From positions 1 to 64,000 of the forward strand of contig JAZAMN010000064.1 in the NCBI GenBank assembly GCA_036229005.1: 64,000 bases of DNA. Reading direction: 5' to 3'. Each line of letters begins with the position of its first letter. Within the stretch, counting starts at the first letter, position 1. Both the position numbers and the translations under genes were made by a program. Shown one piece after another: positions 1-64,000 of the stretch. The stretch is from Myxococcota bacterium. Its GTDB lineage: Bacteria > Myxococcota_A > UBA796 > CAJQPC01. The notes under the pieces are model-generated. The model was not told the DNA's origin, made no database searches, and saw nothing but the letters and a program-made list of their open reading frames with translations.

Positions 1-684
1 GGGGGGGGGGGGGGGGGGGGCCGGGGGGTCGGAGAGGATCTCGGGCGCGGGAGGATCCGGCTGCAACCCGATGACCTCGTCGGCGGGCAGGGTCTGCGTG
101 ATCTCCGTGACGGGAGCGAGGTCAGGGGTGTGCCAGCGAGCGCCTGATGTCACCGGGATCCGCTCCTCCCCCTGGACCCCGGCGAGCACGACGCCGCTGA
201 TCACGGAGAGGTGGCCCTCGGCGCTGAGGGTGAACGCGGCCCCCTGGGTGACGAAGGACGCGCCCCCGGCGTGCACGGTGAGGTCGTTGTAGAGGCCCTC
301 GGGGTTCACGTCGAAGCGCAGCTCGCCGGCCAGGAGCTCGACGATGGTGCCGCGGGCGCCGGCCTGGACAAGGCGCAGGGTGCCGGTGCCCTCGCTGCGG
401 ATGTCGCGGCCCAGGAAGATGCCGTCGTCCACCGCGGTGGGCTGCCCCTGCTCCAGCATCACGGGGCCGGGGCCGCGGGGGAGCACGATGAAGGCGAGCA
501 GGAGCATCGCGGCGGGGACCAGGGCGCGCCAGGGCAGCTCGGCGCGGGGGGCGCGGCGGGGCTGGAGGCGGGCGAGCTCGGCGGCGCTGGGGGCGGTGGC
601 GGCGGCCAGGAAGCCCTGGGGATCGGCGGCGGGCGGGGCGCTGAGGGCCTGAATCTCCCGCTCGGTGGGGTCGGTGGCGCTCAC
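1..684 (-). CDS. FecR-like membrane anti-sigma factor (partial; runs off window start)
   Basis: Not in the ORF track; read manually. GTG at 684 overlaps the sigma-factor stop (GTGA). Translation MSATDPTEREIQ...WRALVPAAMLLLAFIVLPRG (TM), then GTIVELLAGELRFDVNP..LTVHAGGASFVTQGAAFTL (FecR-like beta region) and a Pro-rich linker. Confidence 0.65.
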   Translation of the reverse strand, partial: MSATDPTEREIQALSAPPAADPQGFLAAATAPSAAELARLQPRRAPRAELPWRALVPAAMLLLAFIVLPRGPGPVMLEQGQPTAVDDGIFLGRDIRSEGTGTLRLVQAGARGTIVELLAGELRFDVNPEGLYNDLTVHAGGASFVTQGAAFTLSAEGHLSVISGVVLAGVQGEERIPVTSGARWHTPDLAPVTEITQTLPADEVIGLQPDPPAPEILSDPPAPPPPPP

Positions 685-1259
685 GGACCCTCCTTCACCA
701 GGCGCAGGACCTGGCCTTCCCGGACCACCAGGCCCTCGCGCAGGCAGGCCTGCTTGAAGAGGCGGCGGGCCTTGTGCAGGCGGCTGTAGACGGTGCCGGT
801 GGGGATGCCCAGCAGTTCGGCGACCTCGGGGGCGGAGCGCTCCTCCAGATCGCAGAGCACCAGGACCTCGCGGGAGGCGTCGGGCAGGCGCTCCAGGGTG
901 TGCTGGACGGCGCGGCGCTCGCGGAGGCGGGCCAGATCGCCGTGGAGGTCCTCGCCGGAGTCGGGCTCGGGCACGCGGTCCAGGCCGATGAAGCGGCGCA
1001 GGCGGGCGCGGCGGCGCAGGTTGGCGAGCACCCGGCGGGTGATGCTGTAGAGCCAGGTGCTGAGCTGCGCGTCCCCGCGGTAGCCCTCCAGCTTGCCCAG
1101 GGCGGTCTCGAAGACGGTGTGGGCGGCGTCCTCCGCGTCGATGTGCGGGCCCCCCATCCGGATGCACCAGCCCAGCACGCGGGGGGCGTGCTCGCGGTAG
1201 AAGGCGGCGACGGCGTGGGGCTCTCCGGCGCGCAGATCGGCGAGCTGTTGGGGGGTCAT
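681..1259 (-). CDS. ECF RNA polymerase sigma-70 factor
   Basis: Region 2 DAEDAAHTVF...STWLYSITRR and region 4 REVLVLCDLEERSAPEVAELLGIPTGTVYSRLHKAR. Start ATG 1259 overlaps the upstream stop. Confidence 0.92.
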   Translation of the reverse strand: MTPQQLADLRAGEPHAVAAFYREHAPRVLGWCIRMGGPHIDAEDAAHTVFETALGKLEGYRGDAQLSTWLYSITRRVLANLRRRARLRRFIGLDRVPEPDSGEDLHGDLARLRERRAVQHTLERLPDASREVLVLCDLEERSAPEVAELLGIPTGTVYSRLHKARRLFKQACLREGLVVREGQVLRLVKEGP

Positions 1260-2131
1260 GCGCGCCTCCCCAGGTGGAACTCCAGCAGCGCGGTCGCTGG
1301 GTCCAGGGCCCAGCTCTCGCCGTCGGGGTGGCCGGGGGTGGGCACGAGGCGGCCTTCGTAGGTGCCCTCGACCTGGAGCGCGAGCGCGACGCCCAGCAGC
1401 AGGCTCTGATCCCGACCGGGGCCCCACCAGCGCAGGCGCAGGCTCGCGCGGGGGAGGGGAGCCCGGTACTGGACCCCCTCGGTGGGGGAGTGCACCTGGA
1501 GTCCGCGCAAGCCAGCGCCCAGCCAGACCTCGCCGGTGCCCGTGGGTCCCTCTCGGCTCAGGCCGAGCTGCAGGTCACCACCGGCCCGGGAGGTGAACCA
1601 ATCGGTCTCGGTCAGTCGGGCCCCCACATCCACATCCACGACCAGCGCCTTGTGCACCCGGCCGGTCGTGGCGAGTTCGAGTCCAAGTCGAAAGGGTTCG
1701 TTGTACTTTCCATTTCGCAGGTTGACGCCCGTGTGCGCGGCCAGCATGCGCGAGAGCTCGGGGGCCTCGGGCTGGGGCGTGACCTGGGCGGCGGAGGTCT
1801 CCGCGGGGGGAGTCGCTGGGGTCTCCGGGGGGAGCGGCTCTGGGGCCGGCAGCCAACCCTGGTCCACCGGATCCAACGCGTGGGTCCAGCTCCGCACCAG
1901 CAGCACCTGTCCCGCCGGCGAGGTCGGGCTGGCCTGCTCCACGCTGCGCGCCCCCTGCTGCCAGTGGAGCGTGCCTTGGTCCACCCAGACGCCCTCGGCG
2001 CCTTGGGGCACCGGGCCCAAGTGGACCTCGACGCCGGAGCTCGGCCAGTGCTGATCCAGAGCGGCCTGGAGCGCGTCGGCCTGCTCGGCGTCCGCGACGT
2101 ACCAGTCCAGGGCCAGCAGCAGAGGCATCAT
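1256..2131 (-). CDS. Exported hypothetical protein with Pro-rich linker and beta-strand-rich C-terminus
   Basis: MMPLLLAL start, coupled to neighbours by ATGA overlaps on both sides. C-terminal half has alternating hydrophobic strands. Confidence 0.6.
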   Translation of the reverse strand: MMPLLLALDWYVADAEQADALQAALDQHWPSSGVEVHLGPVPQGAEGVWVDQGTLHWQQGARSVEQASPTSPAGQVLLVRSWTHALDPVDQGWLPAPEPLPPETPATPPAETSAAQVTPQPEAPELSRMLAAHTGVNLRNGKYNEPFRLGLELATTGRVHKALVVDVDVGARLTETDWFTSRAGGDLQLGLSREGPTGTGEVWLGAGLRGLQVHSPTEGVQYRAPLPRASLRLRWWGPGRDQSLLLGVALALQVEGTYEGRLVPTPGHPDGESWALDPATALLEFHLGRRA

Positions 2132-2706
2132 CGGCGCCACTGTAGCCCCACTCCGACCCAGAGGTGGTCGCGGTGAAGCTCTAGACCCGCGGACTCCTCG
2201 GTGTAGCGGGTCTGGGCGAGCTGCAGGCGCAGGCCCAGGTCGTCGCGCCACAGGCCGCCCTCCGCGCCGTAGCGCAGGACGGGGGAGAGCTCGTCCGGGT
2301 CTTCGTCGTACCAGTTCTCCAGCCACGCAGGCATCTGGGACCGGAGGGCGCCGGCGCCCAGGAACACGCCCAGGGTGCTCTCCAGGGGGCCGACCTGGGC
2401 GCTGAGGGGCTGGAGGTGGGCCTCGGCGGTCAGGATGCCCCGGATGTCGGCGACGTCGGGCTCGACCATCTGCTCCTGGAGGTTGATCATCAGGGGCCTG
2501 AGGGTGGCGTCGGCCGAGCGGGGGCCCCAGGAGCCATGCAGCTCGATGCTGGCCCAGTCGCGGACCCAGAAGGCGGCCCCGGCGGCGAACTGGGGGGTGT
2601 GGACGAAGACGTCGTTCCAGCTATCCTCGACAGAGACCGAAGCGCTGATTCTGGGGGGCTCCCCGGCAGCGGCCAGGGCGGTGAGCAGCAGGATTGCGGC
2701 GGGCAT
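2128..2706 (-). CDS. Outer-membrane beta-barrel protein (myxobacterial OMP-like)
   Basis: Signal peptide MPAAILLLTALAAA, WNDVFVH motif, amphipathic strands ending LWVGVGLQW. Confidence 0.6.
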   Translation of the reverse strand: MPAAILLLTALAAAGEPPRISASVSVEDSWNDVFVHTPQFAAGAAFWVRDWASIELHGSWGPRSADATLRPLMINLQEQMVEPDVADIRGILTAEAHLQPLSAQVGPLESTLGVFLGAGALRSQMPAWLENWYDEDPDELSPVLRYGAEGGLWRDDLGLRLQLAQTRYTEESAGLELHRDHLWVGVGLQWRR

Positions 2707-2716
2707 TTCGGCCTCC

Positions 2717-3313
2717 TCAGAAGCGGTAGAGCAGGTCCCAGGACCCGCGGGAGTTGAAGGCGGCGCCGCCCACGTTGGTGGGCTCCCGGGCGGTGAGCAC
2801 GGAGAGGCGCAGAGAGACCGGGCCGACGTAGGCCTGCAGCCCGGCGCCCACGACCAGGCCGGCGCTCCACTGGGCGGACTCGGCGGCGGCGTTGTTGATG
2901 TCCCCGCTCCACACCCCCATGCTGCGCATCGTGTAGCGCATGGCCTGGGCGCCCGCGTAGAGGTGCGGGGAGCCGCCGAAGCGCTGGGTGAGGGTGGGCA
3001 CGCCCACGTCGGCCAGGAGCCGGAGCTCGCCGTGGCGCTGGATGGAGTACCAGTCGCCGGTCGAGTCCTTGAGGATGTCGTAGAGCGTGCTGTCCAGGGC
3101 GTCGGGCGTCCAGACCCAGGGATCCATGCTGCCGGACAGCTCCAGAGCGACGGGGCCACGGAGGGCGCGGACCACCAGCCGGGGGTCGCCCAGGCCGCGC
3201 TCCTTGACCAGGTCGAAGGCGCCCAGGCCCACCTCCAGCTCCAGGGGGGGCTCCGGGGGCGGGGAGGGGGTGAGGGACTGCGCCCCGCTGGCGCCGATGA
3301 GTGCGAGCCACAT
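2717..3313 (-). CDS. Putative outer-membrane beta-barrel protein
   Basis: Short hydrophobic N-terminus, amphipathic strands, C-terminal ...WDLLYRF (terminal Phe, beta-signal-like). Confidence 0.55.
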   Translation of the reverse strand: MWLALIGASGAQSLTPSPPPEPPLELEVGLGAFDLVKERGLGDPRLVVRALRGPVALELSGSMDPWVWTPDALDSTLYDILKDSTGDWYSIQRHGELRLLADVGVPTLTQRFGGSPHLYAGAQAMRYTMRSMGVWSGDINNAAAESAQWSAGLVVGAGLQAYVGPVSLRLSVLTAREPTNVGGAAFNSRGSWDLLYRF

Positions 3314-3443
3314 CTGACTGCTCCGTTTGATTCACGGGGCTTGGTGTGGGGAAGGCTCGGGATCCTTCAGGTTTTTTCTCCCGCCGCCGCCTCCGGGATG
3401 TCCCGCCTTGAGGCATCCCCCCTCCTCTCTGTAGAACCGGCCG

Positions 3444-5486
3444 ATGATCACCCTCCCACACTGCCTCGTCGATCTGGGCCAGGCCGAGATTCGCAGCGGG
3501 GCCCGCGTGCAGCGCCTCACCGAGCTGGAGGTCAAGCTGCTGCGCCACCTGCGCGATCGCGAGGGGGCCGCGGTGAGCCGGGAGGAGCTGCTGGAGCAGG
3601 TCTGGGGCTACTCGCCGAGCCTGCAGTCCCGCTGCGTGGACACGACCGTGCGCCGCCTGCGTCGCAAGCTGGAGGAGGCGCCGGGCAGCCCGCGTCACCT
3701 GCTCAGCGTCCGGGGGCATGGCTATCGGCTCCGCGTGGACCCGGGGGCGCCGCTGCGGGGGCCTGCCGAGCGGCTGGGGGCGCCAGTGCCCGGCCGGGAG
3801 GCGCTGGTGCACCGGATCCTCGCGCTGCTGGAGCGGGAGCGGTCCGTGGCGCTGCTGGGGCCGCCCGGCGTGGGGCGGCGGGCGCTGGCGTTGGCGGTGG
3901 CCCACGCCTTCCCCGGGCCGGTCTCGCTGGGGCCGAGTGACCCGGTGGAGGGCCTCTGGGTGCGCCTGGATGGCGGTCTGGGGCCTGCCCAGGCGCTGCA
4001 GCTGGTCCTGCCGCCGCACCCGGAGCGGGGAGGGGGCCATGAGCTCCTGGTGCCGCCGCTGGAGGGGGCCGCCGCAGCGCCCGCTCGGATCCCGGAGTCC
4101 CCGCCAGCCACTCTGGGGCGTCTGGCCGCGTTCGCCGGGCCAGTCTCCCGCTGGGACGCCCAGGACATCGGGATCACGCCCGCCGACCAGGAGGACCTGC
4201 TCGCCCGCGGCTGGCTGATCCACAGCGACGCCGGCCTGGAGATCGCCCCGTGCTGGTCCATCCACCCCAGCGCCGCCGACCGCGCCGCGCACGCCGCCTG
4301 GCTGGAGGAGAAGCTGGGCCTCGTCGGGCGCGACGCCCCCTTCACCGCGCAGGACTTCCCCGAGCTGGACCGCCGCAGACAGGCACTCTTCGCGGCGCTG
4401 GACTGGCGCTGCACCCAGCCGGGGGACGGGGGCCTGCGCGCGCTCTACCTGCTCAACCGCTACCTGATGGCCACCACCCCCATCGAGCGCAGCCTCGCCT
4501 GGGTGCGCGGGGCTCTGGATGGGGCCCTTGACGCCGATCTCCGCTGGCGGGTCCGGGGGGAGATCCAGCTCGCTGGCCTGCTGCGGCTCTCGGCCCAACC
4601 GCTCAGCGCCCACGCCGCCTTGGACCGGGCACTGGCTCTGGGCGCCGGCGAGGACATCGGGTTCGTGACCTCGGTGCGCGCCACTCTGCTGCACACCGAG
4701 GGCCGCCACGCCGAGGCCCTGGCGGCCTACCTCCAGGCCGTCCAGGAGCTGGAGCCCTTCCACCCGGAGCGGGCCGCGATCTTCAGGGCGGAGGCCTCCG
4801 TCCAGGTCCTCCGCCAGGGAGACCCGGAGCGCGCCCTGGAGCTGGCCCGCCAGGCCACTCGCCGGGCCCGCGCCCTCGGAGACCCGCGGGTCCTGGCGCG
4901 CTGTGAGGGCCGCCTGGGGCTGGTGCTCTCCCGCCTGGCGCGCTCCTGGGAGGCTGCGCCCCGGCTGGAGGCCTCCACCCGCAGCTTCCGCGCCCTGGGG
5001 GACCACCAGCAGCTCGCCTTTGGCCTGCTCCACCTGGCAGAGGTCCGCGTGGACTGCGAGGAGTTCGGGCCCGCCAGCGCCGCGCTGTCCGAGGGCCTGG
5101 CCCTGGCTGCGGAGCTGGGCATCCCCGCGCTGGTGGCCCAATACCAGGCGCTCACGGGGGTGTTGGAGGTCCTGCGCGCAGACCCCGCCCGCGCCCGGGG
5201 CTTCCTGGAGGAGGCCATCCGCAGCCACGAGGACACGCTGCGCAGCGCCTGCGGGCAGCAGGCGCTGGTCTGGCTCGCGGTCTGCTACGCGGACCTCGGC
5301 CTCGCCGCGCTGGCCGCCCGCACGGTGGAGGCCCTGACGGACGCGGGCCTGGCCCACAGCGTGCGCTGTCTGCTCGCTGGGGAGCCCGCGCCAGCGCCCG
5401 AGGTCGACCCCGCCTGCGTGGAGGGGCGCCTCATCGGCAGGCTGCTGGCCCAGCGGGCCGCGGAGGCTACTCGCAGGCGGTGTTGA
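3444..5486 (+). CDS. OmpR-type winged-helix transcriptional regulator with degenerate NTPase and TPR region
   Basis: LTELEVKLL...VSREELLEQVWGY...VDTTVRRLRRKLE..P..LLSVRGHGY (Trans_reg_C), GPPGVGRR P-loop remnant, helical TPR-like C-terminus. Confidence 0.85.
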   Translation: MITLPHCLVDLGQAEIRSGARVQRLTELEVKLLRHLRDREGAAVSREELLEQVWGYSPSLQSRCVDTTVRRLRRKLEEAPGSPRHLLSVRGHGYRLRVDPGAPLRGPAERLGAPVPGREALVHRILALLERERSVALLGPPGVGRRALALAVAHAFPGPVSLGPSDPVEGLWVRLDGGLGPAQALQLVLPPHPERGGGHELLVPPLEGAAAAPARIPESPPATLGRLAAFAGPVSRWDAQDIGITPADQEDLLARGWLIHSDAGLEIAPCWSIHPSAADRAAHAAWLEEKLGLVGRDAPFTAQDFPELDRRRQALFAALDWRCTQPGDGGLRALYLLNRYLMATTPIERSLAWVRGALDGALDADLRWRVRGEIQLAGLLRLSAQPLSAHAALDRALALGAGEDIGFVTSVRATLLHTEGRHAEALAAYLQAVQELEPFHPERAAIFRAEASVQVLRQGDPERALELARQATRRARALGDPRVLARCEGRLGLVLSRLARSWEAAPRLEASTRSFRALGDHQQLAFGLLHLAEVRVDCEEFGPASAALSEGLALAAELGIPALVAQYQALTGVLEVLRADPARARGFLEEAIRSHEDTLRSACGQQALVWLAVCYADLGLAALAARTVEALTDAGLAHSVRCLLAGEPAPAPEVDPACVEGRLIGRLLAQRAAEATRRRC

Positions 5487-7185
5487 AGTCGCCCGGGGTG
5501 CCGCGGTCGCCGTCGCCGTAGGTCGCGCTGCCCGACTTGCAGATGGTGTCGTACCAGGTGCCGCCGGAGTAGGCGCGCTGGAAGCTGACGCCCGCGCTCG
5601 CGGAGCCGTAGGTGAAGCTGTCCAGCAGAGCGCCGTCCAGGCCCACGCTCAGGGTCTTGCCGGAGTTGCTCAGGCTCAGGGAGCACTCGACCGCGCCGGA
5701 GATCCCGCCGTTGGCGCTGACGTCCGCCTTCTTGGCGAGCACCACGAAACCGCCAGGCTCGATGGCCACCGCGCCGCTCACGGAGCAGGGCTCGTCCAGG
5801 CCGTCCAGGGAGACCGGGCTGTCGGTGTTGTTGTAGAGCTCGACCCACTCGCCGTAGGAGTCGCCGACCGCAGACGGGTCGGGCATGGCCTCGGTGATCC
5901 ACAGGTCGCCCGCGACCAGGTCGCTCAGGGTGAGGGCCTGGCCATCGCTGCCGTCGCAGTCCTGGTCGATGCCGTCGCCGTAGCTGTCCGGTGCGCCCGG
6001 GTAGACCGTGTTGTCGCTGTCGTCGCAGTCGACATCGGAGCTGTAGCCGTCGCCGTCGATGTCCTCGGGGAGCTCGCACTGGGAGCCGGAAAAGCCCGGA
6101 GTGGCGAGCTGGTCGCCCCAGGTGTCTTCGCTCGCGCACCAGTAGCCGGCCTCTTCCGCGCCGGGCTCCCGCGGGTCCACGTGGGCGGACACGCCCTCGT
6201 CGGTGGGGCAGTCCTGGCTCGCGCAGTCGAGCACGGACAGCTCGACCTCGTCGCCGGACAGGGTCTCGAGTCCGACGCCCCAGCGCTCACCGCTGTTGGT
6301 CATGGTGAGCCCACCGATCTCGCAGGCCCTGTAGTCCTCCCCCTCGTGCCAGCTCAGGTCGCGGGCGAACACCAGGTACTCATCGGGGGCCAGGGTGCCG
6401 TCGCAGCCGGTTGTGGGGACCAGGTCCAGTTCGCGGAGGCTGCTGCCGTCCACCGCCCGCAGGCAGCTCAGGGGCACGGCGCTGTCGCCCAGGTTCAGCA
6501 CCTCGATGAACTCGCCCTCCTCGTCGCCGGCCACGTTGGGCAGGACCTCGGTGACCACCACGTCGGCGGTCTCGGGGCACTCCAGGACCACGGGGCAGGG
6601 GGGGTTCTCCTCGCCGGGGGTGCCGAAGTCGCCGTTGGCCCACTCGGTGGTGGCCGCGCACCAGTTGTCGACGTTGTCGTTGTCGTCGGCGTCAAGGGCG
6701 CTGGGGCTCAGGGACCAGGCGGTGCCCTTGCTGGTGTCGCCGTAGTCGATGCAGTCGATGACCTCGCCGTCGCAGTAGAGGCAGAGGTTGGCCTCGGAGT
6801 CCGTCAGGGTGAGGTTGCTGTAGATGTAGTCGGCGGGGACATCCGGGTCCTCTCCTTTGGCCAGGACCGCGTAGGCGCCGGGCTGGAGGGTGATGCCCGG
6901 CTCATAGAGGCTGGTGGAGCTGCCCTCGCGCACGATGTTCAGGCCGTGCAGGTCCTGGGGCTCGCCGCTGGCGTTGTAGATCTCCAGCCACTCGTAGTCG
7001 GCGCCCGCGCCGGGGGAGGACATGACCTCGCTCAGGACCAGGCCGGTGGGGCAGGTGCTGGGGGCGGTGTCGTCCACGACCGAGGGGGCCCCGCGACAGC
7101 CGCCTGCGCCGTCGGGGCGCTCCGCATCGGGGCCCTGGGTGCAGCCGTACATCAGGACCAGGGCAAGCAGTGCTCGACGACGCAT
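5467..7185 (-). CDS. Lamin-tail-domain lipoprotein with MopE-like metal-binding repeat
   Basis: Lipobox LMYGC. Three LTD-like units (LSEVM..EWLEIYN; VTEVLPN..EFIEVLN; ITEAMPDP..EWVELYN, each ending [GA]TPG) and DIDGDGY..DCDDSDNTVYPGA...DGIDQDCDG. Confidence 0.85.
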   Translation of the reverse strand: MRRRALLALVLMYGCTQGPDAERPDGAGGCRGAPSVVDDTAPSTCPTGLVLSEVMSSPGAGADYEWLEIYNASGEPQDLHGLNIVREGSSTSLYEPGITLQPGAYAVLAKGEDPDVPADYIYSNLTLTDSEANLCLYCDGEVIDCIDYGDTSKGTAWSLSPSALDADDNDNVDNWCAATTEWANGDFGTPGEENPPCPVVLECPETADVVVTEVLPNVAGDEEGEFIEVLNLGDSAVPLSCLRAVDGSSLRELDLVPTTGCDGTLAPDEYLVFARDLSWHEGEDYRACEIGGLTMTNSGERWGVGLETLSGDEVELSVLDCASQDCPTDEGVSAHVDPREPGAEEAGYWCASEDTWGDQLATPGFSGSQCELPEDIDGDGYSSDVDCDDSDNTVYPGAPDSYGDGIDQDCDGSDGQALTLSDLVAGDLWITEAMPDPSAVGDSYGEWVELYNNTDSPVSLDGLDEPCSVSGAVAIEPGGFVVLAKKADVSANGGISGAVECSLSLSNSGKTLSVGLDGALLDSFTYGSASAGVSFQRAYSGGTWYDTICKSGSATYGDGDRGTPGDFNTACE

Positions 7186-7284
7186 GAATCCTCCGGGCCA
7201 CGACTCTACCGCCGAACCCCGGCCCCCCGGTAGCGCTTGCTCCGCAACTGTCACGCCCACGCCAGGGTTCCGGATCGGGGGTCT

Positions 7285-7322
7285 GATGTATATTCATGCG
7301 TAAAGTTGCATGGAAATGCACC
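7285..7322 (+). promoter_or_regulatory. Tandem ARG boxes (ArgR operator) upstream of argC
   Basis: GATGTATATTCATGCGTA (7285-7302) and GTTGCATGGAAATGCACC (7305-7322). Cores are TGTAT-N4-ATGCG and TGCAT-N4-ATGCA, 20 bp apart, in an AT-rich patch just before the arg operon. Confidence 0.8.
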
Positions 7323-7354
7323 CGAGTTAGAAGCGGAGCCCCCTGGAGGACCTC

Positions 7355-8386
7355 GTGTCAACCCCCACCCCCACTGCGGTCGTCGGTGCCAGCGGATTCG
7401 CTGGAGTCGAGCTCGTTCGTATGGTGTTGCAGCACCCCAGGCTGCAGCTCAGCGCCGTGGCCGCCAAGGGCAGCGCCGGGCAGCGGGTGGACCAGAGCTG
7501 GCCGCAGCTCTCCGGTCTGCCCGTCGGGGAGATGCAGATCGAGGCCGTGGATGCCAAGGCGCTGGCCGCCAAGGCGGAGATCGTCCTGCTGGCCCTCCCG
7601 CACGGCGTGTCCGCGCCGATCGCCGCGCAACTGCTCAAGGAGGGGGTCCAGGTCGTGGACATGGGGGCCGACTTCCGGCTGCCCGACGCCGCTCAGTGGG
7701 AGGAGGTCTACGGCAGCCCCCACGCTGAGCCCCAGCTCCTCGGTGCCGCCGTCAATGGCCTGGTGGAGCTCAACCGCGCCGCCCTGCCCGGCGCCCAGCT
7801 CATCGCCGCCCCCGGCTGCTACCCCACCGCCACCACCTTGGCCGCCGCGCCCGCCGTGCGGCACCTGGGCGTGGACTGGGTGATCTCCGACTGCATGAGC
7901 GGGGTGTCCGGCGCCGGCCGCAAGCTCAGCGCCACCACCCACTACTGCGCGGTCAACGAGTCCGTCTCCGCATACGCCATGGGCGGCGTGCACCGCCACA
8001 GCGTCGAGATGGAGCGCCTGCTGGCCCCCGCGCGGGTCTCCTTCACCCCCCACCTGGTGCCCATGACCCGGGGCCTGCTCGCGACGGTGCACATGCGCCC
8101 CAGCCAGCTCCCCACCCAGGCCCAGGTGACCGCCCTGTACCGGGAGTTCTACGCCGACAGCCCCATGGTCGTCTGGCGCGATGGACCCCCCGGCACCGAC
8201 TCCGTGCGCGGAAGCGCGCGCGCCCACCTCCACGCGTGCGTAGATCAGAAGCGGGGAGTCCTCTCCGTGAGCTGCGCGATCGACAACCTCCTCAAGGGCG
8301 CCGGGGCCCAGGGCATTCAGGCCCTGAATGTGGCTCGCGGCTGGCCTGAGACCATGGGGCTTCCCCTCTTCCCGGTGTTGCCGTGA
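7355..8386 (+). CDS. argC: N-acetyl-gamma-glutamyl-phosphate reductase
   Basis: VVGASGFAG, LALPHG, DMGADFRL, APGCYPT (catalytic Cys), SGVSGAGR, IDNLLKGA. Confidence 0.96.
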   Translation: MSTPTPTAVVGASGFAGVELVRMVLQHPRLQLSAVAAKGSAGQRVDQSWPQLSGLPVGEMQIEAVDAKALAAKAEIVLLALPHGVSAPIAAQLLKEGVQVVDMGADFRLPDAAQWEEVYGSPHAEPQLLGAAVNGLVELNRAALPGAQLIAAPGCYPTATTLAAAPAVRHLGVDWVISDCMSGVSGAGRKLSATTHYCAVNESVSAYAMGGVHRHSVEMERLLAPARVSFTPHLVPMTRGLLATVHMRPSQLPTQAQVTALYREFYADSPMVVWRDGPPGTDSVRGSARAHLHACVDQKRGVLSVSCAIDNLLKGAGAQGIQALNVARGWPETMGLPLFPVLP

Positions 8387-8874
8387 TGATGAACGAAGAT
8401 CAGATGACCACCGTCGTGGTCCTTCGTCTGGCGGAGGGGAAGGATCTCCCCGCTGTGCAGACCCTGATGCACCCCTTTGTCCTCGACGGCACCCTCAGAC
8501 CGCGTGATCTGCGCGTAGGCGAGGTCATCGTCGCGGAGGTGGGCGGTCAGCTCCTGGGCTGCGTGGCCCTCTCCTCCTGGACCTCCGATACCTGGGAGCT
8601 GGGCTCCCTGGTCTCCACCCAGCGCGGTCTGGGCGGCGCCCTGGTCCAGTCCGCGCTGGCCCACGCCCACGCCCAGGGCATCCGGCGCGTGGTCTGCATC
8701 ACCGGCGTCGAGCGCTTCTTCGCGCGCCAGGGCTTCTCGCTGGTCGGTACCGGCGTGCCCCCCCACCGGCAGCCCGACACCGGCTGCGCTGCGATCCGCT
8801 GGAAGGCCGCGCGTTGCCGCCTGTGCCCGGACGCCCAGAACTGCAACCAGAGCCTGATGGAGTACACCGCATGA
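8383..8874 (+). CDS. argA: Short GNAT N-acetyltransferase, probable N-acetylglutamate synthase
   Basis: GNAT motifs (ELGSLVS..RGLGGALV; FFARQGF) with a C-terminal CxxCP..C cluster typical of short ArgA. Lies inside the arg operon. Exact start (8383/8386/8389) uncertain. Confidence 0.7.
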   Translation: MMMNEDQMTTVVVLRLAEGKDLPAVQTLMHPFVLDGTLRPRDLRVGEVIVAEVGGQLLGCVALSSWTSDTWELGSLVSTQRGLGGALVQSALAHAHAQGIRRVVCITGVERFFARQGFSLVGTGVPPHRQPDTGCAAIRWKAARCRLCPDAQNCNQSLMEYTA

Positions 8875-10091
8875 GCGCACCGCTGCCTTACTCCCCGCCG
8901 GCCAAGGCCGAGCGCATCCCCTACGGGACCCTGACCGAGATCGCCGGCATCCAGGTGGGCGTCGCCGCCGCCGGGATCCGACCCTCGGGTGGCCTGGACC
9001 TGCTCGTGCTGTCCCACCCCGGGGCCGCCGTCGCCGGGGTCACCACCCGCTCCACCGCCGTGGCCGCCCCCTGCAAGTGGACCCGCTCCCTGCTGCCGGG
9101 CTTCGCGGACGCGCTGGTCGTCAACGCGGGCAACGCCAACGCCGCCACCGGCACCCAGGGGGAGGCCGACGCCCAGGCCACCGCCGAGCGCGCCGCCGCC
9201 GCCCTGGGCACCACGCCGGAGCGCGTCCTGCTGGCCTCCACCGGGGTGATCGGGCGCATGCTGCCCATGGACAAGGTGTTCGCCGGCGTCGACGCCGCCT
9301 GCGCCGCGCTGCGTCCCCACGCTGGCCACGCCGCCGCCTGCGCCATCCTGACCACGGACAGCGGCCCCAAGGAGGTCGCCTTCCAGGCCGGCGGCGTGAA
9401 GGTCGCGGGCATCGCCAAGGGGGCGGGCATGATCCACCCCAACATGGCGACCATGCTCAGCTTCATCGCCACGGACGCCAAGGTCGCCCCCGAGCACCTG
9501 CAGGCCATCCTCAAGCCCGCGGTGGACCGCAGCTTCAACGCCCTGAGCGTGGACGGCGACAGCTCCACCAACGACACCGTCGTGCTCATCGCCACCGGCA
9601 AGGGCGCCGAGCTCGCCCCCGGGGCCCCCGGCTGGGCCGAGCTGGTCCTGGCCCTGGAGAGCACCTGCACCCACCTGGCCCAGGCCATCGCCGCCGACGG
9701 CGAGGGCGCCACCACCCTGATCGAGGCCGTGGTCGAGGGCCCCAGCGAGTCCGAGGGCCGCGCCCTGGCCCGGGCCGTGGTCAAGTCCAACCTGGTCAAG
9801 GCCGCCGTGCACGGGCGGGACCCCAACTGGGGCCGCATCGTCGGTGCGCTGGGGCAGGCGCAGGCCCACGGCCTGGACGCCCTCAACCTGGACATCGGCG
9901 GCGTGCCGGTGGTGCGCGAGGGCCAGCCGCTCCCCCTGGAGTCCGAGAAGGTCGCCCAGGCCATGCAGCAGCCCCAGCTCCGGCTGCACATCCAGCTCCC
10001 CGCCGATCCCAGCGCGCCCGGCCTGGCCCGCGCCTGGGGCTGCGATCTGAGCGCCGAGTACGTGCGGATCAATGCCGACTACACAAGCTGA
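8871..10091 (+). CDS. argJ: Ornithine acetyltransferase / N-acetylglutamate synthase
   Basis: NAGNANAATG, STGVIG, ILTTD, KGAGMIHPNMATML (autocleavage Thr), SSTND, DGEGAT, DPNWGR, WGCDLSAEYVRINADY. ATG 8871 overlaps the previous stop. Confidence 0.96.
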   Translation: MSAPLPYSPPAKAERIPYGTLTEIAGIQVGVAAAGIRPSGGLDLLVLSHPGAAVAGVTTRSTAVAAPCKWTRSLLPGFADALVVNAGNANAATGTQGEADAQATAERAAAALGTTPERVLLASTGVIGRMLPMDKVFAGVDAACAALRPHAGHAAACAILTTDSGPKEVAFQAGGVKVAGIAKGAGMIHPNMATMLSFIATDAKVAPEHLQAILKPAVDRSFNALSVDGDSSTNDTVVLIATGKGAELAPGAPGWAELVLALESTCTHLAQAIAADGEGATTLIEAVVEGPSESEGRALARAVVKSNLVKAAVHGRDPNWGRIVGALGQAQAHGLDALNLDIGGVPVVREGQPLPLESEKVAQAMQQPQLRLHIQLPADPSAPGLARAWGCDLSAEYVRINADYTS

Positions 10092-10815
10092 GGGCCTCTG
10101 GGTCTGCAAGCTGGGGGGCGCCGCCCTCCAGGACGCCGCCAAGGCCGAGGACCTCTACCAGCGCCTCGCCGCGCACCACGCCGCCGGTCGCCAGCTCGTG
10201 GTGGTCCACGGCGGAGGCCCCGCTGTGTCCGCGATGGCCAAGCGCCTGGGGGTGGCCAGCAGCTTCCACGACGGGCTGCGGGTGACCTCGCCTGCGCTGA
10301 TGGAGGTCGCACAGATGGTCCAGCTCGGGCAGGTGGGGCGTGGTGTGGTCACGGGCCTCGCGCGCCTTGGGGTCCCAGCCCTCTCCCTCTCCGGAGCGGA
10401 CTTCGCGGGCATGCTGCGGGCGCGGCTTCACCCCGAGCGGGCCCTGGGGAGGGTGGGGGAGATCGATGCGGTCGACGTGGATAGGCTCACCGCGCTCACC
10501 GCTGCGGGTGTGGTCCCCGTGATCGCCCCCATCGGCGTCGACGAGGACATGCTGCCGCTGAACGTGAACGCCGACAGCGTCGCCCAGGCCGTGGCCGCCG
10601 CCCTCCAGGCCGAGCGCCTGATCTTCGTGAGTGATGTGCAGGCCGTGCTGGGTCCGGAGGGTCCCGTGGAGGTCCTCCGTGCCGCGCAGGCCCGGGACTG
10701 GCTAAAGGACGGGACCATCCACGGCGGCATGGTCCCCAAGATCCGCGGAGCGCTGGACGCCCTGGACTTGGGGGTGGGCCAGGTCGCCATCGGCAACACC
10801 CGGATCTGCCCGTGA
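10072..10815 (+). CDS. argB: Acetylglutamate kinase
   Basis: KLGGA, VVHGGGP, GLRVT, LNVNAD, GGMVPK. Confidence 0.95.
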   Translation: MPTTQAEGLWVCKLGGAALQDAAKAEDLYQRLAAHHAAGRQLVVVHGGGPAVSAMAKRLGVASSFHDGLRVTSPALMEVAQMVQLGQVGRGVVTGLARLGVPALSLSGADFAGMLRARLHPERALGRVGEIDAVDVDRLTALTAAGVVPVIAPIGVDEDMLPLNVNADSVAQAVAAALQAERLIFVSDVQAVLGPEGPVEVLRAAQARDWLKDGTIHGGMVPKIRGALDALDLGVGQVAIGNTRICP

Positions 10816-11954
10816 GCACCCAAGACCCCTTCCTGAACACCTACGGTGAGCGCCCCCTGACCCTGGTGCGCGGCAGCGGACGCCGCGTCCTGGACGACCA
10901 GGGCCGCTGGTATCTGGACGCGATCTGCGGCATCGCCGTCAACGCGCTGGGCCACGAGCACCCCCGCATCCTGGCCGCCATCGCCGAGCAGAGCGGCAAG
11001 CTGCTGCACACCTCGAACCTGTACCACGTGCCCGTTCAGCGGGAGCTGGCCCAGGCGCTGGTCGCGCTCTACGACGCCGGCGGCGTGTTCCTGTGCAACA
11101 GCGGCGCCGAGGCCAACGAGAGCGCCCTCAAGCTGGCCCGCAAGTACCACTACAAGCGCGGCGCCCCCCGGGCCGAGATCCTGGTGGCCGAGCACGCCTT
11201 CCACGGCCGCACCCTGGCCATGGTGACCCTCACCGGCCGGGACAAGTACCAGGAGGGCTACCACCCTCTGCCCCCCGGCGTGCGCGTGGTCCCCGACGAC
11301 CAGATGGCCTCCGAGATCAGCGAGGCCACCTGCGCGGTCTTCCTGGAGCCCGTGCGCGGCGAGGGCGGCTGCCTGCCCTTCCCGGACCTCCAGGGCGTGC
11401 GGGACGCCTGCGACGCCCACGGCGCGCTCCTGGTCTACGACGAGATCCAGTGCGGTCTGGGGCGCACCGGCACCCTGCGTGTGCAGCCCGAGCCCGACAT
11501 CCGCGCGCTGGCCAAGGCGCTGGGCGGCGGTCTGCCCCTGGGCGCGATGGTCGCTGCGCCTCACCTGGCCGACGTCTTCGGCCCGGGTGACCACGGCAGC
11601 ACCTTTGGCGGCAACCCTGTCGCCTGCGCCGCTGGCCTGGCCTTCCTGCAGGTCCTGGCCGAAGAGGGCCTGGAGCAGCGCTGCACGGAGCTCGGCGCGC
11701 TGCTGCGCGAGCGCCTGGAGGCCCTGGGGGTCCCTGTCGTGGGCCAGGGCCTGATGCTCGCCGCCCAGGTCGAGGCCTCCGCGCCGCTGATCCAACACAT
11801 GCGCGAGGTGTCCGGCGTCCTGGTCTGCCCTGCGGGCCCCAACGCCGTGCGCTTCCTGCCTGCGTTCAACAGCACCGAGGCCGAGATCCACGAGATGGCC
11901 GACGCGCTGGGCGCCGCTCTGCTTGCCGCGCGGGCCGCTACCTCAGGGCGCTGA
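10812..11954 (+). CDS. argD: Acetylornithine aminotransferase
   Basis: CNSGAEANE, FHGRT, EPVRGEGG, DEIQCGLGRTG, AKALGGG, HGSTFGGNP. Last gene of the arg operon. Confidence 0.93.
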   Translation: MSTQDPFLNTYGERPLTLVRGSGRRVLDDQGRWYLDAICGIAVNALGHEHPRILAAIAEQSGKLLHTSNLYHVPVQRELAQALVALYDAGGVFLCNSGAEANESALKLARKYHYKRGAPRAEILVAEHAFHGRTLAMVTLTGRDKYQEGYHPLPPGVRVVPDDQMASEISEATCAVFLEPVRGEGGCLPFPDLQGVRDACDAHGALLVYDEIQCGLGRTGTLRVQPEPDIRALAKALGGGLPLGAMVAAPHLADVFGPGDHGSTFGGNPVACAAGLAFLQVLAEEGLEQRCTELGALLRERLEALGVPVVGQGLMLAAQVEASAPLIQHMREVSGVLVCPAGPNAVRFLPAFNSTEAEIHEMADALGAALLAARAATSGR

Positions 11955-13023
11955 GCTCCGCGTCGATCCAGGCCTGGGCCTTCTCTTCGGGGAGGGCCGA
12001 GCCCTGGGCCACGCCAAAAGCGATGGGGCCGCAGCCCGCGTTCTTGCCCTGCACGGTCGTCTCGCTGAGCAGGGCGCCCGTGTGCCGCTCGAACACCTGC
12101 ACCTGCAGGTCCCGCCGGGAGTCGAACACCTCGCGCTGGGCGCCGGTGCGCTCCTCGGTGTAGATCCCGCAGCTCCCCAGCTCCACCTTGGACTCGGTGC
12201 GGCGGACCAGGAAGCGCACGTCGCTCAGGGGGCCGGGCTCGCCCGACCACCCCACGAAGCTGTGGTTGGCCTCGGGCGCGTCCGAGCTGCGGTGCAGGAT
12301 GAGGGCCACATCGCTGGTCGGCGCCGGGGGCCAGGGGCTGCCGCTCAGGGTCTCTCCGAGGGCTTGGGCGAGGGCATGCTCGGCCCCCACACGGCCCGTC
12401 CACACCTCTCCGGAGTAGGTGGTGCCCTCGACCTCCGCGGACACCCCGGTGATGGCGAGGTGGGGGCACTGCTCCAGGGGCTGGTTGAACACGCCGAAGT
12501 CCCAGCTCGCCAGGGAGTCCAGGGGGACAGGCACCCAGACGGTGGCCTTGCCCGGCTCCTTGCTGCCGCTCTGCGCGCCCACGTTGAGGGTCGCGCCGTC
12601 CGGGACCGCGCCCATCCCCACGCCCCAGGGGTCCATCCCCAGCTTGCAGGCGGGCCGCGCGTCCCCGGCGCTCAGGCAGAAGTTCGCCACGCTGAGCTTG
12701 CCGGTCAGCTTGCCGACGGTGGCCCGGTTCTGGACGGTGGGGGGCGGCGGCGGGACGCTCAGGGTGCTGGGCTCGCTGCCGTTGTCGCCGCGCAGGGTCG
12801 GGCGTCCGTACTGCTCCAGCGGCATGCTCAGGGTGAGCTGGCCCTGGGCGTCCGCGACGCCGCTGAGGGGGGGCTGTCCCAGGCGCTCCAGGGTGAGCTG
12901 CACGCCGGGCTCGGTCTGGATCGAGACCGCGATCTCCTGCTGTCCGCAGGGGCTGGGGACCCAGGCCGCGCTGGCCTGGAGGGTGGGGGGCTGGGTGCAG
13001 GCGGCGAGCAGGAGGAGGTGCAT
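11938..13023 (-). CDS. Hypothetical lipoprotein
   Basis: MHLLLLAAC start with GGAG 6 nt upstream. Codon usage consistent with a real gene; no family recognised. Confidence 0.65.
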   Translation of the reverse strand: MHLLLLAACTQPPTLQASAAWVPSPCGQQEIAVSIQTEPGVQLTLERLGQPPLSGVADAQGQLTLSMPLEQYGRPTLRGDNGSEPSTLSVPPPPPTVQNRATVGKLTGKLSVANFCLSAGDARPACKLGMDPWGVGMGAVPDGATLNVGAQSGSKEPGKATVWVPVPLDSLASWDFGVFNQPLEQCPHLAITGVSAEVEGTTYSGEVWTGRVGAEHALAQALGETLSGSPWPPAPTSDVALILHRSSDAPEANHSFVGWSGEPGPLSDVRFLVRRTESKVELGSCGIYTEERTGAQREVFDSRRDLQVQVFERHTGALLSETTVQGKNAGCGPIAFGVAQGSALPEEKAQAWIDAELSALR

Positions 13024-13155
13024 GGGGGGCTCCGGTGCGCACCCCTATTGTCTTTGGCGGCGCCTCGGCGAGGGGCATCGGAGCCCCTGCGCCTCGCGCA
13101 CCTGATCGGCGCTGCCGTGGTCACAGGGGCGTCCGGGAACCGGGCCTGACGACCG

Positions 13156-13601
13156 CTACTTTGCCGCCGCTGCGGTCGCCTTCTTGTGGTTGCGGGCCAC
13201 GTCCACCACGTGGAAGGCCTGCATGCCCACGATCAAGGCGCCGACGAAGGCCAGCGCGTGCCCCGAGCCGGCCGGCAGGGAGACCAGGCCCGGGCCGGGG
13301 CAGTAGCCGCCGATGGCCCAGCCGATGCCGAACAGCGCCGACCCGCCGATCAGCCGGGGGTCGATGTCCGTCCGGGTCGGGATGCCAAAGCGCTCGGCCA
13401 GGATGGGGCTCTTGCGCTTGGTGATCAGCCGGTAGGTCACGATGTGGACAGCCATGGCGCCGCCCATGACCAGCGCCAGGGAGAAGTCCCAGTCGCCGGC
13501 GATGTTCAGGAAGCCGATGACCTTGTCCGCCTGGGTCATGCCGGACACGCCCAGGCCCAGCGCGAAGATCACGCCGACCACGAAGCTGGTGATGAGCTGC
13601 T

Positions 13602-13605
<4 letters not shown>
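13156..13605 (-). CDS. YeeE/YedE-family sulfur-compound transporter subunit
   Basis: GVIFALGLGVSGMTQADKVIGFL..WDFSL..., LFGIGWAIGGYCPGP. GTG 13605 overlaps the upstream stop. Confidence 0.9.
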
Positions 13606-14039
<434 letters not shown>

Positions 14040-14073
14040 GCGCCCTCCTCAAATCATGATTGAGGACAGGGAG

Positions 14074-14089
14074 AGCAAGGCGCGTGCCA
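14074..14089 (-). promoter_or_regulatory. Sigma-54 (-24/-12) promoter for the yeeE/yedE pair
   Basis: Minus-strand TGGCACGCGCCTTGCT matches consensus TGGCACG-N4-TTGCW, ~35 nt upstream of the start codon. Confidence 0.75.
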
Positions 14090-14111
14090 GCCAGATGGCT
14101 TGGAATGGCTG

Positions 14112-14148
14112 CAGCCTGACCTCGTTTGGGTCGGAATGGGTCAGGCTG
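14112..14148. terminator. Inverted repeat downstream of pdxJ (possible terminator or activator site)
   Basis: CAGCCTGACC (14112-14121) / GGTCAGGCTG (14139-14148). No clear U-tract. Confidence 0.3.
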
Positions 14149-14179
14149 TTGCGGAACTGGGTGTGTCGCGGTGGGACAA

Positions 14180-14914
14180 TCAGCCCCGAAGGGCCGCCAG
14201 CAGCTCCCCCACACTCTGGGTCGTCCCGACCTCCAGGGCGCGGCAGATCTGCGCGTGGCCGATGCTGACCTCAGCCAGCCCGGGGTGGTCGGCGATGCCC
14301 ACCAGGTTGTGGCGGTCCAGGTCGTGGCCAGCGTTCACGCCCAGCCCGTGCTCCAGAGCGGCGTCGATGCTCGCGCGCAGCAGGGCGGTCTGCTCCTCCT
14401 GCTTGTCGGTGCCCCAGGCCCAGGCGTAGGGCCCGGTGTAGAGCTCGACGCGGTCCACGCCCAGCTCGGCGGCGTGCTTCATGTTCTCGGGCACGCAGTC
14501 CATGAAGATGGACACCCGGATGCGGGCGGCCTGGAGGCGGCGCACGCTGTCGCGCAGGCTCTGGGACTGGGCGGGCAGGTCCCAGCCGTGGTCCGAGGTG
14601 ACCTCGCCGGGGGTGACGGGGACCAGGGTGCACTGCGCGGGGCGCAGGCGCAGGACCATCTCGATGAGCTCGGGGTTGTCCTCGCACTCGATGTTGTACT
14701 CGATGCCGGGGTGCTGCTCCTGCAGGTGCGCGGCGATGACCGGCACGTCGTCAAAGCGGATGTGGCGCTGGTCCATCCGCGGGTGCACCGTGATGCCGTG
14801 GGCCCCCGCGGCGATGACCGTGTCGCAGGCCCAGAGCAGGTTGGGGGCGTCGTGCCCGCGGGAGTTCCGGAGCAGTGCGTACTTGTTGACGTTGATGGAG
14901 AGCTTGGCGGCCAT
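14180..14914 (-). CDS. pdxJ: Pyridoxine 5'-phosphate synthase
   Basis: LSININKYALLRNSRG-like N-terminus, GITVHPRMDQRHIR, QCTLVP, TSDHGW, VELYTGPY, NAGHDL, EVSIGHA. Confidence 0.95.
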   Translation of the reverse strand: MAAKLSINVNKYALLRNSRGHDAPNLLWACDTVIAAGAHGITVHPRMDQRHIRFDDVPVIAAHLQEQHPGIEYNIECEDNPELIEMVLRLRPAQCTLVPVTPGEVTSDHGWDLPAQSQSLRDSVRRLQAARIRVSIFMDCVPENMKHAAELGVDRVELYTGPYAWAWGTDKQEEQTALLRASIDAALEHGLGVNAGHDLDRHNLVGIADHPGLAEVSIGHAQICRALEVGTTQSVGELLAALRG

Positions 14915-14976
14915 GGTTCACCCGTTAGTGGCCGGCTCCATATCCCCTCGCGTCCGCACCTGGCGCTGGAGTACGT

Positions 14977-15771
14977 GTGTCCCAGGAACTTGAGTCCCTC
15001 ATCCGGCGTCTGGCCTCTGACCTGGGGGTGGAGTGCTACCAGCTCGACCTCCAGCCCCCCCGCTTCACGGCCTACGCGTTGGACACCGGGCCCAAGCGGG
15101 TGCGGCCCGACGAGGCGCCGCCCGTGGGCTGTCTGCGGGGCAGCGTCCAGACGCCCCTGGGGACCCTCCAGATCTGCCAGCCCTTCACGCGCAGCGGGGC
15201 TCTGCCCTGCCAGTTCCGCCTGGACCTGGACACGGGCGCTCCGGCCGCGGCCATCCTGCGGCGGGGAGAGGGGCTGGCGGCACCTCGCTGGCAGCAGTGG
15301 GAGTTGGAGGGCGCGTCGGAGTCAGCCTTCGTGGCCGCGCTGCAGAAGCAGCCTACCTCCGGGATCCGGTGGAACCATGCGCTGATCGCGGACCGCTTGT
15401 TGGAGCTTCAGTGGGCCATGCGGGTGCTGCCGCGGGGGCCGGGCGCCTGCACGCTGGTGCTGGTCACGGGGGAGGACGTGAAGGCCAGCCGCCGGGCAGG
15501 CGTGGAGCTGGCGCTGGAGCACTTTGCTGCCTACGCCGAGCTCCTGCGCGCGCAGGATGGGGACGCCGAGGCTGTTCAGGCGCTGGAGGCGGTCCTGGTC
15601 CTTGAGGACGCGGCGACGCTGGAGCGGCGGCCAGACTGGGATCCGCCGGCGCCCAAGCAAGTCAAGCCCCTCTCTCCGGCCCAGCGTCGGCAGCAGCGGT
15701 TGCTGATCCTGGGGATCGCCCTGTTCATCGGCGCATCGGTGCTGGCAGGCTTCCTGGGCATCTTCGATTAG
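14977..15771 (+). CDS. Hypothetical protein with C-terminal TM anchor (paralogue of next gene)
   Basis: C-terminal LLILGIALFIGASVLAGFLG. Shares motifs with 15798-16862. Confidence 0.65.
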   Translation: MSQELESLIRRLASDLGVECYQLDLQPPRFTAYALDTGPKRVRPDEAPPVGCLRGSVQTPLGTLQICQPFTRSGALPCQFRLDLDTGAPAAAILRRGEGLAAPRWQQWELEGASESAFVAALQKQPTSGIRWNHALIADRLLELQWAMRVLPRGPGACTLVLVTGEDVKASRRAGVELALEHFAAYAELLRAQDGDAEAVQALEAVLVLEDAATLERRPDWDPPAPKQVKPLSPAQRRQQRLLILGIALFIGASVLAGFLGIFD

Positions 15772-15797
15772 AGTGCAGCCACCGCTGGAGTGCCTGC

Positions 15798-16862
15798 ATG
15801 AGCCTGATCGGAAAGATCGTCGCCGACGCCCTCACCACCCGAAAGGGCATCGTGGAGGGCCAGAGCAAGCGCATCCAGGATGAGTGCGTGAAGCTGGGGC
15901 TGCCCAAGCCCCAGGTCCGCGTCTACAAGGTGGGCACCGGCGAGAAGAAGGTCCGCTACAACGAGGTGGTGCCCAACGGCGCCCTGCGCTGCGAGGTGGA
16001 CCTGGGCTTTGGCGAGATGCAGATCACCATGCCCTTCACGGACAAGGTGGCGATGCCCACGCAGTTCCGCATGGACTTCCCCTTCGACGCACCCGCCAGC
16101 GTGGTGCTCACCCGGGGTTTCCTGGGCGTCGGGTCCTGGGAGGCCCACGACGTGCAGGAGGATCTGCCCGAGGTGAAGGCCTTCTTCGATCGCCTGGGCG
16201 AGATCTCCGGGCGCCTGAGCGACGACATCGAGCTGCGCCACGAGCTGCCGGGGAACACCCACATCGACCTGGGGTGGGGGATGCAGATCCTGCAGACCGG
16301 AGCCGGTCGGTGCACCGCCATCATCCAGACGGGGGGCGTCGGCATCTTCACGACGGTGCCCGGCGTCGAGGTCGCCAAGGTGTCCTTCCAGGCGCTGCGG
16401 GACCTGCTGGCGGGGTACTCCGGACAGATCGCGCCCCAGGGGGGGCCCCACGCCTACGCGCTCGCGATGGTGGGGGACCACGAGCTGGAGCTGGATCCGG
16501 CGTTCAGTGGGGGCCAGGCCCAGGCGGACGCGCCCCCTGCGGCGGAGCCGGACAGCCCGACCTCGTCGGCGCCGATGGGTGCACAGAGTGGGGGGCGGCC
16601 GGAGCCCCAGGGGGTGGTCCAGGATCCCGCGGACTTCAAGATCCGCCCCAAGACCGACTGGAGCCCGGAGCCTCCTCCCGCTGCAGGGGCGCCGAGTCCG
16701 GGTCCCCGCGGGGAGCCTCCCGAGCCCGCTGCGCCGGCCAAGAAGGGCATGGGGGTGCTGGGCTGGTCCTTCCTGATCGGCGGCGGCCTGATGGCGCTGA
16801 GCTGCGCGGGGTGCATGGGGCTGGGGATGCTGGGTGCCATCCTGGAGAATGCTGGATACTGA
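15798..16862 (+). CDS. Hypothetical protein with Pro-rich linker and C-terminal TM anchor
   Basis: Strong GC3 codon bias, KKGMGVLGWSFLIGGGLMAL TM, homologous to the upstream ORF. Confidence 0.75.
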   Translation: MSLIGKIVADALTTRKGIVEGQSKRIQDECVKLGLPKPQVRVYKVGTGEKKVRYNEVVPNGALRCEVDLGFGEMQITMPFTDKVAMPTQFRMDFPFDAPASVVLTRGFLGVGSWEAHDVQEDLPEVKAFFDRLGEISGRLSDDIELRHELPGNTHIDLGWGMQILQTGAGRCTAIIQTGGVGIFTTVPGVEVAKVSFQALRDLLAGYSGQIAPQGGPHAYALAMVGDHELELDPAFSGGQAQADAPPAAEPDSPTSSAPMGAQSGGRPEPQGVVQDPADFKIRPKTDWSPEPPPAAGAPSPGPRGEPPEPAAPAKKGMGVLGWSFLIGGGLMALSCAGCMGLGMLGAILENAGY

Positions 16863-16880
16863 GCGGGCACTGGAGGGCGG

Positions 16881-17213
16881 ATGACGCTTCTGCTGATGGG
16901 ACTGCTCGGGACGACGGGCTGCTACAAGAACACCGTGGTGACGGGCAAGCCGAGCAACGGTGAGAGCCAGAGCAAGCGGCACCGCTTCCTGCTGTGGGGG
17001 CTCATGGGCAGCCCCACCTACGACCTGCAGAAGATGTGCCCCACGGGGGTCTCGCGGATCGAGGAGCAGGTGGACATCGCCGGCTCGCTGGTGGGCTGCG
17101 TGACCTGCGGCATCGTGATGCCGGTCAAGATGACGGTGACCTGCGCCGGTGGGCAGCAGGTGGACCTGACGGCGGACGCGGACAGCGGGCTCTGGACCGC
17201 GGAGGTGCTGTGA
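16881..17213 (+). CDS. Bor-family lipoprotein
   Basis: Lipobox TTGC; HRFLLWGL...CP.GVSRIE...VTCGIVMP...VTC (Bor pattern). Confidence 0.75.
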   Translation: MTLLLMGLLGTTGCYKNTVVTGKPSNGESQSKRHRFLLWGLMGSPTYDLQKMCPTGVSRIEEQVDIAGSLVGCVTCGIVMPVKMTVTCAGGQQVDLTADADSGLWTAEVL

Positions 17214-17614
17214 TGAAGCGACTCACTCTGGCGGTGCTGGCCCTGACCCTGCTCGGCGGCTGCTTCAAGACCCAGTACACCTACGGCCCCAAGGCCAAGG
17301 GCGACTCCGACCACGAAGAGTGGCGGCACCGGGTGGCGTGGGGGATCATCGAGCTGTCCGGCCCCATGGACATCTCGCACGTCTGCCCCAACGGCGACTT
17401 CTCCCGGATCAAGACCAGCAACACGCTGGGCAACTCCATCGTCGGGATCGTCATCCGCGGCCTGATCGGCGCGGGCGCCGTGGACTGGTACTCGCCGTCC
17501 ACCATCGAGGTCTGGTGCGCGGACGGGACGGCCTACCGGGCCACCGTCGAGCAGGACGGGACCGTGCTGGAGCTGGAGGCGCCGGTGGATCAGGGGGCTG
17601 CGTTCCTGGAGTAG
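17213..17614 (+). CDS. Bor-family lipoprotein
   Basis: MKRLTLAVLALTLLGGC; HRVAWGII...CPNG...YSPSTIEVWC. TGATG coupling with the previous gene. Confidence 0.75.
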   Translation: MKRLTLAVLALTLLGGCFKTQYTYGPKAKGDSDHEEWRHRVAWGIIELSGPMDISHVCPNGDFSRIKTSNTLGNSIVGIVIRGLIGAGAVDWYSPSTIEVWCADGTAYRATVEQDGTVLELEAPVDQGAAFLE

Positions 17615-17618
17615 GGAC

Positions 17619-17921
17619 TCAGTCTTTTGGGCCCGCCTCCACGGCGGGCATTCGCCTGCGGCTGTGCACGACAGCGAGGACCACCGCGGCCTCCCGGTCG
17701 AGCCGGTAGACCAGCCTGTAGGGCGGGACGATGCGCTCCCGGAGCCGGGGCTCTGAGAACTCCGGCACCATCCTGCCGGCTTCCGGGTGCTCTTGAATCA
17801 GGCGCGTGGCGCCCTTGAGCCTGGCGGCCATCCTCCTGGCTGCGCTGGGGTCGTCCTGGGCGATGTAGAGCACCAGTTCTCGCAGATCCTCTCTAGCCCC
17901 GCTCGTCCACACCAGCTGCAC
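17619..17921 (-). CDS. Type II TA toxin, RelE/ParE family
   Basis: LVWTSGAREDLREL..YIAQDDPSAA...HPEAGRMVPE...RERIVPPYRLVYR...VLAVVHSRR. Confidence 0.9.
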   Translation of the reverse strand: MQLVWTSGAREDLRELVLYIAQDDPSAARRMAARLKGATRLIQEHPEAGRMVPEFSEPRLRERIVPPYRLVYRLDREAAVVLAVVHSRRRMPAVEAGPKD

Positions 17922-18213
17922 GGCCGCCCTCCGCGTCGTCGAGGAGCGCGTCGATGTCCGCCCAGACGTCCTCGTCGCTGCTCACGGCGCCGTCGTCGGC
18001 TTCCCGCAGTCCGCGCAACACCTTGGAGACCAGCTCACGCCCCTCTTCGAGCTCGTCCAGCATCGCGGGATGGATCAGCACCGCGGCGGCCTTTCCCCGC
18101 TGGGTGATCACGACTGGGCGCCCGTTCTCATCGACCCGACGGAGCCAGCCGGCCAGGTTGGAGCGCAGCTCCTTGACGGGGACCAGGTCTTCGGCCAGGG
18201 CAGGGCGCTTCAT
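17893..18213 (-). CDS. Type II TA antitoxin, Phd/YefM family
   Basis: PVKELRSNLAGWLRRV...PVVITQRGKAAAVLI, acidic C-terminus, overlaps the toxin start. Confidence 0.9.
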   Translation of the reverse strand: MKRPALAEDLVPVKELRSNLAGWLRRVDENGRPVVITQRGKAAAVLIHPAMLDELEEGRELVSKVLRGLREADDGAVSSDEDVWADIDALLDDAEGGRAAGVDERG

Positions 18214-18223
18214 GCTTCACTCC

Positions 18224-18243
18224 GGTACACTCAGGTGTACACC
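18224..18243. promoter_or_regulatory. TA autoregulatory operator
   Basis: Perfect palindrome GGTGTACACC (18234-18243, core TGTACA) plus GGTACA 12 bp away (18224-18229), immediately upstream of the antitoxin ATG. Confidence 0.7.
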
Positions 18244-18268
18244 CCAGCGGTCGCTGGGGCAACCGCGC

Positions 18269-20047
18269 TCAGCCCTCGTCCTCGTCGAACCCCGCCCGGT
18301 ACAGCGCCGCGTAGTGGCCGTCCTGGGCGAGCAGCTCTTGGTGGGTGCCGACCTCGACCACCCGGCCGGCGTTCATCACGACGATGCGGTCGGCCTTGGT
18401 GATGGTGCTCAGGCGGTGCGCGATGACCAGGGTGGTCTTGCGCTCCAGGATGCGCTCGGTGGCGGACTGGATCAGGGCCTCGGTGACGGGGTCCACGCTG
18501 GCGGTGGCCTCGTCCAGGATGACGACGGGGGCGTCGTAGGCCATGGTCCGGGCGAAGCTCAACAGTTGGCCCTGGCCGACGGAGAGGTTGGCGCCGCGCT
18601 CGGTGAGCACGGTGTCCCAGCCCCTGGGGGTGGCGTCCACCACGCGGTCGGCGTTGACCAGGGCCGCGGCGGACTCCAGGGCGGATTGGTCGATGCGCGG
18701 GTTGTCCAGGCTGACGTTGAAGCGCACGGTCTCCGGGAAGAGCTGCACGTCCTGACGCACGCGGGCCACGGCCTTGCGCACCGAGTCCAGCCGCAGCTCG
18801 CGCAGCTCGACGCCGTCCAGGGTGATGCGCCCGGAGTAGCCGTCGTAGACTCGGGAGAGCAGGCGGGTGAGGGTGGTCTTGCCGCAGCCGGTGCTGCCGA
18901 CGATGGCGACGGCCTCGCCGGGGTGGATGTGCAGGTCGATGCCCTTGAGGACCTGGTGCTCGGGCCCGGGGCGGTAGCCAAAGCGGACGTCCTCGAAGAC
19001 GATCTCGCCGCGCACGTTGTCCAGGGACTGGGTGCCGTCAGCGATGGCCTCGTCGGCGTCGAGCAGGTCGGTGATCTTCTCCAGGGCCGCGCCGGCGCGC
19101 TGGATGATGGCGACCTTGCCCGAGAACTCGCGCAGGGGCCGGAAGAGGCGGTTGAGGTAGTCGATGAAGGCGACCAGCAGGCCCGCGGTGATGCCGGCCT
19201 CGGCCCGCCCGGTGGCGTACCAGAGCATCAGGGCGATGCACACGCTGCCGATGCCGTCGACCGCCGCGTACATAAGCGCGTCGAAGATGTTCGAGCGGAC
19301 CGTGGCGTCCTTGTACTCGGTGTTGCGGGTGATGAACCCGTCCAGGCTGCGCTCTTCGTGGGAGAAGAGCTGCACGACCTCCATGCCGGCGACCTGCTCG
19401 GCCAGGTAGGCGTTGACCACCGAGAGGCTGGAGCGGACCTTGGTGTAGGTCTCGCGCAGGTGCTTGCGGCAGAAGTTGATGACCAGCGCCAGGGGAGGGG
19501 CCACGGCGAAGAGGAGGAGGGTCATCTGCCACTGCAGCATGAACATCGCCACCAATACGCCGATGATTGTGAGCACATCGATGAGGATGGTGACCACGCC
19601 CGAGGACAGGGACTCGCCGAGGGCCTCGATGTCCGAGGTCGCCCGGGTGAGCATCGCCCCCGCCGGCCGCTTGTCGAAGAAGCTGGAGGAGCGGGAGAGC
19701 AGGTGCTCGACCACGTGCCGCCGCAGGCGCTTGACCGTGTGCTGGCCCGCGATGGACAGGGCGATCTGGAAGCCCGCGCTCACGAAGTAGGACAGGAACA
19801 CCGCGGCCAGGTAGGCGCCGGCGACCTTGGGGAGGGTGTCCAGGCCCCAGGCGCTGGCCTGACCGGCGCCGGTGCCCTCGATGTGCTCTTCGATCGCCGC
19901 CTTCATCAGCCAGGGCTGGGCCAGGGAGATGGCCGTCGACAGGGGCGTGAGCAGGAAGGCCAGGCCAAAGAGCCCCGCGGAGGGCTTGGCGAAGGGCCAG
20001 ATCCGCTTGAGGATGCCGGCCGCGCTCAGGGGGACGCGCTCGCTCAT
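18269..20047 (-). CDS. ABC exporter, TMD-NBD half transporter (MdlB-like)
   Basis: TMD plus GSTGCGKTT, LSVGQGQ (degenerate signature), ILDEATAS, IAHRLST. ATG 20047 overlaps the partner's stop. Confidence 0.92.
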   Translation of the reverse strand: MSERVPLSAAGILKRIWPFAKPSAGLFGLAFLLTPLSTAISLAQPWLMKAAIEEHIEGTGAGQASAWGLDTLPKVAGAYLAAVFLSYFVSAGFQIALSIAGQHTVKRLRRHVVEHLLSRSSSFFDKRPAGAMLTRATSDIEALGESLSSGVVTILIDVLTIIGVLVAMFMLQWQMTLLLFAVAPPLALVINFCRKHLRETYTKVRSSLSVVNAYLAEQVAGMEVVQLFSHEERSLDGFITRNTEYKDATVRSNIFDALMYAAVDGIGSVCIALMLWYATGRAEAGITAGLLVAFIDYLNRLFRPLREFSGKVAIIQRAGAALEKITDLLDADEAIADGTQSLDNVRGEIVFEDVRFGYRPGPEHQVLKGIDLHIHPGEAVAIVGSTGCGKTTLTRLLSRVYDGYSGRITLDGVELRELRLDSVRKAVARVRQDVQLFPETVRFNVSLDNPRIDQSALESAAALVNADRVVDATPRGWDTVLTERGANLSVGQGQLLSFARTMAYDAPVVILDEATASVDPVTEALIQSATERILERKTTLVIAHRLSTITKADRIVVMNAGRVVEVGTHQELLAQDGHYAALYRAGFDEDEG

Positions 20048-21819
20048 GACTGCACCCCCTCGGGCTGAGTGTCTGCCGGGGCCTGGTTGGGGTCGGGCAG
20101 GTCGTTCTGGCTGGCCCAGGCCTCGCGGTAGGGGCCCGGCCGCTCCAGCAGCTCGGCGTGGGTGCCCTGATCCACCAGACGGCCCTCGTCCAGCACCAGC
20201 ACGTGGTCGGTGCGGGCCAGAGCGCTCATGCGGTGGGAGACCAGCACGATGGTGGGGCGCTCCCCCTGTCGGCCGATGCTCTGGAAGGTGTCGATCAGCC
20301 GCTGCTCGGTCTCCTGGTCCACCGCGGAGAGCACGTCGTCCAGCAGGATGATGCGGGCCTCCCGGTACAGGGCGCGGGCCAGGGCCGTGCGCTGCCGCTG
20401 GCCGCCAGAGAGCATGATGCCGCGCTCGCCGACCACCGTCTCCAGGCCTTCGGGGAGGGCCTTGAGGTCCTCGGACAGGCTGGCCAACCGCGTGGCCTGC
20501 TGGACCCCCTCCGGATCGGGCGGACCCATGGCCACGTTCGAGGAGATGCTGGCCGAGAACAGAAAGGGCACCTGGGGGGCGACGGCCAGGGCGTCGCGCC
20601 ACTGGCCCAGATCCAGGCTGCGGATGTCCCGGCCGCCCACCAGCAGGGCGCCCTCCGGTGGGTTCATGCTGCGGGTCAGCAGGCGCAGCAGGGTGCTCTT
20701 GCCAGCGCCGGTGCGCCCGTAGATCCCCAGGGTGCTGCCGCCGCGGATGTGGGCGCTGATGTCATGCAGCGCCGGCGCGTCTTCGCCCGGGTAGGTGAAG
20801 CTCAGGTCCCGCAGCTCGATGTCCGGGGCCTGCTCGGGGGGCGCCTCGCCGACGGCGCCTTCGGGGCGCTCGGGCTCGGCGTAGAGCACCTCGTCGATGC
20901 GCACCAGGCTGGTGTAGGCGCGCTGCACCACGCTCGCGAGCCAGCCCAGGGACATCAGGGGCCAGAGGAGCTGGGCGATGAAGGTCACGAACGCCACCAG
21001 CACGCCCACGGTGACCTCGCCGCTGCGGGCCATGGGGCCGCCGACCACCAGCAGCACGTAGACGCAGGCGGAGCCCGCCAGCCCCAGCACCGGCATCAGC
21101 GTGGAGCGCAGCCAGGCCAGGGAGATGTTGGTGTGCATGTAGCGGCTGTTGTCCGCCTCGAAGCGCTTGAGGAAGGCCGGCTCCGCGGTGAAGTCCTGGA
21201 TGGTCTGCACGCCCTGCAGCAGCGACAGGATGCGGTTGGAGAGCGTGGAGAGCTCCTCCTGGGAGCGGCGGGTCAGCCGGTGCATGGCGAACACGCCGGC
21301 CTGCATGACCACCAGTCCCACGAACACGGGCGCCAGGGTCAGCAGGGTCAGCTTGGGGCTGAGCAGGTACATCTTGCGGCCGGTCAGGGCCAGGGCCATC
21401 GCCACGTTCGCGATCTGCAGGCCGCCGAAGCCGACCAGGGCCCGCACGAAGCTGATGTCATTGGTGGCCCGGGAGACGATGTCGCCCGCGGGGATCTTGG
21501 CGTAGAAGCTGGGCTGCAGCTTGGTCAGGTGCGCGAAGATGTCGTTCTTGAGGTGGAACTCCACCAGGCGCCCGGGGGTGAAGAAGAGCACCCGGGACAG
21601 GGTGCGCACGGCGATGACCGCGAGCCCCATCGCGCCGATGGCCAGCGCGGCGTTCCGCACGCCGTCCGGGTCCGTGCCCAGGGCGTCGATGCCGGCGGCC
21701 ATGCGCAGCGGGATCTCCACCGCCAGCCAGTTGGTGGCGAACAGGAAGACCAGGGCGCCGATGTACCAGGTCCACAGGGGCGTCAGGTACTTCGCGAAGA
21801 AGCGGGTGAAGGTTCTCAA
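20044..21819 (-). CDS. ABC exporter, TMD-NBD half transporter (MdlA-like)
   Basis: GRTGAGKST, LSGGQRQR, LLDDVLSAVD (non-canonical Walker B of heterodimeric exporters), VSHRMS. Confidence 0.92.
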   Translation of the reverse strand: MRTFTRFFAKYLTPLWTWYIGALVFLFATNWLAVEIPLRMAAGIDALGTDPDGVRNAALAIGAMGLAVIAVRTLSRVLFFTPGRLVEFHLKNDIFAHLTKLQPSFYAKIPAGDIVSRATNDISFVRALVGFGGLQIANVAMALALTGRKMYLLSPKLTLLTLAPVFVGLVVMQAGVFAMHRLTRRSQEELSTLSNRILSLLQGVQTIQDFTAEPAFLKRFEADNSRYMHTNISLAWLRSTLMPVLGLAGSACVYVLLVVGGPMARSGEVTVGVLVAFVTFIAQLLWPLMSLGWLASVVQRAYTSLVRIDEVLYAEPERPEGAVGEAPPEQAPDIELRDLSFTYPGEDAPALHDISAHIRGGSTLGIYGRTGAGKSTLLRLLTRSMNPPEGALLVGGRDIRSLDLGQWRDALAVAPQVPFLFSASISSNVAMGPPDPEGVQQATRLASLSEDLKALPEGLETVVGERGIMLSGGQRQRTALARALYREARIILLDDVLSAVDQETEQRLIDTFQSIGRQGERPTIVLVSHRMSALARTDHVLVLDEGRLVDQGTHAELLERPGPYREAWASQNDLPDPNQAPADTQPEGVQS

Positions 21820-22133
21820 TGTTCGGGTTCCAGCAGTCCGTCGTCGGGGAACTCTTCCAGGTCTTCGTCGGCGGTGCGCTCGGCCCAGGTGCTGTCCAGG
21901 GGCCCCGTCGGGGCACTGTCCTCGTCTTCGGGGTCGAAGTAGGTGCCGGGGTCGTCTTCCGACTCTTCCGGGAGGTGGACCACGGTGCGCGAGGGCTCCA
22001 CAGGCCGCTCCTCTCCTGCCTCGCTGGACTCGGGCCAGTGCTCGTCCGGGCTCTCGGGGAGGGTGGCCTCGTCGACCAGCTCGACCGCGCGCGTGGGCTC
22101 GGCGAGGGGCCCGTCGGAGGATCTGGGGCTCAC
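21816..22133 (-). CDS. Highly acidic, probably disordered small protein
   Basis: GTG 22133 overlaps the globin stop and its own stop overlaps the ABC start (TTGA). D/E/P-rich and exactly fills the gap. Confidence 0.5.
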   Translation of the reverse strand: MSPRSSDGPLAEPTRAVELVDEATLPESPDEHWPESSEAGEERPVEPSRTVVHLPEESEDDPGTYFDPEDEDSAPTGPLDSTWAERTADEDLEEFPDDGLLEPEH

Positions 22134-22498
22134 TGGGCGCACTCCTGGCCGTTGGTCACCAGGGACTCCAGGCGGCGGTCGTGGTCCAGCCAACGCTCGA
22201 TGATGGCCTCGTCGGCGCCGTGCTCGCGCAGCACCGTGCGCAGGATGGCCAGCCGGCGACGAAAGTGCCCGGCGTTGATGGGGTGTGGCGCATGTGTGCT
22301 GCCCATGCCCCGGCCTGTGTAGCGGTGGGGGCCGCCCAGGTGGGCGCTGGCGAGCTGGAACTCCATCTCCTTGATGCGGGCCAGATCGTGGCCCTCGAAG
22401 AAGAAGCCCACGATGAAGTCGCCGGCCTCCCGGTCGATGAAGTCGTTGACGATGGCCCGCAGGCCGGGCTCGCCGCCCAGGGCCTCGTAGTCGCTCAT
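22130..22498 (-). CDS. Group I truncated (2/2) haemoglobin
   Basis: YEALGG, GFFFEG (PheCD1), LGGPHRYTG, GMGSTH (proximal His), INAGHF. Confidence 0.85.
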   Translation of the reverse strand: MSDYEALGGEPGLRAIVNDFIDREAGDFIVGFFFEGHDLARIKEMEFQLASAHLGGPHRYTGRGMGSTHAPHPINAGHFRRRLAILRTVLREHGADEAIIERWLDHDRRLESLVTNGQECAQ

Positions 22499-23127
22499 GC
22501 CGTTTCCAGGGTGCTGTCGGTCACGCGGAAGTAGGCCAGATCGATGTTGGAGATGCGCTGGCGAGCTGGCTCCAGGTGCTCGGGGGGCAGGCCCTGCGCG
22601 GCCGCCGGGGTGAGCAGGATCTCCCCCGTCTCGGCGATGTCTTCGCCCAGCTTGGAGGCCCGGTTGACCTCGTCCCCGAAGAAGTCGTGGCCGTCGATGT
22701 CCAGGATGGGTCCGTAGCCGATGCCGATCGCCAGGGAGATCCGGGAGTCGGGCACGCGGTCCGCTGCGTCCTTGGCGCAGGCCGCTCGCATCGCGATCGC
22801 CGCCATCAGGGCCTGCCGGGAGTCGGGGAACACCGCGAACAGGTTGTCCGCCTCGGCCTTGACGAGCCGCCCGCCGCACTCCTCGATCTGCGGAACGCAC
22901 AGCGTGTGCATGCGCTGGATCAGCGCCAGGAAGTGGATGATCCCCCGCTGCTCGGTGATCCGCGAGAAGCCGCTCATGTCGGAGATCAGCACCGCCAGTG
23001 GCCTCTGGAAGCGCGCGCGAATGCGCTCGTCGATCGCCTCCTGCTGCTTGGGGTCGCTGTGGCTGTTCCGCTCGGCCAGCAGGCCCTGGAGCTCGAGCAA
23101 GGCGGTGGGGTGCTGCATGTCTCTCAC
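22495..23127 (-). CDS. Stand-alone class III adenylate/guanylate cyclase
   Basis: LISDMSGFSR, VKAEADNL, IGIGYG, DFFGDEVNRASKL, GEILLT. Start may be ATG 23118. Confidence 0.88.
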   Translation of the reverse strand: MRDMQHPTALLELQGLLAERNSHSDPKQQEAIDERIRARFQRPLAVLISDMSGFSRITEQRGIIHFLALIQRMHTLCVPQIEECGGRLVKAEADNLFAVFPDSRQALMAAIAMRAACAKDAADRVPDSRISLAIGIGYGPILDIDGHDFFGDEVNRASKLGEDIAETGEILLTPAAAQGLPPEHLEPARQRISNIDLAYFRVTDSTLETA

Positions 23128-23263
23128 CTCTACCCAGCCCCCCTAACCCCTCGGTCCGGCGCGCCCGAGCGGGATCCGCTCTCCGGGAAAGCCTCCATTT
23201 CAATGGGACTTGCGACCCTTGTCGTGCTATGTCACGATTTGTCATGAGGCCCGGAGGCCCCCG

Positions 23264-23440
23264 ATGAGACCGCAAAGCTCCCTGACGCGCCGCGCCCGCA
23301 AGGCCGCCACGTCCATCGAGTACGCCCTGATCGCCGGGGTGGTGAGCGTCGGGATCATCGTCTCCCTGAACGCCTTCGCCGGCGCGCTCTCCAACCTGTG
23401 GCTCACCACCGCGTCCACGGTCGTTCAGAACATCGACTGA
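23264..23440 (+). CDS. Flp/Fap type IVb pilin
   Basis: RRARKAATSIEYALIAGVVSVGIIVSL Flp motif; GGAGG upstream of ATG 23264. Confidence 0.8.
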   Translation: MRPQSSLTRRARKAATSIEYALIAGVVSVGIIVSLNAFAGALSNLWLTTASTVVQNID

Positions 23441-23542
23441 TCGAACGCTGAGGCAAGCGCGGCCCCTCGCAACCGGCGATGACTTTGTGCTGGTCGCTGG
23501 CGCTGGTGACAGCACGACTTGCGGGGAGCTGTGCGCGCTTTT

Positions 23543-23766
23543 GCGGAGCTACGGGGTGTCAGAGCGCGCATTCGCGGAGCTACGGGGTGTCAGTGCGCGC
23601 ATTCGCGGAGCTACGGGGTGTCAGTGCGCGCTCTGGACCGGAACTCCGCGCACTCAGATGCCGTAGCTCAAGAAAGACGCGCACTCAGCCCCCGTAGCTC
23701 AAGAAAGACGTGCACTCAGCCCCCGTAGCTCAAGAAGGACGCGCACTCAGCCCCCGTAGCTCAAGA
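23543..23766. repeat. Head-to-head arrays of a 31-bp unit (3 forward + 4 inverted copies)
   Basis: GCGGAGCTACGGGGTGTCAGTGCGCGCATTC at 23543/23574/23605 and CGCGCACTCAGCCCCCGTAGCTCAAGAAAGA at 23647/23678/23709/23740. Shared core GAGCTACGGGG..AGTGCGCG in opposite orientations. Confidence 0.9.
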
Positions 23767-23768
23767 GC

Positions 23769-24440
23769 GGGGCGTTATCGCGGGCGGGGGCCGGCCACCG
23801 GAGACTCGACCGGCGATGCCCTCCTGCCCGTGACTGCTCGCAGCGCGACCTGCGCGAGCCGCCGGTCCGGACCCAGCACCGCGACCGGCGATGCCCTCCT
23901 GCCCGTGACTGCTCGCAGCCGACCTGCGCGAGCCGCCGGTCCGGACCCAGCACCGCGAACGGGCCACGACTCTCCGCGCGCCAACGGCACCCCGACCCCG
24001 TGAAAGCCCCGGCGTCATGCCGGTTCCCGGTCGCCAGTCGCCGGTCGCCGCGGACAAAGCCAGCCCCTCCTGCCCACCGATACCCGATACCCGATACCCG
24101 ATACCCTCCAACCGACCTCCTTCGGGTCGGCCGCCGCACCAAGCGCCACGCTCACCTCAGTTGGAGGGGCGCTATCGCGGGCGGGGGCCGGCCACCGCCG
24201 ACTCTACCGGCGATGCCCTCCTGACTGGTCGCAGCCGACCTGCGCGAGCCGCCGGTCCGGACCCAGCACCGCGAACGGGCCCCGACTCTCCGCGCGCCAA
24301 CGGCACCCCGACCCCGTGAAAGCCCCGGCGTCATGCCGGTTCCCGGTCGCCAGTCGCCAGTCGCCGCGGACAGAGCCAGCCCCGCCTGCCCACCGATACC
24401 CGATACCCGATACCCGATACCCGCCCCCCTCCAACCGACG
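23769..24440. repeat. Two direct copies of a MITE/REPIN-like dispersed repeat ending in (TACCCGA)n
   Basis: Copies start GGGGCG(T/C)TATCGCGGGCGGGGGCCGGCCACCG at 23769 and 24166. Both contain CCGGCGTCATGCCGGTTCCCGGTCGCCAGTCGCC and a TACCCGA heptamer run. Copy 1 has an internal duplication. Confidence 0.88.
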
Positions 24441-24479
24441 CCCGCCCATCACCCGCCAAGGGGCGATTAAGGGGCAGAC

Positions 24480-25991
24480 GTGCTGCTCCTGACCGCGCTG
24501 GCCCTGCTCTGCTCCGCGCTGACCCCCGTCGGGTCGGCCGCCGCGCCGAGCGCCACGCCCACCGAGCGCGTGCTGGCCCACACCGAGACCCTGCTGTCCT
24601 TCGGGCCGCGTGAACACGGAACGCCCGGGGAGCAGCGGGCCTTGAGCTGGATCTCGGGGCGCCTGGAGGCCGCTGGGTACACCCCCACACTCCAGGGCGA
24701 TCCAGGCGTGCTGTGGGCTTGTACCGCCGGCGAGGTGCAACCGGGCGCGATCTGGTTCCTGGCCCACCCGGACTCGGTGTCCTCGTCTGTGCCCGGGGCC
24801 GTCGACAATGCTGTGGGGGTCGCGGCTCTGGTGGTGCTGGCAGAGGATCTGGCCACCCTCCCGCCTCCCTCCCAGGTCTGCGTGGCCTTCCCCCGCGCCG
24901 AGGAGCTGGGGCTGGTCGGCAGCATCCAGTGGGTCGCCACCACGCCGCCGCCGGAGCCCGGGCTGGTGGTCGCGCTGGATCTCGTCGGGCAGGGCCAGCT
25001 CTCGGCCACCGGGCTGGGGCCCCGCTTCGGGGACGACGCCATCGCCTGGCTCGCGGGCTTCGACCGGGTGGAGCAGCCGGTGGCCTACCGAATCGTGAGC
25101 CGAAAGCTGGGCATCGAGCGCTCGGACCACGGGGCCTTCCGGCACACCCAGGTGCCCGCGATGCACCTGCTGGGGCGGGGGCGCTCGGGGATCTACTGGG
25201 CCTACCACTCGCCCGCGGACGGCCTGGAGCAGGTGGAGCCGCAGGCGGTCGAGGACCTGATGGAGACCCTCTCCCACATGTCCCGGACGCGCCCGCTGCC
25301 GCAGCCCGGCGCCGAGGCCGCGGTCAAGCTCCCGCACCTGGGCTTCGTGCTCCCCGGCGGCCTGGTGTGGCTGCTCTGGGGCGGGGGGCTCATCGCGGCT
25401 GCGGGGGGCTGGCGGGGCTGGCGCAGCGCGGGGGTGGCGCTGGGGGTGAGCGCGGCCGGCACGGCGATGGGCGCGGGGCTGTGGGCCATCGGAGCGCTGG
25501 GCCGGGTACAGCACGCGGCGCTGGCGACCCCCCTGACCCTGGTCTGGCTGCTGACCCTGGCGGCGGCGACCTGGGCGGCCCCCCACAGCCGGAGAGCGGG
25601 GGAGGGCGCGGCGCTGGCCTTTGGGATCCTGGCCCTCCCGGCGGGCCTCTTCGACCCCATCCTGGGCGTGTGGCTGTCCCTGGGGGCCCTGGGCCTCGCG
25701 CTCACCCGCTACCGCCCCATCGGTGGCGTGCTGGGGCTGGGTGTGCCGGTGTTCCTGTGCCTGCCGAGCACCTGGCGTGAGCTGGTCTTCCACCACCTGC
25801 TCCCCCCGCAGGGGCTGGTCTACATGCCGGTGCGCGCCCTGGTGTGCTGGCCGGTGGTGGCGCTGGGCCTCTCCATTCCTCGCTGGCGCCGAGGTCCCGT
25901 GTTGATGTTGGCCAGCGCCCTGGTGATGTTGGTGGTGAGCCTGCTCATGCCGGCCTGGAGCGCCGCCTTTCCTCCCCTGGAGACCCCGTGA
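24480..25991 (+). CDS. M28-family peptidase with multi-TM C-terminus
   Basis: AHPDS, GAVDNAVG, AEELGLVGS, LDLVG, SDHGAF, YHSPAD metal ligands, followed by hydrophobic helices. Confidence 0.85.
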   Translation: MLLLTALALLCSALTPVGSAAAPSATPTERVLAHTETLLSFGPREHGTPGEQRALSWISGRLEAAGYTPTLQGDPGVLWACTAGEVQPGAIWFLAHPDSVSSSVPGAVDNAVGVAALVVLAEDLATLPPPSQVCVAFPRAEELGLVGSIQWVATTPPPEPGLVVALDLVGQGQLSATGLGPRFGDDAIAWLAGFDRVEQPVAYRIVSRKLGIERSDHGAFRHTQVPAMHLLGRGRSGIYWAYHSPADGLEQVEPQAVEDLMETLSHMSRTRPLPQPGAEAAVKLPHLGFVLPGGLVWLLWGGGLIAAAGGWRGWRSAGVALGVSAAGTAMGAGLWAIGALGRVQHAALATPLTLVWLLTLAAATWAAPHSRRAGEGAALAFGILALPAGLFDPILGVWLSLGALGLALTRYRPIGGVLGLGVPVFLCLPSTWRELVFHHLLPPQGLVYMPVRALVCWPVVALGLSIPRWRRGPVLMLASALVMLVVSLLMPAWSAAFPPLETP

Positions 25992-28132
25992 AGACCTCCC
26001 GCCTGGCCCTGCTGTTGGCCCTCTCCGGGGCGACCGCGTTGGCCTATGAGGTCCTGTGGATGCGCCGCTTCGCCCTGCTCTTTGGGGGTGGTGCGCTGGC
26101 GGTGACCCTGACCGTGGCGACCCTGTTCGGGGGCCTGGGACTGGGCGGTCTGCTGGGCGGTCGGCTGCGGGGGAGTCCGGCGCGCCGCTACGCGCAGCTC
26201 GAGGGCTTCGCGGCGCTGTGGGCCTTCTCGATGCCCTGGGCGTTGGAGGCCCTGACGCCCTGGGTGCGGGCCCACGCGGGACTCGGCGTGCAGGCGCTGG
26301 TGGTGGTGCTGCTGACGACCCCGCCGGCGCTGGCATTGGGGGCGACCCTGCCGGTGCTCGCGCGGGGGATCCAGGACCGGGGCAGCCTGGCGGGGCTCTA
26401 CGCGGCCAACACGCTGGGGGCGATGGCGGGGACGCTGGCCGTGCCGCACCTGCTGCTGCCGGTGTTGGGGGTGAGGGGATCGGAGCTCGCTGCGGTGCTC
26501 TGTGGCCTATCGATCGCCACCTTGGCCTCGCGCATCTCTCTGCCTGAGCCCGCAGACGAGGTCACCCTGGGCGCAATCCGCCCCCGAGCCGTGCTGGCCG
26601 CCGCGCTGACCGGCCTGTGCGCGATGGCCCTGGAGGTCGCCTGGACGCGCCTGGGGGGCGTGCTGTTGGGGCCGTCGATCTACGCCTTCGCGTGGGTGCT
26701 CGCTGCCTTCCTGGCGGGGGTCGCGCTCGGGGCCGCGCTCGCTCGCCGCTGGATGGGGCCGAACGTGCTGCCGGCGGCGGTCGGGGCCATGGGCGTGCTC
26801 GCGCTGGGGGGCGCGTTCGTCTACGGGCAGGCGCCGCTGCTGCTGGCGGCGCTGTACGACCGGGTGGGGGCGGGGGGCATGTGGTCGGTGGAGCTGCTGC
26901 TGGCCGCGCTGACCATGGCGGGGGCGCCGATCGCGAGCGGCCTGGCCTTCGGGGCGGCGCTGCGGGAGGCCTCCGGGGAGGGCGGCAGGGCCACCGCGGC
27001 GGTCTACGGCGCGAACACCCTGGCGGGGGTGGTGGGCTCGGCGGCGACGGGGCTCTGGCTGCTGCCGGCGCTGGGCATCCAGGGCGTCGTGGGGCTCTGC
27101 GCGGGCCTGCTGGGCCTAGGGGCGGTCGCGCTGGGGGGCAAGCGGGGCCTGCCCTGGGCGGCGGCGGTGCTGGGGCTCTGGTTCGCGCTGCCGGAATGGG
27201 ACGGCAAGCTCTACGCCGTCGGGGTCTACAACCGGGTCTCGGATCTGGGCGACCGCAGCGCCCGCGGGGTGCGCCAGTTCGCCGAGGAGGGGTGGGAGCT
27301 GGTCTCCTACGACGAGGGCCGCACCGGCTCGGTCGCGGTGGGCCGCAGCACGCGCACGGGCAACGTGTGGCTGTCCATCTCCGGCAAGGTGGACGCCTCC
27401 ACCGGCGACGACATGCCCACCCAGGAGCTCTCGGGGCTGCTGCCGGTGCGCATGGCGCGGGACCCGGAGCGTGTGCTGGTCGTGGGCCTGGCCAGCGGCG
27501 TCACGGCCGGGGCGGTGCTCGCGGAGCCTGGCGTGAAGGCGCTGACCGTCGTGGAGCTGGAGCCGCGGGTGGTGGACGCCTCCCACCACTTCGACCACGT
27601 CAACGGGCGGCCTCTGGAGGACCCGCGAACCACGCTGCGGGTCGAAGACGCGCGGGCCGTGCTGGCCGAGGACGGGCCCGACTTCCAGGTCATCATCTCC
27701 GAGCCCAGCAACCCCTGGATCACCGGCGTCTCCAACCTCTTCACCCTGGAGTACTGGACCCTGGGGCGCGCCCGGCTGGCCCCCGGCGGGGTCTTCTGTC
27801 AGTGGATCCAGCTCTACGGACTGGCCCCCACGGAGCTGGCCTCCATCGTCGCCAGCTTCACCGAGGTCTTCCCCCACACCTGGCTCTTCGAGCCCCTGGA
27901 GGGCGGCGATCTGCTGCTCATGGGCAGCGACGGGCAGGTGGATCTGGGCGGCCTCCCCATCGGCCCCAGCCTGGGCCCCGAGGGCGTGCGGGCGCTGGGT
28001 CGGGGCGCCCCTCTGAACACCGACGACCGGCCCCGGGTGGAGCTGGCCGCGCCGCGCTCGCTGCACCTGGCCACGGTGGGGCCCAACCAGGCGCGGATCC
28101 AGGCGCTGCAGCAGGAGCACGGCCTGCGCTGA
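25988..28132 (+). CDS. Membrane-fused spermidine-synthase-like (SAM-dependent) protein
   Basis: SGATALAYEVLW, LYAANTLGA, multi-TM region; VLVVGLASGVT, VELEPRV, DAR, IISEPSNPW..GVSNLFT. GTG 25988 overlaps the previous stop. Confidence 0.88.
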   Translation: MKTSRLALLLALSGATALAYEVLWMRRFALLFGGGALAVTLTVATLFGGLGLGGLLGGRLRGSPARRYAQLEGFAALWAFSMPWALEALTPWVRAHAGLGVQALVVVLLTTPPALALGATLPVLARGIQDRGSLAGLYAANTLGAMAGTLAVPHLLLPVLGVRGSELAAVLCGLSIATLASRISLPEPADEVTLGAIRPRAVLAAALTGLCAMALEVAWTRLGGVLLGPSIYAFAWVLAAFLAGVALGAALARRWMGPNVLPAAVGAMGVLALGGAFVYGQAPLLLAALYDRVGAGGMWSVELLLAALTMAGAPIASGLAFGAALREASGEGGRATAAVYGANTLAGVVGSAATGLWLLPALGIQGVVGLCAGLLGLGAVALGGKRGLPWAAAVLGLWFALPEWDGKLYAVGVYNRVSDLGDRSARGVRQFAEEGWELVSYDEGRTGSVAVGRSTRTGNVWLSISGKVDASTGDDMPTQELSGLLPVRMARDPERVLVVGLASGVTAGAVLAEPGVKALTVVELEPRVVDASHHFDHVNGRPLEDPRTTLRVEDARAVLAEDGPDFQVIISEPSNPWITGVSNLFTLEYWTLGRARLAPGGVFCQWIQLYGLAPTELASIVASFTEVFPHTWLFEPLEGGDLLLMGSDGQVDLGGLPIGPSLGPEGVRALGRGAPLNTDDRPRVELAAPRSLHLATVGPNQARIQALQQEHGLR

Positions 28133-28151
28133 GGCAGGCTATGGATCGGGC

Positions 28152-29006
28152 ATGAACTCCGCACAGCTCCGCGACGCCCTGGTCACCCGCCTGCAGAGTC
28201 TGCCGCGCCGCGCCCGCATGGCCCGGGGGCATCGGGTCCGGGTGGAGGAGGGGGAGCTGCTGTCCGACGCGGGGACCCCCACCGCCTGGCGCCTGCACCT
28301 TCCCCAGTGCGCCGGTCCGCTGCCGGCCGTCCTGCTGTGTCCGGGCACCAACGACGGCATGGACACCTTCCAGGGCTGGAGACAGCCTCTGAACGCCAGC
28401 GAGGTCACCGGGATGGGCTTCGCCGTGGCGACCTTCGACCCCGCGGGCCGCGGGGCCTCCTGGGGCGAGGAGGACTACGGCGGCCCCGAACACCAGGACC
28501 AGGTCCAGCGCGTGCTGGAGGCCCTGGCCACCCACCCCCAGGTCGACGCCACGCGGGTGCTGGTGGTGTCCATCAGCCTGGGCCTCTCCATGGCCGCCGG
28601 CGCGCTGATCGACCCGCCGGTCTCCGTGCGCGCCCTCATCGACTGGGAGGGCCCCTCGGACCGGGAGATCATCACCGCGGGCGGCACCCGGATGGCCCCC
28701 GCCCTGGGCCACAAGCTGGACGACGAGGCCTACTGGCGACCCCGCGAGGGCGTCCGGGCCCTGGACCGCCTGCGCTGTGGCTACTGGCGGCTGCAGGCTG
28801 AGCGGGACCACGCCCAGCCCGGCGAACTCCGGCACGCCGAGCGCATGATCCAGGCGGCCGAGGCCTCCTCCACGCTGCGCTGGTTCCGGCTCAATGGCCA
28901 CGAGCCGGGGGAGCTCCCGGAGCGGCCTCAGTGGGGGGCCAGCGGTCGCAGCGCCGCGAACAAGGCGCTGCTCCGGGCCATCAAGCAGGCGGCAGGCGTA
29001 GCTTGA
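28152..29006 (+). CDS. Alpha/beta hydrolase
   Basis: PAVLLCPG, FDPAGRGAS, VDATRVLVVSISLG nucleophile elbow (SxSxG), DHA. Confidence 0.7.
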   Translation: MNSAQLRDALVTRLQSLPRRARMARGHRVRVEEGELLSDAGTPTAWRLHLPQCAGPLPAVLLCPGTNDGMDTFQGWRQPLNASEVTGMGFAVATFDPAGRGASWGEEDYGGPEHQDQVQRVLEALATHPQVDATRVLVVSISLGLSMAAGALIDPPVSVRALIDWEGPSDREIITAGGTRMAPALGHKLDDEAYWRPREGVRALDRLRCGYWRLQAERDHAQPGELRHAERMIQAAEASSTLRWFRLNGHEPGELPERPQWGASGRSAANKALLRAIKQAAGVA

Positions 29007-30426
29007 ACACCGTGCCGTGTCCGGTGCGGCTCTCGCAGGTGATCACGCCCCCCAGGCGGGTCACGGTGGACTGCGCGGTCGCCAGGCCCAGGCCCGTGCT
29101 GTTGCCGCCCTTGGTGGAGTAGAAGGCGTCGAACATCCGGGCCCGCACGTTGGCTGGGATGCCCGGACCGGAGTCCTCGATCTCCAACAGAGCCTGGCCC
29201 TCGTCGCCCCGGATGCGGATCTGGATCAAGCCCTTCTCGCCCTTGGGGATGGCCTCCTCCGCGTTCTTGAGGAGGTTGAGGATGACCTGGGCCAGGTCCG
29301 CGGGGACGGCCAACACCTCCGGGGTGGGTTGGTAGTCGAGCTTCACGTCGGCTCTGCGGCGCAGCGAGGACGCCATCACCACCAGCGAGTTGTCCACCAG
29401 GTCCTGCAGCACCACCTTCTCGGGGTGGTGGTCGTCGCCGCGGGCGAAGGACCGCATGCTCTTGACGATGTTCCCGACCCGGTGGCAGCCCTCCTCGGCG
29501 TCCTCGACCACCCCGATCAGGTCCTGGATCTGGGCGCTCTCGCCGCTGGGATCCATGTCCCTGAGCTCCTGGGTCAGCACGTTGAGGTTGATCAGCACGA
29601 AGGTCAGGGGGTTGTTGATCTCGTGGGCCACGCCGCTGGACAGCAGACCGATCTGCGCCAGCCGGTCGGTCATCCGCAGGCGCTCCGCCATCTCCCGCCG
29701 CGCGGTCAGGTCGCGGAAGATGGTCACCCAGCCGATCCCGCCGTCGGGGCCGCGGACCGGACCGGTCACCGACTCGCTCAGGAAGCTGCGGCCGTCCACC
29801 ATGCGGTAGCGGCGCTCGTAGGGGGTGGGGGAGGACTGGGGCGAGAAGCGGATCGCGTCCTCCTGGAAGTCGGCCTTGGACTCGTAGAAGCGCTCGGAGC
29901 TCTGACCCACGATCTGGGACGGCTGCATGCCGGTCAGGCGGGTGAAGCCGGGGTTCACGCCCAGCACCCGCCGGCTCTCGTCGCAGATCACCACCGCATC
30001 GGGGATGCTGTCCACAATGGCCCGCAGCTCGGCTTCGGCCCTGTAGCGGTGGCGGCGCTCGGTGACGCGGGCCTCGTTGACGGCCAGCCGCACCTCCAGC
30101 TCCTGCATGGTGAAGGGCTTGGCCAGGTAGTCGTTGGCGCCGGCCCCCAGCACCTGGGCCAGGTCCCCCTCCTGGTCCCGGCCGGTGACCACCAGCAGCA
30201 CCACGCTGGGGTCGCGCTCGTGGACCATGCGGGTCAGGCTCAGGCCGTCCATGCCGGGCAGCATCCAGTCGACCACCATCAGGTCGAAGCGCTGCAGCTC
30301 CATCTGCTGCAGGGCGGCCTCGGCGCTGTCGACCGCCGTTACCTCGTGCTCCCGGCCGCGCAGGGCGGCCGCCAGAAGGGTCTGGATTGCGGGGTCATCC
30401 TCGATAACCAGGGTCTTCACGGACAT
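28981..30426 (-). CDS. Hybrid sensor kinase (REC-PAS-HisKA-HATPase)
   Basis: IEDD...VDWMLPGMDG...YLAKPF; PAS; GVAHEINNPL; NLLKNA, DSGPGI, FYSTK, GLGL. Confidence 0.93.
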   Translation of the reverse strand: MSVKTLVIEDDPAIQTLLAAALRGREHEVTAVDSAEAALQQMELQRFDLMVVDWMLPGMDGLSLTRMVHERDPSVVLLVVTGRDQEGDLAQVLGAGANDYLAKPFTMQELEVRLAVNEARVTERRHRYRAEAELRAIVDSIPDAVVICDESRRVLGVNPGFTRLTGMQPSQIVGQSSERFYESKADFQEDAIRFSPQSSPTPYERRYRMVDGRSFLSESVTGPVRGPDGGIGWVTIFRDLTARREMAERLRMTDRLAQIGLLSSGVAHEINNPLTFVLINLNVLTQELRDMDPSGESAQIQDLIGVVEDAEEGCHRVGNIVKSMRSFARGDDHHPEKVVLQDLVDNSLVVMASSLRRRADVKLDYQPTPEVLAVPADLAQVILNLLKNAEEAIPKGEKGLIQIRIRGDEGQALLEIEDSGPGIPANVRARMFDAFYSTKGGNSTGLGLATAQSTVTRLGGVITCESRTGHGTVFKLRLPPA

Positions 30427-30446
30427 GCGTTCCTCGGGTCTCCAGT

Positions 30447-31304
30447 CTACCGGATACGCGCCCGTTCAAGCCGCCGCCGCCGGGCCGCTCCGCCCACCGC
30501 CAGGATGCGCTGGTCCCGCTCCCAGCGGCTCCGCACTGCGGGGTCCACCCGCTCCCAGCTCAGCCCCCCAAAGGCCAGCACCGCCGCCGGCAACAGGGCC
30601 CCGAGCGCCCGGTGCAGGGCCTTGGAGTCGGCCTCCATGCGCGTCGCCTCCAGCAGGGCCAGCACGCTGGGCAGCAGCCCCTCCAGCTCGCTCTCCGGCA
30701 GCGCGTACTCCCGGCAGATCCGGACCAGGTGTCCGCTCAGCGCCAGCACCACGTAGAGGTCCTCCAGCGTTCGGAAGGGCCGCACGTAGTCGCCCCAACC
30801 GTCGCCCGGCAGAGGGGGAGGCGCCGGGGTGTCCAAGGTCAGAGCGCAGTGAGGGAGCTCGGGGAGGATCGGCGAGTGTCCCGGCGCAAACTCCATTCCG
30901 GCGCTCCCGGAGGCCACGGGGAAGAGCCGCAGGTCCACCCGCGGGCCCTCGCTGGGCACTTGGCCGAGCACGTAGAGCGTGTCCGCCCGTTCTCCCAGCA
31001 ATACAAAGCGCTTGGCCCCCCGCAGCCGGCCCTCCGCCGCCGTCGTCTCGATGGCCCGCGGGTGGTTGCCGCCCGCCTCGGTCACGCAGAGCGCGCCGAA
31101 GCCCTGGTGTCCGGGGATCAAGCGCCGCAGCGCCGCCTGGTAGCCCGCGCCGAAAGCCCACGCCGGGTGCGAGCTGTGCAGGCCCCCCAGCAAGGCCGCC
31201 GCGGCGGGGTCTTCGGGCAGCTCCGCGAAGCGCCGCGCGAAGGTGTCCAGGTCAGCGGTGGGCCCCAGGGGCGCAGCGGTCAGGAGGGTGTCGATCAGGT
31301 GCAT
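30447..31304 (-). CDS. Truncated acyl-CoA dehydrogenase-like protein
   Basis: FGAGYQAAL, ALCVTE, LRGAKRFV, PFRTLED. Confidence 0.7.
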   Translation of the reverse strand: MHLIDTLLTAAPLGPTADLDTFARRFAELPEDPAAAALLGGLHSSHPAWAFGAGYQAALRRLIPGHQGFGALCVTEAGGNHPRAIETTAAEGRLRGAKRFVLLGERADTLYVLGQVPSEGPRVDLRLFPVASGSAGMEFAPGHSPILPELPHCALTLDTPAPPPLPGDGWGDYVRPFRTLEDLYVVLALSGHLVRICREYALPESELEGLLPSVLALLEATRMEADSKALHRALGALLPAAVLAFGGLSWERVDPAVRSRWERDQRILAVGGAARRRRLERARIR

Positions 31305-31324
31305 GGTGCATATTTAGCCTCTCC

Positions 31325-32548
31325 GTGACCACTGACCGCCAGCGCCTCTGGGAGGCGGCCCAGGCCGCCCTGGGCCCCGCCTCCACCCACGTCGAGTTCC
31401 TGGCCGCCCAGGCCGCCGCCCGCGGGCACGGCGCCTGGCTCGTGGGCGGCGGGGTGCGCGACCTGCTCCTGGGCCTCCTCGTGCAGGACGTGGACCTCTG
31501 CTTCGACACCGACGTGCTCCAGTGGCTGCCGGAGCTCAGCGACCAGCCCGGCGAGCTGCGCAGCCACGCCGCCTTCCACACCGCCACCTGGCTCACCCGC
31601 GGCCTGCACATCGACCTGATCTCCACCCGCGCCGAGTCCTACCCACAGCCCGCCTCCCTCCCCGTGGTCCGGCTCTCCGGCCTGGACGACGACCTGCGCC
31701 GCCGCGACTTCACCCTCAACGCCTTGGCCCTGGCCCTGGTCCCCGACCAGCGCGGCCAGCTCGTCGACCCCACCGGCGGCGCCCGGGATCTGGAGGATCG
31801 CGTCCTGCGCATCCTCCACCCCGACAGCTTCATCGACGATCCCACCCGAGCGCTGCGCGGCGCCCGCTACGCCGCCCGCCTGGACCTGCGCCTCAGCCCC
31901 GACACCGCCGAGGCCCTCCGGCGCGCCCTGCCCACCTTCCAGCGCATCGGCCTCGAGCGCCTGGGCACCGAGCTGCACCGTGTCCTCCAGGAGCCCCGCG
32001 CCGAGCGCGCCCTCGAGCTGCTCGACCAGTGGGGGGTGCTCGACGCCATCCACCCCGAGCTCTCCGATGTCGCCGTCAAGGTCGGGGAGGGGAGGCAGCG
32101 CGTGGCCACCCTGGGCTTGCAGGCCCACCTCCCCACATCTCTGTGGCTCTCACTCGCCGCCCACCTCTCCCCCCCAGCGAGGTCATGCTTGCGCGGACTG
32201 GTCCGACCATTCCGGCGCCTCCCGGGCCTCTGGGAGCACCCCGCCGTCGACGCCGCTCCGCTGGGCGCCGGGCGGGCTCAGTGGGGCCTCGCCTGCGCCC
32301 GGATCCCGCCGGAGCTCTGGCACCTTCAGCAGCCCGAGGCGGTGGACTGGTGGGTGCGCGAGGGCCGTCTGATCTCCTCCCTCCCGGCCAAGCGCCTGAT
32401 GGAGGCCGGCGTGCCCCGCGGACCGGAGCTGGGGGCGGCGCTCAGAGCCGCGCAGGCCTGCGCTTGGGAGGGGGGATCGGAGGCGGAGCAGCTCGCGGCG
32501 GCGTTGGGGACTCTGGGGGCTCAGGTATCGGGTATCAGGTCTCAGTAG
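31325..32548 (+). CDS. Class II tRNA nucleotidyltransferase (CCA- or A-adding type)
   Basis: LVGGGVRDLLLG..DVDL, RAESYPQPASLP loop, DLRRRDFTLNAL, SFIDDPTRALR, ERLGTEL. The last codons run into the adjacent repeat. Confidence 0.88.
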   Translation: MTTDRQRLWEAAQAALGPASTHVEFLAAQAAARGHGAWLVGGGVRDLLLGLLVQDVDLCFDTDVLQWLPELSDQPGELRSHAAFHTATWLTRGLHIDLISTRAESYPQPASLPVVRLSGLDDDLRRRDFTLNALALALVPDQRGQLVDPTGGARDLEDRVLRILHPDSFIDDPTRALRGARYAARLDLRLSPDTAEALRRALPTFQRIGLERLGTELHRVLQEPRAERALELLDQWGVLDAIHPELSDVAVKVGEGRQRVATLGLQAHLPTSLWLSLAAHLSPPARSCLRGLVRPFRRLPGLWEHPAVDAAPLGAGRAQWGLACARIPPELWHLQQPEAVDWWVREGRLISSLPAKRLMEAGVPRGPELGAALRAAQACAWEGGSEAEQLAAALGTLGAQVSGIRSQ

Positions 32549-33500
32549 TCAGTTAGGAACACCGTTTCTTGTCCGTCTCGGCGACCGGCGACCGGCGACC
32601 GGGGACCGGCATGACGTCGAGGCTCTCCTGGGTCCAGGTTGCATCTGGCGCGCCAAGAACCGTGGCCCGCACGCAGTGCCGGGCCCTCCCCGCGGCGTCC
32701 CCCAAGTCGGCTGCCACCAACACCCGAGCCCGGCACCACGCCATCGCCGGTCGCCAGTCGCCGGTAGCCGGTCGCCGCGTTGGGGGTCTCAGTAGTCAGG
32801 CAGGAGCGCCGGTTTCTGTCCGTCTCGCCGACCGGCGACCGGCGACCGGGGACCGGCATGACGCCGGGGCTTTCATGGGGCTGGGGTGCCGCTGGCGGGC
32901 GATGATTCGTGGGCCGGGCGCGGTGCCGGGCCTTCCCCGGGGCGTCCCCCAAGTCGGCTGCCTTCAACACTTGGACCGGCAAGACGTCGAGGCTCTCGTG
33001 GGGCCGGGGTGCCGCTGGCGGGCGATGATTCGTGGGCCGGGCGCGGTGCCGGGCCTTCCCCGGGGCGTCCCCCAAGTCGGCTGCCTTCAACACTTGGACC
33101 CGGCACAACGTCATCGCCGGTCGGCAGTCGCCGGTAGCCGCGTTTGGGGTCTCAGGTATCGGGTATCGGTAGTCAGCCAGGAACACCGGCTTCCGCGTGT
33201 CTCGGCGACCGGCGACCGGCGACCGGGGACCGGCATGACGTCGAGGCTTTCGTGGGTCCAGGTCGCCTCTGGCGCGCCAAGAATCGTGCCCCGCACGCTG
33301 TGCCGGGCCTGGGTGTCGTTGGCGCGCCGAGAACCGTGGCCCGCACGCAGTGCCGGGCCCTCCCCGCGGCGTCCCCCCAAGTCGGCTGCCACCAACACCT
33401 GAACCCGGAACCACGCCATCGCCGGTCGCCAGTCGCCGGTAGCCGGTCGCCGCCACCCCCCAACCCGATACCCGATACCCGATACCCGATACCTGACACC
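32522..33500. repeat. Array of three MITE/REPIN-like units bounded by inverted (GGTATCG)n tracts
   Basis: Each unit (~32579-32777, ~32826-33140, ~33203-33452) starts CG[GC]CGACCGGCGACCGGCGACCGGGGACCGGCATGACG and ends with its imperfect reverse complement (CGCCATCGCCGGTCGCCAGTCGCCGGTAGCCG...). Same family as 23769-24440. Confidence 0.9.
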
Positions 33501-33502
33501 TG

Positions 33503-35464
33503 CTAAAGCGAGCACCCCGGCACCCGCTCGCTCTCCCCCGCCACCACATTCCGCGCCTGGATCAGCTCACGCTCCCAAAAGCAGAGCTCCTCCGCCCGGA
33601 GCAGGTAGCCGTACTTGTAGAGCGTCGGGTTCTCGCCCTCGCTCAGCAGCCGCTCGGGGTCGGGGTCGGCCAGGTCGCTGTGGCGCGCGTCGACGATGGC
33701 GCGGGCCTGGTCGATGCGGCCGCTGGCGTCCTCGATGGGGCCGAGATCCATGTCCAAGACCCCTTGGGCCACGTCGGCGGCGTGGTGGGCCCGCAAGCGA
33801 TCGATGGCCAGGCCCTCCTCGACCTCCCGGACATAGCGGGACTCGGTGAGCTCCAGGGTGGCGAGCTGGGCCTCCAGGTCCTCCAGCGCGCTGGCGTAGG
33901 CGCGGAGCTGTTGGATGTCGGCTTCGATCTGGGCGCGGGCGCCCTCATCCACGGCGGCGAAGTCCTTGTAGTGGATGCGCTCGGGCTGGCTGACGATGCC
34001 CAGGCCGTACCCGAGCTCCATGACGTTGTCGACGCCGGCGATCCAGACGGCCAGGCGCTTCTCGATGAGGTATTCGCGCTGCAGCTCGGTGGTGTCCACG
34101 ACCACCTGACCCAGGCCCGCGCCCAGGGGCTCGAACATCCACAGCACGGTGTCTGCGTAGCTGCCCGGCAGCTCCCAGTTGAAGCGCAGGGTGGCCAGGT
34201 CGTTCTGCCAGTAGCCCCACTCCCAGCCGCTGGAGAAGAGCACGTGGTCGTCGATGGAGACGCCAGTGCGGGCCAGCGCCTGGTCCATGTCGTGCCAGCG
34301 GCTGTGCATGTAGAGCGGGAAGTACTGGGGGACCGGGGTGTCGAAGGCGACCCAGTAGGCGGACTCGGGGAAGTAGCCGACGGGCTCGCCGTCCGTGAGC
34401 CGCTGCTCGAGCAGGGCGCGGTGCTGGTCGAAGTCCTGGTGGTGGTAGGCGCCGCCCGGGTCCTCGTAGAGGTTGTAGAACATCACCGTGTGCACCCAGG
34501 GCGTGATCTCGGGGTCGGCGTACTGGGCGAGCAGGTAGTACACCATCGTCTCGCCGTTGTACTCGACCTGGAGGTCGTCCCCGACGTGCAGCACGGTGGT
34601 CATCTCGGCGTCGGGGGCCTGCTCCTTCATGACCTGGTGGGCCAGGTCGATGGAGGCGATGAAGGCCTCGGGCGGGAAGTCGTTGAACTCGCCGAAGCTC
34701 AGGTTGTAGACGTCAAAGGGGGTCTCTCCGATGATCTTGGCCCACATCTGCTCCATCTGCGGGCGGTAGTCGGCGTCCTCGTCGTCCACCAGATCGAAGG
34801 CGAGCTGCAGGTTGGCGCCGGCAAAGAGCTGCACACCCAGGCTGGTGGTCATGCCGCGGCTGTGGGCGTAGTCGATGATCTCGCCGGTGCGCGCCTGCCA
34901 GTCGGCCAGGGCCTGGTCCGAGTCGTTGATGTCGTCCAGAGAGACCCACTGGATGTGGTTGCCGCGGTTCTTGACCACCCAGTCCATCACGCGCTGGGGC
35001 TCCTCGATGGGCTCGTCGGGCTCCCAGAAGTCGTAGAGGCCCTCGATGGGGTGGAGGGTGTGCATGTGGATGCCGCGGCGGCTCATCTCGGGGGCCTGCA
35101 GGTCCTCGCGCAGGGACTCCGGCCAGGCCAGCTCGGCGGGCACCCAGGTGTCGTAGGGGTTGTAGAAGCGGTAGCCCAGGGCCTCCAGCGCCGCGGCCGC
35201 CCCGTACTGGGCGCCCAGGGTGTCGCCGGCGTGCACGATGACGCGGTCGCCGTCGCGCTCGAGCTGGAAGCACTCGCTGCAGTCCTGATCCAGCACGACG
35301 CCGATGTGGAGGCCGCGCCCGCGGGTGGACGCGGGGTCCTCGGAGACCTCCCAGCTCAGGCGCTCGTCGCCCACGAAGCCGGCGAAGTCCGCCATCACCG
35401 GGTCCAGGTCCTGGGGACCGGACAGGGTGAGGGAAGGGGAGCAGGCCATCAGCCAGAGCAGCAC
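33503..35464 (-). CDS. Hypothetical lipoprotein, possible glycoside hydrolase-like TIM barrel
   Basis: GGAGG-N5-GTG start VLLWLMAC. ECFQL..VIVHAGDTLGAQYG resembles the GH20/GH67 N-terminal domain, followed by RRGIHMHTLHP and acidic/aromatic motifs. Confidence 0.65.
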   Translation of the reverse strand: MLLWLMACSPSLTLSGPQDLDPVMADFAGFVGDERLSWEVSEDPASTRGRGLHIGVVLDQDCSECFQLERDGDRVIVHAGDTLGAQYGAAAALEALGYRFYNPYDTWVPAELAWPESLREDLQAPEMSRRGIHMHTLHPIEGLYDFWEPDEPIEEPQRVMDWVVKNRGNHIQWVSLDDINDSDQALADWQARTGEIIDYAHSRGMTTSLGVQLFAGANLQLAFDLVDDEDADYRPQMEQMWAKIIGETPFDVYNLSFGEFNDFPPEAFIASIDLAHQVMKEQAPDAEMTTVLHVGDDLQVEYNGETMVYYLLAQYADPEITPWVHTVMFYNLYEDPGGAYHHQDFDQHRALLEQRLTDGEPVGYFPESAYWVAFDTPVPQYFPLYMHSRWHDMDQALARTGVSIDDHVLFSSGWEWGYWQNDLATLRFNWELPGSYADTVLWMFEPLGAGLGQVVVDTTELQREYLIEKRLAVWIAGVDNVMELGYGLGIVSQPERIHYKDFAAVDEGARAQIEADIQQLRAYASALEDLEAQLATLELTESRYVREVEEGLAIDRLRAHHAADVAQGVLDMDLGPIEDASGRIDQARAIVDARHSDLADPDPERLLSEGENPTLYKYGYLLRAEELCFWERELIQARNVVAGESERVPGCSL

Positions 35465-35498
35465 GGGAACCTCCGGAGGGAGGCCCACTCTACCGCGC

Positions 35499-36383
35499 TC
35501 AGGTGATGATGACCTCGGGCACGCCGCCGCGCTTGGAGGCCTTGGAGTTGATGGCCCGGTTCACCAGGATCTGCTTGATGTCGAACTCGGCGTAGAGCTC
35601 GCGGACCTCGGGCGTGTCGTGGTTGCTCAGGATGACGGTGATGTCCCGCCGCTTGAGCTCCCAGGCCAGGTCACGCAGCTCCTCCTGGTCCTTGGGGCCG
35701 AAGCCGCCGCGGGTGTAGGAGGTGAAGTTCGAGGTCTTGTTCAAGGGGACGTAGGGCGGGTCGAAGTAGACCGTGTCGCCCGCCTCGGCCTTGAAGAAGA
35801 CGTCCTGGTAGTTGCCGTGGTTGATCTCCACCGTCTGGAGCGCCTTGGAGCAGTCCCGCAGGGTGCGGTGGTCCAGGATGGTGGGGTTGGTGTACTTGCC
35901 AAAGGGTACGTTGAACTTGCCCTTCTTGTTGACGCGGTACAGCCCGTTGAACCCGGTGCGGTTCAGGTAGATCATCCAGGCGGCGACGGCGGCGTCCTCG
36001 CGCTCGGCGTCCACATCCCAGGCGCGCACGTCGTAGTACTGCTCCTTGTTGTGGCCATCGCGTAGCACCGCGAGGCGGGCCATGACGCCGTCCAGGTCGT
36101 CCCGGATGCCGCGGTAGGTGCGGACCAGGCGATGGTTGACGTCCGTGAGCACGGCCCAGGTGTCTTCCCGCTGTCGCTGCGCGGTCTCGTCCGCGAGCGC
36201 CCAGAAGAAGGCACCGCCTCCCACGAAGGGTTCGAAGTAGCGCCCCATGGGGCGATTGACATGGCCGAGCAGGTGCGGCACCACCCGGCGCTTCCCACCC
36301 ACCCACTTCATGAAGGGGCGAAGGGGGGCGCGGGCCTCGGTGCGCTCATGCGCGTCCGCTCTTCCAGCAGCTACAGCAACCAT
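35499..36383 (-). CDS. Dam-family (D12 class) DNA adenine methyltransferase, orphan
   Basis: PFMKWVGGK, YFEPFVGGGA, YLNRTGFNGLYRVN..GKFNVPFG, YFDPPY, LSNHD. Start uncertain (36383 chosen). Confidence 0.93.
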   Translation of the reverse strand: MVAVAAGRADAHERTEARAPLRPFMKWVGGKRRVVPHLLGHVNRPMGRYFEPFVGGGAFFWALADETAQRQREDTWAVLTDVNHRLVRTYRGIRDDLDGVMARLAVLRDGHNKEQYYDVRAWDVDAEREDAAVAAWMIYLNRTGFNGLYRVNKKGKFNVPFGKYTNPTILDHRTLRDCSKALQTVEINHGNYQDVFFKAEAGDTVYFDPPYVPLNKTSNFTSYTRGGFGPKDQEELRDLAWELKRRDITVILSNHDTPEVRELYAEFDIKQILVNRAINSKASKRGGVPEVIIT

Positions 36384-36547
36384 ATGTCCAGCTTCAACAG
36401 TGAAGGCACTTTCACACCCCCGCTGTTGACCTGTCAAGTGAAATGTCATCACCGCCCGAGATTGGCGTGACGATCCGACGCCGGATCCCGCGTTTTCATC
36501 CGCCAGATGGGCGTCCTGGTGTAATCTCGGGGCCCCTGGAGGCTCCC

Positions 36548-37852
36548 ATGAGCGCCCCGCTTCTCACGCTGACTTCCCTGCTCCTCTCTGGACTCTCTGG
36601 CTGCTCCAAGGACAGCGCGGGGACCGACACCTCCATCGACACCAGCCCCGTCGTGGTCGATGACACCGGCGATACCGGCGGCGAGGCCTGCCCCTGCGAT
36701 GCGACCATCACGGGCACGGTCAAGGTCGACATCTACGACTACGACGCCGACGGCAACTTCGTGGACGTGGACGAGAGCAGCCTGAGCAGCTTCCCCTTCG
36801 GCGCGGTCTGGGTCGCGGCCTCCGACTCCGAAGAGGCGATCCTTGGCAGCGACACCATCAAGGCCCCCAGCCTGAGCGGCGACAGCTACAGCCTGGACGT
36901 CAGCGTGGACGAGGCCCAGGACCTGACCCTCTACGGGCGCCTGGACTACTGGGTGGACGGCATCATCGGCAGCACCGAGCCCGTGGGCACCTACCCCCAG
37001 CCCGTCTCCATCAGCGCCACCGAGACCCAGTCCGGCCTGGACATCACCATCCTGGCCTACTGGGACGTGGACGGCTCCGATGGCGGTGGGACCGGCGGCC
37101 CCGGCTGCACCACCGTGGACATCAGCGGCGATGTGCTCATCACCCGCAGCTACGCGGGCGGCGACGTCGCCACCATGCTCCTGGGCACCGACGGCAGCGG
37201 CCCCTACTACAGCACCTGGGACACCCCCACGGCCTCCGGCTCCGGCGCGAGCGCGGCCTACACCCTCCCCGTGTGCGCGGGCGAAGGCGAGCACAAGCTG
37301 GTGGCCGCCTGGGACAGCGACGGCGACGACCTGATCACCGCCGCGGACACCTGGGGCGCCTACATCTCCGAGCCCGACACCGACGGCAACCCCATCAGCG
37401 TCGGGAGCAGCGACCTGAGCGGCCACGACATCCAGGTTCCCCTGGGCGATGAGTCCCCCTTCGGCGCCTTCCCCTTCCTGTCCATCAGCGGCAGCCTGAG
37501 CGTCCAGGACGGCAGCTTCGCGGACTACCCCGAGGGCACCACCCTCTACGTCGCCGCCCTCAAGTACCGCCCCGACGGGGACCTGGCCGTCTCCAAGCTC
37601 AAGGAGCTGGCCTACGGCATGGACTCCTGGGACTACGCCGACTTCAGCACCGAGAGCAGCCTGCCCTACAGCATGACCGTGCCCGCCGGCACCATCGTGT
37701 ACCTGTGGGCCTACGCCGACATCGACGGGGACGGCGTGGTCAACGGCCCCGGCGAGCCCGTCGCCAGCTACGGCGGCAGCACCGGCAAGCTCCCCACCGG
37801 CAGCGAGGACACCACCGCGGACCTGGAGCTGGGCGCCTACAGCGCGGAGTGA
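36548..37852 (+). CDS. Acidic lipoprotein with repeated beta-sandwich units
   Basis: GGAGG upstream, lipobox LSGC, repeated ISGxV...YxLxV...DxDGDG motifs. Confidence 0.75.
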   Translation: MSAPLLTLTSLLLSGLSGCSKDSAGTDTSIDTSPVVVDDTGDTGGEACPCDATITGTVKVDIYDYDADGNFVDVDESSLSSFPFGAVWVAASDSEEAILGSDTIKAPSLSGDSYSLDVSVDEAQDLTLYGRLDYWVDGIIGSTEPVGTYPQPVSISATETQSGLDITILAYWDVDGSDGGGTGGPGCTTVDISGDVLITRSYAGGDVATMLLGTDGSGPYYSTWDTPTASGSGASAAYTLPVCAGEGEHKLVAAWDSDGDDLITAADTWGAYISEPDTDGNPISVGSSDLSGHDIQVPLGDESPFGAFPFLSISGSLSVQDGSFADYPEGTTLYVAALKYRPDGDLAVSKLKELAYGMDSWDYADFSTESSLPYSMTVPAGTIVYLWAYADIDGDGVVNGPGEPVASYGGSTGKLPTGSEDTTADLELGAYSAE

Positions 37853-37914
37853 TGGTTGGGCTGCGGGTGACCTCGCTTGGGTCGGGGGGCTTGGGATGGA
37901 GGTAGACTGCGGGC

Positions 37915-38277
37915 GTGAAAGAGTTGACCCCAGAGCAGGAGCGCGAGCTCATCGCCGACCTCCGCTCCCTCCATCAGCAGCTCCTCAGCGCCCTCTCTGA
38001 CGGGGATCGCCACGAGGTCGTGGATCTGGACCTGCCCATCGGGCGGCTGTCCCGGGTGGACGCGCTCCAGCAGCAGTCCATGGCCAAGGCCGAGCGGCAG
38101 CGCACCGAGCAGCGCCTGGAGCAGGTGGAGGCCGCCCTGGAGCGGGTCGAAGACGGAGAGTACGGCTACTGCTGCCTGAGCGGCGAGCCCATCGGGTACA
38201 AGCGGCTCAAGGCCCGGCCCGAGGCGCCCTTCTCGGTGGCGAGCCAAGAGAAGCTGGAGAGGGAGGGATCCGGATGA
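37915..38277 (+). CDS. TraR/DksA-family transcription factor
   Basis: GRLSRVDALQQQ coiled coil; ALERVEDGEYGYC..SGEPI...RLKARPEA. Confidence 0.88.
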   Translation: MKELTPEQERELIADLRSLHQQLLSALSDGDRHEVVDLDLPIGRLSRVDALQQQSMAKAERQRTEQRLEQVEAALERVEDGEYGYCCLSGEPIGYKRLKARPEAPFSVASQEKLEREGSG

Positions 38278-39104
38278 GCACCACAATCGTCCTCACCGCC
38301 TTGGGTTTGGGGTGCGGCCCTCAGCCCACGACACTCGACTACCCAAGCGAGGTCACCCTGCATGACCGCAGCCTGCAGATCCCCGAGGCCAAGGTGCTGG
38401 ACGCTGACGGCGAGCGCCTGGAGCTGCCCGTGCAGGTGCTCTCCAGCAACCGCGCGGAGGTCGTACAGCTCACCACCGGTGGGTTCTCCTGCCTGGGCAA
38501 CGGCGATGCCGAGCTGCAGCTCAAGGCCGGCTCCCTGGAGCACCGCGTCCTGGTCCACTGCGCCCTGGTCGAGCGGCTCGAGCTCAGCGCCACCCAGACC
38601 CGGCTGGTGCTCCCCAAGGAGGATGGCCAGCTCCAGCCCCAGACCCTGCAGCCCCCCACCGTGCGCGTGCTGGGCCCCGACGGCGCGCCCGCCTACATCG
38701 ACCCGGTCGCGGTCAGCTCCCGCCCCGAGGTCCTGAGCGTGCAGGAGGACGGCACCCTGCAGGCTCTGCGCCCCGGACGGGCGGTCGTGACCTACACCGC
38801 GGGCGGTCGAAAGGCTGAGTACACCGTGGACATCGGGCGGCTCATCGACGACAGGCTCACCCTGACCGTACCGCCAGGCGGGCGCAGCACCCTGCCGCTG
38901 GAGCCCGGCCCCACCTGGGTGGATCTGAGCGCCCCCGTGCGCATCGAGGCCCACCTGGAGGGCGAGCGCTGCCCCGAGCCCCAGACCGCCAGCCGCATCG
39001 AGGACCTGTACTGCGAGCTGGGCGACCGCGGCATGCTGGTCGTCCACAACCCCAGCCGCAGCACCGTCCGGGTCCGCGCCAAGCTGGTGGTCGTTCCGGG
39101 ATAG
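38274..39104 (+). CDS. Lipoprotein with Ig-like (Big_2-type) domains
   Basis: LGLGC lipobox; SSNRAEVV and SSRPEVLSVQEDGTLQALRPGRAVVT repeats. Confidence 0.65.
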   Translation: MSTTIVLTALGLGCGPQPTTLDYPSEVTLHDRSLQIPEAKVLDADGERLELPVQVLSSNRAEVVQLTTGGFSCLGNGDAELQLKAGSLEHRVLVHCALVERLELSATQTRLVLPKEDGQLQPQTLQPPTVRVLGPDGAPAYIDPVAVSSRPEVLSVQEDGTLQALRPGRAVVTYTAGGRKAEYTVDIGRLIDDRLTLTVPPGGRSTLPLEPGPTWVDLSAPVRIEAHLEGERCPEPQTASRIEDLYCELGDRGMLVVHNPSRSTVRVRAKLVVVPG

Positions 39105-39130
39105 GGGAGGGGACCAGACCAGGAGTCCCC

Positions 39131-40243
39131 GTGAAGGAGATCGAGAGCATCGCCGGCCTGCAGGCCCACCTGGACGCCCACGGCACGCTGGACGGCGTGG
39201 TCATCCAGGGCGTCGACCTGTGCGGGCAGGATGACCTCGTGCGGGCCCTGGGGCGTCGGAGTTGTCTGCTGGGCTGCCTGCTCGATGATGGTGGGCTGGC
39301 CCGTGCCCAGCGCATCGGCGCCCTCGTCTTCCCGGTCCCGCCTCGGCTGCCCTTCCACCCCTACCGCGCGCACCTCTACACCCCGGAAGAGCTGCTCACC
39401 GGCTTTGTGCCCGGGGACCCTGACAGCTTCGCGCGCGACACGCTGGACTCGCGGATCTACGACCACTCCGAGGCTCTGCGGGGGAGCGAGGGGGCGCCGC
39501 CCGTCCTGGATGCGTTGGCCCAACGTCTCCACGATCACGCCATCGACGACGCTCTGGCTCAGCTCCTGCACGCCGGCGAGGACAAGCGTGTCGTGGCCAT
39601 CATGGGCGGTCACAGCATGCGGCGCTGCACCCCCGAGTGGATGCAGGTCCTGCGCCTGGGGCGGGAGCTCACCCGGGCCGGCTATTTCGTCGCCACCGGC
39701 GGGGGCCCTGGCGCCATGGAGGCCGGCAACCTGGGCGCCTGGCTCGCCCCGCACCCCGACCGCGCCCTGGAGGAGGTCGCCGCCCTGCTCGGCGGCGCGC
39801 CCCACTACACGGACCCCGGCTACATCGAGGCCGCCATGGCCCTCAAGGAGCGCTACCCCCGCGGCGCCCAGTCCCTGGCCATCCCCACCTGGTTCTACGG
39901 CCACGAGCCCAGCAACCTGTTCGCCAGCCACGTGGCCAAGTACTTCTCCAACTCCCTGCGCGAGGACGGCCTGCTGGCCATCGCCACCCACGGCGTCGTG
40001 TTCGCCCCCGGCTCCGCCGGCACCGTCCAGGAGGTGTTCATGGACGCCTGCCAGAACCACTACCAGACCTTTGGCGGCCACGCCCCGATGGTGTTCCTGG
40101 GGAGACAGTTCTGGACCGAGACCCTGCCCGTGCGGCCGCTGCTGGAGGCTCTGGCCAAGGGGAAGGGCTACGGCGAGCAGCTTGGGTTTGTGGACACGGT
40201 GGAGGAGGTGGTGGGGTTTGTGGTGGGGCACCCGCCGGGGTGA
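39131..40243 (+). CDS. LOG/SLOG-family nucleotide-binding protein
   Basis: IMGGH, TGGGPGAMEAGNLG, PTWFYGHEP, FSNSLREDGL, PGSAGTVQE. Confidence 0.85.
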   Translation: MKEIESIAGLQAHLDAHGTLDGVVIQGVDLCGQDDLVRALGRRSCLLGCLLDDGGLARAQRIGALVFPVPPRLPFHPYRAHLYTPEELLTGFVPGDPDSFARDTLDSRIYDHSEALRGSEGAPPVLDALAQRLHDHAIDDALAQLLHAGEDKRVVAIMGGHSMRRCTPEWMQVLRLGRELTRAGYFVATGGGPGAMEAGNLGAWLAPHPDRALEEVAALLGGAPHYTDPGYIEAAMALKERYPRGAQSLAIPTWFYGHEPSNLFASHVAKYFSNSLREDGLLAIATHGVVFAPGSAGTVQEVFMDACQNHYQTFGGHAPMVFLGRQFWTETLPVRPLLEALAKGKGYGEQLGFVDTVEEVVGFVVGHPPG

Positions 40244-40264
40244 GAACAGCCGGCCAAGTTCGCT

Positions 40265-42874
40265 TCAATAAGGAAGCTCAGCCAGCTGACTCAACACAGA
40301 CTCGAGCGTTGGGCGATCGCCCGGCTGGGGACGGGTGCAGGCCCGAAGCAGTTCGCGCCACTCCGGCAGCTGGAGTTGGTCCGGATCCGTCTGCCCGGTG
40401 AGCATGTATGTGAGGACCTTCCCAAAGGCATACACATCCATGGAGGGGTGTGGTTCTGCTTGTAGGACCTGCTCTTCGGGAGCGTAGCCAGGGGTCCAAC
40501 TGCCAGCGAGTGTCCTGCGTGACTGCAGGCGAACGAGGTTCTTTGCGAGGCCGAAGTCCCCCAGCTTCCAACGGTCTTGGACGCGGAGTACGTTCTCGGG
40601 CTTGAGGTCCCGATGTACGACGTCCAACTGGTGGAGGTTGCTAAGCGCTGCGCCAACCTCCAACCCGATTCGCTGGACTTCGGATGGGCCGAGAGTGCCA
40701 CCTTGAGAACGGACGTAGCTCTCCAGAGTACCGCCGTCAGCCAACTCTGTGACCAGGGCCATGGTGGTGTCGTCCTGGTGCACATCCAGGATCTTCAGGC
40801 TTCCCGCCACGTCAGCCCGTTCGAGCTTTGTGTAGATCTGAAGCTCTCGACGCAGCGCAACCGCGTTCAGGTCTTCCCCGACGGGAGCCTGCTTGATGAA
40901 GACCTGCTGACGGCTCTCGTTGTCGAAAGCTCGGTAGGCTCGGCTCATTCCGCCGCCAGCCAACTCCTCCAGGACGGCGTACCGGCCGTAGAGGACGAGC
41001 GTTGGTGTGTTGATGTCCCCGGGTGAGCGGGGGAGGGCAGCGCCGAAGTTCTTCCGAACACTGTCGCTGTCTCGTCCGTTGATCTCTTTTCCTGTTGCGT
41101 TCTCGATCAGGTCCAGCAGTCGTCTGGAGCGGTCGATTTTGAACTCTTCGTAGGTATCCGCCCGCATCAACTCAGGTGATGCCAAGTGGGTCCGACAGTA
41201 GGCATTCAGTTGCTTGGCATCGACGTCAGCGCGCTCGAGAAGCTCCAGGTAGTGGCTGGGGGCATGGCCTGAGATTCGTTGGTTCGTGCGGCGAGCCAGG
41301 GGGGTTCGGTTGTAGATGGCATTGTAGTCAGAGGATGGGATTCCCATACTCTTGCACCACTTCTGGGGAAACAGATGGTGGATGTCGATCGCGTCGCCTG
41401 CGCGGGAGATGTCGGAGACGGTATCCCCCCGGGCAAGGTCCCGACATCCTTGGGCAAGCAGAAGTGCTGCTATGCCTTTGTATGCCGCTGAGTTCCGGGT
41501 CCGGAGCGTAAGGAGGCGTGTAGGCTCGAAACTGCTGTCCCGTACGGTGGTCGGCTCTCGGTCATCGTCATCGACCCACTTGAGAAGGTCGGTAAGGTCG
41601 TGTGCGAATCGGGTCTCTGTACTGCTCCCATACAGCTCCCCAAACACACCACACCAGTACCAGCGCTCGAGCTTCTTGCGGGTTTTCTCGCTCTCTTCCT
41701 TTCCGCCCAGACGGGCAAGTACCGCTGCCAGAGGGACCAACTGAGTGGGATAGGGGACATTGCGCTCGTCGTAGATACACAGGCGCTCGAGCATCCTTGC
41801 TGCCCTGATGAACCCGGCTTCCAGACGGTCCGCTGTCTTCCGATACGACTCCAGCTTCAGGTTCAGCATGTCCTTTCGGGTGCAGCCCACCGCTGTGCCT
41901 TCGCCCGATTCCACTGCTTCAAATGAAGAGAGGAGCGTTACGGCCTGCATGAAATCCCTTGCACGAATCGTGCGCAGGACTGGATACCGGTGCATCCGCT
42001 GAGACCGGCCCTCTTGCTGGAGTCGTTCATTCTCGAAGACACCGTACCAGTCTGCGCGCAGTCTGAAGTCCTCGTCCTCGGCCGAGAACATCGCTGTGAG
42101 GAGCTCAAACACGGTGAGCTTCACGCCTCCAGTGTTCACGTTCTCGAACACCTGGCAGACCGCGGCATGGTCGGTGTTCTGAGCGAGTTCGATGACCGGT
42201 ACACGGTAGGTTCTAAGGTTCTGTAGAACGGTCTCTCTAAACTTGCTGAAGATTGAAAGGGTTTCCTGCGCCGTTCCATTTCCGAAGGCCCAGGTCATTT
42301 GTTCGGCGTGCCAAGTGGCTGCCCTCTCTGCGTCGAATGCAACCTCAAGTGGTATCGCCCAGTGCTTGAACTGCTGTTCGGGACTGCTGAGATCCTTCAC
42401 TACGTCACGGTTGAAGTTCGTCCGAATCACCCGGTCCGAGGGTGTGCTGAGGATTGCGTTTGTCCGTTCCGTGTCTTCGTTTAGACACGCCCTGATATCC
42501 AGGTAGAACCAGCGATCAATCGCCTTTCCCTTCTCGTCCTGTGTCTCCACGGGGCTGTTCTTCTTCAGTGCCTGGAACAGACTCGTGATTCTCTGCTGGC
42601 CATCAAGCAGCAGCAACTCTGGAGCGCGGTTGACCCTTGGTGCTCCCTCAATCGGCCGGGGATGAAATGCCGGTCTCCCGCCCGTCTTCAGCATCAAGAG
42701 TGCGCCGATTGGATAGGCAAGCGAGATGCTCGCCACCAGCGCTCGAATGCCCTCTTCCTTCCATACCCAGCCCCTCTGGAAGTCGGGCAGCTGGATCTCT
42801 CCACGATTCACCCGCTCAAGCAGGGTGGGAAGATCAGGTTGATTCAGGTCGAATGCGGAGATGCCTGCTGGCAT
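40265..42874 (-). CDS. GmrSD-type (DUF262 + DUF1524/HNH) restriction enzyme fused to a C-terminal Ser/Thr protein kinase
   Basis: FQRGWVW, LDGQQR, FENVNTGG (DUF262); DIHHLFP...N..PL...N (HNH); GGGMS, VFIK, HRDLKPEN, DFG, APE, DVYAFG (kinase). Visibly more A/T at third codon positions than flanking genes. Confidence 0.9.
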   Translation of the reverse strand: MPAGISAFDLNQPDLPTLLERVNRGEIQLPDFQRGWVWKEEGIRALVASISLAYPIGALLMLKTGGRPAFHPRPIEGAPRVNRAPELLLLDGQQRITSLFQALKKNSPVETQDEKGKAIDRWFYLDIRACLNEDTERTNAILSTPSDRVIRTNFNRDVVKDLSSPEQQFKHWAIPLEVAFDAERAATWHAEQMTWAFGNGTAQETLSIFSKFRETVLQNLRTYRVPVIELAQNTDHAAVCQVFENVNTGGVKLTVFELLTAMFSAEDEDFRLRADWYGVFENERLQQEGRSQRMHRYPVLRTIRARDFMQAVTLLSSFEAVESGEGTAVGCTRKDMLNLKLESYRKTADRLEAGFIRAARMLERLCIYDERNVPYPTQLVPLAAVLARLGGKEESEKTRKKLERWYWCGVFGELYGSSTETRFAHDLTDLLKWVDDDDREPTTVRDSSFEPTRLLTLRTRNSAAYKGIAALLLAQGCRDLARGDTVSDISRAGDAIDIHHLFPQKWCKSMGIPSSDYNAIYNRTPLARRTNQRISGHAPSHYLELLERADVDAKQLNAYCRTHLASPELMRADTYEEFKIDRSRRLLDLIENATGKEINGRDSDSVRKNFGAALPRSPGDINTPTLVLYGRYAVLEELAGGGMSRAYRAFDNESRQQVFIKQAPVGEDLNAVALRRELQIYTKLERADVAGSLKILDVHQDDTTMALVTELADGGTLESYVRSQGGTLGPSEVQRIGLEVGAALSNLHQLDVVHRDLKPENVLRVQDRWKLGDFGLAKNLVRLQSRRTLAGSWTPGYAPEEQVLQAEPHPSMDVYAFGKVLTYMLTGQTDPDQLQLPEWRELLRACTRPQPGDRPTLESVLSQLAELPY

Positions 42875-42932
42875 GACCCCTCCCAGGAGAGCTTTGGTAC
42901 GTTGGACGACTTCTTCATACCAGACTCCCGAG

Positions 42933-43742
42933 TCAGCGCGCCCGAACTAGCTCCTCCAACACCGCGCTCTCCCCCTCCGCATCCACACAATCGTCCAGCT
43001 CCCACACCACCAGCTCCCCCGATCGGCTGTAGTAGATCCCCACGCGCTCGATGGGCTCCGGGGGCCCACCGTTGAAGCCGTAGGCCCGCGCCAGGATGGC
43101 GTAGCCCACAAGCTGGCGCACATCCTTGAGCCTGAGCCGCAGGTCCTTGGTCGTCTTGATGTCGATCAGCAGGTCATCCAGCACCAGGTCGGCGTCCGCC
43201 CCGCCCACAATCAGCGAGCCTTCGCCAAAGCCTGGGTTCAGCAGGCAGCGCTCCGCGGGCACGAAGGCGTCCCAGGTGATCTCCGCGTAGAGCGCCTGCA
43301 ACTCCTCCAGCCACCCCGGGGGCGGTTCGCGACCAATCCACGTATCGGGCGCGACCGACGCGACGCCCCGCCCGATGGGCTCCAGCAGCGCGAGATCCCA
43401 GCACGCCCGAGCCTGCGCCCGAGTCAGCGCTTCGGCATCCTCCCAGGTCTGCAGGTCCTGCAGGGCCCGCTCCAGCAGCGCCTCACAAGCCCGCGCCTGC
43501 TCACGACTCCGCTGAGCGAGGGGGGCCCGCTCGGCAATCAGCGGCCCGCTCTCGCAGCGCTCCGGCCACAGGACCTCAAAGCCCGCCCGCATCGCGTAGT
43601 CGAACGCGGTCCCCATCAGCGCCGGACTGCCCCCGCAGGAAGGCACGCGCAGCGGCTCGCCGGGCCGACACTCGGGCTTCCGCATCCACTGCTTGAACAC
43701 AGCCCGGCCGCTGGGACTGTCTGCTCGGCTGGTGAGGCTCAT
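42933..43742 (-). CDS. PD-(D/E)XK (RecB-like) nuclease
   Basis: GTAFDY, GADADLVLDDLLIDIKTT, QLVGYA. Confidence 0.7.
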   Translation of the reverse strand: MSLTSRADSPSGRAVFKQWMRKPECRPGEPLRVPSCGGSPALMGTAFDYAMRAGFEVLWPERCESGPLIAERAPLAQRSREQARACEALLERALQDLQTWEDAEALTRAQARACWDLALLEPIGRGVASVAPDTWIGREPPPGWLEELQALYAEITWDAFVPAERCLLNPGFGEGSLIVGGADADLVLDDLLIDIKTTKDLRLRLKDVRQLVGYAILARAYGFNGGPPEPIERVGIYYSRSGELVVWELDDCVDAEGESAVLEELVRAR

Positions 43743-43868
43743 GGGCTCCCCGTCCTTGGGCGCAATGCGCGTTCACCCCTGCGCCCGCAATGCGCAGAAG
43801 AAGGCGTGCATGCTACCCTCTGCGGCCCCAAGCAGGCCATCCGCCAAAGACCCCGGGGGGAAGCACCC

Positions 43869-44243
43869 TTGCGCAGCCTACGAGACCAGATCCTCCACCT
43901 CCGGCAGCAGCCTCTGCTTCACATAGACGCAATCCGGGCCCGCATCGACCAACACCTCCAAACCGCCCAAACCGCCGCCCAGACCTCCCCCTTCGTCGAC
44001 CTCCCCACGGCCGCCACGATCCACGCCGCCTGCACCGAGCTCCTCAACGACTGGGACCAGCTCACCGACGATGCGCGCCTCTGGGCCCAGGTCGCCTGCC
44101 TCTACTTCGCCGACCCCGATGACTCCGCCGGCGAGCCCGACTTCGACTCCATCGTGGGCTTCGACGACGACCTCGACGCCCTCAACCACTGCCTCGAGCG
44201 CATCGGCCGCCCGCCGGTCCCGCACCCCATGGACGCCCCATGA
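43869..44243 (+). CDS. Small DUF1232/YkvA-like protein
   Basis: YFADPDD...PDFDSIVGFDDD motif; stop overlaps the SNF2 ATG. Start uncertain (TTG 43869 or GTG 43806). Confidence 0.6.
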   Translation: MRSLRDQILHLRQQPLLHIDAIRARIDQHLQTAQTAAQTSPFVDLPTAATIHAACTELLNDWDQLTDDARLWAQVACLYFADPDDSAGEPDFDSIVGFDDDLDALNHCLERIGRPPVPHPMDAP

Positions 44244-47107
44244 GCACCCTGAACACCTACCCCCCAGGCCAGCGCGTCGAGATCCGGGACGAGGAGTGGC
44301 TGGTCCGCCGCACACTCCCGGCCCAACAAGGCACGGCTGTCCAGGTCATCGGCCTCTCTGAGCTGGTGCGCGGCCACGAGGCCACCTTCCTGGACACCCT
44401 GGACCCCGTCACCGTCCTGCGGCCCGAAGACACCGAGCTCGTCCCGGACCCCAGCCCCGGCCACCGCCGCAGCCGCCTCTACCTGGAGGCCCTGCTCCGG
44501 CGCAGCCCGCCCACCGACCCCCGGCTGGTCATCGGCCACCGCGCCGCCATCCGCGAGAGCCCCTACCAGTGGGCCCCCGCCGCCCAGGCCCTCCGCCAGC
44601 CCCGCCCCCGCATCCTCATGGCCGACGGCGTGGGCCTCGGAAAGACCATCGAGGTCGGCGTCCTGCTCTCCGAGCTCATCCAGCGGGGCAGGGGACAGCG
44701 CATCCTGGTCGTCGCCCTCAAGTCCATCCTGGCCCAGTTCCAGGAGGAGCTCTGGGCCCGCTTCACCATCCCCCTGGTCCGCCTGGACTCCGTGGGCATC
44801 CAGCGCGTCCAGGGCCGCATCCCGGCCAACCAGAACCCCTTCCATTACTTCGACCGCGTCATCGTCTCCATCGACACCCTCAAGAAGGATGCGCGCTACC
44901 GCGGCTACCTGGAGAACGCCCACTGGGACGCCGTCGTCATCGACGAGTGCCAGAACGTCGCCGAGCGCGGCACCAAGGCCTCCCAGCGCGCCCGCCTGGC
45001 CCAGCTCCTCGCCCGCACCGCCGACGCCCTCATCCTGACCTCCGCCACCCCCCACGACGGCCGCCCCGAGTCCTTCGCCAGCCTCATGCACCTGCTGGAG
45101 CCCACGGCCATCGCCGACCCCAGCCAGTACACCAAGGACGAGGTCCAGGGCCTCTTCATCCGCCGCTTCCAGAAGGACGTCCGCGCCGGCGCCTCCGGCA
45201 GCTTCCACGAGCGCCAGCTCGGCACCCTGGCCCCCCGCTGCACCGACCCCGAAGAGGCCGCCCTGCTCGCCGTCCGCGGCGCCCGCTTCCACACCATCGG
45301 CCGCTCCCGCAAGACCGACGCCCTCTTCCGCGTCCTGCTCCTCAAGGCCCTGCTCTCCAGCCCCGCCGCCTGCCTCCAGACCCTCGCCGAGCGCCGCCGC
45401 AAGCTGGAGAAGCGCGAGCAGACCGACGACGTGGTCCACGACCTGCAGGTCATCGACGACCTCACACAGACCGTCTCCGCCATCTCCACCGCCCAGCAGT
45501 CCAAGCTCCAGGCCCTCTTCCAGTTCCTGGACGACCTGGGCTACCGCAAGGGCACCCCCGGCAAGCGCGTCGTCATCTTCTCCGAGCGCCGCGCCACCCT
45601 GGACATGCTGCAAGAGCAGCTCGCCGCCCGCTACGGCCTCAAGACCACCGCCGCCCGCAAGGGCGAGCTCCACAAGTGGCGCAAGGGCCAGATCGCCACC
45701 TTCCACGGCTCCCTCCCCGACCAGGAGCAGTACGCCTTGGTCCAGGACTTCTCCAACGAAAAGGGCAGCCTCCGCCTGCTCCTGGGCTCCGACGCCGCCG
45801 CCGAAGGCCTGAACCTCCACCACACCTGCCACCACCTGGTCCACTTCGACATCCCCTGGTCGCTGATCACCCTGGAGCAGCGCAACGGCCGCATCGACCG
45901 CTTCGGCCAGAGCGAGCCCCCCATCATCCGCTACCTGCTCTCCGACCCCGGCCACCCCGATCTGCAGGGCGACATGCGCATCCTCAAGCGCCTGATCGAC
46001 AAGGAGGGCGAAGCCGCCGCCAACCTGGGCGACGTGGCCTGGCTCATGAAGCTCCACGACGCCGTCCAGGAAGAGCGCCGCATCGCTCAGGCCATCGAGT
46101 CCGGCGAGTCCCCCGAGTCCGTGCTCCCCGACGCCGACGACCAGCCCCAGGACGACGACGACTGGCTCCAGGCCCTGCTCGAGGAAGAGGAGGAGGAGGA
46201 GCCGGAGACCACCCGCCCATTCCGCCTCCTACCCTCTGACCTGGAGTATGCCCGCCTGGGCTTTGGAGAGCTGCTGGCCGACGGCGAGGACAGGCTGGTC
46301 CAGTGGGAGCCCGAGCTCTCCGGCTTCGTCCTGCAGATGCCCCCGGACCTGGCCACCCGCTACCGCTACCTGCCCCCCCAGCTCCAGCGCGGAAAGGACG
46401 GCCGCCTCAAGCTCAGCACCGACCGCAAGCGCGTCATGGACGCCTACGCCCAGGCCCGCAACACCGAAGACGGCTGGCCCGAGTGGGAGCTCTTCTGGGA
46501 GCAGCACCCCGTGGCCGAGTGGCTCAACGACCGCGTCCTGGCCACCTTCCGCCGCCACGAGGCTCCCGTGCTCCCGGTGCACGCCCACCTGCAGCCTGGC
46601 CAGGCCGCCTACATCTTCCAGGGCGTGCTCGCCAACCAGCGCTCCGTCCCCGTTCGGGTGGAGTGGGGGGCCGTCGTCCTGCGCGGCCCCGGCGACCTGC
46701 AGCTCCAGCCCTTCGAGAGCCTCGCTGCCGCCGTCGGCCTGGACCAGCCTCTGCCCAACACCGGCCAGTCCCTGGACACCGCCCCCCTCAGCGCGAACCT
46801 CCCCGCCGCCGTCCGCGCCTTTGGCGACCACATGCGCCGCGTCTCCCTGGAGTACCAGCGGGACGCCGTCGCCCAGCTCCGCCCCGCCGTCCGCAAGCTC
46901 CGCGGCTGGCACGGCCGCAGCCTGGAGCAGCTCCAGGCTCAGCAGCAGCGCCTCATCGGCGCCCAGAGCGTCAAAGAGCGCCAGCTCCAGCAGCAGCGCC
47001 AGGAGCTCGACCGCGTCTACAAGAGCCGCCACGACTGGATCCAGAACTCCGTCAAGCCCGGCCCCCCCACCACGCGACTGGCCGCTGTGCTGGTCCGCCC
47101 CGCCTGA
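44240..47107 (+). CDS. SNF2-family helicase (DrmD-like)
   Basis: ADGVGLGKT, IDECQN, SATPHDG, AAEGLNL, FDIPWS...EQRNGRIDRFGQ. Confidence 0.93.
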   Translation: MSTLNTYPPGQRVEIRDEEWLVRRTLPAQQGTAVQVIGLSELVRGHEATFLDTLDPVTVLRPEDTELVPDPSPGHRRSRLYLEALLRRSPPTDPRLVIGHRAAIRESPYQWAPAAQALRQPRPRILMADGVGLGKTIEVGVLLSELIQRGRGQRILVVALKSILAQFQEELWARFTIPLVRLDSVGIQRVQGRIPANQNPFHYFDRVIVSIDTLKKDARYRGYLENAHWDAVVIDECQNVAERGTKASQRARLAQLLARTADALILTSATPHDGRPESFASLMHLLEPTAIADPSQYTKDEVQGLFIRRFQKDVRAGASGSFHERQLGTLAPRCTDPEEAALLAVRGARFHTIGRSRKTDALFRVLLLKALLSSPAACLQTLAERRRKLEKREQTDDVVHDLQVIDDLTQTVSAISTAQQSKLQALFQFLDDLGYRKGTPGKRVVIFSERRATLDMLQEQLAARYGLKTTAARKGELHKWRKGQIATFHGSLPDQEQYALVQDFSNEKGSLRLLLGSDAAAEGLNLHHTCHHLVHFDIPWSLITLEQRNGRIDRFGQSEPPIIRYLLSDPGHPDLQGDMRILKRLIDKEGEAAANLGDVAWLMKLHDAVQEERRIAQAIESGESPESVLPDADDQPQDDDDWLQALLEEEEEEEPETTRPFRLLPSDLEYARLGFGELLADGEDRLVQWEPELSGFVLQMPPDLATRYRYLPPQLQRGKDGRLKLSTDRKRVMDAYAQARNTEDGWPEWELFWEQHPVAEWLNDRVLATFRRHEAPVLPVHAHLQPGQAAYIFQGVLANQRSVPVRVEWGAVVLRGPGDLQLQPFESLAAAVGLDQPLPNTGQSLDTAPLSANLPAAVRAFGDHMRRVSLEYQRDAVAQLRPAVRKLRGWHGRSLEQLQAQQQRLIGAQSVKERQLQQQRQELDRVYKSRHDWIQNSVKPGPPTTRLAAVLVRPA

Positions 47108-47116
47108 GAGCGCCCC

Positions 47117-50100
47117 ATGGCCCTGGACCTCACCGGCATCGAGAACCGCGGGGAGTTCTACTCCCACCACTACCTGGACGCCCTGCTCGAGAGCGACCTC
47201 AAGCCTCTGCTCCAGCAGTGGGCCGACGCCGAGAGCGCCACCCCGCCCGTGCGCGCCCCCTACAAGCGCCTGGGGGGGCTGGCCGGCCGCTACTTCGACG
47301 CCCGCGCCCAGGCCGCTGAGCTTGGCCCCCAGGCCCTCAGCGAGCGCTGGCAGCTCGCCCACGCCTTCCACGCCCACCTGCTGGACGCCCTGGGCTACAC
47401 CCGCAGCCCCCAGACCGTCGAGCTCCCCGGCGGCACCCAGCTCCCCTTGCTGCACGAAGAGCGCCGCGGCGGCCAGGCCGCCCTGTGGGTGATCGAAGCC
47501 CCCGCCCCCCAGCCCGACCAGGACCCCCTGGACGCCCAGCCCCTGCGCGACCAGTACCCCCAGCTGGGCCCCGACACCAAGACCCCCGAGCTCACCTGGC
47601 GCGAGCTCCTGGACCGCGAGCTCTTCCGCCACGACGACGCCCCCACCTGGGTGCTCTTCCTGGGCGGCTCCGAGATCGTGCTGACCCACCGCCACAAGTG
47701 GGGCCGCGGCCAGGCCCTGGCCTTTGACCTGGACGCCCTCTACGCCCGCCGCCAGTCCGCCGCCTTCCGCGCCATGGCCGCCCTGCTCCACCAGCAGGCC
47801 CTGGTCCCCAGCGACGGCGTCTCCCTGCACGAGCACCTGGACGAGTCCAGCCACAAGCACGCCTTCTCCGTCTCCGGCGACCTGCGACGCGGCGCCGAGC
47901 AGGCCATCGAGATCCTGGGCAATGAAACCGCCTGGTACCTGCGCACCGTGCGCCGCCGCGGCGTCTTCGGCAGCAGCGAGTCCGCCGAGTCCGTCGACCC
48001 CACCCAGCTCACCCGCGAGCTGCTGGTCTATCTGTATCGCCTCATCTTCCTGTTCTACGTCGAGTCCCGCAGCGACGCCCTGGGCGTCGTCCCCATGCGC
48101 TCCGAGTCCTACCGCCGCGGCTACAGCCTGGAGTCCCTGCGCGATCTGGAGCAGGTCCCCCTGAGCACCCCCCAGGCCCAGGAAGGCTACTTCCTGCACC
48201 ACAGCCTCCAGCAGCTCTTCAAGCTGGTCAACCAGGGCCACGGCGTCGCCGCCCAGCAGTCCCTGAACGCGGCGGGCATGGACGCCGCCGGCTTCCGCAT
48301 CCGCGGCCTGCACAGCCGCCTCTTTGACGACACCCAGCTCTCCATCCTGGCCCGGGTCCGCTTCCGCAACGCCGCCCTCCAGCGCGTCATCCAGCTCCTC
48401 TCCTTGTCAGAGGAGGGCAAGCACCGCCAGCGCGGCCGCATCTCCTACGCCAGCCTGGGCATCAACCAGCTCGGCGCCGTCTACGAGGGCCTGCTCTCCT
48501 ACACCGGCTTCTTCGCCAAGGTCGATCTGATCGAGGTCGCCAACCCAGAGAAGAAGGGCAAGCCCGACGCTCGCAGCTTCTTCGTGCCCGAGTCCCACAT
48601 CGACCGCTACGACGACGCGGAGGTCGTGCGCGATCCCAAGACCGGCGCCCGCAAGCGCTACCCTCGGGGCAGCTATCTGTATCGCCTGGCCGGCCGCGAC
48701 CGCGAGAAGTCCGCCAGCTTCTACACCCCCGAGGTCCTCACCCGCGCCCTGGTCCGCTACACCCTGCAGGAGCGCATCGGCAAGGACGGCGCCCCCGACG
48801 CACTGCCCGCCGACGCGCTGCTCACCCTGAGCATCTGCGAGCCCGCCATGGGCAGCGGCGCCTTCTTGAACGAGGTCATCGAGCAGCTCGCCCACGCCTA
48901 CCTGGACCGCAAGTCCGCCGAGCTGGGCCAGCAGATCCCGGCCGCCGACTACCCCCGCGAGCTCCAGCGGGTCAAGGCCCACATGGCCGCCACCCAGTGC
49001 TACGGCGTGGACCAGAACCCCCTCGCCACCGAGCTGGGCAAGGTCTCCCTGTGGCTGAACACCCTGCGCCCGGGCGCCCCCGCACCCTTCTTCGACCCGC
49101 GCATCGTCACCGGCAACTCCCTGGTGGGCGCCCGCCTGGCCGTCTACACCCCCAAGCACCTGCACAAGGCCGGCAAGAACAAGCCCCCCAACTGGACCGA
49201 GGCCGCCCCCGAGCCCCTGCAGGGCCCCCGCGCTCCCCAGGCCATCTACCACTTCCTGCTGCCCACCACCGGCATGGCCCCCTTCGACGGCGACAAGGTC
49301 GTCAAGGCCCTGCTCCCCGAGCGCGTGGCCGAGCTCAAGGCCTGGCACAAGACCCTCAAGGCCGCCTGGAGCCCCGCACACCGGGCCCGCCTCCAGAAGC
49401 TGTCGGAGCAGGTGGACAGTCTGTGGGAGGAGGTAGCGGCGCATCGGCGCAAGACACTGGCCGCCTGCACCCCCCCAAGCCCCGTCTGGCCGGAACCTGA
49501 CAACACCGACCCCGCAGACGAGGACACCCTGGCCGCGACCTGGCGCCAGGCCCAGGACGACGACTCCGCCGGCAAGCGCCTGCGGGCCGTCATGGACTAC
49601 TGGTGCGCCCTGTGGTTCTGGCCCCTGCAGCGCGCCGCCGAGCTGCCCAGCCGAGAGCAGTGGCTGGCCGATCTGGAGCTCTTGTTGGCGGGCCGCCGCC
49701 GGGATGCGGGCAGCGACAGCCCCACCGCCCGGCGCCTGGACCTGGCCGCCGAGCTCGCACAGACCCACCGCTTTGTGCACTGGCCCCTGGAGTTCCCGGA
49801 GGTGTTGGCGAATGGTGGCTTTGACGTGGTGGTGGGAAATCCGCCGTGGATCAAGCTGCAGTGGAACGAGGGCGGCATCCTGTCGGATCTGGACCCCCGC
49901 CTGGTCATCCGGCGCATGTCCGCCAAGAAGATGGCCGATCAGCGCGCACAGACTCTGGAGCAGCCGGAGGCCCTTGCCGCGTATCTGGGGGAGTTTGAGG
50001 GGCTGGAGGGGCAGAAGGCCTTTTTGAATGGGGTGGGGAACTATCCACTGTTGAAGGGGGTGCAGACGAATCTGTACAAGGCCTTCTTGAGCCTGGGCTG

Positions 50101-51691
50101 GCGTGTGCTGGACCGCGCTGGCATCGGCGGCATGTTCCACCAGGCAGGCATCTTTGATGACCCCAAGGGCGGGGCCCTGCGCAGCCACGCTTTCCCCCGG
50201 ATGCGGCTGGTTGGTCTCGCCAAGAACCAGCTCAGTCTCTTTGAGGGTGTCACGCACCAGCGGCCCTACTGCTTCACAGTCTGGGGAGGCCGAGAGGACG
50301 TCTCGGTAGACTTCCGCTGTGTGTCCAACCTCTTCCACCCCCGCACCCTCGACGCCTCGCTGGAACACGACGGCCTCGGCGAGGTCCCCGGAATCAAAGA
50401 CGACGAGGGCAACTGGGACCTGCGCGGCCACTGCTCCCGCATCGTCCACGTGGACCAGGCCACCCTGGGCCTCTTCGCCAAGCTCTACGACCCCCCTGGC
50501 ACGCCGGCCCTGCAGGCCCGGCTGCCGGTGGTCCACAGCCAGGAGATCCTGAGCGTGCTGCGCAAGCTGGCCCAGGCGCCGCGCACCCTGGCGGATCTGG
50601 AGGGGCAGTTCTTCGCCACGGTGTGCTTCGATGAGACCGGAGCGCAGCGCAACGGGACCATCAAGCGGGACGTCCGCTTCCCTGCCGACCCCAGCGAGTG
50701 GGTGGTCTCCGGCCCCCACTTCTACGTGGGCACCCCCTTCAACAAGACCCCCAACGAAGGCTGCCGCCACAACCAGGACTACAGCGTGGTGGACTGGATG
50801 GACATGCCGGCGGACTACCTGCCCCGCACGAACTACGTGCCGGCCTGTGATGCGGAGACCTACCGGGAGCGCACGCCGCACTGGCAGGGGCGGCCGGTGA
50901 CGGAGTCGTTTAGGCACGTCCATCGCCGAATGGCTCCGCCTACTGGAGAGCGCACGCTGGCGCTGGCGATTTTGCCCCCCGGGGCTGCCCACACTCACAC
51001 TGTGATCTCGTTTACGTATTCGTCACCGAAGGAGTTGGTCGCCAGCGCGGGGTTCTTCTCCTCCATTCCGTATGACTTCTTCGCCAAGTCCACGGGGAAG
51101 AGCGACATCTATGAGCAGACGATTGCTGCATTCGCTAGGCCAGAGGCACCCACGCAGTTGATTTCGCGCGCCCTCCGCCTGAACTGCCTCACCGCCCACT
51201 ACGCCGACCTCTGGTCGGAGCTCTACCAGCCTGACTTCGCCGGCGACACCCACACAAAGACCGACCCCCGGCTGCCCGACTGGTCCCACTTGGTGGACCA
51301 CTGGACCTGGGACACCCCCCTCCGCTCTCCCTTCTCCCGCCGGCAGGCGCTGGTGGAGCTAGACGCGCTGGCCGCCATCGCCCTGGGCCTCACAGCGGAA
51401 GAGCTCTGCCTGATCTACCGCGTACAGTTCCCGGTGCTGCGCGGCTACGAGAGCGACACCTGGTACGACCAGCGCGGGCGCATCGTGTTCACCAACAACC
51501 GCGGCCTGAACGGCGTGGGGCTCTCCCGAAAGGAGTGGAACGAGATCCGCGACGCCCAGCCCGGCGACCCCCTGCCGGAGTGGGCCCGCGACAACCTGGG
51601 TTGCTACCAGCCGCCCTTTGACCGCTGCGACCGGGAGGCCGACATGACCCAGGCCTACAACGCCTTTGTGGCCCGGGGGGTGACCCAGTGA
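47117..51691 (+). CDS. Large N6-adenine DNA methyltransferase (Eco57I/type IIG-like, DrmMI-like)
   Basis: LGAVYEGLL, REKSASFYTP, CEPAMGSGAFL (motif I), YGVDQNP, GFDVVVGNPPW (motif IV), NLYKAF, C-terminal TRD region. Confidence 0.93.
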   Translation: MALDLTGIENRGEFYSHHYLDALLESDLKPLLQQWADAESATPPVRAPYKRLGGLAGRYFDARAQAAELGPQALSERWQLAHAFHAHLLDALGYTRSPQTVELPGGTQLPLLHEERRGGQAALWVIEAPAPQPDQDPLDAQPLRDQYPQLGPDTKTPELTWRELLDRELFRHDDAPTWVLFLGGSEIVLTHRHKWGRGQALAFDLDALYARRQSAAFRAMAALLHQQALVPSDGVSLHEHLDESSHKHAFSVSGDLRRGAEQAIEILGNETAWYLRTVRRRGVFGSSESAESVDPTQLTRELLVYLYRLIFLFYVESRSDALGVVPMRSESYRRGYSLESLRDLEQVPLSTPQAQEGYFLHHSLQQLFKLVNQGHGVAAQQSLNAAGMDAAGFRIRGLHSRLFDDTQLSILARVRFRNAALQRVIQLLSLSEEGKHRQRGRISYASLGINQLGAVYEGLLSYTGFFAKVDLIEVANPEKKGKPDARSFFVPESHIDRYDDAEVVRDPKTGARKRYPRGSYLYRLAGRDREKSASFYTPEVLTRALVRYTLQERIGKDGAPDALPADALLTLSICEPAMGSGAFLNEVIEQLAHAYLDRKSAELGQQIPAADYPRELQRVKAHMAATQCYGVDQNPLATELGKVSLWLNTLRPGAPAPFFDPRIVTGNSLVGARLAVYTPKHLHKAGKNKPPNWTEAAPEPLQGPRAPQAIYHFLLPTTGMAPFDGDKVVKALLPERVAELKAWHKTLKAAWSPAHRARLQKLSEQVDSLWEEVAAHRRKTLAACTPPSPVWPEPDNTDPADEDTLAATWRQAQDDDSAGKRLRAVMDYWCALWFWPLQRAAELPSREQWLADLELLLAGRRRDAGSDSPTARRLDLAAELAQTHRFVHWPLEFPEVLANGGFDVVVGNPPWIKLQWNEGGILSDLDPRLVIRRMSAKKMADQRAQTLEQPEALAAYLGEFEGLEGQKAFLNGVGNYPLLKGVQTNLYKAFLSLGWRVLDRAGIGGMFHQAGIFDDPKGGALRSHAFPRMRLVGLAKNQLSLFEGVTHQRPYCFTVWGGREDVSVDFRCVSNLFHPRTLDASLEHDGLGEVPGIKDDEGNWDLRGHCSRIVHVDQATLGLFAKLYDPPGTPALQARLPVVHSQEILSVLRKLAQAPRTLADLEGQFFATVCFDETGAQRNGTIKRDVRFPADPSEWVVSGPHFYVGTPFNKTPNEGCRHNQDYSVVDWMDMPADYLPRTNYVPACDAETYRERTPHWQGRPVTESFRHVHRRMAPPTGERTLALAILPPGAAHTHTVISFTYSSPKELVASAGFFSSIPYDFFAKSTGKSDIYEQTIAAFARPEAPTQLISRALRLNCLTAHYADLWSELYQPDFAGDTHTKTDPRLPDWSHLVDHWTWDTPLRSPFSRRQALVELDALAAIALGLTAEELCLIYRVQFPVLRGYESDTWYDQRGRIVFTNNRGLNGVGLSRKEWNEIRDAQPGDPLPEWARDNLGCYQPPFDRCDREADMTQAYNAFVARGVTQ

Positions 51692-54600
51692 TCCCCAGCG
51701 TCGTCGCCCGCCAGCTCCAGGACAACCTGCTGGACTACGTGGGGGCCACCCTGGCCCTCTCCGACGCCGCGGTGGACGACGCCCTGCAGGCGCACCTGGC
51801 CGGGAAAAACGGCCTCTTCGCCGGGCCCTACCTGCGCCTGGGCCTGCCCTTTGCCAGCGCGCCCGCGGACGCGCCTCCGGTGCTGGACGTCGGGCCGCCC
51901 TTTGTGCCCTACGCCCACCAGCGGCAGGCCTTCGAGCAGCTCTCCAGCGACCAGGCCCAGCCGCGCAACACGCTGATCACCACGGGCACCGGCTCGGGCA
52001 AGACCGAGTGCTTTTTGTACCCCATCCTGGACCACTGCCAGCGGCACCGGGACACGCCGGGGGTGCAGGCCATCCTGATCTACCCCATGAACGCCCTGGC
52101 CACCGACCAGGCCCGGCGCTTCGCCCAGGCCATCCACGAAGATCCGCGCCTGCACGGCCTGCGCGTGGGTCTGTATGTGGGCGGCAAGGGGGGCACCCGC
52201 AAGATGGGCCCCGAGCAGGTGATCGAAGACAAGGACGTGCTGCGCAAGCACCCCCCACAGATCCTGCTCACCAACTACAAGATGCTGGACTTCATGCTGC
52301 TGCGCCCCGACGAGCGCAAGCTGTGGTCCCACAACGGCCCCCAGACCCTGCGCTACCTGGTGATCGACGAGCTGCACACCTTCGACGGCGCCCAGGGCTC
52401 GGACGTGGCCTGCCTGATCCGGCGCCTCAAGGCCCGCCTGGGCACGCCCCCGGGGCACCTGATCTGCGCGGGGACCTCGGCGACCATCGGCGGCAGCGCG
52501 GACGGCGACTCAGTGGCCCGGCTCTCGGAGTTCGCCGGCCTGGTCTTTGACGCGGACTTCCACCCCAGCGCCGTGGTGGGGGAGCAGCGCGTGCCCCGCC
52601 GGGAGTTTCTGCGACAGGCCACCGGCCCCACGCCGCTGCCTGACCGCGCCCAGCTCGCCGCCCTGCACCCCGGACCGGACGCGGAGGCCTGGCTGAGCCA
52701 GCAGCAGCAGCTCTGGCTGGGCCAGGTCTTCGACGACCCGGTGGCCCTGGGCGACGCCCTGCGCGCGCACCCCCTGCTGGACCACCTGCTGGCGCTCTGC
52801 GCCGCGCACCCTCGGCCCCTGCCCAAGCTGGCCCAGCGCCTGCACGAGCGCATGCCGGAGCTGCGCGCCTACCGCGACGACGCCCTGGGCGCGCTGCTCG
52901 ACTCCTTCTTGGGCTTGCTGGCCCACGCCCGCCGCAAGCAGGGCTCCAAGACCCTGCCGCTGGTCACCCTGCAGATGCAGCTCTGGAGCCGGGAGCTCAC
53001 CCGCCTGCTGCGCGTGCTCCCCAACCGCCAGCGCCCCGAGCAGCAGCCCGAGATCGGTGAGTCCCCGGGCATCGACGGGCTGGTCCCGCGCTTTGTGTGG
53101 TGGACCGAGCAGCCCAACCCCGACCGCTCCAAGCCCCTGGCCGGTGTGCAGGCCCACTGCCGCGAGTGCGGCGCCGTGGGCTTGGCCTGCGCGGAGACGG
53201 AAGCCGACCAGCAGAAGGGCCAGCTCACCTGGGACCCCGGCGCGGTGGGCCAGCACTGGATGGAGAGCAGCCGGGCGGCGCGCTTTCTGTGGCTGCGCCC
53301 CCTGGACCACGAGCAGCGGGTGGGGGAGCTGATCCACTGGCTGGATCCCAGCGGCGGCGTGGTCATGGGCGTGGAGCCCGTGGACGACCAGGGGCAGGGG
53401 ACCGGCGTGCCCGTCATCGTGGAGAAGCGCCTGGGCAACGGGGGGCGCTTTCTGGCCCAGTGCCCCTGCTGCGAGAGCGAAGACGCCCTGCGCATCCTGG
53501 GCGCCCGCGCCGCCAGCCTGAGCAGCGTGGTCATCTCCCAGCTCTTCCAGTCGGACTACCACCACGACCCCAAGCTGCTGGCCTTCACCGACTCGGTGCA
53601 GGACGCCAGCCACCGGGCCGGGTTCTTTGGCGCCCGCAGCTTCCGCATTCACCTGCGCGTGGCCATGCAGGCCGTCCTGCGCGCCGCCCAGGACCGGGGG
53701 GAGACCCTGACCCTGGAGAGCGCCCCCAAGGCCTTCCTGGAGCACTGGAAGGCCGAGCAGGGCGCGGCCTGGACCATGGCCGCCTTCTTCCCGCCCGACC
53801 TGCGGGAACTGCCCGAGTTCACGACCTACGTGGAGAAGAAGGGCAAGGGCCGCCACCAGCGCCTGTGGAACATCCTGCGCGCCCGCATGGGCTGGGAGTT
53901 CACCCGGGAGTTCGGCCTGATGGCCAGCCTGGGGCGCAGCCTGGAGCGCACGGGGGCCAGCACCCTGGCCATCGATCCCCAGCGCCTGGAGCAGGCGCAG
54001 CAGCGCTTTGAGCAGTGGCTGGCCCAGGACGGGCTGGCCGGCCCCAAGGCCCTGCCCCGCGCCTTCGTGCTGGGCCTGCTCCACCGCATGCGACACCAGG
54101 GCGGCATCCACCACCCCTACCTGGAGAGCTACCGGCGCAGCCTGGGCAACGCCTTCCTGCTCAACCGCCGCAAGAACCCCCACATCAGCTACTTCGGCCG
54201 CCGCACGCGGCGCCCCCGCTATGTGAGCTCCTACGCCAAGGGAAAACGTTTTGCCTCGCCCTTCTCCCGCCGCTCGGCGGCGGGCTGGTACGGCGACTGG
54301 ATGAACCGCTGCCTGGACTGGGGCAGCCCCGGTCCCGACGACGTGGCCCGCGTCTACCGCCAGCTCCTGGCCCACCTGGTGGAGGCCGGCATCCTGGAGC
54401 AGCGGGACGCCGAGGGCGGCGCCGAGACCTGGGGCCTGCGCCCCGACGCCCTGCACCTGAGCCTGGAGCTGGGCCGCCTGCGGGACGGGCACCGCCACCA
54501 GCACCTGCACGCCGCGGAGACCCAGGTCATCGCCGGCGGCCCGGTCTGGCGCTTCCGGGCCCCGGAGCGCTTTGTGTCTCAGAAGCCCCAGCCCGGCTTC

Positions 54601-57600
54601 TACGCCCAGGTCTACGCCCGTGAGCAGAGCAGCCGCGTGCTCTCCGCCGAGCACACCGGCCTGCTGGAGCGCGAGCCCCGCACCCTGCTCGAGCAGCGCT
54701 TCCTGGCCTCGCCCGACCCCCAGGACCCTCTGGCGCCCAACCTGCTGGTGTGTACGCCCACGCTGGAGATGGGCGTGGACATCGGTGACCTCTCCGCCAC
54801 CCTGCTGTGCTCCGTGCCCCCCACGCCGGCCAACTACCTGCAGAGGGTGGGCCGCGCAGGTCGAAAGACGGGCAACGCCCTCATCTTCACCCTGGCGACC
54901 TTCAAGAACCACGACCTGTACTTCTTCGCCGAGCCCGAGCGCATGCTGGACGGTCAGGTCGCCACCCCCGGTGTGTTCCTGGGGGCGACCGCGATGCTCC
55001 AGCGCCAGCTCTCGGCCTGGTGCATGGACCGCTGGGCCCAAGACGACCCCGGCGCCGAAGCCATCCCCGCCAAGGCCAGCCTGGTGCTCAGCGAGCAGGG
55101 CGCGCAGGTCTTTCCGGGGCGCTTTCTGGACTACTTCAAGGAGCACCGGGAGCGCCTGCTGGCGGGCTTCCTGGAGCGCTTCTCCCAGACCGGCCTGCGC
55201 CCCCAGACCCAAGCGCTGCTGACGGCCTGGGTGCAGGATCAGGCCCACGGGCTGGAGCAGGCGATCCCCGGGGCGTTTGCGGAGCTGCAGGCGCAGATCA
55301 AGCAGTACGCCTACGAGCGCCAGAAGGCCAACGAGCGCATCAAGCAGATCGAGGCCGACCCCACCCTGGTGGGGGACGCCGCGCTGGAGATCAAGGAGCT
55401 CAACCGCCACCGGCTGGTGCTCTCCCAGCTCATCGGCGAGCTGCGCCGCACCTACCCCCTCAACGTGCTCGCCAACCGCTCCCTGCTTCCCAACTACGCT
55501 TTCCCAGAGGCTGGCGTGGAGCTGCACTCGCTGCTGGCCGAGAACCGTCAGGGGCCCGGCGACCAGACCGAGCGGCACTACGACAAGCGGAGCTACCAGC
55601 GGCCGGCCGCCCGCGCCCTGCGGGAGCTGGCGCCCTTCAACACCTTCTACGCCGACGGCCACAAGGTCCGCGTCACCGAGCTGGAGCTGGGCCCCAAGGC
55701 CAAGCTGGTGCGCTACCACCGCATCTGCCCCACCTGCCACCACCACAGCATCCAGCCGGTCAACCCCCAGGAGCCCTGCAAAGACCCGGGCTGCCCCAGG
55801 TGCGGAGACCCGCAGTGGGGGGACAAGGGCCAGGTGCGCGCGCTGCTCTCCCTGAGCACCGTGCGCTCGGTGGCCGACCGCGTGCTCAGCACCACGGTGG
55901 ACGACAGCGAAGAGCGGGAGCGCCAGTCCTACCACCTGATGGGTCTGTATCAGGTGCTGGAGACCGAAGGGCAGGCCCTGGTCCACCCGGAGCTGGGCTT
56001 TGGCTTCGAGTACGTGCGGGAGCTGCGCTACACCGAGCTCAACACCGGGCCGCGCACCGCCGTGGACGGGGGGCCCAAGCTGCGCTTGGCCGGCGAGGAG
56101 GTCTCGGCCCAGGGCTTCATGGTCTGCGCCGACTGCGGGGGCGTGCAGGAGCCCAGCAGCGGTGGGCGGGACCCCAAGCTGCGACACAACTTCCGCTGCC
56201 CGCAGCGGAACAAGGACAACAAGGCGCTGCTGCCCCTGTACCTGTCGCGGGAGCTGCGCTCGGAGGCCGTTCGCTTCCTGATGCCCTTCTCCCAGGTGCA
56301 GGTGGAGCAGAAGCAGCGCAGCTTCCAGGCCGCCCTGAACTTTGCCCTGCGCCGCCGCTTCCAGGGGCGCCCCATCCACCTGGGGGTGGGCACCATGTCC
56401 GAGCCCGTGCCGGGCAAGAAGGACCAGCGAAAGCACTTCTTGGTGCTGCTGGACACCGTGCCTGGGGGCACCGGCTACCTGCGCGAGTATCAGGACCGGG
56501 AGCAGGTCTTTGGGCTGCTCCAGCTCGCGCTGGACGGCCTGCGGGGCTGCGGCTGCCAGCAGCAGGGGCGGGACGGTTGCTACCTGTGCCTGTTCGCGCA
56601 CCAGGCCCAGCGGCACCTGCCCCTGCTCTCCAGCAAGGTCGCCCAGGACATGCTGCAGGAGATCCTGGACAGCAAGCACGAGTTCGACGGCGCCAGCGGG
56701 GGCCTGAGCGGCACCAACGTGTCCTCGGTCTTGGAGTCCGAGCTCGAAGAGCGCTTCGTGAGCTGGCTCCAGGCCCAGAGCGGTGTGGAGCTCACCCCCC
56801 AGGGCCAGGACTTCCGCCTCCAAATCGGGGAGTGTGTGTGGGTGATGAAGCCCCAGGTGGACCTGCACGCCGAGGCCGGTCAGCCCATGCGCGCGGACTT
56901 TGTGCTCTATGGGGCCCAGGGGCCCGCGCTGAATCAGGTGGTCGTGATCGAGTGCGACGGCTTCGAGTACCACGCCATGCCCGGCAAGCCCGACTGCAGG
57001 CTGGAGGGGGACGTGGAGAAGCGACAGTCCCTGGTCCAACGCCCGGGCTGGCAGGTGTTCTCCCTGACCTGGCAGGACCTCGTCGGCGAGGACACCCCGG
57101 CCTTTGCTCCGGAGGCGTTCATCGGGCGGCCCACCAAGACCCGGGAGAAGATGTTGGACCGGGTCGCGCCCAAGCTCCCGCACCTGAGCGTGGAGACCTT
57201 GCGCAAGCTCCCGGGGCTGGATGCAGGGGGGCTCCTGCTGGCGTGGCTGCGACAGCCCGTCCCGGACTGGTCGGGTGCGGTGAGCGGTCTGTGTCACGCT
57301 GCGCTGATCGGGGCGCTCAAGGGGCAGGGGAGCCTGGACGCCTTCTCGCTGGGCAAGCTGCAGGACCACCTGGAGGGGCAGCGGACACTGTCGCCGCTGC
57401 CGCCCCTGGGACACAACCGGAAGCCCAAGAACACCGAGCCGCTGGGGGTGTCCAGCGCGGATGCCTACTGTGCGGGGCTGGTCTGGCTCCCGGAGATGGC
57501 GCAGGCGGTGCAGCTCGGGGTCAGCAACTTGCGGCTGATCCTGCGGCTGGAGGACAGCCACCACGCCCGCCAACAGGCTGACTACCGGGAGAGCTGGCGG

Positions 57601-58071
57601 CGCTTCCTGATGGGCATGAACCTGCTTCAGTTCTTGCCTCAGACACAGGTGCTCCTGAGCTCCCAAATCGAGGAGCTCTCGGAGGACTCCATCGACATCC
57701 TGGCCGCCCTGGGCCTGGACGACGACGACGTGGTCGGCATGGCGGCCAGCGCGGAGGACCCGGGGTATCAAGCCGATCCTGCGGCGGTCTATGCGGACGC
57801 GCTGCTGCTCGAGGAGCCGGAGCAGGTTCTGATCCGCAAGCTCGCGGAGCTGGGCGTGACGCTGCCCGCGCTGGAGCCGCCGGACCTGCCCGAGGGCCTG
57901 CCCGCGGACTTGGTGTGGCCGGAGCACAAGCTGGCGCTGTGTCAGCCGGACGACCTGGAGCCCGGCGACCTGGACACGCTGCGCGCCGCAGGCTGGCAGC
58001 CATTGCTGCTGCCCCAGAGCCCTGAGACCATCAAGCGCGCCCTGGAGCGCGCCCGGAAGGAGTCGCAATGA
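51688..58071 (+). CDS. YprA-like DEAD/DEAH helicase with DUF1998 Zn domain and C-terminal restriction-endonuclease-like domain
   Basis: TGTGSGKTE, IYPMNAL, IDELH, TSAT, TPTLEMGVDIG, QRVGRAGR; DTVPGGTG...CGC...GCYLCL (DUF1998); ESELE...ADFVL...IECDGFEYH...GWQVFSLTW (DUF559/Vsr-like). Confidence 0.93.
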   Translation: MIPSVVARQLQDNLLDYVGATLALSDAAVDDALQAHLAGKNGLFAGPYLRLGLPFASAPADAPPVLDVGPPFVPYAHQRQAFEQLSSDQAQPRNTLITTGTGSGKTECFLYPILDHCQRHRDTPGVQAILIYPMNALATDQARRFAQAIHEDPRLHGLRVGLYVGGKGGTRKMGPEQVIEDKDVLRKHPPQILLTNYKMLDFMLLRPDERKLWSHNGPQTLRYLVIDELHTFDGAQGSDVACLIRRLKARLGTPPGHLICAGTSATIGGSADGDSVARLSEFAGLVFDADFHPSAVVGEQRVPRREFLRQATGPTPLPDRAQLAALHPGPDAEAWLSQQQQLWLGQVFDDPVALGDALRAHPLLDHLLALCAAHPRPLPKLAQRLHERMPELRAYRDDALGALLDSFLGLLAHARRKQGSKTLPLVTLQMQLWSRELTRLLRVLPNRQRPEQQPEIGESPGIDGLVPRFVWWTEQPNPDRSKPLAGVQAHCRECGAVGLACAETEADQQKGQLTWDPGAVGQHWMESSRAARFLWLRPLDHEQRVGELIHWLDPSGGVVMGVEPVDDQGQGTGVPVIVEKRLGNGGRFLAQCPCCESEDALRILGARAASLSSVVISQLFQSDYHHDPKLLAFTDSVQDASHRAGFFGARSFRIHLRVAMQAVLRAAQDRGETLTLESAPKAFLEHWKAEQGAAWTMAAFFPPDLRELPEFTTYVEKKGKGRHQRLWNILRARMGWEFTREFGLMASLGRSLERTGASTLAIDPQRLEQAQQRFEQWLAQDGLAGPKALPRAFVLGLLHRMRHQGGIHHPYLESYRRSLGNAFLLNRRKNPHISYFGRRTRRPRYVSSYAKGKRFASPFSRRSAAGWYGDWMNRCLDWGSPGPDDVARVYRQLLAHLVEAGILEQRDAEGGAETWGLRPDALHLSLELGRLRDGHRHQHLHAAETQVIAGGPVWRFRAPERFVSQKPQPGFYAQVYAREQSSRVLSAEHTGLLEREPRTLLEQRFLASPDPQDPLAPNLLVCTPTLEMGVDIGDLSATLLCSVPPTPANYLQRVGRAGRKTGNALIFTLATFKNHDLYFFAEPERMLDGQVATPGVFLGATAMLQRQLSAWCMDRWAQDDPGAEAIPAKASLVLSEQGAQVFPGRFLDYFKEHRERLLAGFLERFSQTGLRPQTQALLTAWVQDQAHGLEQAIPGAFAELQAQIKQYAYERQKANERIKQIEADPTLVGDAALEIKELNRHRLVLSQLIGELRRTYPLNVLANRSLLPNYAFPEAGVELHSLLAENRQGPGDQTERHYDKRSYQRPAARALRELAPFNTFYADGHKVRVTELELGPKAKLVRYHRICPTCHHHSIQPVNPQEPCKDPGCPRCGDPQWGDKGQVRALLSLSTVRSVADRVLSTTVDDSEERERQSYHLMGLYQVLETEGQALVHPELGFGFEYVRELRYTELNTGPRTAVDGGPKLRLAGEEVSAQGFMVCADCGGVQEPSSGGRDPKLRHNFRCPQRNKDNKALLPLYLSRELRSEAVRFLMPFSQVQVEQKQRSFQAALNFALRRRFQGRPIHLGVGTMSEPVPGKKDQRKHFLVLLDTVPGGTGYLREYQDREQVFGLLQLALDGLRGCGCQQQGRDGCYLCLFAHQAQRHLPLLSSKVAQDMLQEILDSKHEFDGASGGLSGTNVSSVLESELEERFVSWLQAQSGVELTPQGQDFRLQIGECVWVMKPQVDLHAEAGQPMRADFVLYGAQGPALNQVVVIECDGFEYHAMPGKPDCRLEGDVEKRQSLVQRPGWQVFSLTWQDLVGEDTPAFAPEAFIGRPTKTREKMLDRVAPKLPHLSVETLRKLPGLDAGGLLLAWLRQPVPDWSGAVSGLCHAALIGALKGQGSLDAFSLGKLQDHLEGQRTLSPLPPLGHNRKPKNTEPLGVSSADAYCAGLVWLPEMAQAVQLGVSNLRLILRLEDSHHARQQADYRESWRRFLMGMNLLQFLPQTQVLLSSQIEELSEDSIDILAALGLDDDDVVGMAASAEDPGYQADPAAVYADALLLEEPEQVLIRKLAELGVTLPALEPPDLPEGLPADLVWPEHKLALCQPDDLEPGDLDTLRAAGWQPLLLPQSPETIKRALERARKESQ

Positions 58072-60695
58072 GCGACAGCAACTTTGCCCCCTTGGACCGC
58101 CCCGCGCAGGAGCTCGCCGAGCTCGGCCGCTTGGCAGAGCGAGCCTTCGCCCAGGACCCCCGCGCGGCCATGTCGCACCTGCGCCTCTTTGGGGAGCGCA
58201 TGGCGCTGGCCCTGCTGGATGTGTATCGCCTGCCCATCTACGCCGAGTCGCAGGTGGACCGGCTGCGGCGGCTGCGTCAGCAGACCAGCATGGGGCCGCG
58301 GGTGCTGGACCAGCTCCACACCCTGCGTCAGGAGGGCAACAAGGCGGTGCACGCCTACGGTCGGGTGTCGCATTCTGAGGCCATGCGCATGCTGCGCGCG
58401 GCGCACGCGCTGACCCGCTGGTACTGGAAGGAGCACACCGCCAAGCAGCCGCCCAAGCCGGGGGAGTTCATCAAGCCCACGGCCAGCGGGGACCGCCGCC
58501 AGGCGGCCATCCTCAAGGCCCAGCTGGACGCTGAGCGCGTCCAGCGCAAGCGGCAGCATGAGCAGGTGCAGGACCTGCTGCGCATGCTGGACATGCCCCA
58601 GGTGGCCTTCTTCGCGGGGGTGCGGGACTGCTTTCAGGGCCTGGACGAGGACACCCAGGCCCAGATGGAGGTCTTCCTCAAGCTCTTCCGGGAGGAGCCC
58701 CTGCACGAGGACTGGCCCCTGGAGACGCCCCAGGGCATGGCGGACCCCAAGGTGCGCTTTGTGCGACAGCACGGGCTGGTGGTCACCGTGGTGGAGTCGC
58801 CCCGCGGGGAGCTGCTGGTGGTCGCCCACTTGGGCACCCAGGAGCAGGCCACCGAGTGGGCCAACGGCCGGCGCTTTCAGGTGCACCCCATCACCGGCAC
58901 GCTGCAGGTCTTTGACGTGCAGGAGGCTGAGCAGGCTGCCCCGCAGAGCGCCAAGGGCTCGCTGCTGCAGAGCTTTGACGACACCAGCCTGACCTCGCTT
59001 GGGCTACCGGCAGCGCTGCTGCCGGCCGTTCGCAGCCTGGACACGGTCGCAGAGCTGGATGGGTTGGCCCCCCACCTTCCGCCAGAGGCATCCGACGCGC
59101 TCTACCTGCTGGCCGCTGGATACACCTTGGAGGAGACCCGCGCGGAGCTGCAGGGCGCGCCGCCTGAGGCCGAGACCGCCGAGCCCGTCGAGATCGACGA
59201 GCAGGACTTCGCCGCGGCGGTGCATCACCCGGACTCCCAGCGCAGCTTCAAGCTGCCCGAGGACAGCGGCGATCTGGAGGCGGTGCTCAGTGGGAGCGTG
59301 GAGGCCTGGCGCCTGTACCTGCACCCCGATCAGCAGAAGCTGGTGCGCATGAACGCCAACGGCCCCGTCCGGGTGCTGGGTGGCGCGGGCACCGGCAAGA
59401 CCGTGGCGCTGATGCATCGGACCAAGGTGCTGCTGGAGGAGCGCTTTGTGCGACAGGAGCGCGTGCTGGTGACCACCTACACGCGGAACCTGGCCAGCGA
59501 TCTGGAGCACCACCTGCGACAGCTGCTGGAGCCTGCGGACCTGGCGCGCCTGGAGGTCGTCAACTTCCACGCGCTGAGCGCGCGGCTCTGGGCCGAGCAC
59601 GGCAACGGCAAGTCCATCGCGCGGCAGCGGCACCAGGACCAGGCCTGGGAGACGGCCATGACCCACGAGAGCTTGGGGCTGCCCATCAGCTTCTATCAGG
59701 ACGAGTTCGCACAGATCCTGCTGGGTCAGGACATCACCCAGGAGCGCGCGTACCTCAAGGCGCGGCGCACAGGACGGGGAGTCCCCCTGGGGAGGGCGCA
59801 GCGGCGACAGGCCTGGACTGTGTTTGAAGCCTACCGGCGCGACCTGGACGACCACGCACAGATCGAGCACGGAGACGCCCTGCGCATCCTGCGCGAGCGC
59901 TACGAATCGGGTGAGATCCAGGGCCCCTTCGCGGCCGCCCTCGCGGACGAGGTGCAGGACTTCGGGGCGCCGGAGCTGCGCTTTCTGCGGGCCTTCATCC
60001 CGGCGGGGCCGGACGATGTGTTCCTGGTCGGGGACGCGCACCAGCGCATCTACGGGAGCCCGGTGCGCATGGGCAAGTGTGGCATCGAGATCCGGGGCCG
60101 CTCGCGCCGGCTCAAGGTCAACTACCGCACCACCGCGCAGGTCAAGGACTGGGCCGTCGCCGCGCTCGAGGGCCTGGAGGTGGACGACATGGACGGCGGC
60201 CAGGACACCCTGCGGGGCTACCACTCGCTGCGCACCGGGCCGGCTCCGCGGGTCCTGATGCACGGCAACCGGGAGCAGGAGCTGGCCGCCATCCGGGATC
60301 AGGTGCGCCGCTGGATTCAGCAGGACGCCCCTGAGCACGTCTGTGTCGCCGCGCGCACCAACAAGCTGGCCAAGGACATCGCGGAGGATCTGGTGGCCTC
60401 CGAGATCCCCTGTGTGGTGCTGGAGACCGACGCCAGCGCGTCGGGGGAGGGGGTGCGCATCGCGACCTTCCACCGGCTCAAGGGGCTGGAGTTCCCGCGG
60501 GTCCTGCTGGCTGGCGTCGAGAGCGGGCTGATGCCCCTCCGCATCCGAGGCTTCTCGACGATGGACCAAGACAGCAAGACCCGCTGGGACCAGCGGGAGC
60601 GCTGCCTGCTCTACGTGGCCGCTACGCGCGCTCGGGACGAGCTGGTGGTGACCGGCAGCGGCGCGACCTCCGAGTTCCTGGGGGAGGGGAGCTGA
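58068..60695 (+). CDS. UvrD-like SF1 helicase with N-terminal DUF4145 (HEPN-like) and degenerate RelE-like domains
   Basis: SNFAPL...LGRLAERAF..DP...LRQEGNKAVH (HsdR-N/DUF4145 pattern); LHPDQ, GGAGTGKT, ADEVQD, GDAHQRIY, NYRTT, TFHRLKGLEF, LYVAATRAR. Confidence 0.9.
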   Translation: MSDSNFAPLDRPAQELAELGRLAERAFAQDPRAAMSHLRLFGERMALALLDVYRLPIYAESQVDRLRRLRQQTSMGPRVLDQLHTLRQEGNKAVHAYGRVSHSEAMRMLRAAHALTRWYWKEHTAKQPPKPGEFIKPTASGDRRQAAILKAQLDAERVQRKRQHEQVQDLLRMLDMPQVAFFAGVRDCFQGLDEDTQAQMEVFLKLFREEPLHEDWPLETPQGMADPKVRFVRQHGLVVTVVESPRGELLVVAHLGTQEQATEWANGRRFQVHPITGTLQVFDVQEAEQAAPQSAKGSLLQSFDDTSLTSLGLPAALLPAVRSLDTVAELDGLAPHLPPEASDALYLLAAGYTLEETRAELQGAPPEAETAEPVEIDEQDFAAAVHHPDSQRSFKLPEDSGDLEAVLSGSVEAWRLYLHPDQQKLVRMNANGPVRVLGGAGTGKTVALMHRTKVLLEERFVRQERVLVTTYTRNLASDLEHHLRQLLEPADLARLEVVNFHALSARLWAEHGNGKSIARQRHQDQAWETAMTHESLGLPISFYQDEFAQILLGQDITQERAYLKARRTGRGVPLGRAQRRQAWTVFEAYRRDLDDHAQIEHGDALRILRERYESGEIQGPFAAALADEVQDFGAPELRFLRAFIPAGPDDVFLVGDAHQRIYGSPVRMGKCGIEIRGRSRRLKVNYRTTAQVKDWAVAALEGLEVDDMDGGQDTLRGYHSLRTGPAPRVLMHGNREQELAAIRDQVRRWIQQDAPEHVCVAARTNKLAKDIAEDLVASEIPCVVLETDASASGEGVRIATFHRLKGLEFPRVLLAGVESGLMPLRIRGFSTMDQDSKTRWDQRERCLLYVAATRARDELVVTGSGATSEFLGEGS

Positions 60696-61321
60696 TGTGG
60701 GGACCGCTGCAGGCGCTGTCTCGGCGTCGGTCTGTGTTTCATTCCGAGGCGGACTTCCAGTTCGAGCTGGCCACCGAGCTGCGGGAGCTAGGGTGGACCG
60801 AGATCCGCCTGGAGCGCCCCGCGCCCGGGCAGTCGGGTCGCATCTACGTGGACATCGTTGCGCGGGACCCGGATGGCGTGCGCTGGGCCATCGAGCTCAA
60901 GTACTGGACCCGCAAGCTGGAGCTCACCCTGGGCGACGACGTATTCGAGCTGCGGGACCAGTCCGCTCATGACCTGAACCGGTACGCGTTCTGCAAGGAC
61001 CTGGCGCGGGTTCAGCGCTTGGTGGCAGAGGGTGTCGCGCAGCGGGGGCGGGTCATCGCGCTGACCAACGACTCGGCCTACTGGAAGCCCGGGCGCTCGG
61101 AGCAGTGCTTGGATGCGGCGTTCCGCATTCACGAGGGCCGCGAGCTGTCCGGTGTGCTGGACTGGACCCGTGAGAGCGGGACCACCAAGGGAAAGGGGCC
61201 CTTGGCGCTGTCGAGCCCGGTCGCGCTGGCTTGGGAGGACTTCTGTGAGCTGGATGGGAAGCGGGGGCGCTTCCGCTTGTTGGACGTGCGCATTCCAGAG
61301 AGTGCGCACCCGCCGGGGTGA
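60695..61321 (+). CDS. PD-(D/E)XK nuclease-family protein
   Basis: FHSEADFQ, YVDIV...AIELKY, KDLARV. TGATG coupling to the UvrD gene. Confidence 0.75.
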   Translation: MWGPLQALSRRRSVFHSEADFQFELATELRELGWTEIRLERPAPGQSGRIYVDIVARDPDGVRWAIELKYWTRKLELTLGDDVFELRDQSAHDLNRYAFCKDLARVQRLVAEGVAQRGRVIALTNDSAYWKPGRSEQCLDAAFRIHEGRELSGVLDWTRESGTTKGKGPLALSSPVALAWEDFCELDGKRGRFRLLDVRIPESAHPPG

Positions 61322-61338
61322 GCGGCTACAATTCCGCC

Positions 61339-62406
61339 ATGCTCCTCCCCCTGCTTTTCGCCTGCACCGCCCCCACCGAAGACACCGCCGCCAGCGAGCA
61401 CTACGACGCGCCGGACAGCGCGGGGAGCTTCACGGCGGTGAGCTATCAGTCCACCGTGACGGCGCGTGGCGGGGAGACGCTGCCGGTGCAGGTCTGGTAC
61501 CCCTCGCGGGAGGGTGACCTCGGGGATGTGGTCGAGTACGACGGGATCTGGACGGACCAGGCGCGCTCGCAGGGTGAGGCCGCCTGTGGGGTCCCCCGGC
61601 CGGTCATCCTCTTCTCCCACGGGAACGGGGGCGTGCGCTGGCAGTCGACCTTCTTCACGGAGATGGCGGCGGCCCACGGGTACATCGTGGTGGCGCCCGA
61701 CCACGTGGGGAACACGCTGACGGACATCGGCGATGTGGACCGCGACACGGTGGCGCTGCGGCGGCCCCACGACATCCAGGACGCCTATGAGTGGCTGCTC
61801 AGTGAGTCCTCGACGGTGGGATCGCGGCTGTATGGGTGTGCGCAGGAGTCCGATGGCTATGCGGTGGTGGGACACAGCTTTGGGGGCTTCACCAGCCTCT
61901 TCCTCTCCGGAGCTCAGATCGACACGGCGGCCCTGAGCAGCGCGTGCGAGACGGACGGCGGCGGCTGGCTCTGCGGGATCCCGGAGATCGCCCAGGAGGC
62001 GGTGGTCTCCCGCAAGGACGAGCGCATCTGGGCGGCGGTGCCGATGACGCCGGTGGGGGCGCAGACCTTCGGGGCGCAGCTCAGCGCGCAGGACACGCCG
62101 ATCCTGGTGCTGGGTGGGGAGCTGGACGACCTGACGACGATGGCCCAGCAGGTCACGCCGATCTACGAGGGGGTGGGGGGCAGCCCGGCCTACCTGGCGA
62201 CGCTGGAGGGCGCGGGCCACTACTCCTTCTCGGTGATGTGCTCGCTGGTGCCGAGCTTCAACGGCTGCGGCGAGGGCTTCCTGGACCACGAGACGACGAT
62301 CCGGGTGACCAACGAGCTGACCCTGGGCTTCTTGGGCGAGCAGCGGGGCTACGAGGCCTCGGCGTTCCTGCCCACCGAGGGCCCCGTGGAGTGGACCGCG
62401 CGCTGA
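61339..62406 (+). CDS. Alpha/beta hydrolase lipoprotein (PAF-acetylhydrolase/dienelactone hydrolase-like)
   Basis: MLLPLLFAC; VWYP, LFSHGNGG, APDHVGN, RPHD, GHSFGG, GELD, GHYSF. Confidence 0.85.
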   Translation: MLLPLLFACTAPTEDTAASEHYDAPDSAGSFTAVSYQSTVTARGGETLPVQVWYPSREGDLGDVVEYDGIWTDQARSQGEAACGVPRPVILFSHGNGGVRWQSTFFTEMAAAHGYIVVAPDHVGNTLTDIGDVDRDTVALRRPHDIQDAYEWLLSESSTVGSRLYGCAQESDGYAVVGHSFGGFTSLFLSGAQIDTAALSSACETDGGGWLCGIPEIAQEAVVSRKDERIWAAVPMTPVGAQTFGAQLSAQDTPILVLGGELDDLTTMAQQVTPIYEGVGGSPAYLATLEGAGHYSFSVMCSLVPSFNGCGEGFLDHETTIRVTNELTLGFLGEQRGYEASAFLPTEGPVEWTAR

Positions 62407-62433
62407 ACGCACGCGGAGCCTGGGGGGCGCCCG

Positions 62434-63240
62434 TCAGTACATGAGCTTGCGCTGCTTCTGGACCTCGTTGGAGAACCAGGGGCCGGAGCTGACGGGGGCG
62501 AAGTCCTGCTGGATGGCCTCTTCGGCGGGCATGTCCTCGATGTAGCCCATGGACCGGAGTCCGTAGTCGACCGCCCAGTCCTGGCGCTCGATGGACTGCA
62601 GGACCTCCAGGGGGACGACGACCTGCTCGGGGCCCATGGACAGGGCGAGGGTCATGGAGTCGTCGGCCAGCGGGCCCTGGAGCACGGTGCCGGAGTCCAG
62701 CTCGATGCGCCAGTCGCCGGTGGGATCGCCGCTGATGGGGGTCATGGACGCGCACTCGGTCAGGAAGGGCGCGAAGGTGCCCAGAGTGCTGTCGATGCGG
62801 ATGCGGGTGGTGCGGGGGTCGACCAGGAAGTCGTCGCCGTGGGTGGTCTGGACGCGGACGACCTCGTGCTCGGGCCAGGCCTGGGGGCCCTGGGTCTGCA
62901 CGCGCATGAGCTCCTGGGTGGGGAGCTCGACGCCGACGCGCTCACCGCCGACCTCGATGTTCAGGGCGAGCTCGGGGGAGCTCCACTTGCCGCGCAGCTC
63001 GCTGCCGTTGCGCAGCCAGACGGTGACGTGGCCGCTGCTGCCCGCCAGATCCCCGCCCTCTACCGGGGCGATCTCGCCGACGTCCTCCAGGGGGATCCGC
63101 AGGGTGCCCAGGCCGCCCTCCAGCTCCAGGGTGGGGGTCTGGATTGCGCCGACGACGACCTGGCCGTCTTCGAGGGTGGTGCGCAGCGGGAAGGCCTCCT
63201 TCTGGGAGAAGCAGGCGGTCAGGGCGAGCAGTAGGGTCAT
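62434..63240 (-). CDS. Hypothetical lipoprotein
   Basis: GGAG-N5-ATG, MTLLLALTAC; repeated LxxGxxxxG beta units. Confidence 0.65.
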   Translation of the reverse strand: MTLLLALTACFSQKEAFPLRTTLEDGQVVVGAIQTPTLELEGGLGTLRIPLEDVGEIAPVEGGDLAGSSGHVTVWLRNGSELRGKWSSPELALNIEVGGERVGVELPTQELMRVQTQGPQAWPEHEVVRVQTTHGDDFLVDPRTTRIRIDSTLGTFAPFLTECASMTPISGDPTGDWRIELDSGTVLQGPLADDSMTLALSMGPEQVVVPLEVLQSIERQDWAVDYGLRSMGYIEDMPAEEAIQQDFAPVSSGPWFSNEVQKQRKLMY

Positions 63241-63358
63241 GTTGGCTCCGGAGCTTCGCGGGGGGAACGTCGGAGCGGCGGGGGAGCTTACAGGTTCAAC
63301 CTTGATAGAGTTCGAGGGGCAGCGGATGGGCTGCCGGCTCGGGAATGGGGAGCGAACC

Positions 63359-64000
63359 GTGTCGTTGTTGTTGGCCCTGCAGGTGTTCGGAGGCGTCGCT
63401 GCCGGACAGTCCATGATCCAGGATCACTGGACCATGCGGCAGGGGCTCCCGCAGAACTCGGTCACGGACCTGGCGCAGGACGACCAGGGCTACGTCTGGC
63501 TCGCCACCTACGGCGGCGTGGTGCGCTTTGACGGGCGGAGCTTCTCGGCCGTGCAGGTCCCCGGGCTCACCGCGCAGCGCTTTCTGACGCTGTGGGTGGA
63601 CAGCGAGCGGGTCTGGCTGGGCTCGGAGGCCGGGGGGCTCTACCTGCTGGCCGATGGGCGGGCGCAGGCCATCGGGCCGGAGGAGGAGACCTGGGCGATC
63701 GCCCCGGGGCTGGACGGCGAGCGCTTGTGGATCGCCAGTCGCTATGAGGTTTTCTCGGTCTCTCGGTGGGGGGAGCCGGAGCTCGGCGAGCGCCTCGACG
63801 TCCAGGTGCGGGCGTTCCACCCCTGGGGCGATGGCCTCGTGGGAATCGGCGGCGCCGGGAGCGCGATCTGTGTCGAGGGGGACTGCGGGGACTTCCCGCA
63901 GGGGCCTCCGCTAGGCGGGGTGCAGCGCTGGGTGGGGGACGGCGAGCGCTTCCCGCTGGTGGCCTCGACGGCGGAGGGGGTCTACCGCTTGGAGCAGGGC
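63359..64000 (+). CDS. Two-component regulator propeller (Reg_prop) sensor protein, partial
   Basis: Not in the ORF track; read manually: HWTMRQGLPQNSVTDLAQDDQGYVWLATYGGVVRFDG...LWVDSERVWLGSEAGGL. Open to the window end. Confidence 0.8.
   Translation, partial: MSLLLALQVFGGVAAGQSMIQDHWTMRQGLPQNSVTDLAQDDQGYVWLATYGGVVRFDGRSFSAVQVPGLTAQRFLTLWVDSERVWLGSEAGGLYLLADGRAQAIGPEEETWAIAPGLDGERLWIASRYEVFSVSRWGEPELGERLDVQVRAFHPWGDGLVGIGGAGSAICVEGDCGDFPQGPPLGGVQRWVGDGERFPLVASTAEGVYRLEQG

Follow-up and report, generated by a model that had tools for sequence, protein, structure and literature searches.

The window analysed here, a stretch of 64,000 nucleotides from a Myxococcota genome, contains a GmrSD-type protein and a Ser/Thr kinase joined in one intact gene, an open reading frame without stops from 42874 to 40265 on the minus strand (Table 1). 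A Shine-Dalgarno-like sequence stands 4 nt before its ATG, and no meaningful or above-chance repeats, promoter or terminator were detected around it; the sequencing runs listed include no RNA dataset in which its transcripts could be sought. The FQR, DGQQR, FxxxN and HHLFP motifs of the GmrSD part lie at 42781, 42604, 42148 and 41380, and the VFIK, HRDLKPEN and DFG motifs of the kinase at 40903, 40615 and 40558. As a preliminary description of this DNA had pointed out, the gene is less GC-rich than its neighbours: its GmrSD part has a GC of 0.58 and a GC3 of 0.68, its kinase part 0.62 and 0.72, whereas the genome stands at a GC of 0.70 and ten neighbouring genes at a GC3 of 0.86–0.96. A foreign origin of the gene is supported.

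Table 1. Features of the fusion gene and its surroundings (positions in the window)
Feature	Position	Strand	Evidence
GmrSD(DUF262-HNH)-kinase fusion gene, 869 aa	40265..42874	-	ORF calling, Pfam, homologs
Shine-Dalgarno-like GGGAGG, upstream of the fusion-gene ATG	42879..42884	-	sequence; homolog starts in register
DUF262 / ParB-Srx-type NTPase domain, residues 18-263	42086..42823	-	Pfam GmrSD_N, E 1.4e-28
Helical middle domain, residues ~264-460	41495..42085	-	model; aligned within BrxU and SspE fold matches
HNH (His-Me) nuclease domain, residues ~461-577	41144..41494	-	fold matches, conserved motif
Low-confidence linker, residues ~611-625	41000..41044	-	model; C-termini of unfused homologs
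Compact Hanks-type RD Ser/Thr kinase, residues 626-869	40268..40999	-	Pfam Pkinase; PknB fold match; conservation
Upstream PD-(D/E)XK-like gene, co-directional, 58 nt from the fusion gene	42933..43742	-	weak PADLOC match, 3e-8
Four-gene operon, ARMADA type II order	44240..60695	+	gene-content and profile matches

Two neighbours were considered as partners of the fusion and rejected. The PD-(D/E)XK-like gene is not a dedicated one, as a genome of the same genus has it beside a different gene. The four-gene operon encodes, in this order, an SNF2 helicase, a PglX-like methyltransferase, a YprA/DUF1998 helicase and UvrD; it follows the ARMADA type II gene order given in the available part of PMC12458937, an assignment made by gene order. 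It is no obligate partner, either, lying on the opposite strand, while of the other fusions one sits inside a BREX type 2 operon, one directly upstream of DISARM drmA/B/C and another before an Hsp70-like gene. A scan of ten neighbouring ORFs revealed neither an antidote nor a phosphatase, and dndC (TIGR03183) had no match in the host genome, which is 94% complete.

Could the fusion stem from a chimeric assembly or from neutral read-through? The genome assembly consists of 74 contigs, and the Logan contig that crosses the junction without a single difference (40977–41236) is, like such contigs generally, fragmentary and possibly from the same source as the assembly, as may be the sequencing runs covering the fusion. 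However, 41 clusters of full-length fusions from several public sources have this junction, 16 full-length homologs were found at 42–66% identity, low GC3 is common to both halves, and the catalytic residues are invariant across the fusions. Because these 41 clusters exist, the fusion is not chimeric, and the homologs rule out read-through as well; we put the probability of an artefact at practically nil. Neither of two findings that the preliminary description had named as fatal to its reading, a chimeric junction or the absence of other genomes with the fusion, was thus encountered.

The N-terminal domain belongs to the GmrSD-family DUF262 proteins: it matches GmrSD_N (PF03235) with 100.8 bits against a cut-off of 33.2 and contains Q33-R34, D91-G-Q-Q-R95 and F243-x3-N247, corresponding to the QR, DGQQR and FxxxN motifs that define the GmrSD N-terminus (PMC4619093). 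DGQQR is intact in 41/41 fusions, and the helical middle domain carries a conserved WYWCGVFGELY. Residues 1–610 are predicted with a pLDDT of 93 and a pTM of 0.85. The HNH domain, with D497, H499, H500, N522 and N531, holds the conserved D/E-H-N-N set of the GmrSD family (D497, H500, N522, N531), matches the folds of BrxU, the SspE C-terminal domain and Cas9 HNH domains, and retains H499, H500, N522 and N531 in all 104 top unfused homologs. In contrast to the 'HNH/DUF1524-like' label applied earlier, of which the HNH half holds by motif and fold, Pfam GmrSD_C/DUF1524 (PF07510) had zero matches in the window protein at E 0.001 and is listed for none of 120 homologs; because of this absence, the GmrSD part looks like a divergent subfamily of GmrSD. 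The linker begins where unfused homologs stop, after FGGxL (C-termini of 25 of them), and its pLDDT falls below 50 at residues 619–624.

The best fold match is BrxU (PADLOC HEC-05; PDB 7P9K/7P9M), a GmrSD-family type IV restriction enzyme, with a Z of 19.9 over 501 aligned residues and an rmsd of 19.8 that stems from domain movement. Common to both are a DUF262 domain with QR/DGQQR/FxxxN, a helical linker and an HNH domain, and just as BrxU is embedded in BREX, relatives of the window protein are embedded in other systems. Yet identity is 17%, the window protein has DIHHLFP in place of the DHIYP of BrxU, an extra C-terminal kinase and no Pfam GmrSD_C match; neither RLFDS nor DHIYP occurs in its translation, and the HEC-05 profile (64.9 bits) aligns to residues 17–302 only, short of a full-length BrxU match. 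SspE and DndI (PDB 7DRI, 6JIV, 9JFL), phosphorothioate-sensing DUF262-HNH proteins without a kinase, share the two-domain fold but match more weakly (Z 10.3, 7.3 and 10.2). Judging from the modelled fold, the GmrSD part is likely a BrxU-like DUF262-HNH enzyme that would cut phage DNA. The more specific proposal of a glucosylated or otherwise modified cytosine as substrate found no support, given that BrxU, SspE and DndI, its closest folds at 13–17% identity, differ in their triggers.

At the C-terminus, a Pfam Pkinase match (residues 632–829, E 7.4e-32, above cut-off) and a PknB-like model (Z 25.6, rmsd 2.4 over 228 residues) complete the three-part architecture of DUF262, HNH and kinase that had been read from the sequence alone. 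The key residues are K661, E677, H754-R-D756, K758, N761, D773-F-G, the invariant activation-loop T788, E801, D813, TGxTDxD and R854. They supply the Hanks set (catalytic Lys, αC Glu, HRDxKxxN, DFG, subdomain VIII Glu, IX Asp and XI Arg), which, together with T788, is intact in 41/41 fusions; by its residues, the kinase is catalytically complete. The 'complete kinase' of the preliminary description is accurate to that extent, but the glycine loop is degenerate (A-G-G-G-M-S versus the canonical GxGxxG, with only G641/G642/M643 conserved) and the C-lobe is ~22 residues shorter than usual. The distance from the αF Asp to the subdomain XI Arg has a median of 41 aa in 54 measurable members of its subfamily versus 63 in 52 measurable non-members, and the model, whose C-lobe helices are 810–826, 837–846 and 857–866 only, contains no αG helix of at least 4 residues. 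A C-lobe this short could restrict the docking of substrates. Similarly, the glutamate of the 'APE' motif exists, but the invariant one is E801, one residue further on. The orientation of the kinase is not fixed in the full-length model (pTM 0.61 versus 0.85 without the kinase).

How does this kinase relate to those of known defence systems? Its best generic PADLOC matches are MAD6 (MADS), PD-T4-6 and MkoA (Mokosh), at 136, 115 and 86 bits, with the likeness confined to the kinase domain, and the NCBIfam MAD6 score of 95 bits stays below the cut-off of 460. PglW and a kinase-extended DndF likewise have a kinase covalently joined to restriction components, proposed as a suicidal back-up in both cases (PMC12839542 and PMC10853773, respectively). 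They differ in bearing tandem pseudo- and active kinases in their N-terminal half, whereas the window kinase is single, compact and C-terminal; it reaches 39 bits with NCBIfam PglW (cut-off 990), and a PglW in turn scores 37 on an HMM of the window kinase's subfamily, whose members score at least 197. Stk2, the Ser/Thr kinase of Staphylococcus abortive infection, kills by phosphorylation according to the available part of PMC6532042. As far as that part goes, it resembles the window kinase as a Hanks kinase in anti-phage defence, and so serves as a model for the proposed output, and differs in being stand-alone and switched on by a phage protein. Its HMM matches the window kinase only partially (63 bits, residues 674–830), short of Stk2 membership.

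What emerges instead is a distinct, compact subfamily that forms a portable C-terminal tail on about twelve unrelated kinds of defence protein, a feature the preliminary description missed, as the module is not particular to GmrSD. On the subfamily HMM, 73 of 150 representatives are members, the others scoring 138 or less; in 69/73 members, the kinase ends within 10 aa of the C-terminus. Besides a second GmrSD subfamily, its partners include BrxL (the kinase follows position 479 of a 675-position Lon-tailed model), full-length ProA, type III Res, SspH, DndH/MAD8-like proteins, DUF1998 (YprA helicases), UvrD, HNH, DUF4268, BREX-6 PglZ and MkoB, in the last case beside a separate MkoA kinase. 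Partners share neither fold nor sequence (57 segments fall into 31 groups). DUF4268, a PbeD-like small protein and an unidentified 80-aa domain (16/120 matches) have no recognised catalytic domain, leaving the kinase as their sole evident output. In line with the defence role suggested earlier, each of the 16 genome-survey loci of the subfamily sits on a defence-type protein or within a defence operon. By sequence, the kinase has moved between partners repeatedly: its tree requires 37 partner changes against a minimum of 18, the trees being fast or quick, unrooted ones in which gains and losses look alike. Two forced label changes and the second GmrSD subfamily also dispose of a single origin of the GmrSD-kinase fusions, and descent from the host's own kinases (62 kinase ORFs) was rejected on a next-best score of 117 versus 373. 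The kinase had no plasmid match at E 1e-25, while the unfused GmrSD part matches 15 plasmids. Five genomes of Myxococcota, Planctomycetota and Acidobacteriota contained no member when searched, a search for related loci with the kinase alone found none, and the ESM Atlas gave generic kinase clusters only. A kinase-alignment search yielded, among the matches listed, generic kinases at up to 36% (genomes) or 38% (viral contigs) identity, which are uninformative on the subfamily's range or presence in phages.

Such mobility would also suit an autonomous sensor-effector of the Stk2 type, able to detect a phage protein unaided and fused only for co-expression and co-transfer with defence genes. The flexible linker, the one N-terminal fusion (to PglZ) and some kinase-only ORFs fit this reading, and the conserved non-catalytic R676, Y681, K778 and C846 could bind a ligand. 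Indeed, the kinase may work alone, since 14/120 matches have fewer than 30 aa before it, many of them truncated or on short contigs. Nevertheless, we hold this reading to be rather unlikely, because the kinase is nearly always fused: at least 55 aa precede it in 58/73 representatives and at least 30 aa in 106/120 matches. Furthermore, DUF262 motifs are intact in fusions with a dead HNH site, suggesting that the NTPase still serves something.

These HNH-dead fusions bear on the kinase's role. The HNH set is broken in 6/41 fusions from at least two lineages (7/41 under a strict rule that also counts one fusion with His for Asn at the last position), a count inflated by ascertainment because one fusion search used an HNH-dead query. 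The lineages are related, and two of the six lose the last Asn only. By comparison, the set is intact in 79/79 covered loci among 80 unfused GmrSD loci, which came from a metagenome scan that found zero fusions and used patterns outside the HNH, and it is broken in 0/104 top unfused matches. Of the two mechanisms offered originally, abortive back-up is hence favoured over a kinase that gates the nuclease, owing to the unrelated partners and the retention of the kinase where the HNH has decayed. As a regulator, the kinase would phosphorylate its own GmrSD part or a partner complex, keeping the nuclease off self DNA or switching it on. A brake could be needed, as the host genome carries a C5-methyltransferase and BrxU cuts 5mC DNA (PMC8565348), and many of the partners, being DNA-modification systems, have to guard against autoimmunity. 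Ser/Thr residues at columns 419, 524 and 552 are commoner in fused than in unfused proteins (0.74 versus 0.23–0.30), but this signal is weak, ignores relatedness, and the window protein has Asp at 552. With unfused relatives of the same GmrSD subfamily abundant besides, we regard regulation as unlikely.

The reading we prefer, to which we give an even chance, is that the GmrSD part recognises or cleaves foreign DNA, probably of a modified kind, and that the kinase is an abortive back-up which phosphorylates host proteins and arrests the infected cell. It builds on the conserved domains and catalytic residues, together with a kinase that is a portable tail, swapped repeatedly and intact where the HNH decayed. 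Going by the biochemistry of BrxU, DUF262 binds and hydrolyses NTP to run a dimer-monomer-dimer cycle through which cleavage is licensed. As BrxU is already dimeric at rest and its hydrolysis is not stimulated by DNA (PMC8565348), simple dimerisation cannot be the switch. Rather, DNA engagement, or a phage inhibitor stalling the DUF262 cycle, may alter the assembly such that tethered kinases meet and trans-phosphorylate T788. By analogy with Stk2, the active kinase would then phosphorylate essential host proteins, backing up cleavage or, in HNH-dead members, replacing it. Alternatively, the kinase might be tethered to invading DNA and phosphorylate anti-restriction or replication proteins of the phage, protecting the cell without killing it. 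The partners, mostly motors or nucleases that bind DNA, would carry it there, and the ARMADA-type system nearby is non-abortive by the description in the available part of PMC12458937; against this, Stk2, a characterised defence kinase, has host proteins as its targets, again as far as the available part of PMC6532042 goes, and we consider a phage target improbable.

No named system with this architecture, nor any description of the GmrSD-kinase fusion or the portable kinase, was found in the literature searched, in agreement with the initial impression, and the fusion is apparently novel. More broadly, and tentatively, Myxococcota and Planctomycetota may possess a portable immune kinase, a minimal Hanks domain attached to the tail end of virtually any protein of DNA defence (GmrSD, BrxL, SspH/DndH, MkoB, ProA, YprA, type III Res), which would convert the assembly state of its partner into a phosphorylation-driven abortive response, with GmrSD repeatedly reduced from a restriction nuclease to pure sensing, the kinase giving its signal. 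GmrSD-family enzymes known so far are direct nucleases. A kinase-wired GmrSD, some of whose natural members are nuclease-dead, would uncouple sensing from cutting and provide a clean read-out of modified-DNA recognition by DUF262-HNH proteins, and a portable kinase would offer a handle on the poorly understood BrxL and DndH. That one small kinase occurs on some twelve unrelated defence proteins speaks for a general principle of coupling, in large-genome, kinase-rich bacteria whose immunity is little studied.

What does the fused gene encode? The preliminary description had read it as a single ORF joining GmrSD motifs to an intact kinase, and we confirm this reading: the 869 codons are free of stops, GmrSD_N (residues 18–263) and Pkinase (residues 632–829) both exceed the Pfam cut-off, and the HNH domain is recognized by fold, GmrSD_C having no Pfam match in the ORF. 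In a structure model of the GmrSD part (residues 1–610, 65-row alignment, pLDDT 93, pTM 0.85), the best predicted fold match is BrxU (Z 19.9, rmsd 19.8, 501 aligned), followed by SspE-CTD (Z 10.3, rmsd 5.1, 291 aligned) and DndI (Z 10.2, rmsd 6.9, 424 aligned), and Foldseek returned the same leading matches. Residues 461–580 of the model match Cas9 HNH domains, and the modelled kinase matches PknB (Z 25.6, rmsd 2.4, 228 aligned). By its motifs and predicted fold, the protein is a GmrSD-family member. Membership tests ruled out BrxU, PglW, MAD6 and Stk2 as its identity, and it is probably not SspE.

The fusion is no artefact. Among the best 120 matches listed in a first search, 16 were full-length fusion homologs (42–66% identity, 97–100% coverage) and the remaining 104 were unfused proteins of ~600 aa; two further fusions from a kinase-alone search and 22 from a search with an HNH-dead query bring the total to at least 41 fusion clusters, the window's included. 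These clusters, together with a Logan contig that crosses the linker with zero differences (and may share its source with the assembly), speak against the chimeric junction that had been considered at the outset. All 25 unfused C-termini examined stop just past FGGxL, the point at which the linker starts in the fusion, so the kinase was added to the end of an already complete protein. The gene had also been noted as less GC-rich than its neighbours, as is borne out by GC3, which is 0.68 for the GmrSD part, 0.72 for the kinase and 0.86–0.96 for ten neighbouring genes; both halves thus look to have arrived together. Source names on the homologs include Polyangiales, Polyangiaceae, Deltaproteobacteria and Myxococcota, from which we infer Myxococcota hosts.

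Upstream of the fusion, on the same strand, lies a PD-(D/E)XK-like gene, divergent from an intact four-gene operon with the gene order of ARMADA type II, as described in the accessible part of PMC12458937. In a same-genus genome (G004), a 1129-aa hybrid sensor histidine kinase takes the place of the fusion between a SLOG gene and the PD-(D/E)XK gene; the fusion is therefore accessory, at a site whose content varies. Within the class, at least 3 of 182 genomes have it. Copies elsewhere are found between pglX and pglY in a BREX type 2 operon (L270), directly upstream of DISARM drmA/B/C (L008), or before an Hsp70-like/AAA gene (L007), an embedding that resembles that of BrxU and other GmrSD-like genes described in 10.1101/2024.01.29.577857. 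At a metagenome locus (L237), an operon of the same ARMADA type II order has an unfused GmrSD gene of the window subfamily between its methyltransferase and DUF1998 helicase.

Coordinates of the fusion gene and of features in the window and at related loci (L-numbers)
Feature	Position	Strand	Remarks
GmrSD-kinase fusion ORF	42874..40265	-	869 codons
Four-gene operon	44240-60695	+	
208-aa ORF	60695-61321	+	directly after operon; PD-(D/E)XK nuclease-like by eye; no Pfam or PADLOC match
145-aa ORF	43806-44243	+	overlaps SNF2 gene start; no library match
Intergenic region, ~1 kb	32500-33500		several imperfect repeated segments, seen as repeated peptides in shadow ORFs
1024-aa protein	L007:6143-9217		weak Hsp70-like and AAA matches; starts 10 nt past closest fusion homolog; no PADLOC match
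Locus of an unfused GmrSD of the window subfamily	L011:1593-7477		adjoins CBASS pair (SMODS cyclase, SAVED effector)
SspFGH-like and PbeA/PbeC-like restriction modules	L009:1614-13310 and L010:9076-15692		ordinary DNA methyltransferases in place of phosphorothioation genes; each module ends in a subfamily kinase

Every one of the 41 fusions retains DGQQR and the full kinase set. The HNH set (D497, H500, N522, N531) fails a strict rule in seven, or six after setting aside one N531-to-H change, which the HNH motif allows. Both histidines and N531 are gone from four of these proteins (P0009, P0014, P0017, P0288), and two (P0286, P0287) carry N531-to-W alone. An HNH-intact fusion, P0285, nests among the decayed ones, implying that the site was lost twice or more, or was lost once and later restored. 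Six of 41 is not a frequency, since one contributing search used an HNH-dead query, and a fusion whose kinase was wholly lost would count as unfused. As controls, H499, H500, N522 and N531 are kept in 104/104 unfused top matches, a biased set given the HNH-intact query, and the HNH set is kept in all 79 covered of 80 unfused loci (62 clusters at 90%) that were located through patterns lying elsewhere than in the HNH, an HNH-dead protein serving to confirm them. That the kinase regulates the nuclease, as had also been proposed, strikes us as unlikely; the C5-methylase in the host genome counts in its favour.

What sets this kinase apart? The kinase alone was searched against 1.84 billion representatives, and rescoring the 150 listed matches with a fusion-derived HMM split them cleanly (73 at ≥197, 76 at ≤138, one without a match). 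Among these 150, the kinase ends within 10 residues of the C-terminus in 69 of 73 subfamily members but only 1 of 76 others. By a rough pattern match, the alphaF Asp and the subdomain-XI Arg lie a median of 41 residues apart (54 measurable members) versus 63 (52 measurable non-members), and alphaG is absent from the model of the fusion's kinase. The subfamily signature is TGxTDxD; K661, E677, H754, R755, K758, N761, D773, T788, E801 and D813 are invariant in 69/69 full-length members, and D756 is kept in 68. In the host genome, the HMM matched 62 ORFs, the next best after the fusion scoring 117.

Judged from sequence, the kinase is a portable module. From 57 subfamily proteins scanned and follow-ups, its partners include BrxL, whose Lon-like tail it replaces; full-length ProA; a type III restriction endonuclease; BREX-6 PglZ, with the kinase N-terminal; SspH, encoded after a C5-methylase, SspF and SspG; a small protein encoded after PbeA and PbeC (no library match itself; a similar protein matched TIGR04062 below cut-off); MkoB, encoded after MkoA; a DndH/MAD8-like ATPase; a DGQHR-like domain near dpdAB (match below cut-off); and a second GmrSD subfamily, barely alignable with the window's GmrSD outside the kinase. 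The scan of 57 also found DUF1998 helicases, UvrD, HNH and DUF4268; many partner segments lack a library match, and the 57 segments form 31 groups. On a quick-method kinase tree (89 rows), partner labels need 37 changes (minimum 18), with a single label shared by all unclassified partners. When proteins of 122–758 aa were searched with a profile, the 120 matches listed out of 143 comprised 85 BrxL fusions, 16 proteins in which an unnamed ~80-aa domain precedes the kinase, 14 with a kinase preceded by <30 aa, and 5 of other kinds. The BrxL-kinase fusions (P0330–P0418; loci L280, L281, L284, L287) form a large family of ~736–745 aa with Planctomycetota names, the L287 copy sitting in an SspD/SspC-like (BREX type 4-like) operon. 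The ~80-aa domain (WSRPxKIxRVLxALGM...PGIEAKIRLRR; P0310, P0312, P0314, P0315, P0317, P0318 and others) had no Pfam match in four relatives scanned.

Genome surveys, scoring five candidates per genome and hence yielding lower bounds, placed subfamily loci in at least 4/401 genomes of the window's own phylum, at least 3/401 in the class to which a Polyangium genome belongs and at least 8/401 in that of a Planctomycetaceae genome; with the 182-genome class set, this makes at least 16 distinct loci. By partner, 4 are GmrSD and 6 BrxL (in one of the six the kinase is split from BrxL into a separate frame; another is a fragment carrying a short tail of BrxL), while SspH, DndH/MAD8-like, MkoB, DUF1998 helicase, DGQHR-like and PbeD-like partners occur once each; none of the 16 is a housekeeping or membrane-receptor kinase. 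That a self-sensing kinase merely travels with defence genes seems improbable to us.

RD kinases with an invariant activation-loop threonine are usually switched on by trans-autophosphorylation. We consider it an even call that DNA engagement, or inhibitor-induced stalling, would rearrange the fusion protein, upon which the tethered kinases would activate each other and then, by analogy with Stk2, phosphorylate host proteins. NTP binding and hydrolysis in the DUF262 of BrxU, with a dimer-monomer-dimer cycle, are required before cleavage (PMC8565348), DUF262 is described as a likely sensor regulating the nuclease (PMC12137116), and Stk2 phosphorylates host proteins (PMC6532042). However, BrxU is dimeric in its resting state, DNA does not stimulate its hydrolysis, and the full-length fusion model (pTM 0.61) leaves the kinase orientation unfixed. 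Phosphorylation of phage rather than host proteins we deem very improbable. Modified cytosines, deazaguanines or phosphorothioates trigger members of the GmrSD family, and dndC was not found in the window's own genome. The initial interpretation is partly supported, namely in the defence setting and the apparent novelty of the architecture.

A back-up effector kinase is a hypothesis with precedent: a BREX survey (PMC12839542) and a Dnd survey (PMC10853773) propose the kinases of PglW and on DndF, respectively, as suicidal back-ups, and kinases fused to AbiJ N-terminal domains have been suggested as toxins (PMC3710099). The same BREX survey reports a BrxL tail replaced by an HKD-nuclease, and the available part of a GmrSD survey names DUF4268, DUF4357 and PF01035 as extra domains (PMC4619093). 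Our literature search, with subscription papers largely beyond its reach, found no published GmrSD-kinase fusion, no named system and no description of the kinase subfamily; the accessible portions of PMC11090510, 10.64898/2026.04.06.716658 and 10.1101/2023.03.30.534895 hold nothing on such a fusion. The architecture and the portable module therefore appear new to print. Somewhat tentatively, we suggest that this may be a general portable immune kinase, which would turn DNA-defence machines into sensors for abortive signalling.
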